Positions 1-64,000 of a stretch of DNA of 64,000 bases are shown here, one piece after another. The notes beneath the pieces were generated by a model. That model was not told the origin of the DNA. It saw only the letters and a list, made by a program, of their open reading frames with translations, and did no database searches. The DNA comes from Caldisericota bacterium (lineage in GTDB: Bacteria > Caldisericota > JANLFM01). Positions within the stretch are counted from its first letter, which is position 1. Every line of letters starts with the position of its first letter. The position numbers and the translations under genes were made by a program. The stretch is from the NCBI GenBank assembly GCA_024655965.1, contig JANLFL010000001.1, positions 22,049 to 86,048 on the forward strand, written 5' to 3'.

Positions 1-1
1 C

Positions 2-241
2 AAGGCAAGCGAGGAGTTCGAGAGACTGATGGAAAAGATAATTTCCCTGGCGAATGAGGAGATCAAAATTGAAAGGCTTGGAGGGGAAATCAAAAAAACC
101 ACAAGGAGGGTTAACGCCCTCGAACAGGTTGTGGTCCCCCAGATCAGAACGGAAATTACCTTTATAAAAGGGGTCCTTGAGGAACGAGAGAGGGAGGATA
201 CTTTCAGGTTAAAAAGACTGAAGAAAAAGCGTCAGGACTGA
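2..241 (+). CDS. ntpD: V-type ATP synthase subunit D, C-terminal fragment (5' end outside window)
   Basis: Frame is open from the window edge to the stop at 239-241. The tail KKTTRRVNALEQVVVPQI...EEREREDTFRLKRLKK resembles the conserved C-terminal helix of V/A-ATPase D subunits. Confidence 0.7.
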   Translation, partial: KASEEFERLMEKIISLANEEIKIERLGGEIKKTTRRVNALEQVVVPQIRTEITFIKGVLEEREREDTFRLKRLKKKRQD

Positions 242-780
242 AGCATCCCTCTGAAAAGGACAAAAAATAGCCCCATTAACAGGACAAGGTCTCCAGGGCT
301 AATCACCGCATGAATTCCCCAGGGTTGGGGGAGAACGATCCAATCCCCCAAAAAGTTCAACCGGGTACTTTCGTTTGCAACCCTCACATTGTTCAGGAAA
401 CCTTTTTCCTCCAGGGTCAAAGCACTTTCGGTCCTCCCGGCTTCATAATAAGCATGGGCAAAAGCTGGCATATACCCTGAATTGAGAATGATTACCAGGA
501 AATTTAGGAAAACCCCCACCAAAATTAAAGCCATTCCCGGGATTTTTAAGTTTCCCAGGAGAAAGAGAACCAGAAGCAGAAGAGAAAAAAGGTAAAGAAT
601 TGGCCCCCAGGGTTCAGGGAAGGGGGAAAACCCGGAATATAAAAGAACCTGAAGTCCGAGGGAGAGGAAGACCAAGGGCCAAAATCTCAAGCGAAAGCGA
701 GAAAAATTCTCAATTTTTCCTTTAAACAGGAACCCAAGAAGAATTGCCATAAGGGCGGCAACGACCACCCAAAATATCAT
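232..780 (-). CDS. DUF5317-like integral membrane protein
   Basis: 182 aa with 5-6 hydrophobic helices. Starts MIFWVVVAALMAILLGFLFKG...FRLRFWPLVFLSLGLQVLL, as DUF5317 proteins do. The ATGA start overlaps the rimI stop. Confidence 0.5.
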   Translation of the reverse strand: MIFWVVVAALMAILLGFLFKGKIENFSRFRLRFWPLVFLSLGLQVLLYSGFSPFPEPWGPILYLFSLLLLVLFLLGNLKIPGMALILVGVFLNFLVIILNSGYMPAFAHAYYEAGRTESALTLEEKGFLNNVRVANESTRLNFLGDWIVLPQPWGIHAVISPGDLVLLMGLFFVLFRGMLQS

Positions 781-1265
781 TTCAGTTCCTTGATCATCAA
801 AAAAGCATCCTCGTTGTTATCCCGATAATAGTTCTTCCGAACACCCGCGTACCGAAAATCATGCTTCAGGTAAAGATTTTGGGCTTTATAATTTGAAACC
901 CTCACTTCCAGAATCACCCTTCGCGCTCCCCTTTTTTTCGCTTCCTCCAGCACAAAAAGTAATAACTTTTCTCCAATCTTTTTCCTTCTAAAATCAGGGT
1001 GCACGGCGATGTTGGTGATATGGGCTTCGTCAACAATAACCCACATCCCCACGAAACCGGCAATCGATTCCCCAATTTGAGCCACAAAATAAAAAGCAAG
1101 CTGGTTAAAAACCACCTCTCTGTAAAAATCCTCGTAACGCCAGGGGCTGGAATAGGAAAGCCTCTCCACTTCCATTACCCCGTCCAGATCCCGAACGGTC
1201 ATCGGCCGGATTCGAACTGAAAAACCTTCTTCCTCTGAAATATGCTTTTCGTCTGCAGTCTTCAT
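777..1265 (-). CDS. rimI: ribosomal-protein-alanine N-acetyltransferase (GNAT family)
   Basis: 162 aa. GNAT acetyl-CoA site ITNIAVHPDFRRKKIGEKLL, followed by LEVRVSNYKAQNLYLKHDF. Confidence 0.8.
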   Translation of the reverse strand: MKTADEKHISEEEGFSVRIRPMTVRDLDGVMEVERLSYSSPWRYEDFYREVVFNQLAFYFVAQIGESIAGFVGMWVIVDEAHITNIAVHPDFRRKKIGEKLLLFVLEEAKKRGARRVILEVRVSNYKAQNLYLKHDFRYAGVRKNYYRDNNEDAFLMIKELK

Positions 1266-1276
1266 CGAATACCCTT

Positions 1277-1978
1277 TTACCTGTGGATTAAAATAGCATG
1301 CTTGGAAAGCTTCCCGAGGTCCTTGGCCTGTTCAACGGTCAAGTGCCTTTCTGAACCTTTTGGGAAATCAAAAGTGGCCTCAATTAATGCCAGATCAACT
1401 CCTTTGAAATAGCAATCAATACCCGGATACCATCCGGTATCACCGGTGTAGGCAATTTTTTCCCCGGATTTGCCGCACAGAAGATAACCCACCGCCTTCT
1501 TGAATCCTCCGGTCCCGAAAACCTCCGTCTTTTCCCTATGAATGGCTTTGAAGGGCTGGACGACCAGATCCTGGAAGCGGAAACGCAGATGCTCCTCAAC
1601 CACTTTTACCTCGACCTCGTAGGGGAAACCTCCGAAAATTAAATCACGGTAAAAACGAACTCTTTCCGTTAAATTACCATCGGGGGTAAGGATAAAAAGT
1701 TCCCTCTTCCGGCCCCTCAACCTCAAAAAGGTGAGCAGGGAAAAGATTCCCCCGGTGTGGTCCGGATGATCGTGAGTGATCAAGATCGCCAAAAGTTTAT
1801 CAACCCAGGGAAGCCCGGTAGATGAAAGGTCGCGAGTCGTTCCGTCTCCGCAATCGAGGAGAAAGTAGTCTGCCTCCCCGGAAATCAGAATCTGGGTCGC
1901 AAGCCCTTTAGCAGAATAAAGAACTTTGGCTTTTAATTCTTTCCCCTGCCAGTCCCACATTTCCATCGGTCCATTCAA
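1277..1978 (-). CDS. MBL-fold metallo-hydrolase
   Basis: HxHxDH motif ILITHDHPDHTGG, plus later His/Asp ligands (YTGDTG, HLT). Confidence 0.75.
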   Translation of the reverse strand: MNGPMEMWDWQGKELKAKVLYSAKGLATQILISGEADYFLLDCGDGTTRDLSSTGLPWVDKLLAILITHDHPDHTGGIFSLLTFLRLRGRKRELFILTPDGNLTERVRFYRDLIFGGFPYEVEVKVVEEHLRFRFQDLVVQPFKAIHREKTEVFGTGGFKKAVGYLLCGKSGEKIAYTGDTGWYPGIDCYFKGVDLALIEATFDFPKGSERHLTVEQAKDLGKLSKHAILIHR

Positions 1979-2036
1979 TCATAATCCAAAGAAGAAAGGG
2001 AGACATACTTCAAGGGGGAAAGAGAAAGAAAACCAA

Positions 2037-3686
2037 CTATCCTCTTGCTCCTTTTCTCCTCTTCCAGAAAAAACCGAAAACAAAGGGCAAAAGAAGGGCA
2101 AAAAGGCCGTTCCAAACGATCAAAAGCAACAGGGCTAGCTCATAAAAACCCTGATCAAAATCCGGAAGGTGCCAGGTTGAGGACATTCCGTTTAAATAAA
2201 AGAAAAGGGAAAAGATCATAAGAAGGATTAAGGAAACCGAAAACAGGGATTTCTGCAAAAACTTGGCCAACTCCATGGGGTTGGCCTTTCTCACCTGGAA
2301 AGGGAGGAGAAAGGAAACGATGACCTCCGCAAGTAGAAGGGGGAGACCGAAGATCAGGAAGAACTCCAGGAAGCTTCCCCATTTCAGGACCGAAAAGGAG
2401 AAAGATAAACCAAGGCCTTCATGATAGAAGATCAGGAAGAGAATCAGGATGATGGTGGCATCCAAAAATGCCAGAGGCCAGCCCTTCCTCAAGCCAAAAA
2501 GGATAACCCCGATGATCAAAATCCCGCAAACTACGGGAGCGAAAAGGCGGGAATTTCTCTCCTGAGCAATCCTTTCTCCTTTTAAGGTTTGAATTTGGGA
2601 ATCGATTCTTTTTCTAAGACTTTCCGCGGTTCCGAACACGGAGGAAAAATCGGAGGAGCTTTCAAGCATGGAGAAATTCAGAGGCTTGTATACTCCCCCG
2701 AGCATCTGGAAAAAGGATGAGGCAAACTTATCCCGTTGTTCGAGAAGCCTTAAAGAAAATCTCCCCCTGGTTTCCAGGGAAAGATCAAAAGCATCCCACA
2801 ATGGTTCTCCTAAACAATACCGTGGAATTGGGGCCCCGGACAAAAGGGAGATTGTGGGGGCAATGTCCACCTGGTTCCCGGACACTGTCACCCCTGTTTT
2901 GACATTCTCACCGAATAAAAAAAATGGGGTATTTAGGACTTCCTCTTCTCCCCCACCGTGCCCTCCCTGGTCAATATGGCCATGATCGGAAGTGACGATC
3001 ACTAAATAGGATTTGAGATCCACTTTTTCCAAAATTTCCCCAAGAAGGGTGTCCACGTTTTGAAGGGCTTTCGTTGTAGGTTCCCCCTGCAGTCCATAAT
3101 AGTGCTGGTAATGGTCAACCTGGCTCAAATGAACCAGGATGAAGGAGGGCTCCCGGGATAAAAACTCTATAGCTTTACCGGCAATCAACTGGTCCATCTC
3201 CTCGGCGCTCAGGGAAGGGTCGGGAGAAAAAGACATCGACGGGGAATCCCCTATCAGTTGAAGGTTACTTTCATCGCCCGAAAAAGCGGTGACGAAGGAA
3301 CTGGAAGAGAAGGAAAAAAGGTGCTCCACGGGGATCTCGGCGTCGAACTCGTTTGAGGTAACTGAATGAAAATCTTGCCATGTTCCCGTGATGATGTTCG
3401 CAAAACAGGGATTTGACCAGGAAGGGGGCTTCGTTTTCAGGGTTCCAAAGGCCCCGGGGATTTTCTTCAAAGAAAGAAGGGATCGAGCGGAATCAGCTCT
3501 CAGGCCGTCAATCAAAATCAAAAGGACGTTGGAGATCTTTTCCCCTGTTTTACGGGGATATTCAGGAATGTTAAGTGGGGAGGAATAGCCATAAAAAGCC
3601 CCCTCCATGGAAAGAAGGGGAAATAGTATTAACAGGCTCAAAAGAAGCGCGCAAAGGGAAAGAAAAATAGATTTGAAAATCTTCAT
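2037..3686 (-). CDS. alkaline-phosphatase-superfamily (phosphodiesterase/phosphotransferase-like) membrane protein
   Basis: N-terminal signal anchor. Motifs LLILIDGLRAD and VTSDHGH..GGHGG. The C-terminal ~190 aa form multiple hydrophobic helices. Confidence 0.65.
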   Translation of the reverse strand: MKIFKSIFLSLCALLLSLLILFPLLSMEGAFYGYSSPLNIPEYPRKTGEKISNVLLILIDGLRADSARSLLSLKKIPGAFGTLKTKPPSWSNPCFANIITGTWQDFHSVTSNEFDAEIPVEHLFSFSSSSFVTAFSGDESNLQLIGDSPSMSFSPDPSLSAEEMDQLIAGKAIEFLSREPSFILVHLSQVDHYQHYYGLQGEPTTKALQNVDTLLGEILEKVDLKSYLVIVTSDHGHIDQGGHGGGEEEVLNTPFFLFGENVKTGVTVSGNQVDIAPTISLLSGAPIPRYCLGEPLWDAFDLSLETRGRFSLRLLEQRDKFASSFFQMLGGVYKPLNFSMLESSSDFSSVFGTAESLRKRIDSQIQTLKGERIAQERNSRLFAPVVCGILIIGVILFGLRKGWPLAFLDATIILILFLIFYHEGLGLSFSFSVLKWGSFLEFFLIFGLPLLLAEVIVSFLLPFQVRKANPMELAKFLQKSLFSVSLILLMIFSLFFYLNGMSSTWHLPDFDQGFYELALLLLIVWNGLFALLLPFVFGFFWKRRKGARG

Positions 3687-3692
3687 ATTTAC

Positions 3693-4988
3693 TTAAAGTG
3701 CCTCTTCAATCTGCCGGAGGCCCCTTTCCAATATCTCGCAAGCTTCCTCCACATTTTCCTCGGTGAAACAAAGGGGAGGGGTGATTCGAATCACGTTGCC
3801 CAAGGGTCCGGCTTTCCCGATAAGGAGACCATTTTCGCGGCAGAACTCCAGGATTTGACTCAAGCCCTGGGGATAAGGTTCCTTTGTCTTCTTGTCTTTT
3901 ACCAGTTCCACACCGATAAGCAATCCAAGTCCCCTTACCTCTCCAATACTTGGATGCTTTTCCTCCAGGTTCTTCAATTTTTCCAAAAATATTTCCCCTA
4001 CCCTCCGGGAATTGGAAATCAGGTTTTCCTCTTTTAACACCTCCAGGGTTGCAAGAGCCGCAGCGCAGTTTACGGGATTTCCCCCGAAAGTGGAAAAGTG
4101 CTGGCCTGGCTTGAAGGCTCTGGAGATCACGTCATTCGAAACAAAGGCACCCAAGGGAAGACCGTTGGCCATCCCTTTCCCCAAGGTCATCAAGTCCGGG
4201 ATCACGTTGAAATTTTGAATTCCGAACCATTCCCCGGTCCTTCCAAAACCGCATTGAACGTCATCATCGATGAAAAGTCCCCCATGCCGGTGAACAATTT
4301 CCCCGACAATTCCAAAATACTCCATGGGAGGAACTATCACCCCTCCGTTGCCCTGAACCGGTTCGGCAATGAAACCTCCAATCTCCCCATTGGTGCAGCT
4401 CTCTATTGCCATTTCCACATCCTCCGCGCAGGCCAATCCACAGGAGGGATAGGTCAAATTAAAGGTACATCTGTAGCAATAAGGGTTGGCAACGAAGATG
4501 ACCCCTGGAGCATAAGGGCCCTTTCCTCGCCAGCTCTTCTGAGCGGTAAGGCTTAAAGCCATTAGGGTTCGCCCGTGAAAAGAGGAGCGGAGGGCGATGA
4601 ACTGGTGATTATCCGTAAAGGCTTTTACAAGAGCGGTGGCCCCTTCAACGGCTTCGGCTCCCGAGTTGCAGAAAAAAATCCGGTTCAAATCCCCAGGAGT
4701 GATCTGGGCCAGCTTTTCCGCAAGAAGGACCATAGGGCTTGAAAGCATAAGGCTGGAAATGTGAACCAGGGATTGCATTTGCTCGAATGCCCTCTGATTG
4801 ATAAGGGGGTGGGCATGTCCGCAATTAACCACTGCAACCCCCGCAAAACAATCCAGATAACGCTTTCCCTGACCATCGAAAAGGTATTGCCTCTCTCCCC
4901 TTTCAATTAACAACATCTCCTGAAAATAATGTGCATAACAAGGCATCAAATACTTTTTTCTTTTCTCCTCAAGCTCCTCCAGGTTCAT
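3693..4988 (-). CDS. class III PLP-dependent aminotransferase (acetylornithine/GABA/omega-aminotransferase family)
   Basis: 431 aa. Motifs FCNSGAEAVE, DDVQCGFGRTG, and the PLP-lysine context DLMTLGKGMANGLPLG. Confidence 0.8.
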   Translation of the reverse strand: MNLEELEEKRKKYLMPCYAHYFQEMLLIERGERQYLFDGQGKRYLDCFAGVAVVNCGHAHPLINQRAFEQMQSLVHISSLMLSSPMVLLAEKLAQITPGDLNRIFFCNSGAEAVEGATALVKAFTDNHQFIALRSSFHGRTLMALSLTAQKSWRGKGPYAPGVIFVANPYCYRCTFNLTYPSCGLACAEDVEMAIESCTNGEIGGFIAEPVQGNGGVIVPPMEYFGIVGEIVHRHGGLFIDDDVQCGFGRTGEWFGIQNFNVIPDLMTLGKGMANGLPLGAFVSNDVISRAFKPGQHFSTFGGNPVNCAAALATLEVLKEENLISNSRRVGEIFLEKLKNLEEKHPSIGEVRGLGLLIGVELVKDKKTKEPYPQGLSQILEFCRENGLLIGKAGPLGNVIRITPPLCFTEENVEEACEILERGLRQIEEAL

Positions 4989-5003
4989 CTTGTCGCTCCT
5001 TTT

Positions 5004-5831
5004 CTATGAGAGTTTTAGCTTGACAGCCGAAAGAAGGTTCTCAAAAAGGGAAGCGGTGGCAACCGGGCCAACTCCTCCGGGGACAGGGGAAATCCAGGAG
5101 GCGTTTTGAACCACTTCCTCAAAGCGAACGTCTCCCACAATTTTTCCCCCAATAAGGGTTGCCCCCACATCAACAACAACTGCCCCCTCTTTAACAAAAG
5201 AGCGATCAACCTTTCGGGGCAAGCCCATCGCGCTGACAAGGATTTCCGCTTGCCGGCACAAAAAGGGAAGATCACGGGATAATGAATGGCAGACGGTCAC
5301 GGTTGAATTCCTCGCAAGAAATAGGAGGGCAAGGGGCTTCCCCAAATTGGGACTTCTGCCTAGGATTACCACCCTTTTGGATTCAAGGGGAATTCCATAA
5401 AAATCAAGGAGGCTCAATACCGCTTTTGCGGTGGAGGGGATAAATAGGGGTTTTCCCAGAAAGAGCCTCCCCAGGCTTTCGGGGTTAAAAGCGTCGATAT
5501 CTTTAAAAATGGGGATTTCCAATCCCAATTGAATCCGGTCAATTCGGGGAGGGACGGGAGCAAGGGGAACTATTCCATGCACAGCCTTTTCAGATGAGAT
5601 TTTGCGGACAAAATCAAGCACTTCCTCCTGGGGACATTCGGGGGGAAATCTTTGCACACTAACCTCAACTCCTAAATCCTGGCCAAAATGCGAGATATCC
5701 TGGGAAAGAAAACTTGATTCCCCTTCGGTCCACTCAAGGAGGTAAAGATGGGGTTTTTCGGGAAGAAGAGAATATTCTTCTTTCAGCCCTTCCTTGATTT
5801 TCCGTTGAACGGGTCGCCCGTCAAGCAGCAT
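5004..5831 (-). CDS. folD: bifunctional methylene-THF dehydrogenase / methenyl-THF cyclohydrolase
   Basis: 275 aa. Motifs ILGRSPNLGKPLALLF, ADILV-like EILVSAMG and PVPGGVGPVA. Confidence 0.8.
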   Translation of the reverse strand: MLLDGRPVQRKIKEGLKEEYSLLPEKPHLYLLEWTEGESSFLSQDISHFGQDLGVEVSVQRFPPECPQEEVLDFVRKISSEKAVHGIVPLAPVPPRIDRIQLGLEIPIFKDIDAFNPESLGRLFLGKPLFIPSTAKAVLSLLDFYGIPLESKRVVILGRSPNLGKPLALLFLARNSTVTVCHSLSRDLPFLCRQAEILVSAMGLPRKVDRSFVKEGAVVVDVGATLIGGKIVGDVRFEEVVQNASWISPVPGGVGPVATASLFENLLSAVKLKLS

Positions 5832-6819
5832 CTTCTTTCCCCCAATTTAATAAACCAAGTCTGACAATTTCTTCAATCAGAATCGGAAAATCCAATCCCG
5901 CTACTTTTGCGGATTTAGGAAAAAGACTCTCCTTTGTAAGCCCGGGAATAGTATTTAATTCAAGAAGATAGATCTCCCCCTGGGAATAAATCATGTCTGC
6001 CCTTCCAAAACCCCGGCAGTTGAGCGCTTTAAAGGCAACCCTGGCGATCTCTTGGGCCTTTTGTGAGACCCCTTCTTCAATCCTGGCAGGGCAGATTTCC
6101 TTGGTCGAACCATTGTATTTGGCCCGGTAATCGAAAAACAAGCCCGGAGGAACGATTTCGATTACCGGTAGAGGTTCAGGATCCTCATTCCCCAAAACGG
6201 GAACTGTAATTTCAACCCCTTCAAGATATTTCTCGATCAGAACGCAGGAAGAGACTTGTAATATCCTATCAATTCCCGCCTCCAATTGGTCGAAAGAGGA
6301 GGAAATGACCACAAAAAGGGATGACCCCGAATCGTTGGGCTTAACCACTAGGGGAAGACCGAACTTCCCGGCGGCAACTTCCAGGCTCTCCCGGAAGGGT
6401 TCCCCCCTATGAAGCAACAAATATGGGGGGGTTGCAAGCCCGTACTTTTGGAAAATTAGGCGGCTGCGGTGTTTATCCATCCCCAAAGCACTGGCAAGAA
6501 CCCCGGAACCGGTGTAGGGAATCCCAGCTATCTCCAAAAGCCCCTGAACCGTTCCATCTTCCCCTTTCGGTCCATGAAGGGCGACAAAGACTATATCTGG
6601 TTTGGGGGTTAAGGAACGGGCGACGGACTCAAGAATCGATTGACCCTGGGGAAGATTTTCTCCATTTTTCAGCCACAATCCTTGTGAGGAAATCTCCACG
6701 GGGTAAGCATTATGGCCCCGCGAAAGGAGAGCTTCAAGGACCATCGAACCGGAGGCAAGGGATACTTCCCTCTCTCCTGATTGACCCCCCATTAAAACGG
6801 CAACAGTCAGCTTTTTCAC
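5821..6819 (-). CDS. ddl: D-alanine--D-alanine ligase
   Basis: 332 aa. N-terminal VAVLMGGQSGEREVSLASG, then ALHGPKGEDGTVQGLLE, and the ATP-grasp tail GRADMIY..GEIYLLELNTIPG. Confidence 0.9.
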   Translation of the reverse strand: MKKLTVAVLMGGQSGEREVSLASGSMVLEALLSRGHNAYPVEISSQGLWLKNGENLPQGQSILESVARSLTPKPDIVFVALHGPKGEDGTVQGLLEIAGIPYTGSGVLASALGMDKHRSRLIFQKYGLATPPYLLLHRGEPFRESLEVAAGKFGLPLVVKPNDSGSSLFVVISSSFDQLEAGIDRILQVSSCVLIEKYLEGVEITVPVLGNEDPEPLPVIEIVPPGLFFDYRAKYNGSTKEICPARIEEGVSQKAQEIARVAFKALNCRGFGRADMIYSQGEIYLLELNTIPGLTKESLFPKSAKVAGLDFPILIEEIVRLGLLNWGKEDAA

Positions 6820-7544
6820 GGTTCTCCTTCAATTTCCAAAATGCTTTTTATTTTACCGTTAAAAACCTCTTTCAACTCCTTTATGTTTTCTAAAAAAAGG
6901 GACGGGTTTGAAGCCTTTAAAATTTCCCTCGAGACATAAGGACCGGGAATTCCAACGGTAAAAACACCTGCCCTCTTTCCCATTTCAATGTCCTCCGGGG
7001 AATCGCCGATATAAGCCGCCCGTTTAAAGGAAACCTTTAAACTCTTTATCAAGGATTCAAGAGGAAGAGGATCAGGTTTCCTGGTTCCAAAGTCCTCCAT
7101 GCAAACCACCCGGGAAAAGAACCCTTCAAGGTTGAAGACCTTTAGTTCGTCCTCCAGGCGATTTCTGTTTGCCGCTGAAAGAAGCGCCAAAAGAAAGCCT
7201 TTTCTCTTAAGCCATTCCAGAACCTCGAGGGCCCCATCCATTAAAGTTCGGGGACAATCCCGGTAGATCTCCAGCCAGCGGTTGTCAGCCCATTCGAATA
7301 ATTCTTCCGGGAGCCCCAGGGCTTTATAAGTCCGATACCAATTGGGAGAATAGTACTTGAATACGTCCTCGAGACGAAGGGGAATACCTGCTTCAGAGAA
7401 AATAACCCTGTACGCCTGAAGGGTGGCCTCCTTTGAGTTAAGCAGGGTGCCATCCCAGTCGAAAGCTAAGAGTTCAATAGAGGCCGGAACCAATTTCAGC
7501 GAGTCCACGTCTAATAGGTTAAAGTTTTTCCAGAAAAATGACAA
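6816..7544 (-). CDS. HAD-superfamily hydrolase (phosphoglycolate-phosphatase-like)
   Basis: DxDGT motif AFDWDGTLL and the late motif YIGDSPEDIEMGKRAG. Confidence 0.7.
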   Translation of the reverse strand: MSFFWKNFNLLDVDSLKLVPASIELLAFDWDGTLLNSKEATLQAYRVIFSEAGIPLRLEDVFKYYSPNWYRTYKALGLPEELFEWADNRWLEIYRDCPRTLMDGALEVLEWLKRKGFLLALLSAANRNRLEDELKVFNLEGFFSRVVCMEDFGTRKPDPLPLESLIKSLKVSFKRAAYIGDSPEDIEMGKRAGVFTVGIPGPYVSREILKASNPSLFLENIKELKEVFNGKIKSILEIEGEP

Positions 7545-7559
7545 TAAAGGAGGTATGAA

Positions 7560-8297
7560 ATGAAAATTGCAAGGTTTGCCCGAATACTTTCCATCTCTCT
7601 GATCATTTTCGGTTTTCTTTTTCTAAGCTTTTCCACCTTTAAGCTCCAGGGGGCTTCGGTTTCTGCGGCTGAGGAGGAAACGGTCAATCGAATCACGGTT
7701 TCGGGCGTGGGGACTGTGAAAGCCAAGGCGGATACGGTAGAGATCATCCTCGGAGTAACCACCGACGGGAAAACCGCCCAAGAAGCCCAGGGGGCCAACT
7801 CCACAGCAATGAACAATGTGGCGAGAACACTGAAAAACCTCCTCACCCCAAATGATCGCTGGGAGACCGCTTACCTTACCCTTTATCCCCAGTACGATTA
7901 CTCGGAGGAGGGGAAAGGAACGTTAATTGGCTTCAGGGCGGAAAACGGTATTCACATTGTCCTCTCTCAGGTTTCCCGGGCTGGGGAGATCATTGACGCC
8001 TGCGTGGAAGCCGGCGCAAACACGGTCTCAAGCATTCAATTCTCCTTGAAAGATGTGGAAAGCCTGAAGCTGGAGGCAATAAAACAGGCAATGAAAAATG
8101 CTGAGGGAAAAGCTACCGCGGCCCTGGAAGAGCTGGGGAAGGCCATCAAAGGGGTGGAAAGCATCAGCATCTCAGACTCCTATTATCCTCCCCTCCCCTA
8201 TTCTTATGCCAAAACGGAGGCTTTGGGGGGTGGGGCTCCAGTAGAACCTGGCCTCTTGGAAGTCCAGGTCAATGTCAACGTAACCTACACCTTCTAA
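7560..8297 (+). CDS. SIMPL/DUF541 domain secreted protein
   Basis: Signal anchor, then ITVSGVGTVKAKADTVEIILGV and the C-terminal VNVNVTYTF typical of SIMPL proteins. RBS aaaggagg lies 5 nt upstream. Confidence 0.65.
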   Translation: MKIARFARILSISLIIFGFLFLSFSTFKLQGASVSAAEEETVNRITVSGVGTVKAKADTVEIILGVTTDGKTAQEAQGANSTAMNNVARTLKNLLTPNDRWETAYLTLYPQYDYSEEGKGTLIGFRAENGIHIVLSQVSRAGEIIDACVEAGANTVSSIQFSLKDVESLKLEAIKQAMKNAEGKATAALEELGKAIKGVESISISDSYYPPLPYSYAKTEALGGGAPVEPGLLEVQVNVNVTYTF

Positions 8298-8320
8298 AAG
8301 GACTCACCGAAAATGAAAAA

Positions 8321-8345
8321 AGGCTGTCATTTGACAGCCTTTTTT
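8321..8345 (+). terminator. Rho-independent terminator after the SIMPL gene
   Basis: aggctgtc-attt-gacagcct perfect stem (8321-8340), followed by TTTTT (8341-8345). Confidence 0.8.
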
Positions 8346-8374
8346 CATTAAAGAGGGACGTGTAAAATTAAGTT

Positions 8375-9433
8375 ATGCCGGAGTTCGTCAAAGCCCACCT
8401 ATTTGAATCTCTCGAGGGAGGAACTGCCAGATGCCTGGTTTGCCCCCGGGAATGCGTTTTAAAAGAAGGCCAGATCGGTTTCTGCGGAACACGGGTCAAC
8501 CAAGGTGGGGAAATTTACTCCATGATATACGGTATGGTCTCCTCGGTGGCCATCGACCCCATCGAGAAAAAGCCCCTGTTTCACTTTCACCCGGGGAGCC
8601 CCTGCCTTTCCTTTGGTTCCTTCGGTTGTAATTTTCGCTGCATCCACTGCCAGAACTGGAGCATTTCCCATCGGCTGGTTGAGAAAGGGATCCCTGATGG
8701 AAGGTACCTTTCTCCGCAGGATGGGGTAAAAATAGCGCTTGAAAACCAGGCAAAGGGGATTTCATGGACCTACAACGAGCCCACGATCTGGCACGAATAC
8801 ACCATGGATATGGGAAAAATCGCCAAAGAAAAAGGTTTGTACACCGTTTATGTGACAAACGGTTTCATCACCCCCCAAGCCCTGAAGGAGCTTTCCCAGG
8901 TTCTGGACGCCTTTCGAGTGGATTTAAAGGGCTGGGAAAAGGAATTCTGGAGAAGGATCTGCAAAATCGACGATCCCGCCCCTGTCTTTCGGGCAGCTTA
9001 CGAAGCAAAAAACAAATACCATATGCACGTGGAAGTGGTGACGAACGTCATCCCAACATTCAACGACGATGATCAGACCTTCACCAACCTCGCCCGGTGG
9101 ATATTGGATAACCTCGGAGCGGATTGCCCCTGGCATATCACCCGTTTCGTACCCTACCTGGAACTCTCCCATCTTCCCTACACTCCCCTTTCTACCCTGG
9201 AAAGGGGAAGGTCTATAGGCCTTGAGACCGGCTTGAAATTTGTATACTTAGGAAATGTCCCCGGCCATCCCGGGGAAAATACCTTCTGCCCCAAATGTGG
9301 CACCCTATTGATCGAGCGCTACGGTTTCTGGATCAAGAAGAACCTCCTTTCTTCAAACAACCATTGCCCAAAATGCGGGGAAAAGATTAATATAGTGGGC
9401 AGTATTGAGCGTCAAAAAAACCTCTTTTTTTAG
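8375..9433 (+). CDS. amrS: AmmeMemoRadiSam-system-type radical SAM enzyme
   Basis: N-terminal Cys-rich ARCLVCPRECVLKEGQIGFCG, radical SAM CNFRCIHCQNW, and a C-terminal zinc ribbon CPKCG...CPKCG. Confidence 0.7.
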   Translation: MPEFVKAHLFESLEGGTARCLVCPRECVLKEGQIGFCGTRVNQGGEIYSMIYGMVSSVAIDPIEKKPLFHFHPGSPCLSFGSFGCNFRCIHCQNWSISHRLVEKGIPDGRYLSPQDGVKIALENQAKGISWTYNEPTIWHEYTMDMGKIAKEKGLYTVYVTNGFITPQALKELSQVLDAFRVDLKGWEKEFWRRICKIDDPAPVFRAAYEAKNKYHMHVEVVTNVIPTFNDDDQTFTNLARWILDNLGADCPWHITRFVPYLELSHLPYTPLSTLERGRSIGLETGLKFVYLGNVPGHPGENTFCPKCGTLLIERYGFWIKKNLLSSNNHCPKCGEKINIVGSIERQKNLFF

Positions 9434-9445
9434 GAGGGAGGTTAA

Positions 9446-11137
9446 ATGAACCAAATCCCAATTGGCTTCGTTGTGGGAGAGGCCCGCTCCGATTCATTCC
9501 TTTTCGTCACCACTCCGGATCTTTGCCCCCCGAGGCTGGAATATGTCGTTCTAAAAGGTCTCCGGGAGAGAATTTCCGGGAAAGAAGAGGGTGTTGAGGT
9601 TCTGGCTCAGATCACAGAGCTCAGGGCTACTTCCCAGGTCTTTGATTCAGCCTTAACCTTTCAGGAAACGGAAACAATTCTCAGGGCTGAATACTCCGCC
9701 TCTCCCCGGATCCTCGCCACCGCAACCGTCCTTGGATACCTTGATTCCCAGGATCGGGTTTTCCTCCCGCGTTCCACTCCTCTTCCAGGGGACAGGGTTT
9801 TCGTGGCTCCCGACGATCTGCTTGAGAGATTCTTTACCAGGAATATTCAGGACGGAATTTTGGTGGGAACCCTGATAAATCGCCCCCAGGTCAAGGTCAA
9901 GATCGATCCTAATGGCTTAAGAAGGCATTTAGCAATCATTGCCCAAACTGGGGCGGGGAAATCCTACCTTTCTGGGATCCTCCTGGAAAACTTGCTTCAA
10001 TTGGGCGGGACGATCATCGTCTTCGACCCTAACTCGGATTATGTGTACATGAGGAAGGACCGAAGAGGAAAGGAAACCCCATTTTCGGGGGACATTTTGG
10101 TCTACCGGGTTCCCAATATTAAAGGAAGGCGATTCTCCGATGAGGAAATTGGAGGAAGCAATTCATACACCATTCAATTTTCCAGATTAGGGATCGACGA
10201 AATTTGTACTCTGGGGGGAATTCCCGAGAGTTATTCAAATATTCGGGAGGCAATAAAAAAGGCCTGCGCGGAACTTGAAGAGGACAATATCGATTACAAG
10301 CCCCCCGAACTGGCAAAAAAACTGAAGGAGATGGCCGGGATTTTGGAAGATGAATACCTTTCCCTTCACACTCAGAGGTTCCTCGAAGGAAAAGAAGAAC
10401 CCATCCCGGAACTTACTCCAAAAGGAGGGAAACGGAAGGGGCTTTCCCCCGATATTGAAAAAGGGGCGGAAAGGGCGATCAAGTATATCGAGAACCTTTG
10501 CTCTTACGATATCTGGGGATTCAGCGACGTCCCAATCGAAGAACTTTTAAAGCCCGTTCGCCTTTCGGTTATCGACCTTGCAGGCCTTGAAAGGAGCGTT
10601 ACGGAATTCGTCGTAGACAAAACTTTAAGGGAAATCTGGGCCAGAGCCACAACCGGAAAACTCCCGTATCCGGTTTTCGTGGTCCTTGAAGAAGCCCACA
10701 CTTTCGTTCCCCAGGAAAACAAGAGCCATTGCCGGGAAATCATAAACCGAATAGCTTCTGAGGGCCGGAAATTCAAAGTCTTCCTCATCGTGATCACCCA
10801 GAGGCCTCACAAAATTCATCAGGACACCCTGTCTCAATGCGCAAGCCAGATCATCATGAAGCTCACCAACCCCGAGGACCAGGAGGCAGTCAAGAAAGCG
10901 GCGGAAAATCTTTCCAGTGACTTGTTCGCCGACCTTCCCGGGTTGAACGTTGGGGAGGCGATCCTCCTCGGGACACTAACCAGGGTCCCTGTAATGATCA
11001 AAGCGGGTGAACGGATCACCCGGGAGGGGGGATCGGACATTGACGTACCCGAAGCCCTTAAGTTAGCTTTGCGAGAAAAGAAGATGAAAGTTCCCCCGGA
11101 GTTCCTTGAAAGGGTTGAACCCGAGGAAGCAGGGTGA
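9446..11137 (+). CDS. herA: HerA-type FtsK/HerA-superfamily ATPase (DUF87)
   Basis: N-terminal barrel PIGFVVGEARSDSFLFV, Walker A AIIAQTGAGKSY, Walker B VFVVLEEAH, and later ITQRP. RBS ggagggagg lies upstream. Confidence 0.8.
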   Translation: MNQIPIGFVVGEARSDSFLFVTTPDLCPPRLEYVVLKGLRERISGKEEGVEVLAQITELRATSQVFDSALTFQETETILRAEYSASPRILATATVLGYLDSQDRVFLPRSTPLPGDRVFVAPDDLLERFFTRNIQDGILVGTLINRPQVKVKIDPNGLRRHLAIIAQTGAGKSYLSGILLENLLQLGGTIIVFDPNSDYVYMRKDRRGKETPFSGDILVYRVPNIKGRRFSDEEIGGSNSYTIQFSRLGIDEICTLGGIPESYSNIREAIKKACAELEEDNIDYKPPELAKKLKEMAGILEDEYLSLHTQRFLEGKEEPIPELTPKGGKRKGLSPDIEKGAERAIKYIENLCSYDIWGFSDVPIEELLKPVRLSVIDLAGLERSVTEFVVDKTLREIWARATTGKLPYPVFVVLEEAHTFVPQENKSHCREIINRIASEGRKFKVFLIVITQRPHKIHQDTLSQCASQIIMKLTNPEDQEAVKKAAENLSSDLFADLPGLNVGEAILLGTLTRVPVMIKAGERITREGGSDIDVPEALKLALREKKMKVPPEFLERVEPEEAG

Positions 11138-12045
11138 TGCTACCCGGAAAGATTGTTTATTCCCCCCATTATCTCGTCCGTCTTGAAAATCACGTTTACC
11201 AGACGGAAAAATATTCCCTGGTAAAAGATAGGCTAATTCGGGAGGGCTGGGCGAAAGAAGAGGATTTCATCGAACCGGAACTCCCCTCAGAAGAGACCCT
11301 CCTTCTGGTCCATTCCCGGGAATACTTAAATGATTTAAAGGGGCTCAGGTTCACCCAGAGGACCTGTCGCGCGGAACTCCCCCTCACCCGGGATCTGGTG
11401 GATTCCGCACTTTATTCTGTTTCCGGAACCATCCTCGCTTTGGAGGAAGCTCTTAAGGCAAGGATAGGAATTCACCTCGGTGGGGGTCATCATCACGCTT
11501 TCCCGGACCACGCGGAAGGTTTCTGCTACCTTAACGACGTAGCCATCTGCGCCAGGCAGGCAATCGCAAAAGGGGTGGCTGAGAAAGTGGCCATCGTGGA
11601 CTGCGACCTCCACCAGGGAAACGGAACGGCTTTCATTTTTCAAAACGAACCCAGGGTCTTCACCTTCTCCATTCACGAGGAGGAAATTTACCCGAAAAAG
11701 GAGAAAAGCTCCCTGGATATCGGGCTAAACGGAGGGACGGGGGATATTGAATACCTCAGGGAGCTGGAAAGGGGCCTTACGGAAGTCCTCCGTTTCCAGC
11801 CCGAGTTGATAATTTATGTCGGTGGGGTTGATCCATTCCGCTACGATAAATTGGGAAGCTTAAAATTGACAAAAGAGGGCCTTTTAAAGAGGGACTCCAT
11901 GGTCCTCGGTGAATGCGCCCAAAGGAGGATTCCCTGCGTTGTTACCATGGCAGGAGGATACGCCTTCAAAGTGGAGGATACCGTTGACCTCCACTTTCAG
12001 ACGGTAATTACCGCTATCAGGTTTATGAAAATTTTAAATGGTTAG
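11134..12045 (+). CDS. Zn-dependent deacetylase, histone deacetylase (HDAC/AcuC/Aph) family
   Basis: Motifs GGGHHHAFPDHAEGFCYLNDVA, DCDLHQGNGT and MAGGYAF (catalytic Tyr). The start (GTG 11134 or ATG 11137) overlaps the herA stop. Confidence 0.85.
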   Translation: MMLPGKIVYSPHYLVRLENHVYQTEKYSLVKDRLIREGWAKEEDFIEPELPSEETLLLVHSREYLNDLKGLRFTQRTCRAELPLTRDLVDSALYSVSGTILALEEALKARIGIHLGGGHHHAFPDHAEGFCYLNDVAICARQAIAKGVAEKVAIVDCDLHQGNGTAFIFQNEPRVFTFSIHEEEIYPKKEKSSLDIGLNGGTGDIEYLRELERGLTEVLRFQPELIIYVGGVDPFRYDKLGSLKLTKEGLLKRDSMVLGECAQRRIPCVVTMAGGYAFKVEDTVDLHFQTVITAIRFMKILNG

Positions 12046-13198
12046 AATAGTCCTTACCGCGGATAACCATTTAAACGCTTATTACCGGAAAATGAGTCCC
12101 TCCCAGATGGGGGAAAGGAGAAAAGCCCTCCAATCGGCTTTTCACCAGGTCATCGAATTCTCCCTAAAAAACGCAGACATTTTCCTGCAAGCCGGGGACC
12201 TTTTCGATTCCACTGAGCCGGGATACGAGGACATTCTTTTCGCCTTGAGGTGCTTCCATCAATTGAGTGAGAAAGGGGTTAGGGCCTTCGCCATCGGGGG
12301 AACCCACGACACCCCCAAATCGAAAGAAAGAATGTCACCCCTGAGATTTCTCTCCGAGTTAGGGGTCCTCCATTTCTTCTCCAAAAAGACCGGGATTGAG
12401 ACTTCCAAGGTTAAGGTGAACGGGGTGGAAATTTCAATTGGGGGAATGTCCACAAATACCCGCTTGCCTAACTCAGAGGATCCGCTCAAAGGGGTGTCCT
12501 TCCCCGAATTCGGCGAACTAAACATCCTTCTTTTGCATTACGGCATCCAGGGCCATTACATTCCCGGGGCACAGGATTTAACCGTTCCCCTTGGAAGCCT
12601 TGACCTCTTGGAAGGAGTTAACCTGTTTGCAGTTGGACATTATCACCATCCCAGGGATTTTAGAATTGGCGAAAAATTAATAATTATTCCCGGTGCCACG
12701 GAAAGGATGGATTTTGGAGAGCGGGAGGAAAGCTGTGGATTTTATTATTTAGAATACCAGTCCGGGAAACTCGACTGTCAGTTCATCAAGGTTGAAACTC
12801 AACCAATGGGACAGGTTGTGGTCCGTTCCCCGGAAATCGAAAGGGCACTCGATCCCACCTCTATGATCCTGGAAAGGATACGAGAAGCATCAAACCCCAG
12901 AAAGCTCCTCAAATTAAAGGTGGAAGGAGTCTTCACTCCCGAACTTTACCACCAGGTCCAGTGGGCAAAAGTCTGGCAAGAAGGAAAAGCAGGGAACTTC
13001 TTCTTCGACATCGATCTGGCCTCAATGAAAATGAACCCGGCTAAACCCGATATTAAAACAGGAGGAGCAGGTTATTCGGAAAAGGAAGAAATCAAAAAAG
13101 TGGCTACAGCACTTGCAGAAAAAGCTTCCCCGAGCGAAAGGGAAATATTTCTCGATGCCCTTGATCTAATTATGGAGGAATACAATAAGCGAAGATAA
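12038..13198 (+). CDS. Mre11/SbcD-like metallophosphoesterase nuclease
   Basis: Calcineurin-fold motifs TADNHL, AGDLFD, GGTHD, LLLHYG and GHYHH. The start overlaps the deacetylase stop by 8 nt. Confidence 0.8.
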   Translation: MVRIVLTADNHLNAYYRKMSPSQMGERRKALQSAFHQVIEFSLKNADIFLQAGDLFDSTEPGYEDILFALRCFHQLSEKGVRAFAIGGTHDTPKSKERMSPLRFLSELGVLHFFSKKTGIETSKVKVNGVEISIGGMSTNTRLPNSEDPLKGVSFPEFGELNILLLHYGIQGHYIPGAQDLTVPLGSLDLLEGVNLFAVGHYHHPRDFRIGEKLIIIPGATERMDFGEREESCGFYYLEYQSGKLDCQFIKVETQPMGQVVVRSPEIERALDPTSMILERIREASNPRKLLKLKVEGVFTPELYHQVQWAKVWQEGKAGNFFFDIDLASMKMNPAKPDIKTGGAGYSEKEEIKKVATALAEKASPSEREIFLDALDLIMEEYNKRR

Positions 13199-15858
13199 TG
13201 ATCCTGATTAGAAAACTCCAGGTCCACAACTTCAAACAACTGGAAAATTTGAGCCTCTGGTTCCCAGAAAAAGGCAGTTTCCTGATCGAGGGGGCGAATG
13301 AAGCGGGAAAGAGCAGCCTTTTCGAGGCGATTTTCTTCGGGATCTTCGGAAGGCCACTTGCAGGAAGCCTTCCCGATCTGGTGAATTTTCAAGAAAACGT
13401 GAAGAAGGCCACCGTGGAACTTGAGATAACTGCGGAGGGTGAAATCCTTCACATTTTCAGGGAGATCCCCAAACAGGGAAACCAGAGCGCGTACTTGATA
13501 GTAAAAACCGAGGACGGAAAGGAGCTCGACCGCATCAGCAAAGTTAAGGTGGTTAACGATCGAATCGAAAGGGCATTGAAATTCGACTCTCAGGCTTTTT
13601 TGAACTCCTGTTTCGTGGAGCAGAAAAAACTTGGGAAGCTGGAGGAAGCAACTTCCCAAGAGAGGAGAAATGCTCTTTCCAAGCTTATCAACCTGGATTT
13701 CATGCTGGAACTCGAGGAGAAATTCAAGGTTAGCATGGAGGACAAAAACAGGTTGAATTCCCTAAAAGAAAGGGAGGAGCTTGCCAGGATCAGGGAGGAG
13801 CTTGCACCCCTTGAGGATCGGTTAAAGAAAGTGGAGCGCCAACTAAAGTTACTTTCCTTAAAAGGAAACCTGGAAAACCTGAAAAGGAACAAGGCGGAAA
13901 TCGACGAATGGAGGGAAAAAATTGCCTCCCTTGAATCAAAAAAGGTCCAGTTAAGAGAAAAGATCGAGACTTTGGAAAAATTGAACTCCCTGGCCACGGA
14001 AATCAGGATTTTTCTTTCCTCTCGCCAAAACCTCACCAATTTGCAAAAGCAGATGGAAGCAGTTGAAGGGGAGCTTGAGGAACTCAAAAAGAAAGGGGAC
14101 TCCATTCCCCAGCTCGAAGGACGGATCTCGCAGCTCCGGACCTTGAAGCGAAATTGGGATAGAATTCAGGACCTGGAAAACAAGAAAAGGGAGACCGAGC
14201 AAAAATTGGATGCGGTAGCGGGGGAAATCGACAAAAAACTCAAAAAACGTGAGGAACTTGAAAGGATTAAGGGGGAGAAGGAAGCCCTCAATGCCCAGCG
14301 GAAAGGACTTGAGGAAAAGGGTATCGAATTAAGGAATCGGGCAAAAAAGGAGCTTGCCCTTGCGATTGTTTTTCTCCTCTTGGCTGTTTCCATCTCCCTT
14401 CCTTCCATTTTCGGACTCCTGCCGATCTATCTCCTTTCCTTTCTAACTCTTTTAATTCCTGCGATTTTCTTTTCTTTGAAATCCAAAAAACGGAAAGAAA
14501 GGGCAAATTCCATCCAGAGAGAAATTCAGTCCTTCCTCGAACAGGAGCAAAAGCTCGCGGGAAAAATGGAAATTTTCCAAACCCCGGAATTCGACCTAAA
14601 ATTCGGGGGATTTGAAGAGGAATTAAATTTCTTAAGGGAAAGAAAAGCGAGAATTGAAAAGGCTTTGAATTCGGCCCTGGAAAAAGTCCAAAAAGAAGGA
14701 AGCCTCCTGGGAGCCAGGACCAGAGACGAGGTTGTCGGGGAGATCAATCGGTTGGAGGGAAAAATCGAGGATTTAAAAAAGGAGGTTGCCAGGATCGAGG
14801 ATAGGACAAATTACCTGAGGAACCTCTCCCAATCATTCCAAAAGCAATCCCTGGAGGAGGAAAAACACGGCAAAATCCTTCAAAATTTAGATCCCGGAAT
14901 TTACCTGGAAGAGGATTCTCTCAGGGGAAAATTGGCGGAGCTTCAAAGGAACCTTCAAGAAACAAAGGCAAGGGAGCTTAAAGCAGAATTGAGTGGACTG
15001 GAAAACGATGTCGGGGCTTTATCGGGTAGAGTGGAGATCAAAGAAAGGGAAAACCAAAAAATCCTTTCTGAATTAAAAGAAACCTGTTCGATTTTGGAAT
15101 TACCTTTTGAAAAAATCATGAATGGGGAAGACATTCCAGAGCTTGAAGCGCTCCCGCCTGTGGAAGAAAAGGTCATAAAAGGGGAAAGGGATTATCTTTT
15201 TGCGGAAAGGGAATCGATGAGGAAAAAGGAGGCGGAGCTCTCCGAAAAGTTGGGATTGAAAGAAATTGCCCTCGATTTTTCCTCCGCGAGAAAGGAGAGG
15301 GAGGATTTTGAGCACCAATTGAGGGTCAGGGAAATTGCCAAACAAATTCTGAGCGTCACACGGGAAGCCATTTATAACCAGGTCAAACCCCAGACGGAAT
15401 ACCACATGAGCCTTATTGTTCCCCTGCTCACTTCCAACAGGTACCAGGAAGTACAACTTACAGATGAATACAAGATCCGAGTCTGGGACGAAAGAGCAAG
15501 AGGTTACAGGGAAAAGGAGATCTTCTCAGGCGGGACCCAGGACCAGTTCTCCCTGGCTCTGCGTTTGGCTTTCGCCATGGCCACGCTTCCCCAGGAAAGG
15601 GGCTCATCCCCGGGGTTTATCTTCCTCGACGAACCATTCTCCTCCTCGGACATTGAACGAACAAAAGCCCTGGTGGAGTTACTGACCAGAGGGATCATCC
15701 ACGAGGTTTTTCCCCAGGTCTTCGTTATCTCCCATTCCACGGTCGTGGACCCTGAAGAGTTCGATTATTACTTATATTTGGAGAATGGGAGGGTTACAAA
15801 AAATACCATCGAGGAAATTCACAAGTACCCTCAGGAGGAACATGGGTTATTCCAATAA
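13198..15858 (+). CDS. Rad50/SbcC-like SMC-type ATPase with a central transmembrane hairpin
   Basis: Walker A GANEAGKS, signature FSGGTQDQ, Walker B FIFLDEPF, H-loop ISHS. Long E/K/L heptad arms. Hydrophobic aa 386-427. TAATG overlap with the upstream gene. Confidence 0.8.
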   Translation: MILIRKLQVHNFKQLENLSLWFPEKGSFLIEGANEAGKSSLFEAIFFGIFGRPLAGSLPDLVNFQENVKKATVELEITAEGEILHIFREIPKQGNQSAYLIVKTEDGKELDRISKVKVVNDRIERALKFDSQAFLNSCFVEQKKLGKLEEATSQERRNALSKLINLDFMLELEEKFKVSMEDKNRLNSLKEREELARIREELAPLEDRLKKVERQLKLLSLKGNLENLKRNKAEIDEWREKIASLESKKVQLREKIETLEKLNSLATEIRIFLSSRQNLTNLQKQMEAVEGELEELKKKGDSIPQLEGRISQLRTLKRNWDRIQDLENKKRETEQKLDAVAGEIDKKLKKREELERIKGEKEALNAQRKGLEEKGIELRNRAKKELALAIVFLLLAVSISLPSIFGLLPIYLLSFLTLLIPAIFFSLKSKKRKERANSIQREIQSFLEQEQKLAGKMEIFQTPEFDLKFGGFEEELNFLRERKARIEKALNSALEKVQKEGSLLGARTRDEVVGEINRLEGKIEDLKKEVARIEDRTNYLRNLSQSFQKQSLEEEKHGKILQNLDPGIYLEEDSLRGKLAELQRNLQETKARELKAELSGLENDVGALSGRVEIKERENQKILSELKETCSILELPFEKIMNGEDIPELEALPPVEEKVIKGERDYLFAERESMRKKEAELSEKLGLKEIALDFSSARKEREDFEHQLRVREIAKQILSVTREAIYNQVKPQTEYHMSLIVPLLTSNRYQEVQLTDEYKIRVWDERARGYREKEIFSGGTQDQFSLALRLAFAMATLPQERGSSPGFIFLDEPFSSSDIERTKALVELLTRGIIHEVFPQVFVISHSTVVDPEEFDYYLYLENGRVTKNTIEEIHKYPQEEHGLFQ

Positions 15859-16489
15859 AGCTTTTATTCTCCCGAGAGCAATTTTCTTCCTCCTTGCCCC
15901 CCTCTTTTTCTTGAGCCTAACCATATCTATTCTGGCTTTCGATCCAGGCTTTTTCTTCTCCCTTCAGAAAGGGATTGGGTACCCGGTAACCGATGCCACA
16001 TACGAGCTCGATAGGAAAATATCCAGTTCCTTGTTCTTCGGAGTCCAGGGAGAAAACCTCCAGGAGTTCTCCCAAAAGGAAATCCTCCACCTGGAGGATA
16101 TTCATAAACTCCTCCGCTCGCTTTTTATCTTTTCAATTTTCAGCGGCTTAACCTTTCTGGGATCTACCGTCTTTCTGGCGTTTAATGATATGAAGTTCCG
16201 GAAAATGCTTTTTTGGGGCTTCCTTTCCTCTCTCGGTTTTTACCTCATTTTAGGTCTCTTGTTTTTTTTATTTTTCGATTGGGCTTTTCTTAATTTCCAC
16301 CTGGCTGTTTTTTCAAATGATTACTGGATCCTTGGGGATGATTACCTCCTTTACCGCCTGTTTCCCCCGGAACTGTTTCAAAAAGCCCTCTTTCCCTTCT
16401 TTTTCCTCCTGATTTTTTTGACCTCGCTTTACTATATTCTTTCCTCCGCCATTTCCAGAAAATCCTCAAGGGCGCCCAAGGCTTCCTGA
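15842..16489 (+). CDS. DUF1461 (TIGR01906-like) integral membrane protein
   Basis: I prefer ATG 15842 (aggagg 3 nt upstream) over 15785. N-terminal TM helix, an extracytoplasmic segment with EILHLEDI, and three C-terminal TM helices. Confidence 0.5.
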   Translation: MGYSNKAFILPRAIFFLLAPLFFLSLTISILAFDPGFFFSLQKGIGYPVTDATYELDRKISSSLFFGVQGENLQEFSQKEILHLEDIHKLLRSLFIFSIFSGLTFLGSTVFLAFNDMKFRKMLFWGFLSSLGFYLILGLLFFLFFDWAFLNFHLAVFSNDYWILGDDYLLYRLFPPELFQKALFPFFFLLIFLTSLYYILSSAISRKSSRAPKAS

Positions 16490-16854
16490 GGATCACGGTA
16501 CCTAAAAAAGGTGAGATTCTTGTTCCCCTCAATCATTGCCGAAACTTTGACCCCCTCCCGGGCAAGGCAGAGCACTTTTTTCTTCAGGCTCAAAGCATAC
16601 CCAATTTCGTATCCAATCCCTGTCGAGGGGATGGAGACCTCGGCGATCAGAACATCTGAGGATTCGATCCAGGAAGTATCCCTTTCATAGACGAACTCTC
16701 GGGGAAGCTTGCTCTCACTTTCCCAGACCTCTGGTTCCAGAAGGTGCTCGGTCAAAATTTGGTGCCCTCTCTTCTGGAGAAATTCCTTAATATCCCTGTA
16801 AGGGACGGAGGGCGATTTTTCGACAATCACTGGAACAGCGAAGTAAATTTTCAT
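16432..16854 (-). CDS. 2'-deoxynucleoside 5'-phosphate N-hydrolase / nucleoside 2-deoxyribosyltransferase-like (DNPH1/Rcl family)
   Basis: MKIYFA..., DVLIAEVSIPSTGIGYEIGYA and SAMIEG match the DNPH1 family signature. Confidence 0.7.
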   Translation of the reverse strand: MKIYFAVPVIVEKSPSVPYRDIKEFLQKRGHQILTEHLLEPEVWESESKLPREFVYERDTSWIESSDVLIAEVSIPSTGIGYEIGYALSLKKKVLCLAREGVKVSAMIEGNKNLTFFRYRDPQEALGALEDFLEMAEERI

Positions 16855-16871
16855 TTTTATCCTTGCCCCTT

Positions 16872-16877
16872 TATAAT
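16872..16877 (+). promoter_or_regulatory. candidate -10 box for the SLH-protein gene
   Basis: TATAAT lies 40 nt upstream of ATG 16918. RBS gaaaggaagg lies between them. Confidence 0.35.
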
Positions 16878-16917
16878 ATTACCCAATTGATTTTAAGCGG
16901 TAGAAAGGAAGGCGTGA

Positions 16918-18195
16918 ATGAGGAAGAAATTTGTTTTCTTTATCCTTACACTGGCTCTTGTCCTGAGTCTTCCCCTTTCCCTGGTTGCCCAGGAGGAACC
17001 CCCACCCTTCCCAGATATTGAACCTCCCCATTCCCAGATCACCTACCCACAAAATGGGGCAACCTTGAATACAAACCCGATCGTGATCACCGGGACCGCC
17101 ACGGACAACGAATGGGTTCAAAAAGTGGAACTGGAGATCGCTTCCCCTTCCACCCCCACTCAGACATTTCTCTGCACCCCAGGCTCGGGAGGGGATTATT
17201 CAAACTGGTCCTTCACCTGGGTGAACCCGGCCCCGGGAACATACGTTCTAACTTCCATCGCCACCGACCGGCTGGAAAACCAGGAGGAGGAACTGGAAAG
17301 CATCATGATCACTGTCTCTTCCGGAATACAACCAATCCCTGATACCTACCCTCCATATATCGTTTTGATCTTCCCCCCTGTTCTGGAATATATGACTGAT
17401 GAACCCCAGCTTCAAATCGAGGGCCAGACGGAAACCGGAGCTCAGGTATTCATCAACGATGTTCCAATTACCGTCGAGGAAATTGGTTACTTCGCCCATG
17501 AAGTAACCCTCTCACCTGGTGAAAACATTTTCACCATCGAAGCCCGGGACCAGGCGGGGAACTCCACTTCCCTAAATTTAAAGATAGTCTTTTCAGAGGA
17601 GGGATTCACTCCAACCCCATCTCCAACTCAAACTCCGACTCAAACAACCACGCCTTCTCCCTCCCCTACCCCAACTCCAGGAACTTTTCCGGATCTCTCC
17701 GGCCATTGGGCGGAGGATTTGATCATGAACCTCGCCCAATTAGGGTTTGTCTCGGGATATCCCGATGGAACCTTTAAACCCGATAACCCGGTAACCAGAG
17801 GGGAATTCAGCGCGATCCTCTGCCGAGCTTTGGGAATCTCTCCTTCGGAGGGGAGTTCCAGTTTTCCGGATTTAAATGGCCACTGGAGCGAAAAATTTGT
17901 TATCCCCCTGGTGGAAAAGGGAGTGATCAAGGGATACCCTGATGGGACATTCGGGCCTGACCTTCAAATTAAAAGATGCGAAATTGCAGCCATCATAGCG
18001 AGAGCCTTGACCCTTCCTCCGATTGTGGGAAAACCCACTTTCTCGGACATCGACACCACCCACTGGGCTTTCGGTTTCGTGGAAACCTCGGTTTCCCGGG
18101 GGTTAATTAAAGGATATCCGGATGGGACATTCAGGCCCGAGAACCCTGCAACAAGAGCGGAAGCCTGCGCAATTATTGCCCGCTCATTAGAATAA
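16918..18195 (+). CDS. SLH-domain cell-envelope protein with Ig-like domains and a Pro/Thr linker
   Basis: Signal peptide, PTPSPTQTPTQTTTPSPSPTPTP linker, and three SLH repeats (FPDLSGHWAEDLI..GYPDGTFKPDNPVTRGEF, repeated three times). Confidence 0.85.
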   Translation: MRKKFVFFILTLALVLSLPLSLVAQEEPPPFPDIEPPHSQITYPQNGATLNTNPIVITGTATDNEWVQKVELEIASPSTPTQTFLCTPGSGGDYSNWSFTWVNPAPGTYVLTSIATDRLENQEEELESIMITVSSGIQPIPDTYPPYIVLIFPPVLEYMTDEPQLQIEGQTETGAQVFINDVPITVEEIGYFAHEVTLSPGENIFTIEARDQAGNSTSLNLKIVFSEEGFTPTPSPTQTPTQTTTPSPSPTPTPGTFPDLSGHWAEDLIMNLAQLGFVSGYPDGTFKPDNPVTRGEFSAILCRALGISPSEGSSSFPDLNGHWSEKFVIPLVEKGVIKGYPDGTFGPDLQIKRCEIAAIIARALTLPPIVGKPTFSDIDTTHWAFGFVETSVSRGLIKGYPDGTFRPENPATRAEACAIIARSLE

Positions 18196-18212
18196 ATGCC
18201 AATTCTTTTAAC

Positions 18213-18244
18213 AAAAAAAGCCCCTCCAAGGAGGGGCTTTTTTT
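18213..18244. terminator. bidirectional Rho-independent terminator between convergent genes
   Basis: A-run, then agcccctcc-aa-ggaggggct stem (18219-18238), then a T-run. Confidence 0.8.
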
Positions 18245-18263
18245 GTTTCTTTTCTTCAAATAC

Positions 18264-18905
18264 CTAAAGCGGGAAGAGCCCAAATTCCCCGGTTCTAAGA
18301 AGGGTAAGGACAATCAGAAAGAGAATTGGCCCCAGGGAGACGAGAAGTGCGGGACCAAGTTGAAGATCCTCCGTTTCTGCCAGGACCCCCGTCAAGAGGT
18401 AAACATGGAACAACAGGAAGATGATCAAGAAGATCAAGTCCGTAACCTTTGAGGGGATCAAGGAAAGCGCGGCATAAGGAACGAATGCTAACCAGGCCAC
18501 CCCGACCGCTAAAGCCATGTCTTTCAAGGGCGCGCCTTTTCCCTTGAAAAGCACCGCCATCAGACTCAAAGCGGTGGTCTCAAAAAGCCAAATCAGGAAG
18601 GGGGCAAAAAGCATGTAGAAGAACAGCCGGGCAACTACCCCCCCGGAGACATTTCTTAAGTCAATTAGAATGGCAATTCCCCCGAAAAGGCCAACCGCAA
18701 TAACACAAGCAAGGGCAAGCCACCACATTTTCTTTGAGATAACCGCGGCAAAGGCCTCCTTGGGATTGATGATGAAGTTCAGGAAGAATTTCCCCCAATC
18801 GAAACCCCCTGCCCGGACAACCGGAGCAGCAAGAGAAGTCCCGCAATTAGGACAGACCTGGCCTCCAGGGGGGATTTCGGCCCCACAATTGGGACAATAT
18901 GGCAT
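18264..18905 (-). CDS. zinc-ribbon plus Yip1-like polytopic membrane protein
   Basis: N-terminal CPNCGAEIPPGGQVCPNCG, followed by five hydrophobic helices. Confidence 0.5.
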   Translation of the reverse strand: MPYCPNCGAEIPPGGQVCPNCGTSLAAPVVRAGGFDWGKFFLNFIINPKEAFAAVISKKMWWLALACVIAVGLFGGIAILIDLRNVSGGVVARLFFYMLFAPFLIWLFETTALSLMAVLFKGKGAPLKDMALAVGVAWLAFVPYAALSLIPSKVTDLIFLIIFLLFHVYLLTGVLAETEDLQLGPALLVSLGPILFLIVLTLLRTGEFGLFPL

Positions 18906-19025
18906 TTATTGATCCTCCTTTCTCCAAAAGCCTTGTTGCCTTTATTTTAGACCCCTCAAGGGAGCCTGGCAAGATTAGGAAATAAAAAAAGGAAAAAAGG
19001 AAAAAATTAATAATCAGAAAGGTCC

Positions 19026-19310
19026 TTAATAAAGGTGAAAAAAACGGGTCAAGAAAAGATAAAGACCGCTTGTTAAAGCGGAAAAGGGAAGGACCAAAAG
19101 CCAATTTACCCCGAGAATGTTCCAGGGCATCACCTCACCCAATAGCCATTGAGCGAGAAACGCCCCGAGAAAGCCAGCAACCATTGAGGCGAGAACCCCA
19201 CCTGGTGCTTTACCTTTAGCGATTAAAAAATCCATCAGGAATCCCACAAGGCCCCCCAAGGTCAGGACCATCACCCAAATAAAAATTCCCCAATCCCTGA
19301 TGTTAGTCAT
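19026..19310 (-). CDS. GlsB/YeaQ/YmgE-family small membrane protein
   Basis: 94 aa, three TM helices with Gly-rich GGLVGFL and VAGFLGAFLAQW motifs. Confidence 0.65.
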   Translation of the reverse strand: MTNIRDWGIFIWVMVLTLGGLVGFLMDFLIAKGKAPGGVLASMVAGFLGAFLAQWLLGEVMPWNILGVNWLLVLPFSALTSGLYLFLTRFFHLY

Positions 19311-19376
19311 GGGTAAAATCTAAAAGATGGGGGGTTCCCGTGTCAATTGAAGGAGAAACCTAACTTCCAATGTTCC

Positions 19377-19405
19377 TTGAACCCACCCCAAAAACCATTT
19401 ATAAT
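19377..19405 (+). promoter_or_regulatory. sigma-70-type promoter of tRNA-Val
   Basis: TTGAAC (19377-19382), 17-nt spacer, TATAAT (19400-19405). The tRNA 5' end is 10 nt downstream. Confidence 0.6.
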
Positions 19406-19414
19406 ACACCCGGA

Positions 19415-19489
19415 GGGCGGTTAGTTCAGCGGTAGAACGCTTCGTTGACACCGAAGAGGTCGTAGGTTCGACTCCTACATCGCCCACCA
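19415..19489 (+). tRNA. tRNA-Val (anticodon GAC), CCA encoded
   Basis: Hand-folded cloverleaf: acceptor GGGCGGT/ATCGCCC (one G-U pair), D arm GTTC/GAAC, anticodon arm CTTCG-TTGACAC-CGAAG, T arm GTAGG-TTCGACT-CCTAC, then discriminator A and CCA. 75 nt. Confidence 0.95.
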
Positions 19490-19550
19490 TTTTTTTAAAG
19501 GAAACTCCAAATAACCTTCCTGCTATCATATAGATAATCAGGGATGAAAA

Positions 19551-20720
19551 ATGCCAACTTTCATTGATCTTCTGTTAAAGGAAATCTCCCAAAAAGCTCC
19601 CTCCCTTTTCAGGTTGTGGGAGAGACAGGCCTTGAGCAAGGAGGAGGAAACCCTATTTCAAAGGGCCCGGGACATCTGGTTGGCCGTTCCTGCAAGCCCT
19701 GGCAATCCTTCAGTTAAAGCTTTTGCCTGCGATGGTTCCATGATTGAGCGCTCCTTCAACAATGGGGCGACCATCTTCATCGGGCAGGCTCTACTCATTG
19801 GAAATGCCATCGAAGAAAAAAACCTAAGGGTGGACTTATTCAGGGGAGGCATGGAAAGGGGGACAATCGATCGGTTAAATTCCATTTTTCTTAAAGAATT
19901 GGAAGTCTCCCTTTGCTTGGAAAACATGGAATTGATGGAGGGAGGTGTCCTTTTCCTCGACGGGTCCCTGTATAGCACCCTCCCTCACCTCCTCTACCCC
20001 GTTTCCGGAGGGAGGGAGATTAGTCCACCGGATCCTGCACTTGACCTCCTGGAAAAAATCCTCCGCCTCCTGGAAAAAGCGGAGGAATTTAAAGTGAAAA
20101 TTATCTGTTTATCCAAGTCCTCTCACGATCTCCTCCTGTCCCGGAAACTTTACTTCAAAAGCTTAGAAGATGATATCCCCGAGGAGGAACTCCTAAAGCC
20201 TCAAGGGGAAGTCATTTCAGATTCAGAACTTCTCTTTCGTTCCACAAAAGAGCCCGGCTTTTCCCGCCCCCTGATGGTGGGGAAAATGTCCTTCTACCCC
20301 AGGCACTCCGCTCTTTTTTTGAACTTCAGGGAATTAGCCAAAAGGTTCTCCCCGGAGGAGGAAAAGGCCTTGCAAATCCTTGAAAAAATCTTGGACTCCC
20401 CCGCCCACGGCATTCTCTACTGGAGGCCATCAAAGGAAGACGATCCCATTCGGGTGGATTTCCCGTGGACCTTTGAGGATGAGAGGATTCCCTTGAGGGA
20501 GATTTTCGGAATTTTTCCCCGGGATGTTGAGAAGGTCTTCCCCATCCTTTCTCAGGTTCAAAGTTTCTACGGTGGGCCCAACGTTTACAATGCCCTTCTA
20601 TGGCAAGCGGACAGGGGGGTCCGGTTAACCAAGGAATTATCCGAAATTTACCTCGGGGTCATCAGCTCTAAGCTCGGGGAAAGGCTCAAGCTGGACCGAT
20701 CCTCCCGGAGGTTCCTTTAA
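19551..20720 (+). CDS. nurA: NurA-domain 5'-3' nuclease
   Basis: 389 aa. NurA-type acidic motifs FACDGSMIE and VLFLDGSLY. This is the usual partner of HerA. Confidence 0.65.
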   Translation: MPTFIDLLLKEISQKAPSLFRLWERQALSKEEETLFQRARDIWLAVPASPGNPSVKAFACDGSMIERSFNNGATIFIGQALLIGNAIEEKNLRVDLFRGGMERGTIDRLNSIFLKELEVSLCLENMELMEGGVLFLDGSLYSTLPHLLYPVSGGREISPPDPALDLLEKILRLLEKAEEFKVKIICLSKSSHDLLLSRKLYFKSLEDDIPEEELLKPQGEVISDSELLFRSTKEPGFSRPLMVGKMSFYPRHSALFLNFRELAKRFSPEEEKALQILEKILDSPAHGILYWRPSKEDDPIRVDFPWTFEDERIPLREIFGIFPRDVEKVFPILSQVQSFYGGPNVYNALLWQADRGVRLTKELSEIYLGVISSKLGERLKLDRSSRRFL

Positions 20721-20726
20721 ACATCA

Positions 20727-22091
20727 TCAAAAATACTTCTCGAGTTCAGAGGGGTGAACAGAAAAAAGGATTTCCTTGGCTTCTTCCCTTTTCATTTTAA
20801 TCCACCGCTCGAGGAGCAGTTCTGGAAAGACCCCATCCCGGGTTAAAAATTCGTAATCCTCCTCCAATGAATCGAGGGCTTCATCGAGGGATCTGGGAAG
20901 AAATTTGATCTTCCCCTCCTGAAATCCCGGAGGAGAATCCCCATCAAAGGGCCCAAGACCTTCACTTTGAGGATCGATCTCTTCCTCTATTCCGTCAAGT
21001 CCAGCAAGGAGGATGGAGCTAAGGCAAAGATAGGGATTGCAAGTGGAATCCGGGGGGCGGTACTCAAACCTGGTTTCCTGGGGGTCTGCCACATATCCCG
21101 GGATCCGGCAGGCGGAATTCCGATTCCCCTTACCAAAGGTAATGCTGGTTGGCGCCTCGAATCCCGGGACCAACCGCTTATAAGAATTGGTGCTGGGATT
21201 GCTGAAGGCACAAAGGCTCCGGGAGTGCTTCAGCACTCCCCCCATGAAGTACAGCCCAATTTTACTGAAGTTTGAATAAGGAGAGGTTTCCGAATAAAAA
21301 ATGTTCTCTTCCTTTACCTTTAAGAAACAGTGAAGATGCCAGCCATTTCCTGGAACTCCCTGAATGGGTTTGGGCATGAAGGTCAGGAAAAGACCAAAAT
21401 CCCGGGCGAGATTTTTTAAGGCATAGCGAATGAGGATGGCATCATCACAGGTTTTTAAAAGCGACTCGAAGAGAGTCTCGATTTCCTGCTGGCCAATTCC
21501 TCCCCCTTCATGATGGTGGTATTTAACAGAGATCTTCAATTTCTCTAAAACCTTGGAGGCTTGATCCCTGAATTGAGCTGACCTTTCCTGGGGAAGGTCG
21601 GCATGATACCCCTCCTTTATATTTTCCAGAGGGGTGATCTCCAATTTTAGAGAAAGCTCGTCCCTAAAAAGTTGAAAACCCTGGAACAGGTAAAACTCGT
21701 ACTCAGGACCCCAGAAAGACACCGCGTCTTTTACTTTTTTGAAAAGAAGGGCTTCGGCTTTCTTCGCCACGAGGCGGCAATCGAGAGGAAAGGGCGTCCT
21801 TTCCCGGTCAGGAAGGTGCATTGTGGCAAAGCATGAAAGCACGCTTTGCTCCCGAAATGGGTCCTTGAAGCAGGTTGATAGGTCGGGGATCAATACAAGG
21901 TCAGAGGATTCAACCGAGGATAACCCGTAAGAACTGGCATCGAATCCTATTCCTTCGGTTAAAACTTTGGAAGAGATGGAACTCGAGGGAAGGGAAAGGT
22001 GCCTGAGGTTCCCAAAAAGATCCACGGTTTTTAAATCGAGAAAATCGACCCCCTCCCTATCAAGAAGGACCTTAAGCGCGTGAAAATCCAT
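20727..22091 (-). CDS. glnA: glutamine synthetase (type I-like)
   Basis: 454 aa. Motifs FMPKP..GVPGNGWHLH, NPSTNSYKRLVPGFEAP and NRNSACRIP. Confidence 0.85.
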   Translation of the reverse strand: MDFHALKVLLDREGVDFLDLKTVDLFGNLRHLSLPSSSISSKVLTEGIGFDASSYGLSSVESSDLVLIPDLSTCFKDPFREQSVLSCFATMHLPDRERTPFPLDCRLVAKKAEALLFKKVKDAVSFWGPEYEFYLFQGFQLFRDELSLKLEITPLENIKEGYHADLPQERSAQFRDQASKVLEKLKISVKYHHHEGGGIGQQEIETLFESLLKTCDDAILIRYALKNLARDFGLFLTFMPKPIQGVPGNGWHLHCFLKVKEENIFYSETSPYSNFSKIGLYFMGGVLKHSRSLCAFSNPSTNSYKRLVPGFEAPTSITFGKGNRNSACRIPGYVADPQETRFEYRPPDSTCNPYLCLSSILLAGLDGIEEEIDPQSEGLGPFDGDSPPGFQEGKIKFLPRSLDEALDSLEEDYEFLTRDGVFPELLLERWIKMKREEAKEILFSVHPSELEKYF

Positions 22092-22161
22092 TTTTCTTCC
22101 TCCGGTTGGTGGTACTTGAATTATAACAGAGCAAACCTCGGGAGGGAAAAGTGTCCTATCT

Positions 22162-23478
22162 TCAAGACTTCAAAAAGACGCAGGTCTCCACATGAAAGGT
22201 GTGAGGGAAAAAGTCGAAGGGAATCACTTCAATTATTTGGAAGGGGAATAATTGTTGAAGGTCCCGGGCGAGGGTTGCAGGGTTACAGGAGACGTAAACC
22301 AAAAAAGGAGGGGGCGAGCAATTCAATACCTGCAATAACTTGGGATGGAGCCCTGAGCGGGGAGGGTCAACCACCACCAGGTCAAACTGGCCCAAATCAT
22401 TGATTTCTGAGGCATCCCCCTCCATGAATTTCAAGTTCTCCAATCCGTTCAGGAGGGCGTTTTCCCTCGCGTCGGAAATCGCCTGAGGGATTTTTTCGAT
22501 CCCCCATACTTCCCGGGAAACCTCCTTGAGAAAGCAGGCAATGGTCCCGGTTCCGCAATATAGATCCAGGACTTTTTTTGGAGATACCTCCCGAGCAAAA
22601 TCTCGGATTTTCTGATAAAGGGCCTGGGCTTGAAGGGAGTTCGTTTGAAAAAAAGAAGAGGGGGAAATGCGGAAGCGAAGCCCGCCAATTTCCTCAAGAA
22701 TGAAACCTGGACCCTTGATTATCTCCTCGCTGTCCACATGATGGCTGTCTCCCCAGGAACGATTTATGGTGAAAACCACGGTGGAATCCCCAAAAATTGA
22801 GGCAAATGCTTCTTTTGCCTGGGGGGAAATTTCCTCTCCCAGGACAAGGTTAACCAGGAGATCCCCCTTTAGGGACCTTCTGATTACAAGATTGCGAAGG
22901 GCTCCTTTATGTTCCCTCAGATTCCAGACGGAAATCCCAAAATCAAAAGCCCAGTTCCTTACGGAAGGAAAGAATTCTTCGATCGAGAAGGAGGAAATGG
23001 GGCACTCCTTAAGGTTTATTACCCGACGGAAGTCCCCTCTGGGATGAAGCCCTAACGAAATTTCTCCCTCCTCTTTAAAGGTGAATTCCATTTTGTTGCG
23101 GTATCCCCAGAGGCGAGGGGAAGGAACGCATTCCTGGATTTCAGGGAATTCCAGGCCTCCGATCCGAGAAAGCGATTCCTCAAGGAATCCCCTTTTTGCC
23201 TCAAGTTGAAGGTCATAGGAGGCATACTGGAGGGAGCAACCACCGCATTCCCCGAAATGCATGCACCGGGGCTGGACTCTGAAATTTGATGGTTGAAGCA
23301 CCTCCAACAATTTCGCCCGGAGGAAATCCTTCTTGACCTTGGTGATCAAGGCCTCGACTTTTTCTCCCGGAAGGCCTCCTCCAATTATCACGGCCCTTCC
23401 ATCAGGGGCGTGGGAAAGGGCAACTCCCTCAAAAATTAACTTTTCGATTTCCAGGTTCAGGGTCTCACCTTTTTGCAT
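22162..23478 (-). CDS. rlmD: 23S rRNA (uracil-C5)-methyltransferase, RlmD/RumA family
   Basis: TRAM-like N terminus, Fe-S cysteines CMHFGECGGCSLQ, SAM motif LDLYCGTGT, and DPPRSG. I prefer ATG 23478 over the upstream GTG 23532, which would overlap the divergent gene. Confidence 0.75.
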   Translation of the reverse strand: MQKGETLNLEIEKLIFEGVALSHAPDGRAVIIGGGLPGEKVEALITKVKKDFLRAKLLEVLQPSNFRVQPRCMHFGECGGCSLQYASYDLQLEAKRGFLEESLSRIGGLEFPEIQECVPSPRLWGYRNKMEFTFKEEGEISLGLHPRGDFRRVINLKECPISSFSIEEFFPSVRNWAFDFGISVWNLREHKGALRNLVIRRSLKGDLLVNLVLGEEISPQAKEAFASIFGDSTVVFTINRSWGDSHHVDSEEIIKGPGFILEEIGGLRFRISPSSFFQTNSLQAQALYQKIRDFAREVSPKKVLDLYCGTGTIACFLKEVSREVWGIEKIPQAISDARENALLNGLENLKFMEGDASEINDLGQFDLVVVDPPRSGLHPKLLQVLNCSPPPFLVYVSCNPATLARDLQQLFPFQIIEVIPFDFFPHTFHVETCVFLKS

Positions 23479-23518
23479 AATATAAGAGTACAAAAAATGA
23501 AGGGCTGGAGAAAATAAA

Positions 23519-24259
23519 ATGCTGGATTTCACCTCTGATCCTTACAGGACTTTAGCCCCTGTTTACGATTCACTGGGGCTTTCGGGGGAAAGCGAAGCTT
23601 ACATCAAAAAGGTTTTGGAAGCCATGGATAAACTCCCTTCCGGGGCCAAATCCCTCGATCTCGGATGCGGGACAGGAAAGGTCTCCATCCTTCTTTCCCT
23701 TTCAGGTTGGAGCGCTGAAGGGGTGGATATTTCCAGTGAAATGATCGCCATGGCCCGACTTCAAGCCCTGGAAGCCCAGGCGTTAGTGGATTTCAAAAAA
23801 CAGGACTTGAGAGCGATCGACATCAAGGAGAAATTCGATCTGGTAACCTGCTTTCGGACCCTCAACCACTTGAATGAAGAAGAGGAGATCGAAGCTTCAA
23901 TCAGGGCCATCAGCCGGTCATTGAAAAGAGGAGGTTTTTTCGCCTGCGATTTTTTCTTTCCCCGGGCTTTCCCTCAAGAGTTCACCAGGGTCCTGATGTC
24001 CCCTGGTGTTTACCTGATTGAAAAGGGCTCCCCGAAGAAGGAGGACCTTCTTGAGCGGTTCTGCATCATCTTCAAGAAAAAGGGGGAGCTTTTTGAAAAA
24101 AAGGAGTGCTCCATCCTGGAACGAGGCTATTCCAAGGACTTCCTCCTCAAGACTGCCCAGAACCACGGCTTAAAACTGATTAAAACCTGGGGAATCAAAG
24201 AGGGGAAGTTTTTGGAGGAAGAGGAAAAATATAATCTCTTCCTCTTCAGGAGGGACTAA
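23519..24259 (+). CDS. class I SAM-dependent methyltransferase
   Basis: Motif I SLDLGCGTGK and post-I acidic residue. 246 aa. Confidence 0.75.
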   Translation: MLDFTSDPYRTLAPVYDSLGLSGESEAYIKKVLEAMDKLPSGAKSLDLGCGTGKVSILLSLSGWSAEGVDISSEMIAMARLQALEAQALVDFKKQDLRAIDIKEKFDLVTCFRTLNHLNEEEEIEASIRAISRSLKRGGFFACDFFFPRAFPQEFTRVLMSPGVYLIEKGSPKKEDLLERFCIIFKKKGELFEKKECSILERGYSKDFLLKTAQNHGLKLIKTWGIKEGKFLEEEEKYNLFLFRRD

Positions 24260-25221
24260 TACTTCTCCTGTAAAACCCAGTGGGAAATAGTCCAGCGAAG
24301 GGCAAAGATCCCAACCAAAAAGCCAAGCCAGAGATTGAAGAAGCGAATTACCATCACCGATGTGGCCGCTATCTCCACCGGAACAGAACTGGCAAGAAGA
24401 AGGGCCATCAAACTTCCCTCGACAACCACCAATCCTCCCGGGGAGAGGGAGACCCCTCCGGCGATAGAAGAGAGGTTCAGAAAAAAGAGGGCTTCCATAA
24501 AGGTGATCGGGGGGTAAATCTCCTTCAGGAGAAAGTAGAAAGCAAGGGTCTGGAAAAGGGCTGAACAACTGCTCAAAAAGATGGAAAGGGAAAGCATTTT
24601 CCAGGAGAAGGTAAGCTTCACCGCGGAATAAAAGGAATCCAGGGATCCTGCGATATTCTGAAGCTTCTTTTTTGAACGGAGAAAATTGATCAGCGACTTG
24701 ACCCATTTTTCCCGGCTTATGAGGACCATTGCCAGGATAAAGAAACAAAGGAAAGCGAGGAGAAAGGTCCATCCATAGTTGAACTGGATTGCCCCGAAGG
24801 TCGCAAGAAGAGCGATCCCGCTTCCATCGGAAAGCCTCTCAGCGAAAATAACGGGAAGGGTTTTGGAAACCGGAATATCCCGTTTTTCAAGAAGGAAAGA
24901 CTTGACTGCTTCCCCGAGATTTCCAGGGGTTGCGGAAAGGGACAAGCCGGACAGAAAAACGATCAAAGACTCCTGAAAAGAAAGGTGAAAATGAAAAGGG
25001 CGAAGCAAAAATTGCCACCTCAGGAAGCGGAAATAATAATCAAAAGCGGAAAGAATGACCAGGAGAAGGGCGAGTGGGACGGGGAGGTTGAGGATTTTCT
25101 CTCCTACCGCCCGGGCATCACCCCAGAAAAGCAAGCCCACGAAAACCAGAAGCCCGATAATTCCAGCAAGAAGGAGCCTTTTTCTCCAGGATTCCGCTTT
25201 ATGATAGGATTCATTCATCAT
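24256..25221 (-). CDS. flippase-like (lysyl-PG synthase TM-region / UPF0104-like) membrane protein
   Basis: 321 aa, about 8 TM helices. N-terminal pattern LLLAGIIGLLVFVGLLFWGDARAV typical of this family. Confidence 0.45.
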   Translation of the reverse strand: MMNESYHKAESWRKRLLLAGIIGLLVFVGLLFWGDARAVGEKILNLPVPLALLLVILSAFDYYFRFLRWQFLLRPFHFHLSFQESLIVFLSGLSLSATPGNLGEAVKSFLLEKRDIPVSKTLPVIFAERLSDGSGIALLATFGAIQFNYGWTFLLAFLCFFILAMVLISREKWVKSLINFLRSKKKLQNIAGSLDSFYSAVKLTFSWKMLSLSIFLSSCSALFQTLAFYFLLKEIYPPITFMEALFFLNLSSIAGGVSLSPGGLVVVEGSLMALLLASSVPVEIAATSVMVIRFFNLWLGFLVGIFALRWTISHWVLQEKY

Positions 25222-25964
25222 TCCACCTTGATGAAAGAAAGGTCGGGAATGACAAAGTCAAAACAGCCCTTCAATTGTTGGTAACCTCCAGTTCCGGTCA
25301 GAACACCTATTGTGCCTTTCACTCCTGCGTTCTTTCCCATCAGGGCGTCAAGGCAGGAATCGCCCACCACGACCATCTCTCCCGGAGGGATTCCTAACCT
25401 CTGGGAACATTTAAAAATGAAATCCGGGTGAGGTTTGGGATGAGCTACCTCATCCACCCCTATTATGAGGTCAAAATACTTTCCCCAATCCAGGATGGAC
25501 ATCATCCTTTGGGCACGGACGCTTCCATCTCCGGTTGCCAGGACAACCAAGAAATCCCTGGAGTCAAGCTCCCGCAGAAGCTCTTCCGCATGGGGAAGAG
25601 GACGGAGATTTGCCTCAATATCCAGGGAGTCTTCCGCTTCCTGGAAAATCTGATGAGCAAGTTCCCTTGCTGAGGGGAAGGGGACCCCTCTCTGGAAGAT
25701 TAACCCGGCGCAGAGAATTTCCTCCTCAAATCTGGAGGCAGTGTTCAATGGTCCTCCTGGGTCAATGCTCCCGGTTTCCAAATCGTACCCGCAGACCCGG
25801 GCAAAATCCTTTTCCGATTCTGGTCCAAAGCGGGAAATGAAGGCGCGCGCCCTGGCTCTAAAAAGGGATTCCAGGACAAGACGGTAGTCAATTATGGTAC
25901 CGTCTTTATCGAATATCACCGCCCGACAATCAATCAGATTGTCCAGGACTTTTAACCGTCCCAT
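25218..25964 (-). CDS. HAD-superfamily hydrolase
   Basis: Motifs IFDKDGTIID, LATGD and VVGDSCLDALMGKNAG. Confidence 0.7.
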   Translation of the reverse strand: MGRLKVLDNLIDCRAVIFDKDGTIIDYRLVLESLFRARARAFISRFGPESEKDFARVCGYDLETGSIDPGGPLNTASRFEEEILCAGLIFQRGVPFPSARELAHQIFQEAEDSLDIEANLRPLPHAEELLRELDSRDFLVVLATGDGSVRAQRMMSILDWGKYFDLIIGVDEVAHPKPHPDFIFKCSQRLGIPPGEMVVVGDSCLDALMGKNAGVKGTIGVLTGTGGYQQLKGCFDFVIPDLSFIKVE

Positions 25965-25993
25965 GGGCTAATTTTAGCAGGAGAAATGGCTTT

Positions 25994-26842
25994 CTAATAT
26001 TCCGGGGGAAGGCCCTCCAACTCCGAGACCCGGAAAATGGGGCCATCCTTGCAGACGAATTTGGGGCCGATGTTGCACCTACCGCACTTTCCGATTCCGC
26101 ATTTCATCCTTCTTTCAAGGGAGGTGAAGATCTTTTCCTTGGAAATTCCCTTTTCCAGAAGCTTGGGAATGGTTAAGCGAATCATGATCGGGGGACCGCA
26201 AATGAAACAGTTCACCTTTGAAGGATCAACTTCCACTCGGGATACGATATCGGGAACGAAGCCCACCAATCCCGTCCAACCGGGAAATTCCCTATCGACT
26301 GTCAGGAAAAGGTTAATCCCAGGGTTGTTCCTCCATTCATGGAGAAGGTCTTTATAAAGAAGCATGCCAGGGGTCCTGGCCCCATAAACGAGATCCACCT
26401 TCCCAAACCTGTCCCTGAAGCCTTCAAGAAGGTATTTGGTTAAAGAGGCAAGGGTGGTGAAGGCAAAACCCCCGGAGATGATAAACAGATCGGAACCGAA
26501 AAGATCCTCAAAGGGGTACGAATTTCCAAATGGACCCCGAATGCCCACGAGGTCGCCTGTATCAAGCTGATGAATAGCCCTGGTGACCGTGCCCGTTTTG
26601 TTCACCGTTATTTTTATTAATTCTTCATTGGGACTTGAAGCGATTCCAAACGGGCTTTCACCTTTCCCTGGCAAGGAGAGCTCGATGAACTGCCCGGGCT
26701 TAAAGGAGAAGGCTTCCCTATCCTTCTCTTTGAGGAAAGAGAACCAGAGGGTCTTTAAGGAGCGGTCATCGCTTTCAAATCTCACCCTTTCCACCCTTGC
26801 GGGAAAAGGAAGATAAGGATTAGGGTTTGAATTCGGATACAC
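25994..26842 (-). CDS. flxA: FAD/NAD(P)-binding oxidoreductase with C-terminal 2Fe-2S site (FlxA / sulfhydrogenase-gamma-like)
   Basis: Ferredoxin-reductase-type fold (PGQFIELSLPG, SGGFAFT) and the C-terminal motif CGIGKCGRCNIG. Confidence 0.7.
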   Translation of the reverse strand: MYPNSNPNPYLPFPARVERVRFESDDRSLKTLWFSFLKEKDREAFSFKPGQFIELSLPGKGESPFGIASSPNEELIKITVNKTGTVTRAIHQLDTGDLVGIRGPFGNSYPFEDLFGSDLFIISGGFAFTTLASLTKYLLEGFRDRFGKVDLVYGARTPGMLLYKDLLHEWRNNPGINLFLTVDREFPGWTGLVGFVPDIVSRVEVDPSKVNCFICGPPIMIRLTIPKLLEKGISKEKIFTSLERRMKCGIGKCGRCNIGPKFVCKDGPIFRVSELEGLPPEY

Positions 26843-27827
26843 GCCTGATCACCTCCCGAATATCTATCCCGGAAGGACAAACATCGATGCACCTTCCGCA
26901 GCCAGTGCAACCAAGAATGCCAAAGAGATAGGGAATGTAACTGAACTTGTGAAGGAAACGCTGCCTCCATCTTTCCTTTAAACTGGGACGGGGGTTATGC
27001 CCGCTTGCTTCCAGGGTGTATTGATTGAACATGCAGGAGTCGTAGGTCCGGACTCTTTTTCCCGCTGGGCCCAAAGTGATGTCCTGAATATCAAAACAAT
27101 AGCAGGTAGGGCAGTGGTAAGTGCAACTGGCGCACCCCAGGCAGGTTGAACTTATCTCCTCCCAGAGTTCGTCATTGAAGATCAGGGATAAGTATTCCTC
27201 AGGGGAAAGAAGAGGAGGTTCATCTTTTTCCCTCCGGGGAATTATCGCGCATTCGCACTCTCCCTCATCGACTTCCAGGCTATTAAAAGAGAATTTCTCA
27301 AGCCTGGAGGAGATTGCCTGATTCTGGGAAAGAACAGCCCATCCAAAGGTTGTGGGGAAAATTATGGCGTCAGCTCCATTCATCGCTCCGGGTCCATCCC
27401 CAAGGTAATCGCAGAAGCAATTCTCCTGGAATTCTGGGCATGAAACTGAAATAACCAGTGTGTTTTCCCGTCTTTTTTTAAAATAGGGGTCGACCGGCTG
27501 GGTCTTTAAAAAATTGGCTTCCAGAACCTGGATCCCCCGGCAATCGCAAGGCCGAATCCCAAGAATAATGCGGGGTTTTTCCTCAAAAACGGGCTCTTGA
27601 ACATCCTTTCCCCGGAGGAAGTAGAAAATGGTTTCTTCAGGAGGAAGAAGGAGCTCCTTGGCGGAAAACGTCGTCCGGTCAAATTTAAAATCAGGGGGAA
27701 TGGCTTCATAAGGGACCTCTTTCAATGGTACCTTTTCGCCATCCTTAACGGGAACGAAAAATGAATACTCGGAGAATTCCCCAAAACCCTTCAGGAGGTC
27801 CTGGGGATAAAATTTCAGGAGCAACAT
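26820..27827 (-). CDS. 4Fe-4S dicluster protein (FlxB/C-type; sulfhydrogenase-beta/AsrA-like)
   Basis: Motifs CLGCASCTYHCPTCYC and CTGCGRCIDVCP. Overlaps both neighbours. Confidence 0.65.
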   Translation of the reverse strand: MLLLKFYPQDLLKGFGEFSEYSFFVPVKDGEKVPLKEVPYEAIPPDFKFDRTTFSAKELLLPPEETIFYFLRGKDVQEPVFEEKPRIILGIRPCDCRGIQVLEANFLKTQPVDPYFKKRRENTLVISVSCPEFQENCFCDYLGDGPGAMNGADAIIFPTTFGWAVLSQNQAISSRLEKFSFNSLEVDEGECECAIIPRREKDEPPLLSPEEYLSLIFNDELWEEISSTCLGCASCTYHCPTCYCFDIQDITLGPAGKRVRTYDSCMFNQYTLEASGHNPRPSLKERWRQRFLHKFSYIPYLFGILGCTGCGRCIDVCPSGIDIREVIRRVSEFKP

Positions 27828-28783
27828 TTCTTTCCTTCCTCCTTGCCTCCTCCCCAGAAGAAATCGGGGTCATCGAGACGATATTCGCCAAAGGCGGGTT
27901 TTTCGCCGATCTTCAATCCTGGCTGGAACTGGAATAAATCCAAAACTGTCTGGTTTGAAAAATACAGGAGGGACATCAAATCTACGCCCTCCGGGCAAGC
28001 TCTGGCACAAGATCCGCACTGGACGCATCTTCCGGCCAGATGATATACCCGGGTAAAAAGCCAAATCAGGTTATCCGGCCATTGGGGAACTGAATGAAGC
28101 CAGCGGGGCTCGGAGTTTTCCACAAAACAACTCTCGCAGTAACACATCGGGCAAGCCTGCCGGCAGCCGTAGCAACGAATACATTTCTCCGCTTCATTTT
28201 TAAAATAATTGAGCCTTTCACCCTCAGTAAGTCCCGCTAACTCCTCTACCCTCCTCTGAAGCGAACCTCTCCCCGGTTCCTTGGAATTGCCACTCACTTT
28301 TAAATCAAAAAAAACCGGATCAGGGAAAGGACATTCCAGGCAGCTTTCGGAAAGGTAGTCTTTCAAGGGAAGCTCTAAAATTTTGCCCTCTTTTTCCAGA
28401 AAAAAGCTCCCTTCCCCGGAGCCAATAAATTTGGCCCCTGAAAAAGAGGTCAAATTTTTCCTGTCGATCAACCCCTGGCAGGGAACCCCAACCACCGTCA
28501 GGTTTTCCCTTACGAGCTGCCCTTCGTTGATCAAAATCACCAGGGAACGGGAAACGCATCCCGGGGCCACGATCCCCACCTTTTTCCCTTTGAACCGGGG
28601 GAGGAGAGAGGCAAGGTTCAAGGAAGCGCTGGGATCCCACTTTAATTCCTTCAGGGATTCGAGGGAGGAAAAAACCGCAGGCCTTAAAAAACCGGAGGGG
28701 GACCTTTCATACCCCAGGAAGACGTCCAGTTTTTTCTCAGTGAATGCTTGCTCGCAAATTAAAACCAGATCATCGGTACTCAT
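27815..28783 (-). CDS. 4Fe-4S dicluster protein (FlxB/C-type)
   Basis: Motifs CIRCYGCRQACPMCYC and CVQCGSCARACP. Overlaps both neighbours. Confidence 0.6.
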   Translation of the reverse strand: MSTDDLVLICEQAFTEKKLDVFLGYERSPSGFLRPAVFSSLESLKELKWDPSASLNLASLLPRFKGKKVGIVAPGCVSRSLVILINEGQLVRENLTVVGVPCQGLIDRKNLTSFSGAKFIGSGEGSFFLEKEGKILELPLKDYLSESCLECPFPDPVFFDLKVSGNSKEPGRGSLQRRVEELAGLTEGERLNYFKNEAEKCIRCYGCRQACPMCYCESCFVENSEPRWLHSVPQWPDNLIWLFTRVYHLAGRCVQCGSCARACPEGVDLMSLLYFSNQTVLDLFQFQPGLKIGEKPAFGEYRLDDPDFFWGGGKEEGKKCCS

Positions 28784-29222
28784 TTAAAAACCTCACCAGG
28801 TCCTCTTTATTTCGGACGAACTCCAGGTTTCTCCCCGCTTCTTTAATTTCCGAGGTGAATTCCCGGATTAACTGGGCGAATTGGGCCCCTTCGCTGGCGG
28901 AAACCCAGGCCATTTTTAACCGGGCCGGGTTAATACCTAAAAACTCCAAAAGCTTCTTAAAAACCTCCAGGCGTCTTCTGGCAAAGTAATTTCCACTCTG
29001 GTAATGGCAATCTCCCGGGTGGCAGCCAGAAACAAGGACACCATCAGCCCCCTCGTAAAGAGCTTTCAGGATGAAGAGAGGGTTAATTCTTCCCGAGCAG
29101 GGAACCCTTATTACCCGGACATGAGGGGGGTATTGAAACCTGGAAACACCCGCAAGGTCAGCTCCAGCATAAGAACACCAGTTGCAGAGGAAGGCAATTA
29201 TTTTTGGTTCAAACTCGTTCAT
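28770..29222 (-). CDS. mvhD: MvhD/FlxD-type (methyl-viologen-reducing hydrogenase delta subunit) iron-sulfur protein
   Basis: Motifs FLCNWCSYAGADLAG, VRVIRVPCSGR and GADGVLVSGCHPGDCHY. Confidence 0.85.
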   Translation of the reverse strand: MNEFEPKIIAFLCNWCSYAGADLAGVSRFQYPPHVRVIRVPCSGRINPLFILKALYEGADGVLVSGCHPGDCHYQSGNYFARRRLEVFKKLLEFLGINPARLKMAWVSASEGAQFAQLIREFTSEIKEAGRNLEFVRNKEDLVRFLNEYR

Positions 29223-29231
29223 ATCCTCCTC

Positions 29232-32200
29232 CTAAATCTCCAAAATAGCCTCGAGGGCCTCGCTTATTTGCTGATTGGAGAATCCTTCAAGATCAATGGC
29301 ACTGGACCTGCATCCACCGGAACAGGCGCCGCACCCCTTGCAAAGCGAAGGGTTAACTTCCGCAACCCTTTTCAAAAGGCCCAAAACTTTCTTTTCAATT
29401 ACCTTGATCGCCCCGTAACTGCACAGGAGTTCGCAAAGGCCACATCCGGCACATACTCTTTCGTTTACCCGGGCAATTCTTCCTCCAGCTTCTATTCCTT
29501 CCTTTGAAAGAAGAACTGCCGCTTTTCCCGCAGCTGCCTTTGCCTGGGCGATTGATTCCTCGACGGTCCTGGGCGAATGAGCCAACCCAGCGAGAAATAC
29601 CCCATCCGTGGAAAATTCAACCGGCCGCAGTTTGGCGTGAGCTTCAAGGAAGAAACCGTCGGAATTCAACGGAACCTTGAAGAGTTTCGCCAACCTTTCA
29701 TTTTCCGGGTTGGAACGGATACCAACACTCAGGACAACCATGTCCGCAGGAATGTCAATCTTCCTCTGAAGGGCAACCTCCTTAAACCGGACCCGGAGAG
29801 TTCCATCCTGGTATACCTCGGGTGGTTCTTCCTCCTCGTAATTCAAGAAAAGGACTCCAGCCTCGCGGGCTTTGGTATACAAAGCCTCGTTCAATCCATA
29901 GGAACGAATGTCCCGATAAAGAACTATTACTTCTGTTTCGGGGCTCAATTCTTTAACCTTAATTGAGTTTTTCAAGGCTTCCTGGCAACAAACTCTGGAA
30001 CAATACGGGTGGTCCTCATCCCTTGAATCAACGCACTGAATGAAGATCAGGTTCTGGGGATTTCCTAAATTTCCGCTGGAGATTGCGCTTTCCAGTTCTC
30101 GCTGGGTGATCACCCCCTTCAGGGTCCCCCTTCCGAATTTAAAAGTGGGGATTTCTTCAGCACCCGTTGCAATTATCACAGCGCCGTGCTCGATTATCTC
30201 GCCGTTGGAGAGGGTTGTCTTGAAATTTCCAACGTAACCTTCAGAATTTTCCACCTGGACATTGGTGAAGACCTTAACTCTTTCATGGTTTTTCACCTTT
30301 TCCCTGAGCTCATCCAGAAATGGCTTGAAGGGGGAACCATCTTTTTTGAAAGCGATGTGGCGGGCATTGCCCCCCAACTCCGGTTCCTTTTCAACCAGAA
30401 CGACTTCGAATCCCTGGTCTGCAAGGCCAAGGGCCGCAGTCATTCCCGAAATCCCGCCCCCGATCACCAGCCCTCTCCGGGTTATGGGAAGAAGCTGGAC
30501 TTCAAGGGGGGAAAGCTCCACCGCCATTGCCACTGCGCTCTTTACCAGGTCCATAGCTTTCTTTGTAGCCCTCTCCGGCTCGAACTGGTGCACCCAGCTG
30601 TCCTGGTCTCGGATATTGGCCATCTGAAAGAGGAAACGGTTCAATCCTGCTTCCCTGATCGTCTCCTGAAAGAGAGCTTCATGGGTCCGGGGTGTGCAGG
30701 AGGCGACCACTACCCGATTTAAACCGTATTCCAGGATTTTTTCCTTAATCCTCTGCTGAGTGTCTTGAGAACAGGTGTAAAGGTTGCTCTCCGCATAGGC
30801 TACATAGGGGAGGTTTCGGGCAAACTCGGTCACTGCTTTTACATCGAGGAATCCAGCGATGTTTAAACCACAGTGACAGATGAAAACCCCCACCCTCGGC
30901 TTCTCGCTCCGGACATCAATTTCGGGAGGGAGTTCCTTCCGGGATATCTCTTTTCCTCTCTCCTGGGCAATTATCCTGGATGCTTCCTCTGCAGCGGAAC
31001 TTCCTTCGGTTACGGATTCAGGGATATCCTTGGGACCCGAGAAAGCCCCCGCAATGAAAACCCCTTCCTCCGGGGAAATGACAGGATCCAGGCCAGGACA
31101 ACGGGGGAATCCAGTTTCATCAAGGGTCAAACCGAATAATTCGCCCAGCTCCTCAGCACTTTTAGGAGGCTCCAAGCCCACGGAAAGGACCACCAGGTCA
31201 AAGATTTCCCTCTGAAGTTTTCCGTTCTCGTCCTCATATAAGAGAAGGAGCGAACCATCCTCCAGTTCCTCCACGCTGGAAACGCGGGAGCGAACGTATC
31301 TCACCCCGTACTCGGACTTCGCCCTCTCGATATATTTTTCAAAATCCTTACCGAAGGAACGAATGTCAATGTAGAAAATTGTGGCTTCCACTTCCCGGGA
31401 ATGCTCTTTGGCGATCACTGCTTCCTTGGTAGCGTACATGCAGCAAACCGAGGAGCAATAAGGATGAAACCGGTCACGGGAGCCAACACACTGGATAAAG
31501 GCGATTTTTTTGGGATGTTTTCCATCCCCGGGCCTTTGAATTACACCGGAAAAAGGTCCAGAGGCGGAAAGAATCCTCTCAAACTGGATGCTGGTCACCA
31601 CATTGGGGAACCTTCCCCAACCGTACTGGAAGTAGGAGGAGGGATCGAACTCGTCGAAACCAGGGGCCAGGACCACGCTTCCGACTTCCAGCACTTCCTC
31701 CACTGGTTTCATATCGTGCTCAATGGCTTTAGCCTCGCAGACCCTCACGCACTCCATGCACTCTGAGCAACCAGCGCAGTTCAAACACCGCTCGGCTTCC
31801 GATTTAATATCCTCCGGGGAAAGGCCAAGGTTCACCTCGGAAAAATCACCCTTCAAGGAGGGGGGGAGGCGAAACTGAGGGAGGGATCTATTTTTACTGA
31901 CAACCTTCTTTAAATCGACGTTGACTTTTCCCTCTAAGATTCCCTCCTCCTCTCTTCCTTCCCTGAGGTCTTCCCCCCTCAAGTAACGGTCAATTGAATT
32001 TGCCGCCTTCCTCCCCTGCGCCATTGACTCGATAAAGGTAGAGGGACCGAGGACAGCATCTCCTCCAGCGAAAACCCCGGAAATTCCAGTCTCCAGGGTT
32101 AAGGGGTCAGCCTTGATCAAGCCTTTTTCGGAGATGAGAGGAAGGTTTTCGACCTCTGGCTCCTGGCCGATTGCTGACACAATCAGGTCAAAAGTCAAAG

Positions 32201-33638
32201 TCTCCTGGGCTCCCGGGATGGGGACAGGGCGGGGACGGCCGGAGGAGTCAGGCTCGCCGAGCCTCATTCTTTGAATTGTCAGCTCGGCCCTCGAACCCGA
32301 TTGCTCAATCTTTAAAGGAGCGGAAAGGAACTGGAAGCGTACCCCTTCAAGTTCTGCTTCCTCAACCTCCTGGGGATCCGCTGGCATCTCGTTCCTTGTC
32401 CTCCGATAGATAACCCATACCTCCCCAGCTCCCAAGCGGAGAAGCGTTCGGGCAGCGTCAATAGCGGAATTACCTCCGCCGATCACTGCTGCTTTCCCCT
32501 CAAATTGGCGGGGGTTGATGCTGGCCTCCCTTAAGAAGGTCAAAGCATCGGTGACTTGAGGAAGATCTTCCCCCGGAACCCCCATCTTCTTGGACCTCCA
32601 GGCCCCAATGGCCACAAACAGTGCATCGAATTCCCGCTTTAACCGCTCAAAGTCCCCACTTCTAATCTCCGTGCTGGTATTGAACTCAACTCCCATGCGG
32701 GAAAGCAGGGACAGCTCGAAATCCAGAATTTCCCTGGGGAGCCTGTACGGAGGAATTCCATACCGGAGCATCCCTCCAATTTTGGGCATCTTCTCAAAAA
32801 CGGACACTTTATACCCTTTGAGGGAGAGGTCATAAGCTGCAAGGAGGCCTGCTGGTCCTGAACCGATTATTCCCACCTTCTTTCCGTTTAAGGGAGGAAC
32901 TTCAGGGGCCCACACCTCCCCTTCCTTGTATGCAAGGTCGGAGATGAAGCGTTTTAGGTAATCAATTGCCACGCTCTGATCGACATCTTTTCGGGTGCAG
33001 GACTTTTCGCAAGGACGGGTACAAATTCTCCCTGTGATCAAGGGGAAGGGGTTTTTCTCCCGAACCAGGGAAAGGGCTTCCCGGTACTTCCCTTTGGAAA
33101 TAAGCTGGATGTATCCTTGAGCGTTCACATGGAGGGGACAAGCACCCCGGCATGGGCTGATGCCAAGTTTGGTGATCCCGAAGGAACTGGGGACTGCTTG
33201 TTCATACAAGCGGAAAATAGCCCTTCTCTGGGAAAGCTTTTCTTCGTAATCGTTTGGCAGGAAAACGGGACATTCCTTAGCGCAATCGCCGCACCCTTTA
33301 CACTTTTCCAGGTCCACATAGCGAGGCTCCCTCAATACCGTTACCTTAAAGTGGGGAGCCTCCCCTTCCACCTTCAAGATCCTGGAGCGGGTGAGAAGTT
33401 CGATATTGGGGTTCGAACCAACCTCCACCAATTTGGGGGATAAAATGCACATGGAGCAGTCATTTGTGGGGAAGGTTTTATCGAGCTGGGCCATGGTTCC
33501 ACCGATTGCGTCCTTTGACTCCAAAAGGTAAACTTTGAAACCACCGGCGGCCAGGTCCAGGCTCGCTTGAATTCCCGCAACTCCTCCTCCGACGACCAAA
33601 ACCCTTCCGATGGGATTTTTATCCATCTGCATGATCAT
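29232..33638 (-). CDS. hdrA: giant HdrA-type flavoprotein: two tandem HdrA modules with an NfnB/GltD-like NAD(P)H module inserted in the first (HdrL-like)
   Basis: Module 1: VVGGGVAGIQASLDLA, TFPTNDCSMC, and CKGCGDCAKECP. An insertion at aa ~155-556 carries SPCRGACPLH, CTRPCEKSC, GSGPAGL and GGGNSAID. Module 1 then continues with CVGSRD..YCSSVCC. Module 2 from aa ~913: VFICHCGLNIAG, IGGGISGM, CVDSRD..YCSRVCC, and the C-terminal CAGCGLCELLC / CKGCGACSGGC. Confidence 0.8.
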   Translation of the reverse strand: MIMQMDKNPIGRVLVVGGGVAGIQASLDLAAGGFKVYLLESKDAIGGTMAQLDKTFPTNDCSMCILSPKLVEVGSNPNIELLTRSRILKVEGEAPHFKVTVLREPRYVDLEKCKGCGDCAKECPVFLPNDYEEKLSQRRAIFRLYEQAVPSSFGITKLGISPCRGACPLHVNAQGYIQLISKGKYREALSLVREKNPFPLITGRICTRPCEKSCTRKDVDQSVAIDYLKRFISDLAYKEGEVWAPEVPPLNGKKVGIIGSGPAGLLAAYDLSLKGYKVSVFEKMPKIGGMLRYGIPPYRLPREILDFELSLLSRMGVEFNTSTEIRSGDFERLKREFDALFVAIGAWRSKKMGVPGEDLPQVTDALTFLREASINPRQFEGKAAVIGGGNSAIDAARTLLRLGAGEVWVIYRRTRNEMPADPQEVEEAELEGVRFQFLSAPLKIEQSGSRAELTIQRMRLGEPDSSGRPRPVPIPGAQETLTFDLIVSAIGQEPEVENLPLISEKGLIKADPLTLETGISGVFAGGDAVLGPSTFIESMAQGRKAANSIDRYLRGEDLREGREEEGILEGKVNVDLKKVVSKNRSLPQFRLPPSLKGDFSEVNLGLSPEDIKSEAERCLNCAGCSECMECVRVCEAKAIEHDMKPVEEVLEVGSVVLAPGFDEFDPSSYFQYGWGRFPNVVTSIQFERILSASGPFSGVIQRPGDGKHPKKIAFIQCVGSRDRFHPYCSSVCCMYATKEAVIAKEHSREVEATIFYIDIRSFGKDFEKYIERAKSEYGVRYVRSRVSSVEELEDGSLLLLYEDENGKLQREIFDLVVLSVGLEPPKSAEELGELFGLTLDETGFPRCPGLDPVISPEEGVFIAGAFSGPKDIPESVTEGSSAAEEASRIIAQERGKEISRKELPPEIDVRSEKPRVGVFICHCGLNIAGFLDVKAVTEFARNLPYVAYAESNLYTCSQDTQQRIKEKILEYGLNRVVVASCTPRTHEALFQETIREAGLNRFLFQMANIRDQDSWVHQFEPERATKKAMDLVKSAVAMAVELSPLEVQLLPITRRGLVIGGGISGMTAALGLADQGFEVVLVEKEPELGGNARHIAFKKDGSPFKPFLDELREKVKNHERVKVFTNVQVENSEGYVGNFKTTLSNGEIIEHGAVIIATGAEEIPTFKFGRGTLKGVITQRELESAISSGNLGNPQNLIFIQCVDSRDEDHPYCSRVCCQEALKNSIKVKELSPETEVIVLYRDIRSYGLNEALYTKAREAGVLFLNYEEEEPPEVYQDGTLRVRFKEVALQRKIDIPADMVVLSVGIRSNPENERLAKLFKVPLNSDGFFLEAHAKLRPVEFSTDGVFLAGLAHSPRTVEESIAQAKAAAGKAAVLLSKEGIEAGGRIARVNERVCAGCGLCELLCSYGAIKVIEKKVLGLLKRVAEVNPSLCKGCGACSGGCRSSAIDLEGFSNQQISEALEAILEI

Positions 33639-34504
33639 CCCTCCAGTTTGGAAAAGAAGGAATCCATTTTTACCCGGTTAAGGTTGAATCCAAGCTCCTC
33701 CTTGGGAATTCCCAGGGCGAGCCCCAGAACCTGGGGGAGAAAAACCACCGGAAGATCAAGCGCTTCTCCCAGGGCTTTTTCCACCTTCTTCTGGTTCTGC
33801 TCGAACATGATGTCGCAAAAAGGGCAAATCAGGACCATGGCGTCAGAACCGGACTTCTTCGCCTCTTTCAAGGTCAGCCCGGCCATGCTCAGTGAAGTTT
33901 CCTCCTTGAAGCCGAGGACCGCCCCGCCGCAACAGGGATTTGCCTCCATCAGCACCTGGGCTCCGGTGGATTTCAAAAGTTCCCCCAGGGTATCCGGAAA
34001 CTCGGGATTATCGAATCCCTGGTAAATCCTGGAGGGACGGGCAAAATGACATCCAGTGTAAGGGAAGAGTTTCAAGGATTTTAGGTTTCGGGTAATTTTT
34101 TCCTTAATCTTTTCCTTGAACTCATCAAAGAGGAAACGAGCGGAGTGGCGCACCTCCACCGAGCCTGAGTAATTGTGGCCAATCTCCTTTAGAAGGGGTT
34201 GAAATTTCTCCCTGGTTCCCGGGTCCTCCTTCCAGAGAAAATTTGCTTCCGTTAGGTTTTCCGTGCAGGCATTACAAAGCGTGACAAGGTCCTGAATCCC
34301 CCTCTCCTCAGCGAGAGCGAGGTTGGTTAAGGCCATCAAGATTCCCGATTCCTCCTTGACGCTTTTTAAAGGAAAACCGCAGCAGAAGAATTCGGGGACA
34401 TCAATAATTTGGATGCCTAATTCCTGGGCAACCCTGCGAAACGCCTGTTCATAATTGATCGCCCGAACCGGGACCGTACAACCTAAAAAGAGTCCAATCC
34501 TCAT
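33635..34504 (-). CDS. hdrB: heterodisulfide reductase subunit B (two CCG domains)
   Basis: N-terminal LFLGCTVP and CCG motifs FFCCGFP and NPCCGGA. ATGA overlaps on both sides. Confidence 0.85.
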   Translation of the reverse strand: MRIGLFLGCTVPVRAINYEQAFRRVAQELGIQIIDVPEFFCCGFPLKSVKEESGILMALTNLALAEERGIQDLVTLCNACTENLTEANFLWKEDPGTREKFQPLLKEIGHNYSGSVEVRHSARFLFDEFKEKIKEKITRNLKSLKLFPYTGCHFARPSRIYQGFDNPEFPDTLGELLKSTGAQVLMEANPCCGGAVLGFKEETSLSMAGLTLKEAKKSGSDAMVLICPFCDIMFEQNQKKVEKALGEALDLPVVFLPQVLGLALGIPKEELGFNLNRVKMDSFFSKLEG

Positions 34505-35004
34505 TTTTCTCCCTTAAGGTTTAAAAGTTCAGCCACATCGAGGACTTTTAAGGCAAGCTCTTTCATCTCGGTTAGGGTTGGCACTCCCTGCTTTGCCCTC
34601 TTTTTATTCTCAAAATCCCCTATTTCATAAAGCCTGCCGTGAGCCTTTAACAGTTCAAGCTGGGCTTCGAGGCCCGGGGGAATTACCCCCTCTTTCACCG
34701 CAATGTTCTTCAAGGCAGTCATTAAATCGGTGATTCTCACGTCCTGTGGGCAGCGCTCAGAGCAAAGGTAACAGGCGGAACAGAGCCAGATAAAGGGCGA
34801 TTTCAGGACTTCTTCCTTTGCCCCGATGAGGGTAAGGCGAACGATCCTCCGGGGATTAAACTCCTCATCGACCACATGAACGGGGCAACTAAGAGTGCAG
34901 GTGGCGCAGGAAAAACAGCGAAATAACTTTTCCCCGCCTTTCTCCTTAATTACTTGATACTTGAATTTTAAATCCAGGTTTTTTTCAGTTAAGGTTTCTT
35001 CCAT
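34501..35004 (-). CDS. hdrC: heterodisulfide reductase subunit C (4Fe-4S dicluster)
   Basis: Motifs CFSCATCTLSCP and CSACYLCSERCP. Confidence 0.8.
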   Translation of the reverse strand: MEETLTEKNLDLKFKYQVIKEKGGEKLFRCFSCATCTLSCPVHVVDEEFNPRRIVRLTLIGAKEEVLKSPFIWLCSACYLCSERCPQDVRITDLMTALKNIAVKEGVIPPGLEAQLELLKAHGRLYEIGDFENKKRAKQGVPTLTEMKELALKVLDVAELLNLKGEK

Positions 35005-35019
35005 GATCCTCCTAACTTT

Positions 35020-36477
35020 TTAGGAGCGCGAAACCTCCTCAATTGTTTTTTGAAGAACTTTTTCCAAAAGTTCCGGGGGAATTGTTTTGATAAAGGATTC
35101 CTTGATTAAAAGTTCGGTCAAGTTCCGTGAGTAATCAATGTCCTCCTTAGCTTTGCGATAAGCCTCCTCCCTGGTCATCTGGACCCTGGAAACCCCATCT
35201 TTTACAGCTTGCTGAGCGACATCCGCCGCTTCATTGGGAAAAACACCCGGCTCCTCCATGGTTGCGATAATGTTATCCGGATTAATGCCCCTCTTTTCCG
35301 CAAAATCCGCAAGGGATTTTGCCGCGGCAATCGCCATGGCGTCAGTCACCTTCCGGGCCCTGACTAAAAGTGCGCCTTTAAGAATCCCCGGAAACCCGAG
35401 GGAATTATTGATCTGGTTGGGAAAGTCTCCCCTACCCGTTCCCACGATGTAGGCTCCGGCTTCCTTCGCCTCGTAGGGATAAATTTCGGGAACGGGGTTT
35501 GCGCAGACGAAAACGATGGACTTGGGAGCCATTAGTTTTATCCATTCAGGCTTTATCACTCCTGGCCCTGGCGTGGAGACTGAAATCAAGACATCCGCTC
35601 CCTTCATTGCCTCTTCCATGGTCTTGACCCCTTCAGGGTTGGTCTTCATACAAATTTCCCATTTGCGGTAGAAACGGGGATCGGCTTCCACATCCTTCCT
35701 TCTTTTATGAAGAGCCCCTCTGGAATCGAACATGATGCTCTTTTCCGGATCCGCTCCCGCGGCAACATTCAGACGCAGGCAGGTAGTGTTTGCAGCCCCC
35801 GCACCGAAATAGACAATTTTGACTTCCGAGAGCTTCTTGCCCACGATCTTCAAAGCATTGAGAAGCCCGGCCAGAGTAACGCAGGCGGTCCCCTGCTGGT
35901 CATCGTGCCAGACAGGAATATCGCATTCTTCCCTTAACACATCCAGGACTCGATAGCAGTTTGGCTGGCTGATGTCCTCAAGGTTAACTGCTCCAAAAGA
36001 AGGCTGGATTCTCTTCACCAGGTCGATTATTATTTCCGGGTCGTTTTCGCCCTTCTGGTTCCGGGAGTCAATGCAGAGAGCAACGGCGTCGATCCCTCCT
36101 AAATACTTCATGAGGAAAGCCTTCCCCTCCATCACCCCCAAACCACCGGGAGGGGTAACATCTCCGTCTCCCAGGACACGGGTCGAGTCGCTGACTACGG
36201 CGACAAGATTCCCCCTGTTGGAAAGTTCAAAGGACCTCTCATTATCGTCCCGGATAGTTGTGGAGATCTTGGAAACCCCCGGGGTGTACCAAACGTTAAA
36301 CCAGTTAAAACCGAAGACCCCGGCCTTCGGGATGGTTTGCATTTTTCCCCCGTAAAAGCGATGCCCCTCCAAAGCGAGGGTCTTGTAAAAAATGGTTTTT
36401 GCCTTAGCTACTTGAGCAGGGGTAAAGCTCTCGGGAAAACACTCCTCCAAATTGCTCAAATCCGATTTGAGTTTCAT
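35020..36477 (-). CDS. NAD(P)-dependent malic enzyme
   Basis: Motifs VVSDSTRVLGDGD, NLEDISQPNC and FGAGAAN. I choose ATG 36477 (aaggagag RBS, no overlap) over the upstream extension to 36519. Confidence 0.85.
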   Translation of the reverse strand: MKLKSDLSNLEECFPESFTPAQVAKAKTIFYKTLALEGHRFYGGKMQTIPKAGVFGFNWFNVWYTPGVSKISTTIRDDNERSFELSNRGNLVAVVSDSTRVLGDGDVTPPGGLGVMEGKAFLMKYLGGIDAVALCIDSRNQKGENDPEIIIDLVKRIQPSFGAVNLEDISQPNCYRVLDVLREECDIPVWHDDQQGTACVTLAGLLNALKIVGKKLSEVKIVYFGAGAANTTCLRLNVAAGADPEKSIMFDSRGALHKRRKDVEADPRFYRKWEICMKTNPEGVKTMEEAMKGADVLISVSTPGPGVIKPEWIKLMAPKSIVFVCANPVPEIYPYEAKEAGAYIVGTGRGDFPNQINNSLGFPGILKGALLVRARKVTDAMAIAAAKSLADFAEKRGINPDNIIATMEEPGVFPNEAADVAQQAVKDGVSRVQMTREEAYRKAKEDIDYSRNLTELLIKESFIKTIPPELLEKVLQKTIEEVSRS

Positions 36478-36490
36478 CTCCCTCTCCTTT

Positions 36491-38167
36491 CTAAAGTCCC
36501 GCTGGGGCAAAAGGATCAAAAGCCGTCCTGTGCCTCTTTAAGGCTTCCAGGTTCCGATATTCGGGAAGGAGCAATGGGGAATAACCCTTTTTTTCGATCC
36601 CCTCCCTTTCCAGCTCCTTCTCAAAATCCCAAACGTGGTCCAGGTTCAAACGACCTTTGATTTCCGTCTCCCTGGCAATCCTCGCTGCTTCAATTCCAGC
36701 TCGCCGTCCGAAGACGTTGTAGTCGAGAACCGAGTTCCCCATCAAGCGGTTCCGCCCGTGGACACCGCCGGATACTTCCCCGGCCGCGAGAAGGTTGGGT
36801 ACGCTGGAATGGCAGTTCTCATCGATCTCCACTCCCCCGTTCTGGTAGTGAAGAGTGGGGTAAACAAGCATGGGAAGCTCACGGATGTCTATCCCAAAGC
36901 GCCTGTACTGTCTGAGCATGGCGGGGAAAGCCCTTTCGATAGTGCCCGGCCCGTTGAGAATCTCAATCAGAGGTGAATCCAGCCAGATTCCATATTGTCC
37001 GTCTGGGGTACGGACTCCCAGACCCTTTTTGCATTCCTGAATGTACTCGGAAGCTTCCACATCTCGGGGTTCCATGGGGAAAACGAAGAGCTCTCCCTTG
37101 GCGTTAACCGGTTGACCGCCCATTGCCCGAATTTTTTCCGTGATCAGGAACCCGTGAATTTGGGGAGGGTATATTGCCCCAGTTGGATGGAATTGAACCG
37201 AGTCCATGTGAAGAAGCCTGGCACCTGCCCGGTAAGCCATCACCACTCCATCCATGGTGGCTCCGTAATGATTGGTAGTTGGGAAACCCCGGATATGGAT
37301 GCGACCGAACCCCCCGGTCGCCAGGATCACCACCTTTGCTTGAACCACGAAAAACTCGCCGGTCTCCATGTCGAAAAGGATGGCCCCCGCAACCTTTCCT
37401 TCTTCATCCTTGATCAGCTCAACCGCGGGGAGAAACTCCAAAACGGTAATTTGATCGGGATGATTGCGGACTTCGTCCCTCAGGACACGCATGATCTCCG
37501 CTCCAGTGTAGTCCCTGCAAGACAGCATCCGCCTTCTTGAAGCTCCCCCTCCGGACTGGGTCTGAAAGTGACCATCGGGAAGCTTGTCCCAGATAACCCC
37601 TAACTCCTCGAGAAACTTTACAATATAGGGAGCCTCGGTGGTCATGATCTTCAATAACTCGGGTTTGTTGTCGAAGTGACCCCCTCCGATGGCATCGAGG
37701 TAGTGGATGAGAGGGGAATCCCCGGGGTTAACTGAAGCCTGCATCCCTCCCTGGGACATCATGGAATTTGCATCCCCCAGGCGGAGTTTTGTGGAAAGGA
37801 TAACCTTTGCCCCCTCCTTTGCCGCCCAGAGGGCAGCCTGGCAACCGGCACCCCCTCCTCCAATCACCAAGACGTCGGTTTGATAATCCACTGGCTCAAG
37901 TTTAAAGTCCCGAGGGAGCCGGGAAGGCCTCTCCAAAATATCGACCACTTCGGAGGTGAGCTCCTCCCCTCTATTTGGCCCGACCCGAATTGGTTTTCGG
38001 GCGTCCGGCTGATAATCTGGGTGGTTCTCCCTTAAAACTTTTTCCCGGGCTTCGGCAGAAAGGGGAACAAGGAATTTTTGCAAACCTTCCCTGGCCATTT
38101 CCGCCCTTCGAGGCCTTGTGGCCTCCACCATCTTAATCGACTCGAACATATTATCAGGGTAGCCCAT
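36491..38167 (-). CDS. fumarate reductase / succinate dehydrogenase flavoprotein-family subunit (TfrA/SdhA-like, soluble type)
   Basis: Motifs VLVIGGGGAGCQAALWAA, QFHPTG and AAGEVSGGVHGRNRLMGNS. No adjacent membrane-anchor genes. Confidence 0.8.
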   Translation of the reverse strand: MGYPDNMFESIKMVEATRPRRAEMAREGLQKFLVPLSAEAREKVLRENHPDYQPDARKPIRVGPNRGEELTSEVVDILERPSRLPRDFKLEPVDYQTDVLVIGGGGAGCQAALWAAKEGAKVILSTKLRLGDANSMMSQGGMQASVNPGDSPLIHYLDAIGGGHFDNKPELLKIMTTEAPYIVKFLEELGVIWDKLPDGHFQTQSGGGASRRRMLSCRDYTGAEIMRVLRDEVRNHPDQITVLEFLPAVELIKDEEGKVAGAILFDMETGEFFVVQAKVVILATGGFGRIHIRGFPTTNHYGATMDGVVMAYRAGARLLHMDSVQFHPTGAIYPPQIHGFLITEKIRAMGGQPVNAKGELFVFPMEPRDVEASEYIQECKKGLGVRTPDGQYGIWLDSPLIEILNGPGTIERAFPAMLRQYRRFGIDIRELPMLVYPTLHYQNGGVEIDENCHSSVPNLLAAGEVSGGVHGRNRLMGNSVLDYNVFGRRAGIEAARIARETEIKGRLNLDHVWDFEKELEREGIEKKGYSPLLLPEYRNLEALKRHRTAFDPFAPAGL

Positions 38168-38177
38168 TCTTACCTCC

Positions 38178-38864
38178 TCAAGTGATCTGGAAGTTGATTT
38201 CCCTGGAGAAATAACGGTTCTTGAGCTCTTCCTTGCTCAATGACATTAGTTCTTTATACCCTTCCTCATATTTTCCTGAAGAAATGTCCTTCAGCCTCTG
38301 CTCGAGGAGGGCGCTCTTTTTGGTGAGGAACTTCCCGTAGATCCTCCGAGCAAGGAGGGCAATGTTGAATTGGGTAATCTCCGCAGGGCACCTTGCGCTG
38401 CAAAGCCCGCACATGATGCAATCAAAGGAGAGGTTTGCAACTTGCTCAAAATCCCCCCTGATTGCCGCCTGGACGAAATCCATTACCTGGAGTTCCTGAG
38501 GGCAGATCTTTGTGCAGGTGTTGCAGGAAAGGCAACGATATAGCTCGGGATAATGGCGAACGAAAACTTCCGGGTCAGGTTTCAGCTCCTCGATGTTGTA
38601 AATGGCCTTCGGGGCGGGGACAAATGGAATCTGGACAATCTGCATCTCGGGCTGGACAACGGTCTGACAACCCAGGCCCCCTCTCAATTTATAATCCCCT
38701 TTCAAGCGGTAAAGGGAAGCGCATGCCCCACAGAAGCCCTCTTTGCATCCAACTCCCTTTTTTAACTTGAAGCCCAGGTACTCAAGGGCGGTAATGATCG
38801 TCGAACCTTCCGGGACAAGAAATTTCCTCGAGTAAAGGTAAATTGGGATCAGGTCATGGGCCAT
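38178..38864 (-). CDS. SdhB/FrdB-like iron-sulfur subunit (2Fe-2S plus 4Fe-4S motifs)
   Basis: I choose ATG 38864 (MAHDLIP...), which abuts the upstream stop. Motifs CKEGFCGACA, CLSCNTCTKICP and CIMCGLCSARCP. Confidence 0.75.
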   Translation of the reverse strand: MAHDLIPIYLYSRKFLVPEGSTIITALEYLGFKLKKGVGCKEGFCGACASLYRLKGDYKLRGGLGCQTVVQPEMQIVQIPFVPAPKAIYNIEELKPDPEVFVRHYPELYRCLSCNTCTKICPQELQVMDFVQAAIRGDFEQVANLSFDCIMCGLCSARCPAEITQFNIALLARRIYGKFLTKKSALLEQRLKDISSGKYEEGYKELMSLSKEELKNRYFSREINFQIT

Positions 38865-38865
38865 A

Positions 38866-39771
38866 CTAAATTCCCCCCTTCTCTTTTTCAAAAAATCCCG
38901 CGAGCACCGGCTGAGGAGCCACGAAGTGCTCGTCGGTAAAACCATTTCCTTTTCCCAGAGCAATGGAAAGAAGCTCCGAATAATAAACTGCGGGGATGAA
39001 TTTGTGATCTGAATGGTTCTCCTTCGCTTCCTTTTGACGATAATCAAGGTTGAAGGCGCATAAAGGACAAGCGGTTATGACAATATCCGCCCCTCCCATT
39101 GAAGCTCCCTTGAGAATGTCGTAGACCAGATCGGAAACTAACCCCGTCTCTGTGACCGTCTGATAACTCCCGCAACAACGCATCCTCCTGGGGTTGGATG
39201 CGACTTCCGCACCTAATGACTCCACCAGGTCTTCCAAGATCGAGGGGTTCTCGGGGTCATCGATGGAAACATCTTTTGGTCTTAAAAGATTGCACCCGTA
39301 ATAAGGGGAAACCTTCAGTCCCTTCAGAGGTTTCTTGACCTTCTCTTTTATTTTTTCGAAGGAGATTTCCCTTAGGAGTTGAAGGGCGTGAATTATTTCC
39401 ACTTTTCCGAGGTATGGCTGGGCTTCAAGGTATAAGAAATCGTTAACCTTTTTCAAATCCTCGGGATTCCCCTTAAGGCGGGCGTTTGCCCTTTTCAAAA
39501 CGTTGAAGCACATGGCGCAGGAAACAACCAGGCGGGGGTCGTCGACCTCCCCCTTCTCCACAACTTCCTGGGTCCGAATCAGATTGGTAATTGGGGCCAC
39601 CTGCCTGAGGAGGTCATCCGAAACCAGGGAATAAACAGCTCCGCAGCAATTCCATCTGGGAAGTTCGACAAGGCTAACCCCGAGCTCTTCAAAAACCGCC
39701 CTGGTGGAGGCGTCGAAGTCCCGGGCTTTGGTTTTAAGGGTACACCCTGGATAATAAGGCATCCTGATCAT
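38866..39771 (-). CDS. HdrB-like / TfrB-C-terminal-like CCG-domain protein
   Basis: N-terminal YYPGCTLK and CCG motifs WNCCGAV and MRCCGSY. Confidence 0.8.
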   Translation of the reverse strand: MIRMPYYPGCTLKTKARDFDASTRAVFEELGVSLVELPRWNCCGAVYSLVSDDLLRQVAPITNLIRTQEVVEKGEVDDPRLVVSCAMCFNVLKRANARLKGNPEDLKKVNDFLYLEAQPYLGKVEIIHALQLLREISFEKIKEKVKKPLKGLKVSPYYGCNLLRPKDVSIDDPENPSILEDLVESLGAEVASNPRRMRCCGSYQTVTETGLVSDLVYDILKGASMGGADIVITACPLCAFNLDYRQKEAKENHSDHKFIPAVYYSELLSIALGKGNGFTDEHFVAPQPVLAGFFEKEKGGI

Positions 39772-39775
39772 CTCG

Positions 39776-40198
39776 TCACCCCGTGAACTTTCTCATAGCG
39801 GCCACAAGAGCAATTTGAGGGAGGATCTTCGCCTCTTCTTCCCCAATCTTTGAAAGGTCGAGGTAATCGATGGCCGCGCGAAGCTTTAACTGCCTCAGGG
39901 CTTCCGCCACCTTGGAGGGATCGATCCCCCGGGGACACCTGACAGAACATGTGTAACAGGAAGCGCAAATCCAGAATGTCTTGAAATTCAGGACCTCCTC
40001 CTCCCCCAATTGAACCATCCTCATCATCAAAGAGGGGGTCTGATCCATTTCTCCGACAAGGGGACAGCTTCCCGAACAGGTTCCGCATTGTTCGCAGAGG
40101 TTTATCGTCTCTCCGCTCAACTCCTCCACCTTTTTGGAAAATTCCCTGTTCTTGGGGCCTAAAAGGATCCTTTTAATTCGAAGAAAACCCTGCTTCAT
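39776..40198 (-). CDS. HdrC-like 4Fe-4S dicluster protein
   Basis: Motifs CEQCGTCSGSCP and CASCYTCSVRCP. 4-nt overlap with the upstream gene. Confidence 0.75.
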   Translation of the reverse strand: MKQGFLRIKRILLGPKNREFSKKVEELSGETINLCEQCGTCSGSCPLVGEMDQTPSLMMRMVQLGEEEVLNFKTFWICASCYTCSVRCPRGIDPSKVAEALRQLKLRAAIDYLDLSKIGEEEAKILPQIALVAAMRKFTG

Positions 40199-43100
40199 TC
40201 TCTCGCTCCCTGGGCCCTGGTCCAGATGTTCTGGGCCCTCTCCCTTATTCTTTCCCGCACTTCAGGGGGAATCTGGGGGACCTCCCGTTTCACAAATTTC
40301 ACCAGGGAGGCTACATATTTGAAGAAATCCGTAAGCAGAGAGGTCAAAAGTTCCGCCGATTTTAACCTCTCGGGATCAACCCCTTCATCCTTTAGAATCT
40401 GCTGCACAATCTTCACGTTCTCTCTTATAGCCTCGTTAGAACCAGGGAAGGGGGAAGCACGGCTATCGCATTCCCCTATGAAAATACCGTCAGCACCATT
40501 TGCGAAGGCTTCAAGTAAAAGAGCAGGGGTTACCCTGGCACCGGAGGGTACCCTGATGATTCTGGTTTCAACCGGGTAAGAGATTCGCGAGGTTCCCAGG
40601 TTATCCGCCAGCCGGTAAGTGCAAACTGAGTCAGCAAAAACCAGGACCCGGGAGTCGTCGGGTTTTTTCTCCTTAAGAGCCTCTTTTATCTGGGCTCTCA
40701 TTTCCGCATTGGTGTAGTAATGAAGGTCGAGGGCTTCTTGAGGACAGTGGGCAAGGCAGATTCCGCAACCCTTGCAAAGGGCTTCGTTAATTTTTATCTT
40801 CTCCCCTTCCCTGGAAATCGCCTCAACAGGACATGAGGGGAGGCAAAGGCCGCATCCGTCGCAGAGCTCGGAATGGAGAAAAGCCGTGATTGGTTCGATC
40901 TCGTAGTATCCCTTATTCATCAGGCGAATTGCCCTTGAGGCCGCCGCGGAAGCCTGAGCAACCGTATCCGGAATGTCCTTCGGTCCCTGGGCACAACCGG
41001 CAATGAAAATCCCGTCAATCAGGGTGTCGACAGGGCGGAACTTGGGATGGGCTTCCTGGAGGAAGCCATCAGGGCTCCTTGCCAGTTTGAGCATTTCGGA
41101 AATCCTGTCGGAGTCATTTGAAGGAACGAGGCCTGTGGACAGGACCACGGTATCGAATTCCCCCGAGATGAGGCTCCTCGTTAAGGTATCCTCCGCAGAA
41201 AGAATCAGGGTTCCGTTTTCAGGATTCCTCTGGATTTCCGCTACCCTTCCCCTGATGTATTTAATTCCCGATTTCTGGGCTCTCTTATAGTATTCCTCAA
41301 ATCCCTTCCCGTAAGCCCGGAGGTCGGTATAAAAAATGAAAATCTCCCGGGAGGGGTCCAGACGCTTCAAAAGCTGGGCAAGTTTGGTGGCGTACATGCA
41401 GCAAATTCTTGAGCAGTTCTCCCTTCCAATCTGCTCGTCCCTCGAGCCCACGCACTGGATGAAGGCAACCCGGTTACCTATGGCTCTCAGGGGAGGACCT
41501 GAAGATCCGGTGGAAATTATCCTTTCCAGTTCTAAAGCGGTGAGGATATTGGGAGAGTTCCCGTACTGGTAGACTGGTTTCAGCATGGGGTTGAAGGTCT
41601 CAAATCCCGTGGCCACGATGATCGTGTCCGCCTGGATCTCCTCAATTCTCTCGGTCTCCTCAAAATTAATGGCCTTCGGCTCGCAGGCCCTGACGCATTC
41701 CCGGCACTCGGAACATCCCCCGCAGTTCAGGCACCTTTCCGCTTCCCCCTTTACCGCTTCAGGGGACAACCCCAGGTTAACCTCCGATGAGTCAGAAACC
41801 AGGCTTTCGGGGATGGAAATTCTGGGCTTTGCCCGGGAGGATGGCTCAACTTTGGAGATGTCCGGCTCAATCGGGGAAGAATATGGGCCCTCAAATTCAC
41901 GGCCAACCCGGAGGTCCTCAAAGTTCAAATACCGATCGATGGAGATGGAAGCTTTTTTTCCGTGCCCCATTGCCTCGATGAAGGTAGAAGGTCCAAGGAC
42001 GGCATCCCCTCCGGCAAAAACTCCGGGAAGGGAAGTCTCCAGGGTGAGGGGGTCAGCTTTGATCAGCCCATCTTGATCGGACAAATTGAAGCCGTTTTCC
42101 GGGGGGAGTTCCTGCCCCACGGCAACGATCACGGTCTGGAATTCCTCGAGGTAGGTCTGCCCGGGGATGGGGATTGGTCTCCTCCTGCCTGTAGAATCCG
42201 GCTCCCCCAGCTCCATTTTTTGTAAAGTTACCAGAAGTCCGGAATCGCTTTTTTCAATTCTCAAGGGGGTCTCAAGGAAGCGGAATCCCACTCCCTCCAA
42301 CTGCGCTTCTTCAATTTCCTCCTCATTCGCCGGCATTTCCTTTCGGGTTCGGCGGTAGATGATCTCAACTTTTTCCGCCCCAAAGCGAATAAGGGTTCTT
42401 GCAGCGTCAATAGCGGCATTCCCTCCCCCGATGACCGCTGCCTTCCCCTTAATTCCCTCAACCTTGCCCGTGTTCGCTTCCTTCAAAAATTCCAGGGCTC
42501 CGAAAACCCCCGGAAGGTCTTCCCCAGGGATTCCCATTTTCCTGGAAGCCCAGGTTCCCACCGCAAGGAAGACCGCGTTGTATTCCTCGAGCAACCGGGA
42601 TAAGCCTTCCTTTCCTTTAATCTCCATCCCGGTGAAAAATTTGACTCCGATATCTGAAAGGACACCGAGCTCCCTGTCGAGGACTGCGCGGGGAAGCCGA
42701 TAAGGAGGGATTCCGTAACGGAGCATTCCCCCGATCTCCAACATCTTTTCAAAGACTGAAACCTCGTAACCCAGCATCCTTAAATTAAAGGCAGCCATCA
42801 GTCCTGCCGGCCCTGAGCCAACTATGGCAACTTTTTTTCCGTTGGAGGAAGGAGGGGAAAGCTCCCATTTTTTCCCTTGCTTTTCCGCGTAATCGTAGAT
42901 GAACCTCTTTAAAAGGTCTATGGCCAGTGGTTGGTCGACCCTTTCCCTACGGCAGGCAGTTTCGCAGGGATGAGTGCAGATTCTCCCGGTTATCCCCGGG
43001 AAGGGATTCGCTTCCCTGACCAATGCCAGGGCTTCCTCGTATTTCCCTTTCTTTATTAACTGAATATATCCCTGAGCGTTCACGTGGATCGGGCAGGCAG

Positions 43101-43968
43101 CCCGACAGGGAGAGGTTCCGATCTTGGTAATGAGGTACTTGTGGGGAACCGCCACATCGTTGTAAATGTGGATGGCTTTTCTCTGGGAAAGCCCGAGGTT
43201 GAACTGATTGGGCATCTCCACCGGACATTCCTTGGCGCAGTCCCCGCAGGCGGTGCACTTTTCCAGGTCGACGAAACGGGGCTTCCTCCGCACCTTGACC
43301 TTGAAGTTCCCCAGATACCCGCTAACCGATTCCACCTCGGAATAAGTGTAAAGGTGAATGTTCGGGTGCTCAGCGACATCCGCAAGTTTGGGTCCGATGA
43401 TGCAGGTTGCGCAGTCCTCGGTGGGGAAGGTTTTGGAGAGCATGGCCATCTTTCCCCCGATTGAGGCCTCCTTTTCCACCAGGAAGACCTCGAAGCCTGA
43501 ATCCCCGAGGTCGAGGGAAGCCTGAATTCCGGCAATTCCCCCTCCGATCACCAGGACCCTCTTCCCAATGGGCATCCTCTTCCTTTCGAGGGGGACATGA
43601 AGGGCGCAACGGGCAATGGCCATTCGAACCAAATCCTCAGCTTTCTTTGTGGCTTGCTGCTTGCTTGTGTGGCACCAGGAACAATGTTCACGGATATTTG
43701 CCATGTCGAAAAGATAAGGATTCAATTCCGCTTTTTCCAGGGTTTTCATGAAGGTCTTTTCGTGGAAAAGGGGAGAACAGGAAGCGACCACCACACGGTT
43801 CAGGGAATGTTCAGAGGCATCCTTCAAGATGCATTTTTGGCCGTCCTCAGAGCACATGTGCTCAAGGTCCCTGGCAACAACCACCCCGGGCTGCTCCGAT
43901 GCCACCTGGAGGAGCCTTTTCACATCGACGACATCGGAAATGTTTCCCCCGCAGTGGCAGATGTACAC
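40195..43968 (-). CDS. hdrA: HdrA / NfnB(GltD)-like / degenerate MvhD-like fusion flavoprotein (HdrL-like). True start probably upstream of the GTG at 43968.
   Basis: Motifs YICHCGGNIS, VIGGGIAGIQASLDLG, TFPTEDCATC and CTACGDCAKECP. Inserted module at aa ~280-683 (SPCRAACPIH, CTHPCETAC, GSGPAGL, GGGNAAID). Then CVGSRD...CSRICC, CDGCGLCLPSCP / CKGCGICLAHCP, and a C-terminal MvhD-like tail. Confidence 0.8.
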   Translation of the reverse strand: MYICHCGGNISDVVDVKRLLQVASEQPGVVVARDLEHMCSEDGQKCILKDASEHSLNRVVVASCSPLFHEKTFMKTLEKAELNPYLFDMANIREHCSWCHTSKQQATKKAEDLVRMAIARCALHVPLERKRMPIGKRVLVIGGGIAGIQASLDLGDSGFEVFLVEKEASIGGKMAMLSKTFPTEDCATCIIGPKLADVAEHPNIHLYTYSEVESVSGYLGNFKVKVRRKPRFVDLEKCTACGDCAKECPVEMPNQFNLGLSQRKAIHIYNDVAVPHKYLITKIGTSPCRAACPIHVNAQGYIQLIKKGKYEEALALVREANPFPGITGRICTHPCETACRRERVDQPLAIDLLKRFIYDYAEKQGKKWELSPPSSNGKKVAIVGSGPAGLMAAFNLRMLGYEVSVFEKMLEIGGMLRYGIPPYRLPRAVLDRELGVLSDIGVKFFTGMEIKGKEGLSRLLEEYNAVFLAVGTWASRKMGIPGEDLPGVFGALEFLKEANTGKVEGIKGKAAVIGGGNAAIDAARTLIRFGAEKVEIIYRRTRKEMPANEEEIEEAQLEGVGFRFLETPLRIEKSDSGLLVTLQKMELGEPDSTGRRRPIPIPGQTYLEEFQTVIVAVGQELPPENGFNLSDQDGLIKADPLTLETSLPGVFAGGDAVLGPSTFIEAMGHGKKASISIDRYLNFEDLRVGREFEGPYSSPIEPDISKVEPSSRAKPRISIPESLVSDSSEVNLGLSPEAVKGEAERCLNCGGCSECRECVRACEPKAINFEETERIEEIQADTIIVATGFETFNPMLKPVYQYGNSPNILTALELERIISTGSSGPPLRAIGNRVAFIQCVGSRDEQIGRENCSRICCMYATKLAQLLKRLDPSREIFIFYTDLRAYGKGFEEYYKRAQKSGIKYIRGRVAEIQRNPENGTLILSAEDTLTRSLISGEFDTVVLSTGLVPSNDSDRISEMLKLARSPDGFLQEAHPKFRPVDTLIDGIFIAGCAQGPKDIPDTVAQASAAASRAIRLMNKGYYEIEPITAFLHSELCDGCGLCLPSCPVEAISREGEKIKINEALCKGCGICLAHCPQEALDLHYYTNAEMRAQIKEALKEKKPDDSRVLVFADSVCTYRLADNLGTSRISYPVETRIIRVPSGARVTPALLLEAFANGADGIFIGECDSRASPFPGSNEAIRENVKIVQQILKDEGVDPERLKSAELLTSLLTDFFKYVASLVKFVKREVPQIPPEVRERIRERAQNIWTRAQGARE

Positions 43969-43988
43969 TCCAAGTCTGGGTTTATCTT

Positions 43989-44546
43989 CTATAGGAGGCA
44001 GTATTGTCTCACCCCTTCCACATAAAGGTCATTTCCCTGGGGGTCAATTGCCACAATCAATGGGAGGTCTTCCACCTCCAGTTCCCGGATCGCTTCCGCC
44101 CCCAGTTCCTCGTAAGCCACGGTCCGGGAGGACTTGACCGCTTTGGCCAGGAGCACTCCCACCCCTCCAGTTGCCGCAAGGTAAACCGCGCCATTCCTTT
44201 TTATGGCTTCCACGACCTCGGGGCTTCTCTGACCTTTTCCGATCATTGCTTTTAGCCCCAAATCGAGGAGTATTGGGGAATAAGGGTCCATTCGCTCACT
44301 GGTTGTGGGTCCCGCGGAACCAATTACCTGTCCAGGCTTGGGAGGGGTTGGCCCCACATAATAAATCGCCTGCCCTTGGAGTTCAATGGGCAGTTCCTTT
44401 CCCTCTTTTATCAATTGGGCAAGCCTCCGATGGGCGGCATCCCTCGCAGTGTAAATTTTTCCGGAAAGGAGAACCCGGTCCCCGATCTTCAGGTCCTTTA
44501 AATCCTCCTTCCTGAGAGGGGTCTTCAATCTGATTTCTTGAGGCAT
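43989..44546 (-). CDS. fumB: class I (Fe-S) fumarate hydratase, beta subunit
   Basis: 185 aa. Motifs LSGKIYTARDAAHRRL and GPTTSERMD. Confidence 0.8.
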   Translation of the reverse strand: MPQEIRLKTPLRKEDLKDLKIGDRVLLSGKIYTARDAAHRRLAQLIKEGKELPIELQGQAIYYVGPTPPKPGQVIGSAGPTTSERMDPYSPILLDLGLKAMIGKGQRSPEVVEAIKRNGAVYLAATGGVGVLLAKAVKSSRTVAYEELGAEAIRELEVEDLPLIVAIDPQGNDLYVEGVRQYCLL

Positions 44547-44556
44547 CTTTTCCCCC

Positions 44557-45402
44557 TTAAACAGTTACTGTTTTATGACGGGCGGCATGGCATTGAATGT
44601 TGACAGCCACCGGCATACTGGCAATATGGCAGGGGAGGGTGAGGATCTTTACCCCTAAGGCGGTAACCCTTCCCCCCAATCCCATGGGCCCGATTCCCAA
44701 GCGATTAATTCGGTGGAGAAGTTCATCCTCAACCTTGGCCCATTTTTCCTCAGGATGCTTATCCCTCAAGTCCCTCATCAGGGCCTTCTTGGCAAGGAGA
44801 GCGCAGGATTCGAAATTCCCCCCGATCCCCACTCCCACAATAATCGGAGGGCAAGGGTTTCCCCCGGACCTGCGAACCCGGTCAACAACGAAATCCATAA
44901 CGCCTTCCAGGCCCTGAGCGGGGGTTAACATCTTCACCTCGCTCATGTTCTCCGAGCCTCCACCCTTGGGGGCAACGGTGATCTTGATCCTGTCACCAGG
45001 GACGATATCCAGGTGGATGATGGCCGGGGTGTTGTCCCCGGTATTCTTCCTCTCAATTACCGGATCGTCCACCATGGACTTCCGGAGGTATCCGTCTTTG
45101 TAACCCTGCCTGACACCTTCATTAATTGCCGCATAAAGATCTCCTCCTTTGAGGTGAAGTTCCTGGCCGAGTTCCACGAAAACCACCGCAACCCCGGTAT
45201 CCTGGCATGCGGGCATCTCCTCCTGGGAAGCCATCCGGTGGTTGGTTAAAATCTGCCTGAGGATTTCTTTACCAACAGGGGATTCTTCCAGGGTAAGGGC
45301 TTCTTCAAGCTTTTCCAGGACATCCTCTCCGATGAAATAGTTTGCCTCAATGCAAAGCTTTTTCACCTGAGGAATCAATTCCGAAACATCAAGCTCCCTC
45401 AA
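44557..45402 (-). CDS. fumA: class I (Fe-S) fumarate hydratase, alpha subunit
   Basis: 281 aa. Motifs PACQDTGVAVVFVELG, KGGGSEN and GNPCPPIIVGVGIGG. Confidence 0.8.
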   Translation of the reverse strand: MRELDVSELIPQVKKLCIEANYFIGEDVLEKLEEALTLEESPVGKEILRQILTNHRMASQEEMPACQDTGVAVVFVELGQELHLKGGDLYAAINEGVRQGYKDGYLRKSMVDDPVIERKNTGDNTPAIIHLDIVPGDRIKITVAPKGGGSENMSEVKMLTPAQGLEGVMDFVVDRVRRSGGNPCPPIIVGVGIGGNFESCALLAKKALMRDLRDKHPEEKWAKVEDELLHRINRLGIGPMGLGGRVTALGVKILTLPCHIASMPVAVNIQCHAARHKTVTV

Positions 45403-45420
45403 TTATCCCAGCTCCTTTCC

Positions 45421-46485
45421 TCAATCTTTAAATCCCAGGGCCATGATGAGGTCTTCGGCGGTCACACCAGGCATTTCCTTTTCCCTCGATTCGATGAAAC
45501 TCTCCACCCTTGGAAGAAGCTCAAACTTTTCTCTTCTTGAGCCAATTAGGCTCTTCTCTAACTTTTCGGAAAGAGCAAGGCGAGGAATCAAGGTGAAATC
45601 CCCACTGATTGAAAGATCCTTAATCCTTCCTCCAATCGGTGGGCCTTCCACCTCCTGGACAGAACGGATTAAACCGCCCCGGGCTTTATGTTGACCGAAA
45701 ATCAAGTTTAGCCCTGATTTAATCTTCAATGAATCAACGACAGGCTTCCTTTTTCCGAAGAGGAACTCCGGTTTTTGCATTTCCCTCTCCAGGGCTTCCG
45801 CCCTTCTGAGGAAATCGGGAGGAAGTTCTCCCTTCTCAAGGGGTCCGAGGACCTTTTTGAACTCGGAGATCAGGACCTCCTCGACCTCCCTTCTGTCCGG
45901 AAGTTCCCCGAGTTCCTTTTTCATGGTGGTGAGGTTTTCCTCCAGGGTCTTGAAGACCTTATCCCTCCATTTCTCGTCCGGGATCTTTGCTACCTTTGAC
46001 ATGGTCCGATAATCGAAATCCATGAGCATGGATCCCACGAATACCATGCATTCGCCAATATCCGCCCCACCTTCGCCCCCGATCTTCTTCCCTTCGGGGG
46101 TAACGAGGTCGTTTATCTCCCGGAATCGGGCCTTGATCCCAAAGTGTTCGTGCGCCCGGCACGGTGGTTCAGAGAAAAGCTCATATGCCCCTTTTATGGT
46201 CTGGGGAAATTTCTTGTTCTTGCGGGAGTAAATCACCTGATAAAAAATTTGGTTCTCGTCGAGGTAGGTGGTCCCACCACCGACCTCCCTCCGGAAGAGA
46301 GGCAAACCGGAGTTCTTCAAATAATCGAGGTCCACTTCCTGGAAGGCATCCTGAAAATACCCAATGCTGATAATCGGTTTCTCGGGGGAGACGATAACCA
46401 GGGCTTCTGCCCCCTCTCGCGCAAGCTGGTGAAAGATGACCATCGAGAGGAGGCGGGGCATGCGATCAAGGCGGAAGAGATACAT
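45421..46485 (-). CDS. lplA: lipoate--protein ligase family protein (BPL/LPL catalytic domain)
   Basis: Motifs RREVGGGTTYLD and GKKIGGEG (lysine motif). 354 aa. Confidence 0.7.
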   Translation of the reverse strand: MYLFRLDRMPRLLSMVIFHQLAREGAEALVIVSPEKPIISIGYFQDAFQEVDLDYLKNSGLPLFRREVGGGTTYLDENQIFYQVIYSRKNKKFPQTIKGAYELFSEPPCRAHEHFGIKARFREINDLVTPEGKKIGGEGGADIGECMVFVGSMLMDFDYRTMSKVAKIPDEKWRDKVFKTLEENLTTMKKELGELPDRREVEEVLISEFKKVLGPLEKGELPPDFLRRAEALEREMQKPEFLFGKRKPVVDSLKIKSGLNLIFGQHKARGGLIRSVQEVEGPPIGGRIKDLSISGDFTLIPRLALSEKLEKSLIGSRREKFELLPRVESFIESREKEMPGVTAEDLIMALGFKD

Positions 46486-46494
46486 TTCCTTGCC

Positions 46495-46911
46495 CTATTT
46501 GGCTTTCTTCCGGATTTCCTCTTCCATCCACTTCAAAGCGGCTTCCCCTTTGAAGAGATTGTCCAGTTCCGAAGGGTCAGAAGCTTTGAGCTTGAAAAGC
46601 CAGCCCTCACCATAGGGGTCGAGGTTGGCGAGCGAGGGAGTGTCAACAACTTGAGAATTGACCTCCAGAATCGTCCCGCTTAAGGGGGAGTAGATCTTTC
46701 CCACCCATTTCCCGGTCTCCACGGTTCCAACCACGTCGTCCTGGGAATACTCATCGCCCTCAGAGGGAAGTTCAAGATAGGAGATCTCTCCGGCGAGTTT
46801 CTGAAAAAAATCGGTGACGCCGACCGTTGCGACATCACCTTCCATCCTTACCCAGAAGTGCTCCTTGTGGTACCAGAGGTCTTCTGGCAGCAGGTAACCC
46901 CCTACTTCCAT
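46495..46911 (-). CDS. gcvH: GcvH-like lipoyl-carrier protein
   Basis: Motifs HFWVRMEGDVATVGVTDF and VETGKWVGKIYSPLSGTILEVN (lipoyl-Lys context). ATG 46911 has a cgaaggagga RBS; the extension to 46977 is rejected. Confidence 0.8.
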   Translation of the reverse strand: MEVGGYLLPEDLWYHKEHFWVRMEGDVATVGVTDFFQKLAGEISYLELPSEGDEYSQDDVVGTVETGKWVGKIYSPLSGTILEVNSQVVDTPSLANLDPYGEGWLFKLKASDPSELDNLFKGEAALKWMEEEIRKKAK

Positions 46912-46976
46912 TGCGGTTCCTCCTTCGAAATTGATCCTCAAATTTGAAGGGCACGTAAGAATCCACGATTGAAACA

Positions 46977-46986
46977 ATTATAACCA
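46977..46986 (-). promoter_or_regulatory. candidate extended -10 promoter for the gcvH-to-flxA operon
   Basis: The minus strand reads TGGTTATAAT, about 65 nt upstream of the gcvH ATG, inside the only large AT-rich gap (46912-47118). Confidence 0.35.
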
Positions 46987-47118
46987 AAAGGAAAATAAAA
47001 TTCCCCATTTTTTAAACAAAATATTTTATTAAAAGGTTTTAAAAGGGGATTGTTAAACTTCAGGGGGTCCCGCAGAAATTGAGTAAAATTTGAAATAGAA
47101 AATTTTACTTATAGATTT

Positions 47119-47523
47119 CTATTTTTTGTGGGAGCAGATTTCCGTGAGCACAGAATTCGTGGACCGGGGGTGAAGGAAGAAAATCCAAGTATCATGGGAG
47201 CCTTCCCTGGGCTCCTGGTCGATAAATTCAAACCCCAGCGTTTTATATTCCCTCATCTGCCCCTCGATATCCTCGGTCTCAAAAGCAATGTGATGAAGAC
47301 CCTCGCCCCTCTTCTCCAGGAATTTCCCAATTGCACTGTCAGGGGAGGTGGGCTCGAGGAGCTCAACATGCACATCCCCAATCTCGAACATGGCAACTTT
47401 CACTTTTTGAGAAGGGACCTCCTCAATTCCCAGAAATTTCATTCCCAGGTTTTTAAAAACCGGAATGCTTTTTTCCAGGGAGTTAACAGCAATTCCAACG
47501 TGCTCGATTTTTTTAAGCATCAT
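47119..47523 (-). CDS. mce: methylmalonyl-CoA epimerase (VOC family)
   Basis: 134 aa. Motifs IEHVGIAV, VELLEP and GLHHIAF. Confidence 0.85.
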   Translation of the reverse strand: MMLKKIEHVGIAVNSLEKSIPVFKNLGMKFLGIEEVPSQKVKVAMFEIGDVHVELLEPTSPDSAIGKFLEKRGEGLHHIAFETEDIEGQMREYKTLGFEFIDQEPREGSHDTWIFFLHPRSTNSVLTEICSHKK

Positions 47524-48452
47524 TCATCCTCCTTCAGGGTGTCGGTGATTTTTTTGATTAATCCTCGAACAGTCTCGGGGGAATACCGGTCAAATGATTC
47601 GGGTTTTAATGAATCCTCAACCTTCATCCGGAAAAAATTCATCAAAGATTGGAAAACTTGAAAATAAGCCTGCCTCCTTCGCTTCTTTTCAAGTACTTCC
47701 AGGAAATTCTGGTTTTTCGGGATCCCTTTTAAGAACTCCCAGAGCTCGTCAAGCCCCTCTCCGGTTAAAGCATCAGTGGAAAAAACAGGGGGGATCCACC
47801 TGGCGTTCAAAAAACGGGGGGAACTACCGATCAGCGATTCGAGCTCCATCCGGAGTTTTTCCGCTCCCGGAAGGGTGCACTTGTTGATCAGGAAAAAATC
47901 CGCCACCTCCATCAAACCGGATTTCATCGCTTGAATATCGTCTCCTAAATTGGGGACGAGAACCACCCCCACCAGGTCAGCCAGGTACATCACCTCGACC
48001 TCCGCTTGCCCTACCCCCACAGTTTCCAAAAGAAGGAAGTCGAAGCCGTAGTAATCCATTAACTTGACCGAGGTAACAATTCCCGGGGAGAGCCCGCCAA
48101 GATGGCCCCTGGAGGAAAGGCTCCTGATAAATACCCGAGAAGGATCAAAATCCGGGATGGAGATCCTCAAGCGGTCAGCCAGGAGAGCTCCTCCGGAAAA
48201 TGGGCTGGAGGGATCAACCGCCAGGACGCCAACTGAAAAGCCTTCCTTAACTGCGCGAGAAATGATGCTCCTGATCAGGGTGCTCTTGCCGGATCCCGGA
48301 GGCCCGGTGAGGCCAATTTTATAACTTCCCGGGGGCTGGGAGATAATTTCTCCAAAAACCCTCTCGCAGGAAAGAGGATCGTTTTCAGCCAAGGAAATCG
48401 CCTTGGCCAGGGCCCTTAAATCTTTCCTTTTAAGGCCCTCAAGAAGCTGCAT
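47520..48452 (-). CDS. meaB: methylmalonyl-CoA mutase-associated GTPase
   Basis: P-loop [12 protein letters not shown], then ETVGVGQ and NKCT-like INKC. Confidence 0.85.
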
Positions 48453-48846
48453 CCTTCAAGGTTTTCTCGATGAAGGCGGTCACCTGATCGATGGTCGTTC
48501 CCGGAGGGAAGATCTCCCTGATTCCCCTGGATTTCAAATAAGGGATATCATCTGCGGGAATTACCCCTCCCCCGAAGACCACGATGTCCTCCGCCCCCTT
48601 CTCCTTTAAAAGCTCCACAACTTTGGGAAAAAGCTGGTTGTGGGCACCGGAAAGAAGGCTCAAACCGACAAATTGAACGTCCTCCTGGATTGCCGCCTTC
48701 ACGACATCCTCAGGTGTTTGCCGGATGCCCGTGTAAATTACCTCGAACCCTTCGTCCCTTAAAGCCTGGGCGATGTACTTTGCCCCCCTATCGTGACCGT
48801 CAAGTCCGACCTTGGCAATTAAAATCCGGATTTTTCCTTTCTCCAT
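48439..48846 (-). CDS. methylmalonyl-CoA mutase, B12-binding small subunit
   Basis: B12-binding DxHxxG context [13 protein letters not shown]. 135 aa. Confidence 0.85.
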
Positions 48847-48855
48847 TTTCCCCCT

Positions 48856-50520
48856 CTAAAAGATGACCTGCTGTTGGTATTCGCCGAAAACTTTCCGCAA
48901 GGCCCCGGTGATTTCCCCCAAAGTAGCGTATGCTCTCACTGCCTCGATAAAATGCGGGATCAGGTTCTCCTCGGTGGAAGCGACCTCCTCAATTTTTTGA
49001 AGGATGGCCTTCACCTTCCCGGAGTCCCTCTTTCCCTTCACTTCATTAATCCTGGCGATCTGGAGGTCCCGGAGTTTTGGATCGACCTTTAAAATTTCCT
49101 TCGGGGGTTCCTCATCGGTCTTGAACTTGTTCAACCCGACGATGATTCTCTCCCCGTTTTCGATGCTCTTCTGGTATTTGTATGCGGATGCCTGAATTTC
49201 CCTCTGGATGTAGCCCTGTTCGATGGCCTCAACCATGCTCCCCATTTTTTCAATCCGCTCAAGATACTCCACCGCTTTTCTTTCTATCTGATCGGTGAGG
49301 TACTCAAGGTAATAAGAGCCCCCGAGGGGGTCAACCGTACTGGTTACCCCTGACTCGTAGGCGATGATCTGCTGGGTCCTTAAGGCGATCTGAACGGATT
49401 TTTCCGTGGGGAGCCCCAGGGCTTCGTCCATGGAGTTGGTATGAAGGCTCTGGGTGCCACCCAGGACCGCCGCAAGGGCCTGAATTGCCACCCTGACGAT
49501 GTTGTTGTCCGGCTGCTGGGCAGTGAGGGTTGAGCCTCCAGTCTGCGTGTGGAAGCGGAGCATCAGGGAACGGGGGTCCCTTGCCTGGAACCTCTCCATC
49601 ATAATCCTCGCCCAGAGCCTCCGCGCTGCCCGAAATTTGGCCACCTCTTCCAGGAGGTCGTTGTGGGCGGCGAAGAAAAAGGAAAGCTGGGGGGCGAACT
49701 GATCGATGTCCATCCCCGCCTTTTGAGCAGCCTTGCAGTACTCGATCGCGTCGGCAAGCGTGAAAGCAACTTCCTGAACTGCATCCGCCCCCGCCTCGCG
49801 AATGTGATATCCGGAGATGGAAATTGGGTTCCACTTGGGCATTTCCCTGGCGCAGAATGCCAGGGTGTCCACGACCAGGCGCATTGAGGGCTTGGGAGGG
49901 AAAATGTAGGTCCCCCGGGCGATGTATTCCTTGAGAATATCGTTCTGAATTGTCCCCCGAAGCTGGGAACGGGGAACCCCCTGCTTTTCCGCAACCGCGA
50001 TGTACATAGATAAAAGAATTGCCGCCGGGGCGTTGATGGTCATGGAAGTGGAAACCTTATCCAGGGGAATGCCATCGAAAAGCACTTCCATATCCGCCAG
50101 GCTGTCGATCGCCACACCGACCTTTCCCACCTCTCCTTCAGCCAGGGGGTGGTCGGAATCGTATCCCACCTGAGTGGGAAGGTCGAAAGCCACGGAAAGC
50201 CCGGTCTGACCTTGATCGAGGAGGTACTTGAACCTTTTGTTTGACTGCTCCGCGGTCCCGAACCCAGCGTATTGCCTCATCGTCCAGAGCCTTCCCCGGT
50301 ACATGTTCGGGTATACCCCCCTGGTGAAGGGGTATTCACCGGGAAATCCTAACTTTTCAAGATACTCCTCCTCCCTGAATTCCAGGGGGGTATAGAGGGG
50401 GTCCACCTTATTTCCGGAAACCGTGGAGAATTCCTTTTCCCTTTCCGGGGACTTAGAAACGAAATCCTTTAAAGTGGAGCCCTGCCAGCGCTCCTTCTCT
50501 TTTGCGATTCTTTCTCCCAT
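48856..50520 (-). CDS. methylmalonyl-CoA mutase, large catalytic subunit
   Basis: 554 aa. Motifs [23 protein letters not shown] and [15 protein letters not shown]. Confidence 0.9.
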
Positions 50521-50550
50521 TTGATTCCTCCAGAGGTTTAGGAAAACGAT

Positions 50551-52050
50551 TTATTCAATTTCGGTCAAACCGACTTCGAAATCCTGATCCCCGATCCGGA
50601 TGATGAACCTCTTCTGAGGATGACCGTCGGGGGTGGGGAGGGTGGTCTTCAAAGCCTCCTCCCTGACCTTCTTCTTGAGGGGGTCTTTCTGGGCTTCGAA
50701 GAACTCCTTGGCAACCTTGGGGTAAAGGGCGTAAGTCAGGATGTCCTCCTCCTTGTCGGAATAGGGCTCCATTTCCTTCCTGGCTTTTTCCCATTCCGGA
50801 GGAAGGTAATCGGCTGGCCTTCCCTCGATCGGTTTCTCATCCCCGATAGCTTTCTTCATCACCGTGGGGTCAATGGGAGCGGGGGTCCTTCCGTAAAGGC
50901 CCCGACAGAGGTCCTTTACCTCCTGAATGATGATCTTGTACCGCTCGCCGGCGAGGACGTTCATGGTCGCTTGAGTACCCACGATCTGGGAGGTGGGCGT
51001 GACCAGAGGAACATAGCCAAGTTCAGCCCGCACCCTGGGGATTTCCCTCAACACGTCCTCGAACTTGTCGAGGGCGTTCTGCTTCTCGAGCTGGTTCACC
51101 ATGTTGGAGAGCATCCCTCCAGGGACCTGGTAAACCAGAGCCCGGACGTCAACCCTCTCGGCAATCGGGCTGAGGAGGCTCTTGTAAGCGGTATCCTTGA
51201 TTTCCTGGAAGTAATCAGCGATCTCCAGGAAGTGGCTCTTGTCGATCCTCAACTTGAAACCGGCATCCTGGAGCATTTCCACCATGGTCTCGGTGGGGGG
51301 TTGGGAGGTCCCCATGCTGAATGGAGAAATGGCGCAGTCGATGATATCCACTCCGGCTTCCGCTGCCTCAAAGTAAGCGGTGGGGGCCATTCCCGTGGTG
51401 CAGTGAGAGTGGAGGCAAACGGGAAGGCCGATTTCCGCCTTTAACCTGCTCACAAGCTCAGAGGCGGCACGGGGGGTGATCAGTCCAGCCATATCTTTGA
51501 TGGTGATGATGTCGCACCCCAGTTCCTTCAATTCCCGGGCGAATTTCACGAACCCCTCGATGGAATGGACAGGGCTTAAAGTGTAGCTTAAAGCCCCCTG
51601 GACGATGGCTCCGGTTTTCTTTGCCACGACGATGGCCTTCTCCATGTTCCGGATGTCGTTCAAGGCGTCAAAAATGCGGAAGACGTTGATCCCCAATTCC
51701 GCGGCCTTATTGATGAAGCGCTCGAGGATGTCATCGGGGTAATGCTTGTAACCCACGAGGTTCTGCCCGCGAAGGAGCATCTGCAACTTGGTATTCTTGG
51801 CGTATTTTTTGAAGACCCTGATCCGATCCCAGGGGTTTTCATCCAAAAAGCGAATCATCGAGTCGAAGGTCGCCCCGCCCCACATTTCGAATGACCAGTA
51901 ACCCACCTGATCCATCTTCTCGATCATGGGGATCATGTCCTTAGTGCGCATCCGGGTGGCGATCAACGACTGGTGAGCGTCGCGGAAACCGGTTTCGGTT
52001 ATCTCAACGAGGTGATTTTTTCCCTGCACAATTTTTCCTTCCATGCTCAT
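50551..52050 (-). CDS. carboxyltransferase 5S subunit (oxaloacetate decarboxylase alpha / pyruvate carboxylase B-like)
   Basis: Motifs ETGFRDAHQSL and CLHSHCTTGMA. No biotinyl domain of its own. Confidence 0.85.
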   Translation of the reverse strand: MSMEGKIVQGKNHLVEITETGFRDAHQSLIATRMRTKDMIPMIEKMDQVGYWSFEMWGGATFDSMIRFLDENPWDRIRVFKKYAKNTKLQMLLRGQNLVGYKHYPDDILERFINKAAELGINVFRIFDALNDIRNMEKAIVVAKKTGAIVQGALSYTLSPVHSIEGFVKFARELKELGCDIITIKDMAGLITPRAASELVSRLKAEIGLPVCLHSHCTTGMAPTAYFEAAEAGVDIIDCAISPFSMGTSQPPTETMVEMLQDAGFKLRIDKSHFLEIADYFQEIKDTAYKSLLSPIAERVDVRALVYQVPGGMLSNMVNQLEKQNALDKFEDVLREIPRVRAELGYVPLVTPTSQIVGTQATMNVLAGERYKIIIQEVKDLCRGLYGRTPAPIDPTVMKKAIGDEKPIEGRPADYLPPEWEKARKEMEPYSDKEEDILTYALYPKVAKEFFEAQKDPLKKKVREEALKTTLPTPDGHPQKRFIIRIGDQDFEVGLTEIE

Positions 52051-52055
52051 CCTCC

Positions 52056-52472
52056 CTACTCCACGAGGATCATCGTCTCGCCGGAATTCACGTTCTGCCC
52101 CTCCACAACCAGCACTTCCTTCACCCTTCCCGGAAATGGGGCGGCAATTTCGGTTTCCATCTTCATGGCCTCAAGTTTCAAAATCACGTCCCCTTCCTTG
52201 ATCTCCTGTCCGGGCTGGCAGAGAATCTTTAAGACTGTCCCGCTCATCGGAGCCTGCACTTTTTTCAGTCCGGAAATCTCCGAGACCTTGGGCTTTCCTG
52301 AAGGGGGTTGGGGCACCTGGGGCATCTGCACGGGGATGCTTTTTGGTGGGGGCGGAGTCGGAGGGGGTGAGGTTTCCACGGCAGGCGAAATGGAGGTGAC
52401 CCTTTTTGTGACCTCCTCGACCTCCACCTCGTAGGTCTTGTTATCCACTCGGATCAAATACTTTCGGGTCAT
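52056..52472 (-). CDS. biotin carboxyl-carrier protein (1.3S-type) with a Pro-rich linker
   Basis: Biotinylation motif LEAMKMETEI. PPPTPPPP linker. Confidence 0.85.
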   Translation of the reverse strand: MTRKYLIRVDNKTYEVEVEEVTKRVTSISPAVETSPPPTPPPPKSIPVQMPQVPQPPSGKPKVSEISGLKKVQAPMSGTVLKILCQPGQEIKEGDVILKLEAMKMETEIAAPFPGRVKEVLVVEGQNVNSGETMILVE

Positions 52473-52478
52473 CTTTCT

Positions 52479-52664
52479 TTATCCTTTCACACGGGTCATA
52501 TTCAATCGCCTTCCCTCCAGGCCCCAGAGGTTGATCTGGGATAGCTGGACGGGTTTTATGGAAACAACCTTGAAGGAGAACTTCTCGTCGCGAAGGTATC
52601 GGGCTAAGGCAGCCGCGATAACCACTTTGATCTCCGGAGGAATGGTGTCCTTTTTTTCTTCCAT
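52479..52664 (-). CDS. small protein of the carboxyltransferase operon (OadG-C-terminal-like motif, no TM helix)
   Basis: 61 aa, tightly packed between the 12S and 1.3S genes. Motif VVIAAALARYL. Confidence 0.4.
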   Translation of the reverse strand: MEEKKDTIPPEIKVVIAAALARYLRDEKFSFKVVSIKPVQLSQINLWGLEGRRLNMTRVKG

Positions 52665-52678
52665 TTTCTCTCCCCTCC

Positions 52679-54235
52679 TTAAAGGGGAATGTTCCCGTGT
52701 TTTTTGGGAGGAGCCTGGTCCCTCTTCGTCCTGAAGATTGCCAGGGCCGATGCGATCCTCCCCCTGGTTTCCTCTGGGGGGATCACAGCATCGACATAAC
52801 CTCTCTTTGCGGCTTCGTAGGGGTTGGAAAAGAGCCTCTCGTAATCCTCGGTGAGCTCCTTTCTCTTTTCTTCGGGGTTGGAGGAACTCTCAATTTCCCT
52901 CTTGAAAATGATGTTGATCGCCCCCTGAGCGCCCATGACCGCGATCTCCGCCTGAGGCCAGGCGAGCATCAGGTCGCAACCCAGGTCCTTGTTGCACATG
53001 GCGATATGCGCCCCCCCGTAGGATTTGCGAAGGGTCACGGTGATTTTGGGGACTGTGGCTTCCGCATATGCGAAGAGCAATTTTGCCCCGTGTCGAATAA
53101 TCCCCCCGTGCTCCTGCTGTTTTCCGGGCAAGTACCCGGGGCAGTCCACCAGGGTAACGAGGGGAATGTTGAAGGCATCGCAAAACCGCACGAAGCGAGC
53201 TGCCTTGTCCGAAGAATTGATGTCCAGGCAGCCTGCGAGAACCTGAGGTTGGTTTCCGATGATCCCCACGGTCATTCCGGCGATCCTCCCAAAACCGACA
53301 ACGATGTTGGGGGCGAAGAACTCCTGGACCTCCAAAAAATCTCCGTTGTCCACGATATGGGAAATCACATCCTTGATGTTGTAAGGGATTTTGGGGTTGG
53401 TAGGAACTAGTTCCCTCAGGTCGTAAACGATCCTTCCAGGGTCATCCCCGGTATCAAACACCGGGGGATCGTCGAGGTTATTGCCCGGGAGGAAGGAAAG
53501 AAGCCTCCGCACTCCTTGGAAGCATTCCTCCTCGGAATTAAAGAGAAAGTGGGCATTTCCGGAGACGCTGGAGTGGACCATCCCTCCCCCCAGTTCCTCG
53601 ACGCCGATTTCCTCGCCGGTAACCGCCTTGATCACCTGGGGACCGGTGATGTACATGTTAGAGACCTTATCGACCATGAAGACGAAGTCAGTAATTGCTG
53701 GTGAGTAAACCGCCCCTCCAGCGCAGGGACCCAGGATGATGGAAATCTGAGGGATTACCCCCGAGGCCCTGGTGTTGCGGAAGAAAATCTGCCCGTAGCC
53801 GTGAAGGGAATCAACCCCCTCCTGAATTCTGGCCCCTCCGGAATCGTTAATCCCGATCAGGGGGACCCCCATTTTCATCGCCATGTCTTGCATCTTGGCG
53901 ATTTTCATGGCGTGAGCTTCCCCAAGAGAACCTCCGGCGAGGGAAAAATCCTGGGAGAAGAGGAAAACCGGCCGTCCGTTTATCAGCCCGTAACCCGTGA
54001 CCACGGCATCCGCGGGAATCTCCACCTTGTCCATTCCAAAGTTGGTGCATCGGTGCTGGACGAAAGCGTCATATTCGATGAATGAATCGGGGTCAACAAG
54101 GAGTTCGATCCTTTCCCTGGCGGAGAGCTTCCCCTTCTCGTGCTGTTTTTTTGCCCTCGTGCCATCGGCGTCAATGATGTTTGCCCTTTTCTCCTCCAAC
54201 TCCCTGATCAACTGTTTGATAGTTTTTTCAGCCAT
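52679..54235 (-). CDS. methylmalonyl-CoA carboxyltransferase 12S subunit / acyl-CoA carboxylase beta
   Basis: 518 aa. Motifs DSGGARIQEG, GPCAGGAVYSP and GYLPG..QEHGGIIRHGAK. Confidence 0.9.
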   Translation of the reverse strand: MAEKTIKQLIRELEEKRANIIDADGTRAKKQHEKGKLSARERIELLVDPDSFIEYDAFVQHRCTNFGMDKVEIPADAVVTGYGLINGRPVFLFSQDFSLAGGSLGEAHAMKIAKMQDMAMKMGVPLIGINDSGGARIQEGVDSLHGYGQIFFRNTRASGVIPQISIILGPCAGGAVYSPAITDFVFMVDKVSNMYITGPQVIKAVTGEEIGVEELGGGMVHSSVSGNAHFLFNSEEECFQGVRRLLSFLPGNNLDDPPVFDTGDDPGRIVYDLRELVPTNPKIPYNIKDVISHIVDNGDFLEVQEFFAPNIVVGFGRIAGMTVGIIGNQPQVLAGCLDINSSDKAARFVRFCDAFNIPLVTLVDCPGYLPGKQQEHGGIIRHGAKLLFAYAEATVPKITVTLRKSYGGAHIAMCNKDLGCDLMLAWPQAEIAVMGAQGAINIIFKREIESSSNPEEKRKELTEDYERLFSNPYEAAKRGYVDAVIPPEETRGRIASALAIFRTKRDQAPPKKHGNIPL

Positions 54236-54300
54236 CGTTTCTACCTCACTTGTTAGGTGGCACGAAATTATCTGAAACAGGAAAAAGCTTCATTGCTTGG

Positions 54301-54306
54301 ATTATA
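54301..54306 (-). promoter_or_regulatory. candidate -10 box for the methylmalonyl-CoA pathway operon
   Basis: The minus strand reads TATAAT, about 65 nt upstream of the 12S ATG, in the 102-bp gap after birA. Confidence 0.35.
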
Positions 54307-54337
54307 AATGAAAGGCGGGTTTTTGAAAAGAAAAAAT

Positions 54338-55033
54338 TTAAAATTTTACTAGGGTTCCATCTAGCACAAGAAGCGGGCCAGCGGGAGTTATCAATTTTAG
54401 AAAGCCCTCATCGTTGATCCCATCAGCGATCCCTTTAAGAATTTTTTCCCCGAAGGAAACCTCAACCTCCCTCCCCAAAAATGCCAGGCTCCGTTCGTAT
54501 TCCTGGCGAAAAAAGGTGAAGCCCTCTTTTTCAAAAACAGGGAGGGAGAAAGAAAGCTCGGCAAGGATCCCCCTAAGAATTTCTTCCAGATCGAGCGTTT
54601 TCCCGGTCAATTCCTTTAAAGAGACCGCTTTTTCCTTCAATTCCGGGGAAAGGCCATTGTTGACGTTCACCCCCACCCCCCAGAAAACCCTTTCCCGGAC
54701 CTCGGTCAAAATCCCGCAGACCTTCCTTCTAAAATGGACAACGTCGTTGGGCCACTTGATTTTCAGATCCCCAAAGATCTCCCTTAAGGCTTTAAAAACC
54801 ACCAGGGCCAGGAAAGCGGATAGCCCTGAAAGCCTCCTTGCGGGAAAGACAGCGGTGAACCAGAGACCCCCTTCGGGGCTTTCCCAGAAGGCTCCCTTCC
54901 TTCCGTAACCGTTGGTCTGCCTTGAAGCGCGAACAACGAAGGGGCCTTTGACCTCAAGGGAAATTTCCCGGGCTTTGGCCATGGTCGAGCCCAGTTCAGG
55001 AAAAAAGAATTGTTGAAAACCCTCAGTCTCCAT
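54338..55033 (-). CDS. birA: biotin--protein ligase (group I, no HTH domain)
   Basis: Motifs QTNGYGRKGAFWESPEGGLWF and KWPNDV. Confidence 0.8.
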   Translation of the reverse strand: METEGFQQFFFPELGSTMAKAREISLEVKGPFVVRASRQTNGYGRKGAFWESPEGGLWFTAVFPARRLSGLSAFLALVVFKALREIFGDLKIKWPNDVVHFRRKVCGILTEVRERVFWGVGVNVNNGLSPELKEKAVSLKELTGKTLDLEEILRGILAELSFSLPVFEKEGFTFFRQEYERSLAFLGREVEVSFGEKILKGIADGINDEGFLKLITPAGPLLVLDGTLVKF

Positions 55034-55138
55034 TTCAGGAAAAGGTTTAACATATAAATTTCTTCGGGGGAAGGGGAGACTCTTTTTTGGGACTTTTAGA
55101 GGGATTTTTTAAGATTTTTCCCAAAATATTTCTTTATG

Positions 55139-55147
55139 TGGTATAAT
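55139..55147 (+). promoter_or_regulatory. extended -10 promoter (TGGTATAAT) of the HD-GYP gene
   Basis: TGGTATAATAC lies 25 nt upstream of GTG 55173. RBS AAGGAG at 55158-55163. Confidence 0.5.
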
Positions 55148-55172
55148 ACCCAATTACAAGGAGCGGAGTGGA

Positions 55173-56285
55173 GTGAAAATGGGTTCGTTTAAAGCAAAAG
55201 AAAAAGGCTATTCCACCGGAGGGAAGTCCCTCGGTTCCCCAATTTCTTCCTTGAATAATTCTCTTGCTGGTTTCTGTGCCTCAAATCCCAAGTTCCATAC
55301 TGACAATTTGGGGGATTGGCTGGCGAAAAACGGCCATAACTTCAAAAAGGAAAGGGACCTTTTGGAGTTCGCTCTGGAGTACGGTAAGGACCTTCTCCGG
55401 GCAGATAAAGGGACCATCTTTTATCCCGGTGGAAAAAGAGGAATTGAAATTCCTAAAGATCCCCCCTTTTCCTCCCTTGCCGGAGAATCATGGCCAAATT
55501 CAGAAATTGGGAGCCTTAAAGAACCCAGAATAATTACAGCAAATTCCGAAACAATCCTTGTTCCCGTTCTTTTCCACAAAAACAAACACGCGGTGTTTGC
55601 CTTTTCCTCCAGGGCCCCAGGATGGGCAAAGGAAAACTTCTTCTCCGCCATAAATTTTTCAAATTCCGTATCCTGGGCTTTAAAAAATTGGAGACTGGAA
55701 TGGGAAAAGGAAAAGACCCTTTATGAAGCAGTTAGGACATTGTGGCAGACGGTTTACGCCAAGGACCCGAATTCCGCGAAACACCTTGCCCTTTCCCGCA
55801 GGATCGGGGAAGCGCTGGGGAACAAATTGGAGATTACACCTCCAGAGAAAAACCTTCTTCAGTACTCCCTCATGCTCCACGATATAGGGAAAATTGGGGT
55901 CCCCGGAAGCATCCTCAACAAGCCCGGCCCCCTTTCGGAGGAAGAATGGAAGATCGTTCGCCTTCACCCCCAAATCGGGGCGAAAATTCTCAAGCCCTTC
56001 ACTTCCTTGAAAAAGATTGTCCCTGCGGTCCTCCATCATCACGAGAGGTGGGACGGATTGGGTTACCCCGATGGCTTGAAAAAGACCGAGATCCCTTTCC
56101 TTGCCCGGATCGTTTCCCTGGTGGATGCTATCCAGGCGATGCGGTCGGATCGCCCCTACCGGAAAACCCTTTCCCTGAATGAGACCTTAAAGGAAGTGGA
56201 AAAGGGTGCAGGGAGCCAATTCGACCCGGAAATTGCCGGGGTTTTTCTGAAAATGGCAACAAGTGGCGCTCTGAGAGGGATTTAA
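55173..56285 (+). CDS. HD-GYP domain protein (putative c-di-GMP phosphodiesterase) with an uncharacterised N-terminal half
   Basis: Motifs HDIGKIGVP and HHERWDGLGYPDGL. Confidence 0.8.
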   Translation: MKMGSFKAKEKGYSTGGKSLGSPISSLNNSLAGFCASNPKFHTDNLGDWLAKNGHNFKKERDLLEFALEYGKDLLRADKGTIFYPGGKRGIEIPKDPPFSSLAGESWPNSEIGSLKEPRIITANSETILVPVLFHKNKHAVFAFSSRAPGWAKENFFSAINFSNSVSWALKNWRLEWEKEKTLYEAVRTLWQTVYAKDPNSAKHLALSRRIGEALGNKLEITPPEKNLLQYSLMLHDIGKIGVPGSILNKPGPLSEEEWKIVRLHPQIGAKILKPFTSLKKIVPAVLHHHERWDGLGYPDGLKKTEIPFLARIVSLVDAIQAMRSDRPYRKTLSLNETLKEVEKGAGSQFDPEIAGVFLKMATSGALRGI

Positions 56286-56344
56286 AATAAAAAGCCCCAA
56301 AGAGGTGATTTAATGGAAAATTTGATGTTTCCCAAATCAAAAAG

Positions 56345-56353
56345 TGGTATAAT
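56345..56353 (+). promoter_or_regulatory. extended -10 promoter (TGGTATAAT) of the pilin genes
   Basis: Identical TGGTATAATAC core. About 110-nt purine-rich leader before ATG 56473. Confidence 0.5.
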
Positions 56354-56472
56354 ACCTAACACAATTGGGAAAGGGGGAAGTTAAAAGGGAAAAAGAAGGA
56401 AAAAGGATTAACAAAAAGGAAATACAGGGGTAAAATCTTTTAGGTGTTTAGAAACACAAAAGGAGGGAAAAA

Positions 56473-56874
56473 ATGAAAGGACAAAAGGGTTTCACCTTAA
56501 TCGAGTTGATCATCGTCATCGCCATTATTGCCATCCTGGCGGCAGTGGCCATTCCTAACTACCTGGGGTTCAGGGACAGGGCGAATATATCTGCGGCCAA
56601 GGAATCCCTGGGGTCTTTGAGGACTGCGCTGGAGGTTTACAGAGCGGACCATAACAATTACCCTGCTACTAATGATGTCGGCACTTTAGAAAGTACTCTT
56701 ACCGCTTCAAATCCAATTCCGTATTTTTCCCAATCAGATTGGGATAAATTGGAGGCAAACATCTCCAGTTGGGGAACTGTAAACGTTACAGGCACTGACT
56801 ACACAATTGAGGTTAAGGCCAAAGATCGCAATAATACTACAATTACCGCCACCCCAGGTGGCATTACGCCCTAA
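56473..56874 (+). CDS. type IV (major-type) pilin
   Basis: Prepilin signature MKGQKG/FTLIELIIVIAIIAILAAVAIPNY with Glu+5. RBS aaggaggg. Confidence 0.85.
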   Translation: MKGQKGFTLIELIIVIAIIAILAAVAIPNYLGFRDRANISAAKESLGSLRTALEVYRADHNNYPATNDVGTLESTLTASNPIPYFSQSDWDKLEANISSWGTVNVTGTDYTIEVKAKDRNNTTITATPGGITP

Positions 56875-56914
56875 TCCCCTCAAGCATTCGAACAGGGAAA
56901 TATGAATTTTTTTT

Positions 56915-56944
56915 TCAGGAGTCGGGCTCAAGCCCGACTCCTGA
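56915..56944 (+). terminator. strong stem-loop after the first pilin gene (possible partial terminator/attenuator)
   Basis: 13-bp perfect stem tcaggagtcgggc-tcaa-gcccgactcctga. There is no good downstream T-run. Confidence 0.4.
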
Positions 56945-56977
56945 AACTTTCCGGCTCATTTTCACCAAGGAGGTGCC

Positions 56978-57415
56978 GTGAAGAATAAGAGAATTACGAT
57001 TGCCGTAATCCTCGTCCTCGTGGTCCTCGCCCTGGTCGCGGAACTGGTCATCCCACTAATGCGCTCCCAACCTTCCGGAAGCATAAAAGAAAACCCGGCC
57101 GGAGAAGCCAATACCTCCCTATCTGAGGAAATCGGCCAGGCGGAAATTGCCCTAGCAAAAGATTCCCTGGGAATTCTGAAAACTGCACTCGAGGCTTACC
57201 GCGCTATAAACGGCGCTTACCCAACCTCCCTTAATTGGAGCGATGGCACTCCCCTGATCCCCGATTATCTCTCTCCCGATGACTGGAACAGGATAATGGA
57301 AAGCGTCAGGGACCTCCGGGGCACAATTTCAAGCGACGATTACCGAATAACCGCTCGCGCAAAGGACAAAAGCGGGACAGCCATCATCCTCACCCCTCAG
57401 GGTTTTTTACCTTAG
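56978..57415 (+). CDS. pilin-like paralogue lacking the prepilin cleavage/methylation motif
   Basis: GTG start with AAGGAGG 4 nt upstream. The globular part aligns with both neighbouring pilins (AKDSLGILKTALEAYRA...YRITARAKDKSGTAIILTPQG). The N terminus MKNKRITIAVILVLVVLALV has no G/F..E. Confidence 0.65.
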   Translation: MKNKRITIAVILVLVVLALVAELVIPLMRSQPSGSIKENPAGEANTSLSEEIGQAEIALAKDSLGILKTALEAYRAINGAYPTSLNWSDGTPLIPDYLSPDDWNRIMESVRDLRGTISSDDYRITARAKDKSGTAIILTPQGFLP

Positions 57416-57514
57416 AGGGAACTTGGGCATTTTTTACAGGGGATTCCCATTTCTTAAAACAAGGAAAACCCCCAAAATGGCGCCAGCAAAACCAATTGTG
57501 ATAGAATTTCCACC

Positions 57515-57928
57515 ATGAATAGGCAACGGGGATTTACTCTTCTTGAAGTTTTAATCGTGGTCGCAGTCCTCGCCATCCTTGCAGGAATTGCCATTCCCAA
57601 TTACCTTGCAATTCAGCAGAGGGCATGGCTTTCCGCGGCAAAATTCTCCCTGGAGCATTTCCGGAGCTACCTGGAAATTTACCGGGCAGATTTCAAAAGC
57701 TACCCGGCGGAAGTAACGGTTTCCGGTTCAGAGCGGGGATATCCTTTCACCTCCACTTCCTGCCTGTACCTGACCGCGGAAGATTGGGACAAAATAATAG
57801 CCAACCTGGCGGAAAACTCCCTAACCTATCAATGCCTCAATGAGGGATCTTCCTACCTGATCACCGCTCAAGCAAAGGATCGAAACCACACCACTTTGAC
57901 CGCCACCCCCGGCGGGACCGCCCCTTGA
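57515..57928 (+). CDS. type IV pilin (second canonical paralogue, with a Cys pair)
   Basis: Signature MNRQRG/FTLLEVLIVVAVLAILAGIAIPNY. C-terminal AKDRNHTTLTATPGG matches pilin 1. Confidence 0.85.
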   Translation: MNRQRGFTLLEVLIVVAVLAILAGIAIPNYLAIQQRAWLSAAKFSLEHFRSYLEIYRADFKSYPAEVTVSGSERGYPFTSTSCLYLTAEDWDKIIANLAENSLTYQCLNEGSSYLITAQAKDRNHTTLTATPGGTAP

Positions 57929-58451
57929 TTGTCAAAAAACCATTGCAGTTTCCCCCGGAATAAAAGGAAAAATATTAAAATATTTTCCTCTAATATCGGG
58001 AGTTCCCGGAACTGCTTCACCCGATTCTGAAAATTAAAACCTTGAAGCTAAGAACAAGGAAAAGCCCTCAACCCTTGCCAATTTCCCAATCATGAAAACC
58101 CGATTAAAAGCCATTTCCGGGGACCTCCTCCGCTTCTCCTCCGCTGATGTAAATCAAAATCTTGGCAAAATTTTGAAAAAGCCTTTTAAAGTTTGAGAAA
58201 TAACTGGTTTTTATTCGTTTTTCCCCATAAAAACTCCCAAACCTTTCCCCTGGGCGGAATACCGCTTACAATTTTGCCTTCAAAAAAACAAAAAACTCAA
58301 AAAACCCGAATCGGAAACTCAATTTTTAAAATCTCAGAATTTGGCTTTAATCCTGGGAGAATCCTCCTTTCAATTTATCCCAGAGGGGGGAATTTCATGG
58401 AGGATTCCCTATTCCCATTCCTTCCCCTTTCCAAAGGAAGGCCTCAAAAGA

Positions 58452-58480
58452 TTTTCAAAAAATGACCCATTCCCTATAAT
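58452..58480 (+). promoter_or_regulatory. weak candidate promoter for pilD
   Basis: TTTTCA, 17-nt spacer, TATAAT (58475-58480), 36 nt upstream of ATG 58516. Confidence 0.3.
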
Positions 58481-58515
58481 TTTGTTCATGCTGAGTAGGG
58501 AAGGACCGCTTTTCC

Positions 58516-59283
58516 ATGCAGACTGATGCCGTGAAGATCATTTTTTTAGTTTTCGCCTTCCTCTTCGGGCTGGTCATAGGTTCCTTCCTCAATTCAGTCA
58601 TCTACCGACTTCCCAGGAAAATCCCCCTTTCAAAAGGCCGTTCCTTCTGCCCAAAATGCGGACACGGGCTAAAGGCTTTCGACCTCGTTCCCCTCTTTTC
58701 CTTCCTTTTTCTCAAGGGAAAGTGCCGTTACTGTGGCGCCCCGATTTCCTTCCGCTACCCTTTAGTTGAGCTCCTTGCGGGAGCGGGAATTGCCCTCCTT
58801 TTCTGGTTTTACGATTTATCCCTCCCTTTTTTCACCTGGGCCGTTTTGTTTTTGCTTTTACTCCCCCTATTTTTCATTGACCTGGAGCACAAGCTTCTCC
58901 CCGATGTCCTCACCATCCCGGGGATTTTCCTCGGGTTAGGGTTCCAGTTCGCCCGGGGGAACTTCTGGCAGTCACCGCTGGGAGCGGCAATTGGAGGGGT
59001 GCTTTTCCTCCTGATCTACCTTCTCTGGAAGGGTGGGATGGGGGAAGGAGACATTAAACTTGCGGCAATGATCGGGGCTTTTCTCGGATATCCCCTGGTG
59101 CTCGTCTGGTTTTTCATCTCCTTCGTCCTGGGGGCCCTGGGTGGAATCCTGGGAATGCTCCTTTTTAAACTGAAGGGTAAAAGCGCCATCCCCTTCGGGC
59201 CTTACATGGCGGTTTCCGCCCTGATTACCGCATTCTGGGGAATGCCAATTCTGGAGGGATATTTAAGACTCGCTGGTCTATGA
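58516..59283 (+). CDS. pilD: prepilin peptidase (A24 family)
   Basis: N-terminal CPKCGH...CRYCG zinc motif, multiple TM helices, and GMGEGDIKL (catalytic Asp context). Confidence 0.9.
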   Translation: MQTDAVKIIFLVFAFLFGLVIGSFLNSVIYRLPRKIPLSKGRSFCPKCGHGLKAFDLVPLFSFLFLKGKCRYCGAPISFRYPLVELLAGAGIALLFWFYDLSLPFFTWAVLFLLLLPLFFIDLEHKLLPDVLTIPGIFLGLGFQFARGNFWQSPLGAAIGGVLFLLIYLLWKGGMGEGDIKLAAMIGAFLGYPLVLVWFFISFVLGALGGILGMLLFKLKGKSAIPFGPYMAVSALITAFWGMPILEGYLRLAGL

Positions 59284-59732
59284 AGGCCCGGGGATTTGCC
59301 TTAATTGAGCTGGTGATTGTCCTGGCAATTGGCGCCATCCTTTTGGGAATTGGGATTCCCACCTTCGAGGGCCTGATTGACAAAAACAGGCTCACGGTTG
59401 CCTTAAGCCAGGTGGAAGCGGACCTCAGGAAAGCTCAAGCCATGTCCAAGGCAATCGGGGAAAACATCGAGGTCCTCTTTATCCCGGGAAACAGCGAGTA
59501 CTACATTTTCAAGCATCCCCCCACGAGCACCCCCATTCTGTTGGAAAAAATTCAGATTCCCGAAGGGGTCAGGATTTACACCAACACTGCCCCCGCAAAC
59601 AAAATCGTTTACTTCGGGGCCTATGCGGAAAGCGAGGTCACGGGGGGAACCATCACCTTCAAGTCTCCCAGGGGGAAAATGGGAAAGGTGATCGTTGCCT
59701 CGATCACGGGAAGGATCAGGATCGAGAAATGA
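59280..59732 (+). CDS. GspH/FimT-family pseudopilin
   Basis: Signature MKARG/FALIELVIVLAI, followed by the FimT-type L..V..DL..A helix. Confidence 0.7.
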   Translation: MKARGFALIELVIVLAIGAILLGIGIPTFEGLIDKNRLTVALSQVEADLRKAQAMSKAIGENIEVLFIPGNSEYYIFKHPPTSTPILLEKIQIPEGVRIYTNTAPANKIVYFGAYAESEVTGGTITFKSPRGKMGKVIVASITGRIRIEK

Positions 59733-59907
59733 AATTTGTTATTTTGCCTTCCAAAAAAGCTGGAGTATAAAGAGTGGGACATTCTCCTGGCTCCTAAGTG
59801 GGAAAACTGCTTAATAACATTCGGTTGCCTTGGTGCGTCCAGGCGATTTTCCATTTTGCCTGTTTTTTGTTATTTTATCACTTTCGGAAGGCAATGATTT
59901 GGCAAAC

Positions 59908-59943
59908 TCAGGGAGTTTGGGGGCCAGATTTTTCACTCCCTGA
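59908..59943 (+). promoter_or_regulatory. 9-bp inverted repeat hairpin in the spacer between the two pseudopilin genes
   Basis: tcagggagt, 18-nt loop, actccctga. Lies 42 nt upstream of the 59985 promoter. Confidence 0.3.
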
Positions 59944-59984
59944 ATCAAGCTTTTCGATTGCCTGAGGCGGAAACTTGGGAAAAA

Positions 59985-59993
59985 TGGTATAAT
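59985..59993 (+). promoter_or_regulatory. extended -10 promoter (TGGTATAAT) of the minor-pilin operon
   Basis: Third identical TGGTATAATAC core, 50 nt upstream of ATG 60044. Confidence 0.5.
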
Positions 59994-60043
59994 ACTACAA
60001 AATTGAAGGTTGGTTTTAAAATTAAAAAATCAGATCGGGGCGC

Positions 60044-60469
60044 ATGAAACAAAGGGGGATAAATTTAATTGAGGTAATGATCACGATCGCCATCCTGGCA
60101 ATTCTTCTGGCGATTGGCATTCCCCTTTTCAACAACTACATCGACGGTAAGAAACTGGATACCGCCCTCCGCCAGGTGGAGGCGGATTTAAGGAAGGCGC
60201 AGAGCCTGGCAAAAGCCTCCGGGAAGTCTTACACGGTCGATTTCACCCAGAACAGTTCGGCCTACCAGATTCACAATTCCTCCTCGGTGTCGGCATCCCT
60301 GGAAAATGGAGTTATTTCCAAGAACACCGTTTCCGTGACCTTTAATCCGGCTTATTCGACCTCGGAGATCACCTCTTCGAACACGGTTACTATTGTCCTC
60401 AAATCCCCAAAGGGAGCAGAAAGAAGCGTTTTAGTCAATCCGGCAGGAAAGATTACAATAACGCCATGA
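60044..60469 (+). CDS. GspH/FimT-family pseudopilin (second copy)
   Basis: Signature MKQRG/INLIEVMITIAILAILLAIGIPLF. RQVEADLRKAQ is shared with the first copy. Confidence 0.7.
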   Translation: MKQRGINLIEVMITIAILAILLAIGIPLFNNYIDGKKLDTALRQVEADLRKAQSLAKASGKSYTVDFTQNSSAYQIHNSSSVSASLENGVISKNTVSVTFNPAYSTSEITSSNTVTIVLKSPKGAERSVLVNPAGKITITP

Positions 60470-60960
60470 TGGAGAATAGGGGAAAACAAAAGGGAATTTC
60501 CCTGATCGAGATGATCGTAGCCATCGCCATCATGGCGATAATGTTGGGAATGGCAAGTCTGGTTCTCACCCAAGGGATCCGAATGTGGCAGAGGGAAGCA
60601 AGTTCTGTTTCTTTGGAAGACCAATTGCGGTCCGTAGCTGACCGAATCCTGAGGGATATTCGGCTCTGCTACACAGCTACGGCATTAAACAACACCACTT
60701 TAACTGCCACAGCCCGTACAAGCACGGGATTCATCACTTACACTTACGGTTACAACAGCGGGACAAAGGAAATCTGGAGAAAAATAAACAATGGTTCACA
60801 AGACCCCATCGCCAGCGATATCGCCCAGCCTCCTAATTTCAAAGTAATCAGTTTAACGGAGACTTCCACTCCTCCCCTGCTTGTAGAGATTGCCATTTCC
60901 TCCTCCCGGAATGGAGTGACAAAAACGGTTACCCTTAATGCTTATTTGAGGAACAAATGA
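60466..60960 (+). CDS. minor pilin (prepilin-type N-terminal domain, PilW/GspJ-like)
   Basis: Signature KQKG/ISLIEMIVAIAIMAIMLG. ATGA overlaps on both sides. Confidence 0.65.
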   Translation: MMENRGKQKGISLIEMIVAIAIMAIMLGMASLVLTQGIRMWQREASSVSLEDQLRSVADRILRDIRLCYTATALNNTTLTATARTSTGFITYTYGYNSGTKEIWRKINNGSQDPIASDIAQPPNFKVISLTETSTPPLLVEIAISSSRNGVTKTVTLNAYLRNK

Positions 60961-62720
60961 AAAGAAAAAACCTTTCTCCGGGCTTTACCTTAACAGAACT
61001 GCTCGTGTCCATAGCAATTTTGAGCTTTATTGCCGTTTTCCTCATAATAATCACAGCGCAGATGGCCATGCTAACCGCCAAAACTCAGGTAAAAAATGTG
61101 GCCCTTTCCCTGGCTCAGGATAAAATTGAGGAACTTCGGGCAACCCTGGCGATACCGGTATCCGACTTCCAGGAGGAAATTTGGGTGGGGCAGCACAAGT
61201 ACATAAGGGTAGTTACCTCTACATTTTATAATAATTATGCCCGAACGGTAACTGTTACGGTGAAAGGTCCTGAAAATTTAGCAACCAGCGAGGTTTCTCT
61301 AAATACGCTTATTTATGCGGATCGCCCTCAGGTTTCTTTCTTCTTCCCTTCTGGGGCAACCGCCTACGTCAGAGATAGAGTAGTTTATGAGGGCACCATC
61401 CGGGATGATTCCCGGACTATTCCTAAAAACCAGATTCAATATCGCACAAGTTCGGATAAAGGAACGAGTTGGAGCACATGGAGTCCGCTAACAGAACTTT
61501 ATCAAGATAAAGATTGTACCTTAGCAGCTTCGGATCCGCTCCAGGTTGGTAAAACATATTATTTCCGGATCTCAACTTTAGAATCCCCAGCCGGGGATGG
61601 GAACACTTTGGACATTCAGGTTAAAGTTCTTAACTCCGCTGGGATTAGCAACCTCCTTCCTTCTGAGCCCATCTCCGGAGGTCCTTACGTGAGGTTGATT
61701 TCAGACCACACCAAACCCGAAGTCGGTACTCCTTCCCTCTCATCTACCCCATCCACAATTTCCCTAAAGGCAACTGCCACAGACACCGGAGCTGGAATTA
61801 GGGATATTTTTTGCATCATTGCCAACACTTCTACGACTCCAACCGAATTCCTCGGCCTCGACGATAACGGATATTACTGGAATGTGGAACCCTTTTACTT
61901 TCCAATGACTACTTCCGACTTTTTGAATTACAAATATACCATTACCCCATCAGCTTTATTAAATAACAACATGCCTGAGGGGACAATTTTATCCATTCAG
62001 TCTCTTGCCCTTGACCGGGTAATAGGGCGTTATTATGATTACGAGACTTTGATCCCCAACAACGGGCAATGGTTTAACATCTACGTTCCCTCTGAGAATG
62101 ATTATTTCGTCTGGGTGGGGTCTGGCGATAAGGTTGTAAAAGCCAACTTTAATAGCACTCTAACAGTAACGGTGGCTACTCCCTCAATCTCAGAAGTGAA
62201 AGCGGAGGTACTTACTCCTACGAGCTTGGCCCTTTCTGGAACAGTAAACCCCAATGGTCTGGAAACGACCTGCTTTTTCACATTGACTTCCTCCACCACC
62301 TCTTTCACTACTTCCCCCATAACCGTTCCCGCTGGGTATGATTTCGTTTCAACGGGAACAATTACTGTTGACTTACCCTCTGAGGGTGCATGGGAGGTCT
62401 CCATGGTGGCCCAGAATGCGGTGGGAAGGACCGAAAAAGAAAGTAACAAAGATATTTTAGTCGTTCAGCCAAATGGGGGGGAAGAATGGCATATAGGCGA
62501 AACGCAACATATATCCTGGACCACGGTAAATGTCTCAGAAATTAATATATATATTTCCCGAGACGGAGGGGAGTTTTCCATGATTGCGACCACCTCTACT
62601 TCCTCCCCGTATGCTTTGACTGTTACTGGACCTGCATCCAACGAGTGTTACATCAAGGTCGAGGATCAAGATTCCTCAATATGGGATCGGTCGGACCAAC
62701 CCATTAAAATTTTTCCTTAA
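60957..62720 (+). CDS. large minor pilin (PilV-like N terminus) with beta-sandwich repeats
   Basis: Signature LSPG/FTLTELLVSIAILSF. 587 aa with Ser/Thr-rich beta-rich repeats and a C-terminal module VVQPNGGEEWHIGETQHISW. Confidence 0.7.
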   Translation: MKRKNLSPGFTLTELLVSIAILSFIAVFLIIITAQMAMLTAKTQVKNVALSLAQDKIEELRATLAIPVSDFQEEIWVGQHKYIRVVTSTFYNNYARTVTVTVKGPENLATSEVSLNTLIYADRPQVSFFFPSGATAYVRDRVVYEGTIRDDSRTIPKNQIQYRTSSDKGTSWSTWSPLTELYQDKDCTLAASDPLQVGKTYYFRISTLESPAGDGNTLDIQVKVLNSAGISNLLPSEPISGGPYVRLISDHTKPEVGTPSLSSTPSTISLKATATDTGAGIRDIFCIIANTSTTPTEFLGLDDNGYYWNVEPFYFPMTTSDFLNYKYTITPSALLNNNMPEGTILSIQSLALDRVIGRYYDYETLIPNNGQWFNIYVPSENDYFVWVGSGDKVVKANFNSTLTVTVATPSISEVKAEVLTPTSLALSGTVNPNGLETTCFFTLTSSTTSFTTSPITVPAGYDFVSTGTITVDLPSEGAWEVSMVAQNAVGRTEKESNKDILVVQPNGGEEWHIGETQHISWTTVNVSEINIYISRDGGEFSMIATTSTSSPYALTVTGPASNECYIKVEDQDSSIWDRSDQPIKIFP

Positions 62721-62766
62721 GGTTCCCAAAAAATTAAAAAAATATAATAATAGATAAGGGGACAAA

Positions 62767-63966
62767 ATGAAAAGCGAAAGAGGATTAGCTTTAATAACAG
62801 TAATAATAGTTTTGGCAATCGTTTTGGTGGCTGTCTCGGCTACCATAATCCTTGCGAGGTCTGAAATCTCTACCTCCAAAAATCAAGAGAGAGGGACTGA
62901 GGTTTTGCACGAGGCCGAAGCAGGTATCAGTTGGGCAGCATCTCAGCTTAAGGCCAATTTAAATTTTGCTGCTACAACGCCTACCGTTCCCGCTGGGTTC
63001 CCCAATGTCCGCGTGTTAGTGGGCCAATCACCAGATGGAAGAACAGTCACGGTAACAGCCTGGGCAACCGACCCGACGCTAGGGGATTATCCGGAGGCTA
63101 AAAGGGCCATCAAAGCAACCTTTCAAGTGCGTATAGAACAGCAATACTCCCAGAGACCGTTTACCGCAAATGGAACAATAAATTTCAATAGTGAAAAAGG
63201 CGCTAATAAACTTGACATTGAATACTCGGGGGGTTCTGGACCGGCAATCCTTTCAAATTGGTCAACCGATAACCCTTCTGTCATATTTGACCCAGATGTT
63301 AGGTTCTCAGGAGATCCCACTACGCCAACAATTGGCTATGTGGCAGGTGGAGGAGTTTCTCCTTCAACTTATAAAAGCGCCGAGTATCCTCCACAGCCTG
63401 TTCCTTCAATGGACTGGGATTATTGGAAAAATACGGCTTCATCAGGGGGAACCATCCCAGGCGGCACCTGGTCAACAAATGGAATGACAGTTACTGGGCC
63501 AAAGCTCATTAATGGCGACCTGGTAATTAATGCCAACAACATAACCTTAAACGGGGTTTTCTATGTGACCGGAACTGTCACCATCGGCGCAAATCACATT
63601 TATGGCAATTTTACCCTGGTTTCCGAGGAAGATATCGTTTTTACCGAAAACGGAACTATCAAAATCCACGGTAATTCAGCTTTCTTGGCCAAAGGAGATG
63701 TCATCATTCAGCATAATGCTTCGATAAAGTATGATAGCCAAAAGGCAGGATTAATCTATGCACAGGGCGATTTCAGTGGATATAATGTCTCAATTGTCGA
63801 TTTTAACGGAGCAATCAGCGTTCAGGGCAAAATTGATTTAACAATTGGAGCACAGTTTAACGTTCACTGGCGTGACTTGATCAATACTCCGGGTTTACAA
63901 CCTCCTGGATTCTCAGGATTAGCCACCCCAGTTCTGGAGCGCTGGGAAGAGATACCTCCACCTTAG
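62767..63966 (+). CDS. PilX/GspK-like minor pilin with a C-terminal beta-helix-like domain
   Basis: Signature MKSERG/LALITVIIVLAIVLV, with no Glu+5 as in PilX/GspK. Repetitive NGDLVINANNITLNGVFYVTGTVTIGANHIYGNFTL. Confidence 0.65.
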   Translation: MKSERGLALITVIIVLAIVLVAVSATIILARSEISTSKNQERGTEVLHEAEAGISWAASQLKANLNFAATTPTVPAGFPNVRVLVGQSPDGRTVTVTAWATDPTLGDYPEAKRAIKATFQVRIEQQYSQRPFTANGTINFNSEKGANKLDIEYSGGSGPAILSNWSTDNPSVIFDPDVRFSGDPTTPTIGYVAGGGVSPSTYKSAEYPPQPVPSMDWDYWKNTASSGGTIPGGTWSTNGMTVTGPKLINGDLVINANNITLNGVFYVTGTVTIGANHIYGNFTLVSEEDIVFTENGTIKIHGNSAFLAKGDVIIQHNASIKYDSQKAGLIYAQGDFSGYNVSIVDFNGAISVQGKIDLTIGAQFNVHWRDLINTPGLQPPGFSGLATPVLERWEEIPPP

Positions 63967-64000
63967 GGTTAAATCTTCGGCACCTGAAAATCTTAGGGCC

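Follow-up and report, generated by a model that had tools for sequence, protein, structure and literature searches.

A small GcvH-like lipoyl carrier protein (GcvHL) and an adjacent lipoate ligase head a fumarase/Hdr operon in a Caldisericota bacterium. Both its residues and its position in a tree support assigning GcvHL to a distinct clade, marked by K-W-x-G-K/R at the lipoyl lysine, and not to the ordinary H-proteins of glycine cleavage. GcvHL may offer HdrB-type subunits a lipoyl dithiol/disulfide partner of their own, in the direction of fumarate reduction, a reading with a probability of about 0.5.

Gene content of the operon

The analysed stretch of DNA, referred to here as the window, is 64,000 nucleotides long. 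GcvHL and the ligase are the first genes of a 17-gene co-directional cluster on the minus strand that ends at 25994, in agreement with the earlier note, which had placed fumarase and Hdr modules behind them. After the ligase come fumarase alpha and beta, HdrA-GltD-MvhD, HdrC, HdrB, a FrdB-like protein, a TfrA/FrdA-like flavoprotein, malic enzyme, a second HdrC and HdrB, a giant HdrA, MvhD, and FlxC-, FlxB- and FlxA-like proteins. Downstream of the ligase, neighbouring genes overlap or lie apart by no more than about 20 nt; the one exception is fumB-hdrA, where the gap ranges from 20 to about 100 nt with the choice of start. The features are:

47119..55033, minus strand: methylmalonyl-CoA pathway genes, co-directional (epimerase, MeaB, MCM small and large, transcarboxylase 5S, BCCP, 12S, BirA; Pfam on JGI gene calls)
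46912..47118: AT-rich intergenic gap from the methylmalonyl-CoA epimerase gene to the GcvHL gene
46495..46911, minus strand: GcvHL, 138 aa (Pfam GCV_H, 133 bits)
45421..46485, minus strand: LplA-family lipoate(octanoate)-protein ligase with an LplB-like C-terminal domain (weak match), 354 aa (Pfam LplA-B_cat PF21948, 126 bits)
44557..45402, minus strand: class I (Fe-S) fumarate hydratase alpha (NF004885, 425 bits, above cut-off)
43989..44546, minus strand: fumarate hydratase beta (NF005310, 271 bits, above cut-off)
40195..43968, minus strand: HdrA of module I with inserted GltD-like NAD(P)H/FAD module and C-terminal MvhD (HdrA2 model, 922 bits; Pyr_redox_2, Fer4_20, FlpD)
39776..40198, minus strand: HdrC-like di-[4Fe-4S] subunit of module I (Fer4_17/Fer4_8; CoB_CoM_SS_C model)
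38866..39771, minus strand: HdrB-like subunit of module I (HdrB1), 301 aa (two Pfam CCG domains)
38178..38864, minus strand: FrdB/TfrB-N-like Fe-S subunit, 228 aa, 12 Cys
36491..38167, minus strand: TfrA/FrdA-like fumarate reductase flavoprotein (best model TfrA NF004900, 342 bits, below the cut-off of 718)
35020..36519, minus strand: malic enzyme (Pfam malic, Malic_M)
33635..35004, minus strand: HdrC2 and HdrB2 of module II, HdrB2 with two complete CCG motifs
25994..33638, minus strand: giant HdrA (1468 aa), MvhD/FlxD, and FlxC-, FlxB- and FlxA-like proteins of module II, NAD(P)H-linked

The GcvHL reading frame begins with an ATG at 46911, with an AAGGAGG Shine-Dalgarno sequence 7 nt 5' of it, and ends at 46495 with the stop included. 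Its lipoyl context, VETGKWVGKIYSPLSG, is found as the earlier note had quoted it, with Lys68 in VETGKWVGK (codon 46710..46708), and the protein contains no cysteine. In an AF2 model with a pLDDT of 94, Lys68 sits at the tip of a beta-hairpin between strands 60-66 and 70-74, and Foldseek aligns the model with the Thermus thermophilus H-protein 1ONL at TM-scores of 0.87/0.94 and an rmsd of 1.2 A. The protein is confidently predicted to have the H-protein fold with its lipoyl-lysine hairpin, and it is 41-43% identical to solved H-proteins.

The ligase gene starts exactly 9 nt past the GcvHL stop, the distance given in the earlier note. In the PDB it comes closest to 6JOM and T. acidophilum LplA/LplB, and the catalytic lysine is kept, GKKIGG aligning with GKKVSG of 6JOM. 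The equivalog-level model TIGR00545 scores 112 bits, below its cut-off of 280. The C-terminus reaches 41 bits with the LplB model NF053749, below the cut-off of 65, and matches T. acidophilum LplB (3R07_C) weakly (27.9 bits, E = 1e-5). The ligase belongs with more than 1000 proteins from uncultured anaerobes to a large clade that has no name. A ligase is co-encoded at 8 of 13 fumarase-linked GcvHL loci, and one also adjoins gcvH at 3 of 80 canonical loci.

HdrB1 has two complete CCG five-cysteine motifs (Cys 10, 42, 43, 85 and 88; Cys 160, 199, 200, 235 and 238) and scores about equally with an SdhE anchor model (152 bits) and the HdrB model (157 bits). Together, HdrB1 and the FrdB-like protein correspond to a split TfrB. 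The two HdrA proteins, of 1257 and 1468 aa, carry GltD and MvhD modules. Alignment to SdhA/FrdA structures shows that the covalent-FAD His of FrdA is replaced by Asn, which is kept in all 12 other FrdA sequences checked from fumarase-linked loci.

The region 5' of GcvHL had been described as an AT-rich promoter gap. It is AT-rich, with 30% GC against 50% for the window, but a sigma-70 promoter/terminator scan of 45300-47700 gave no match above chance on the minus strand, so the promoter label is unproven. The reported absence of gcvT, gcvP, lpd and E2 genes from the window was confirmed in all six frames of the 64 kb, using GcvT and GcvP HMMs built from 44 and 41 neighbours of canonical gcvH genes, phmmer with an E2 protein, and a search for the Lpd disulfide motif. 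Domain and blast labelling likewise found no glycine-cleavage-type genes in the 10 kb flanking three orthologous loci (L001, L012 and L178). FolD is encoded within the window. No lipoyl synthase was found there; the single radical-SAM enzyme among the window proteins scanned, encoded 37 kb away, was ruled out as a LipS-type lipoyl synthase, being of the AmmeMemoRadiSam type (TIGR04337, 314 bits).

Residues and relatives of GcvHL

In the E. coli H-protein, Glu12, Glu14, Ser67, Asp68 and Tyr70 form the cavity that locks and releases the aminomethyl-lipoyl arm (PMC7733448). Members of the K-W-x-G-K/R clade substitute Phe/Met for Glu14, Gly for Ser67, Lys/Arg for Asp68 and Trp for Ala65 (E. coli numbering). 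GcvHL itself has Phe, Gly, Lys and Trp at these positions and retains Glu12, His13 and Tyr70. Position 14 is Glu in 74 of 74 canonical GcvH proteins and in none of 90 clade members, and the acidic residue at position 68 (Asp/Glu) is replaced by Lys/Arg in 86 of the 90. The lipoyl lysine is invariant (90/90), as are the flanking Trp and Gly, although the locus search pattern itself demanded them.

The clade splits from canonical GcvH in 86 of 100 NJ bootstraps; grouping with canonical GcvH, which the earlier note had named as evidence against its idea, was not seen. Inside the clade this short protein gives poor resolution, and monophyly of the fumarase-linked GcvHL proteins was rejected (0/100 bootstraps).

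Profile models are less discriminating. GcvHL passes NCBIfam gcvH TIGR00527 by a narrow margin (118.5 bits, cut-off 115.85) and NF002270 with 134.9 bits (cut-off 117). Further clade members also score above the NCBIfam GcvH cut-off, so that this model cannot tell the clade from canonical GcvH. Since pipelines label all of these proteins "glycine cleavage system protein H," glycine cleavage is over-predicted in metagenome-based metabolic reconstructions. Loss of Glu14 together with K-W-x-G-K/R at the lipoyl lysine provides a signature that separates the clade from true GcvH.

Genome neighbourhoods were compared between 77 clade loci and 80 canonical gcvH loci of species-representative genomes. 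Both sets were selected by motif, and this overstates the difference between the clades. GcvT is nearby at 0/77 clade loci versus 44/80 canonical loci, GcvP at 0/77 versus 41/80, and a CCG-domain protein (HdrB/HdrD/LutA-type) at 26/77 versus 0/80. When only long loci are counted, the CCG association is 23/50 versus 0/47 (Fisher p = 7e-10). Relatives of the ETGKW type are rare, about 87 in 185,579 species genomes. Linkage of gcvH, in some cases with lplA, to fumAB, hdrACB, frdBA and malic enzyme is found in at least five phyla, namely Caldisericota, Coprothermobacterota, Thermodesulfobiota, Aerophobetes and Atribacterota; these clusters show 55-93% identity and differ in gene order. Other relatives keep different company. 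Those of Altiarchaeota, among the closest named, stand at the end of sHdr-like clusters, and those of WOR-3 directly follow DsrE2-DsrE-DsrE-DsrH and Flx-Hdr. A Desulfarculaceae relative adjoins LarA and a D-lactate-dehydrogenase-CCG fusion, and further relatives adjoin LutAB-like genes or an FAD oxidase and CCG protein.

The reciprocal comparison limits what can be claimed. More than 578 FrdA relatives were found, and the neighbourhoods of the closest 80 were read. Among these closest 80, FrdB is nearby in 72, HdrA in 59 and Hdr or Flx genes in most, but a GcvH-like gene in only four and the ligase in two. FumA-FumB-HdrC-HdrB-HdrA-FrdB-FrdA operons of matching architecture occur without the gcvH-lplA pair. 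GcvHL was therefore rejected as an obligatory subunit of this Hdr-Frd type, and the pair is a lineage-restricted addition that is not part of every such module. As most Hdr-Frd modules lack GcvHL, they do not need it in general, and it cannot be their general "missing substrate." The earlier note had proposed the lipoyl arm as the missing substrate of HdrB; membership in a clade distinct from canonical GcvH and the CCG association support that proposal in part, whereas the general role does not survive the FrdA count. This result still informs models of bifurcating fumarate reductases.

Proposed role and competing explanations

GcvHL would be an H-protein-fold lipoyl carrier that has departed from the glycine cleavage system, and the adjacent LplA-type ligase would place lipoate or octanoate on Lys68. 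The (dihydro)lipoyl arm could then act as a dithiol/disulfide carried on a protein, and its reduction or oxidation would take place at the non-cubane [4Fe-4S] sites of one HdrB subunit or of both. In the most likely form of this mechanism, dihydrolipoyl-GcvHL would replace the CoM-SH and CoB-SH of thiol:fumarate reductase, with HdrB1 and the FrdB-like protein acting as a split TfrB and the FrdA-like protein as TfrA. Electrons would pass to fumarate, which fumarase and malic enzyme from the same operon would supply, and the NAD(P)H-linked HdrA and Flx modules would re-reduce the disulfide or balance against ferredoxin.

Energetic considerations bear on the direction of electron flow. The E0' of lipoamide is -290 mV (PMC6067878). 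Having Asn for the flavinylated His, FrdA would favour fumarate reduction and would suit a low-potential dithiol donor, which fits the earlier note's caveat that the lipoyl couple agrees better with fumarate reduction than with succinate oxidation. The potential of this couple is too low for a high-potential acceptor in NADH-driven bifurcation, and in energetic terms GcvHL is thus hard to place in the Flx-Hdr module.

A different division of labour is rather unlikely. CCG subunits wire electrons in type-E succinate:quinone reductases, and HdrB1 might only wire electrons from HdrC to FrdB in the same way. GcvHL would then serve module II (HdrB2-Flx) alone, or link another lipoyl redox pool as an optional input, and would not be the fumarate-reducing thiol. 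The many Hdr-Frd modules without GcvHL and the near-equal SdhE and HdrB scores of HdrB1 are consistent with this arrangement, as is WOR-3, where GcvHL lies beside a module II homologue (HdrC2/HdrB2-type and Flx) and Frd-Hdr is on a separate contig. On the other hand, one Caldisericota lineage has GcvHL with module I alone, module II being absent nearby, and in Aerophobetes GcvHL lies directly 5' of HdrC1/HdrB1. A -290 mV disulfide in the role of high-potential acceptor would also make NADH-driven bifurcation unfavourable.

It is improbable that GcvHL is an ordinary glycine-cleavage H-protein, or a lipoyl relay as GcvH is in Bacillus, that was placed here by chance or co-regulation while gcvT, gcvP and lpd lie elsewhere in the genome. 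Such a protein would be expected to pass the NCBIfam cut-offs, as GcvHL narrowly does, and to share the fold and 41-43% identity of solved H-proteins; a ligase beside gcvH at a few canonical loci and FolD in the window agree with this. However, Glu14, Ser67 and Asp68 are all replaced, the two acidic residues by hydrophobic and basic ones (PMC7733448), gcvT and gcvP are beside none of the 77 relatives compared with about half of canonical loci, and at least five phyla share the position within Hdr/Frd operons. Aminicenantes and Eubacteriales illustrate what a true glycine-cleavage H-protein looks like in a similar setting, with a normal gcvT-H-PA-PB operon encoding a canonical-type H-protein near Frd-Hdr genes.

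Also quite improbable is a structural, regulatory or protective accessory that takes no catalytic part in electron transfer, such as a scaffold without lipoylation, or a thiol buffer or antioxidant based on the lipoyl group. In some bacteria lipoylated proteins do act as antioxidants (PMC10332631), and GcvHL is dispensable in most related operons. Retention of the lipoyl lysine, Trp and Gly in all 90 clade members argues against such a role, even though the search pattern required them, as do the dedicated ligase at 8 of 13 fumarase-linked loci and the repeated, specific association with CCG-domain enzymes instead of stress genes. An LbpA-type sulfur carrier, whose dihydrolipoyl arm would take up sulfane sulfur and pass it on to the Hdr-like subunits of an operon with a sulfur-metabolic side, is very improbable: the Altiarchaeota and WOR-3 neighbourhoods and LbpA's own need for a ligase (PMC6067878) recall such a system, but GcvHL lacks the two conserved cysteines of LbpAs outside some archaea, the window lacks DsrE, TusA, rhodanese, LipS1/S2 and sHdr-type short HdrA, and all neighbours are enzymes of C4-dicarboxylate or methylmalonyl-CoA pathways.

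The dithiol/disulfide role favoured for GcvHL might extend further, although this generalization is tentative. K-W-x-G-K/R H-proteins could be the physiological dithiol/disulfide substrate of CCG subunits (HdrB, HdrD, GlcF and LutA types) in many anaerobic bacteria and archaea, a lipoate counterpart of CoM-S-S-CoB and DsrC. They would plug fumarate reductase, lactate/glycolate-type dehydrogenases, 2-oxoacid dehydrogenases and sulfur-relay modules into Hdr/Flx bifurcation, and the present operon would be one instance. To our knowledge, only DsrC in sulfate reducers and LbpA in sulfur oxidisers have been proposed or shown as thiol/disulfide substrates of Hdr-type complexes outside methanogens, although such complexes are widespread in anaerobes. 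GcvHL with its own ligase is a concrete, testable candidate in carbon metabolism, small enough to be expressed and assayed, in a setting of fumarate reduction and the methylmalonyl-CoA/propionate pathway in uncultured digester and sediment bacteria.

Comparison with known systems

In the literature searched, no description was found of bacterial fumarase/Hdr/Frd or lactate-dehydrogenase/CCG operons with a GcvH-like protein; Kohtz et al. 2022 and Cao et al. 2018 come closest. The sHdr system cannot do without LbpA, which is served by a ligase of its own (Cao et al. 2018, PMC6067878; Tanabe et al. 2023, PMC10332631). As in sHdr-LbpA-sLpl(AB), a GcvH-like single lipoyl-domain protein, apart from housekeeping GcvH, is encoded here with CCG Hdr subunits and with its own LplA-type ligase bearing a fused LplB-like domain (a weak match here). 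LbpAs carry a pair of conserved cysteines, one close to each terminus, that only some archaeal members lack (PMC6067878), whereas GcvHL has no cysteine at all, nor do 43 of 90 clade members. The sHdr set is hdrC1B1-short hdrA-hyp-hdrC2B2, whereas here full-length bifurcation-type HdrA proteins (with GltD and MvhD fusions) and Flx are present, sulfurtransferases, LipS1/S2 and LipT are missing, and the partners are fumarase, fumarate reductase and malic enzyme within a methylmalonyl-CoA pathway cluster. Judged by the published discriminators, namely the cysteines, sulfurtransferases in the window and LipS1/S2, identification with the LbpA of sulfur oxidisers was not borne out.

Methanogen TfrAB uses CoM-SH and CoB-SH as thiols, and its TfrB unites a FrdB-like Fe-S domain and two CCG domains by fusion. 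The Caldisericota operon offers the same elements, a soluble FrdA-like flavoprotein, a FrdB-like Fe-S module and two CCG domains, and the shared idea is a thiol pair oxidised at the CCG site so that fumarate is reduced. TfrB is a single polypeptide, whereas here two neighbouring genes encode HdrB and the Fe-S part, which are functional equivalents of its pieces and are combined with HdrA and HdrC. In addition, the TfrA model scores 342 bits against a cut-off of 718, and CoM and CoB are not expected in this bacterium.

DsrC has been proposed as the disulfide in the Flx-Hdr of sulfate reducers. FlxABCD-HdrABC was described by Ramos et al. 2015 (as cited in PMC6315080), and in rTCA clusters tfrAB genes are intermixed with flx-hdr genes (Rubin-Blum et al. 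2019, PMC6315080). These clusters likewise combine NAD(P)H-linked Flx/Hdr modules with a Tfr-like fumarate reductase, but without a GcvH-like protein or ligase.

Two further systems are similar in gene context. Wood-Ljungdahl clusters of acetogens (gcvH and lpdA, PMC4600107) also have an H-protein in a redox/carbon operon without gcvP or gcvT; unlike the present operon, they carry dihydrolipoyl dehydrogenase, and a CCG-type partner is not noted (PMC4600107). In Culexarchaeia, an Ehe hydrogenase-HdrBC cluster includes SdhA, HdrA2B2C2 and GcvH, and the GcvH lipoyl group was suggested as the HdrB disulfide (Kohtz et al. 2022, PMC9723716). That system is archaeal, linked to a membrane hydrogenase and without ligase or fumarase, and the suggestion is a one-paragraph hypothesis without family-level analysis. 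Nevertheless, GcvH is encoded there, as here, alongside HdrB and the flavoprotein of a succinate dehydrogenase/fumarate reductase, and the idea of a lipoyl substrate for HdrB is itself not new, a similar proposal having been made for Culexarchaeia.

A variant H-protein and its ligase

The GcvH-like protein and an LplA-type ligase are encoded by adjacent genes (the pair) on the minus strand, as are the Hdr/Frd genes that follow.

46911 (ATG) to 46495, minus strand: GcvH-like ORF, 138 residues, start preceded by AAGGAGG; Pfam GCV_H, 133 bits
46710..46708, minus strand: codon of Lys68, which lines up with the lipoyl lysine of the E. coli and B. subtilis GcvH
46485..45421, minus strand: LplA-type ligase, 354 residues, beginning nine nucleotides downstream of the GcvH-like gene; Pfam LplA/LipB catalytic domain, 126 bits

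The GcvH-like protein contains the motif VETGKWVGKIYSPLSG. With a pLDDT of 94, its AlphaFold2 model, made from 16 clade members, is of high confidence; Lys68 sits at a beta-hairpin tip, and superposition on solved H-proteins gives TM-scores of 0.87-0.94 and an rmsd of 1.2 A. A signature absent from ordinary H-proteins, K-W-x-G-K/R, unites the protein with its nearest relatives in the databases (53-93% identity), and these relatives form the clade. The protein narrowly passes the NCBIfam GcvH model (118.5 bits against a cut-off of 115.85), and the remaining clade members tested likewise exceed a GcvH model cut-off. Because these models do not split the clade from canonical proteins, public annotation reads "glycine cleavage system protein GcvH" for all of them.

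Residues of 90 clade members and 74 canonical GcvH from species-representative genomes, E. coli numbering; the Trp/Gly/Lys invariance is partly circular because these positions sat in the locus search pattern, and Glu14 lay outside it
Glu14: canonical, Glu 74/74; clade, Glu 0/90 (Met, Ala, Gln, Cys, Leu; Phe in the window protein)
Ala/Thr65: canonical, Ala or Thr; clade, Trp 90/90
Ser67: canonical, Ser 70/74; clade, Gly 90/90
Asp/Glu68: canonical, acidic 74/74; clade, Lys/Arg 86/90

In the E. coli H-protein, Glu12 and Glu14 hold the positively charged aminomethyl group in a cavity, and Ser67, Asp68 and Tyr70 steer its release to T-protein (PMC7733448). The replacement of two acidic residues by hydrophobic or basic ones in the clade argues against a role as aminomethyl carrier. 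A neighbour-joining tree splits the clade from canonical GcvH in 86/100 bootstraps, with intermediates under-sampled because both sets were picked by motif. The earlier note asked whether the protein was true GcvH or LbpA, the lipoyl protein of sHdr sulfur oxidisers; the residues, and a tree that covers the clade and canonical GcvH, separate it from the former. Judged from its sequence, the window protein is not a canonical GcvH.

In the ligase the catalytic lysine is conserved (GKKIGG lines up with GKKVSG in 6JOM, a Mycoplasma hyopneumoniae ligase), and the C-terminal domain weakly resembles LplB. Among solved structures, 6JOM and the two-part LplA/LplB of Thermoplasma come closest; E. coli LplA is absent from the list of structure matches. 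The ligase falls far under all NCBIfam ligase cut-offs (112 bits against 280); its clade comprises >1000 proteins, unnamed and from uncultured anaerobes.

The operon and its surroundings

The pair opens a tightly packed co-directional series that ends at 25994. The ligase is followed by the two fumarase subunits, alpha and beta, and by an HdrA that carries a GltD-like NAD(P)H module as an insertion together with an MvhD domain; HdrC and HdrB come next. Then come a 228-aa FrdB-like Fe-S protein with 12 Cys, a TfrA/FrdA-like flavoprotein and malic enzyme, and the series closes with a second HdrC and HdrB, a 1468-aa HdrA, MvhD and three Flx-like subunits. Each HdrB protein has two complete five-cysteine CCG motifs, the CCG being the cysteine domain of HdrB, HdrD and LutA types. 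The order described in the earlier note, with a lipoyl-motif GcvH-like gene, a ligase nine nucleotides on and then fumarase and Hdr genes, is thus accurate. So is its statement that gcvT, gcvP, lpd and E2 genes are missing from the window: the window, translated in all six frames over its full length, gives no match to GcvT and GcvP HMMs trained on genuine neighbours of canonical gcvH, to an E2 query or to the Lpd active-site motif. Its "AT-rich promoter gap" upstream of the GcvH-like gene is AT-rich (207 nt, 30% GC), but a simple promoter scan of the minus strand yields nothing above chance.

The cluster and other parts of the window also hold the following.

25994-43968, minus strand: two separate Hdr modules in one cluster, the first with a 1257-aa HdrA (inserted GltD-like NAD(P)H module, fused MvhD), the second with its 1468-aa HdrA, MvhD and FlxC/B/A-like genes in that order; the WOR-3 counterparts of the two modules sit on different contigs. 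Malic enzyme is present in the cluster and malate dehydrogenase absent
38178-39047, minus strand: mechanical ORF of the FrdB-like gene, 289 aa, TTG start, 182-nt overlap with HdrB; the 228-aa protein, starting near 38864, is backed by the JGI gene call and orthologues
47119-55033, minus strand: co-directional beyond the upstream gap, a complete methylmalonyl-CoA (Wood-Werkman type) gene set (12S carboxyltransferase, BCCP (1.3S), 5S, MCM large and small subunits, MeaB, epimerase) and BirA
8375-9433, plus strand: AmmeMemoRadiSam-system radical SAM enzyme (TIGR04337, 314 bits), with no relation to lipoyl synthesis
9446-15858 and 19551-20720, plus strand: genes resembling HerA ATPase, Mre11/SbcD, Rad50/SbcC and NurA, an archaeal-style HerA-NurA-Mre11-Rad50 set in a bacterial window, interrupted by a histone-deacetylase-like gene (read from translations)
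56473-63966, plus strand: at least 8 genes with type IV pilin/pseudopilin-like N-termini (GFTLIE...) and, within the run at 58516-59283, a prepilin-peptidase-like membrane protein (read from translations)

Partners of the clade across genomes

Loci from 77 species-representative genomes with the H-protein variant were compared with 80 carrying canonical gcvH, with genes called by a simple ORF caller seeded with BLAST hits.

Neighbours within six genes; frequencies are lower bounds because many loci are truncated contigs
GcvT: canonical 44/80, clade 0/77
GcvP: canonical 41/80, clade 0/77
CCG-domain protein: canonical 0/80, clade 26/77
CCG-domain protein, loci with at least 10 neighbouring genes: canonical 0/47, clade 23/50

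The CCG comparison gives Fisher's exact p = 7e-10 on counts uncorrected for shared ancestry. Among the clade loci, 22 have HdrA nearby, 13-21 an LplA-type ligase and 13 fumarase. The arrangement gcvH-(lplA)-fumA-fumB-hdrA-hdrC-hdrB-frdB-frdA-malic enzyme recurs at 55-93% protein identity in other Caldisericota, an unclassified digester bacterium and Atribacterota, and directly after transcarboxylase genes in Coprothermobacterota and Thermodesulfobiota. Aerophobetes have the order malic enzyme-fumAB-gcvH-lplA-hdrC-hdrB-hdrA-frdB-frdA. That the linkage outlasts rearrangement across phyla is good evidence for a functional tie.

Other clade members have other surroundings. In Altiarchaeota the variant ends sHdr-like clusters, and in WOR-3 and relatives (L022, L023, L032) it directly follows FlxABCD-HdrACB-DsrE2-DsrE-DsrE-DsrH, a sulfur-relay-type setting that differs from the window. 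It precedes LarA and an 839-aa D-lactate-dehydrogenase (FAD-linked oxidase)/Fer4/CCG fusion in Desulfarculaceae (L024, L028, L029, L056), accompanies LarA, FAD-linked oxidase, an HdrD-like protein, LplA ligase and HdrCBA-MvhD in Oleimicrobiaceae (L174), and occurs with LplA, LutA-like, LutB-like and Ldh_2 genes in L051; in all these lactate-type operons it is the first gene. Two variants flank an FAD-linked oxidase and a Fer4-CCG protein in Desulfosporosinus (L080, L083, L085, L089-L091). The shared element of clade loci is a CCG-domain partner, not fumarate.

The wider Desulfosporosinus cluster (for example L089:1505-13229) reads E1alpha-E1beta-NAD-kinase-like-E2 (CMD domain), LipB-LipA fusion, GcvH-like, FAD-linked oxidase, Fer4-CCG protein, second GcvH-like, LipS2-like, LipS1-like and methyltransferase. 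The system is of 2-oxoacid-dehydrogenase type and includes an HdrD-like protein as well as two H-proteins of the variant kind.

The reciprocal search took the FrdA-like flavoprotein as query against the collection that supplied the H-protein loci (motif D[AS]NSMM[SA]Q and a second FrdA pattern, species genomes) and retrieved >578 relatives, of which the 80 closest (58-92% identity) were read. An FrdB-like gene is present in 72/80, and in most loci HdrA/C/B occur together with MvhD or Flx, in agreement with the tfrAB-flx-hdr linkage known from rTCA clusters (PMC6315080). A GcvH-like gene lies within 10 kb in only 4/80, all Caldisericota-type lineages, and the ligase in 2/80. Operons of the same build occur without the pair, as in L210 (FumA-FumB-HdrC-HdrB-HdrA-FrdB-FrdA), L224, L244 and L251. 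The variant is held, sometimes on another contig, by the assemblies of 13/27 closest FrdA relatives versus 1/53 more distant ones. These counts indicate that the lipoyl protein depends on Hdr-type partners and that Hdr-Frd modules do not depend on it; the GcvH-like protein is a lineage-restricted addition to them.

Thirteen Aminicenantes/Eubacteriales FrdA loci (L207, L214, L219, L221, L228, L232, L233, L235, L236, L238, L245, L250, L254) carry a BLAST-labelled canonical-type gcvH on the opposite strand, amid gene sizes that fit an ordinary gcvT-gcvH-gcvPA-gcvPB operon. This gcvTH-PA-PB-sized block sits a few genes downstream of Hdr-Kor-like-Flx-Frd clusters, in which the HdrB-HdrA interval holds four small genes (about 90, 388, 290 and 190 aa) of korDABC-like appearance.

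Fumarate reduction, alternatives and known systems

Asn replaces the covalent-FAD histidine in the flavoprotein (36491-38167, minus strand) in alignments with SdhA and FrdA structures (DANSMMSQGG versus SHTVSAQGG in E. coli SdhA), and the same Asn is found in 12/12 other FrdA checked from fumarase-linked loci. In the E. coli fumarate reductase and succinate dehydrogenase, loss of the covalent FAD bond lowers the flavin potential, abolishes succinate oxidation and retains fumarate reduction. The substitution thus favours a reductive role. The fumarate potential is near +30 mV. That of lipoamide is -290 mV (quoted in PMC6067878). A reductive role fits this dithiol donor and fumarate and fits syntrophic succinate oxidation poorly; residue and potentials bear out the earlier energetic caveat, which preferred reduction to succinate oxidation.

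From gene content, fold, residue changes, synteny and the family-wide association, we infer a mechanism in which lipoylation, HdrB contact and the direction of electron flow are predicted. The ligase would attach the modification at Lys68, and the (dihydro)lipoyl arm would dock at the non-cubane clusters of HdrB. In the first module, HdrB and the FrdB-like protein may constitute a split TfrB and the flavoprotein TfrA, with the dihydrolipoyl protein playing the CoM-SH/CoB-SH part of thiol:fumarate reductase. The NAD(P)H-linked HdrA(GltD) and Flx modules might remake the dithiol or balance it against ferredoxin. We give this reading, a lipoyl arm serving as dithiol partner of HdrB-type subunits in fumarate reduction, a probability of about one half. 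It is weakest on energetics: at -290 mV the disulfide is unable to act as high-potential acceptor when NADH drives bifurcation; alternatively, the lipoyl protein could be the donor in a confurcating reaction with the Flx-Hdr module.

That the lipoyl protein partners the second module only, or is a side input while the first HdrB just wires electrons, seems unlikely. An ordinary housekeeping GcvH or lipoyl relay is improbable beside the altered residues and the missing GcvT and GcvP neighbours. An accessory without catalytic role suits the Hdr-Frd operons that manage without the pair and sits badly with the repeated association with CCG-domain enzymes; we rate it lower still. A sulfur carrier of LbpA type, for which the WOR-3 surroundings would speak, is the most doubtful, as the comparison with sHdr systems illustrates.

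Among established systems, sHdr-LbpA comes closest (PMC6067878, PMC10332631): there too, a lipoyl protein related to GcvH goes with Hdr-type CCG subunits and a ligase of its own. In the window the lipoyl protein has no conserved cysteines, sulfurtransferases and LipS1/S2 are missing, the Hdr type is different and the setting is carbon-metabolic, and because of these differences the GcvH-like protein is not filed as the LbpA of an sHdr system. The literature searched holds no description of the bacterial fumarase/Hdr/Frd-linked form, of the K-W-x-G-K/R signature or of the association with lactate-type dehydrogenases. The closest precedent for the idea comes from Culexarchaeia, where a brief hypothesis suggested the GcvH lipoyl group, encoded beside an SdhA-like gene, as the unknown disulfide of HdrB (PMC9723716).
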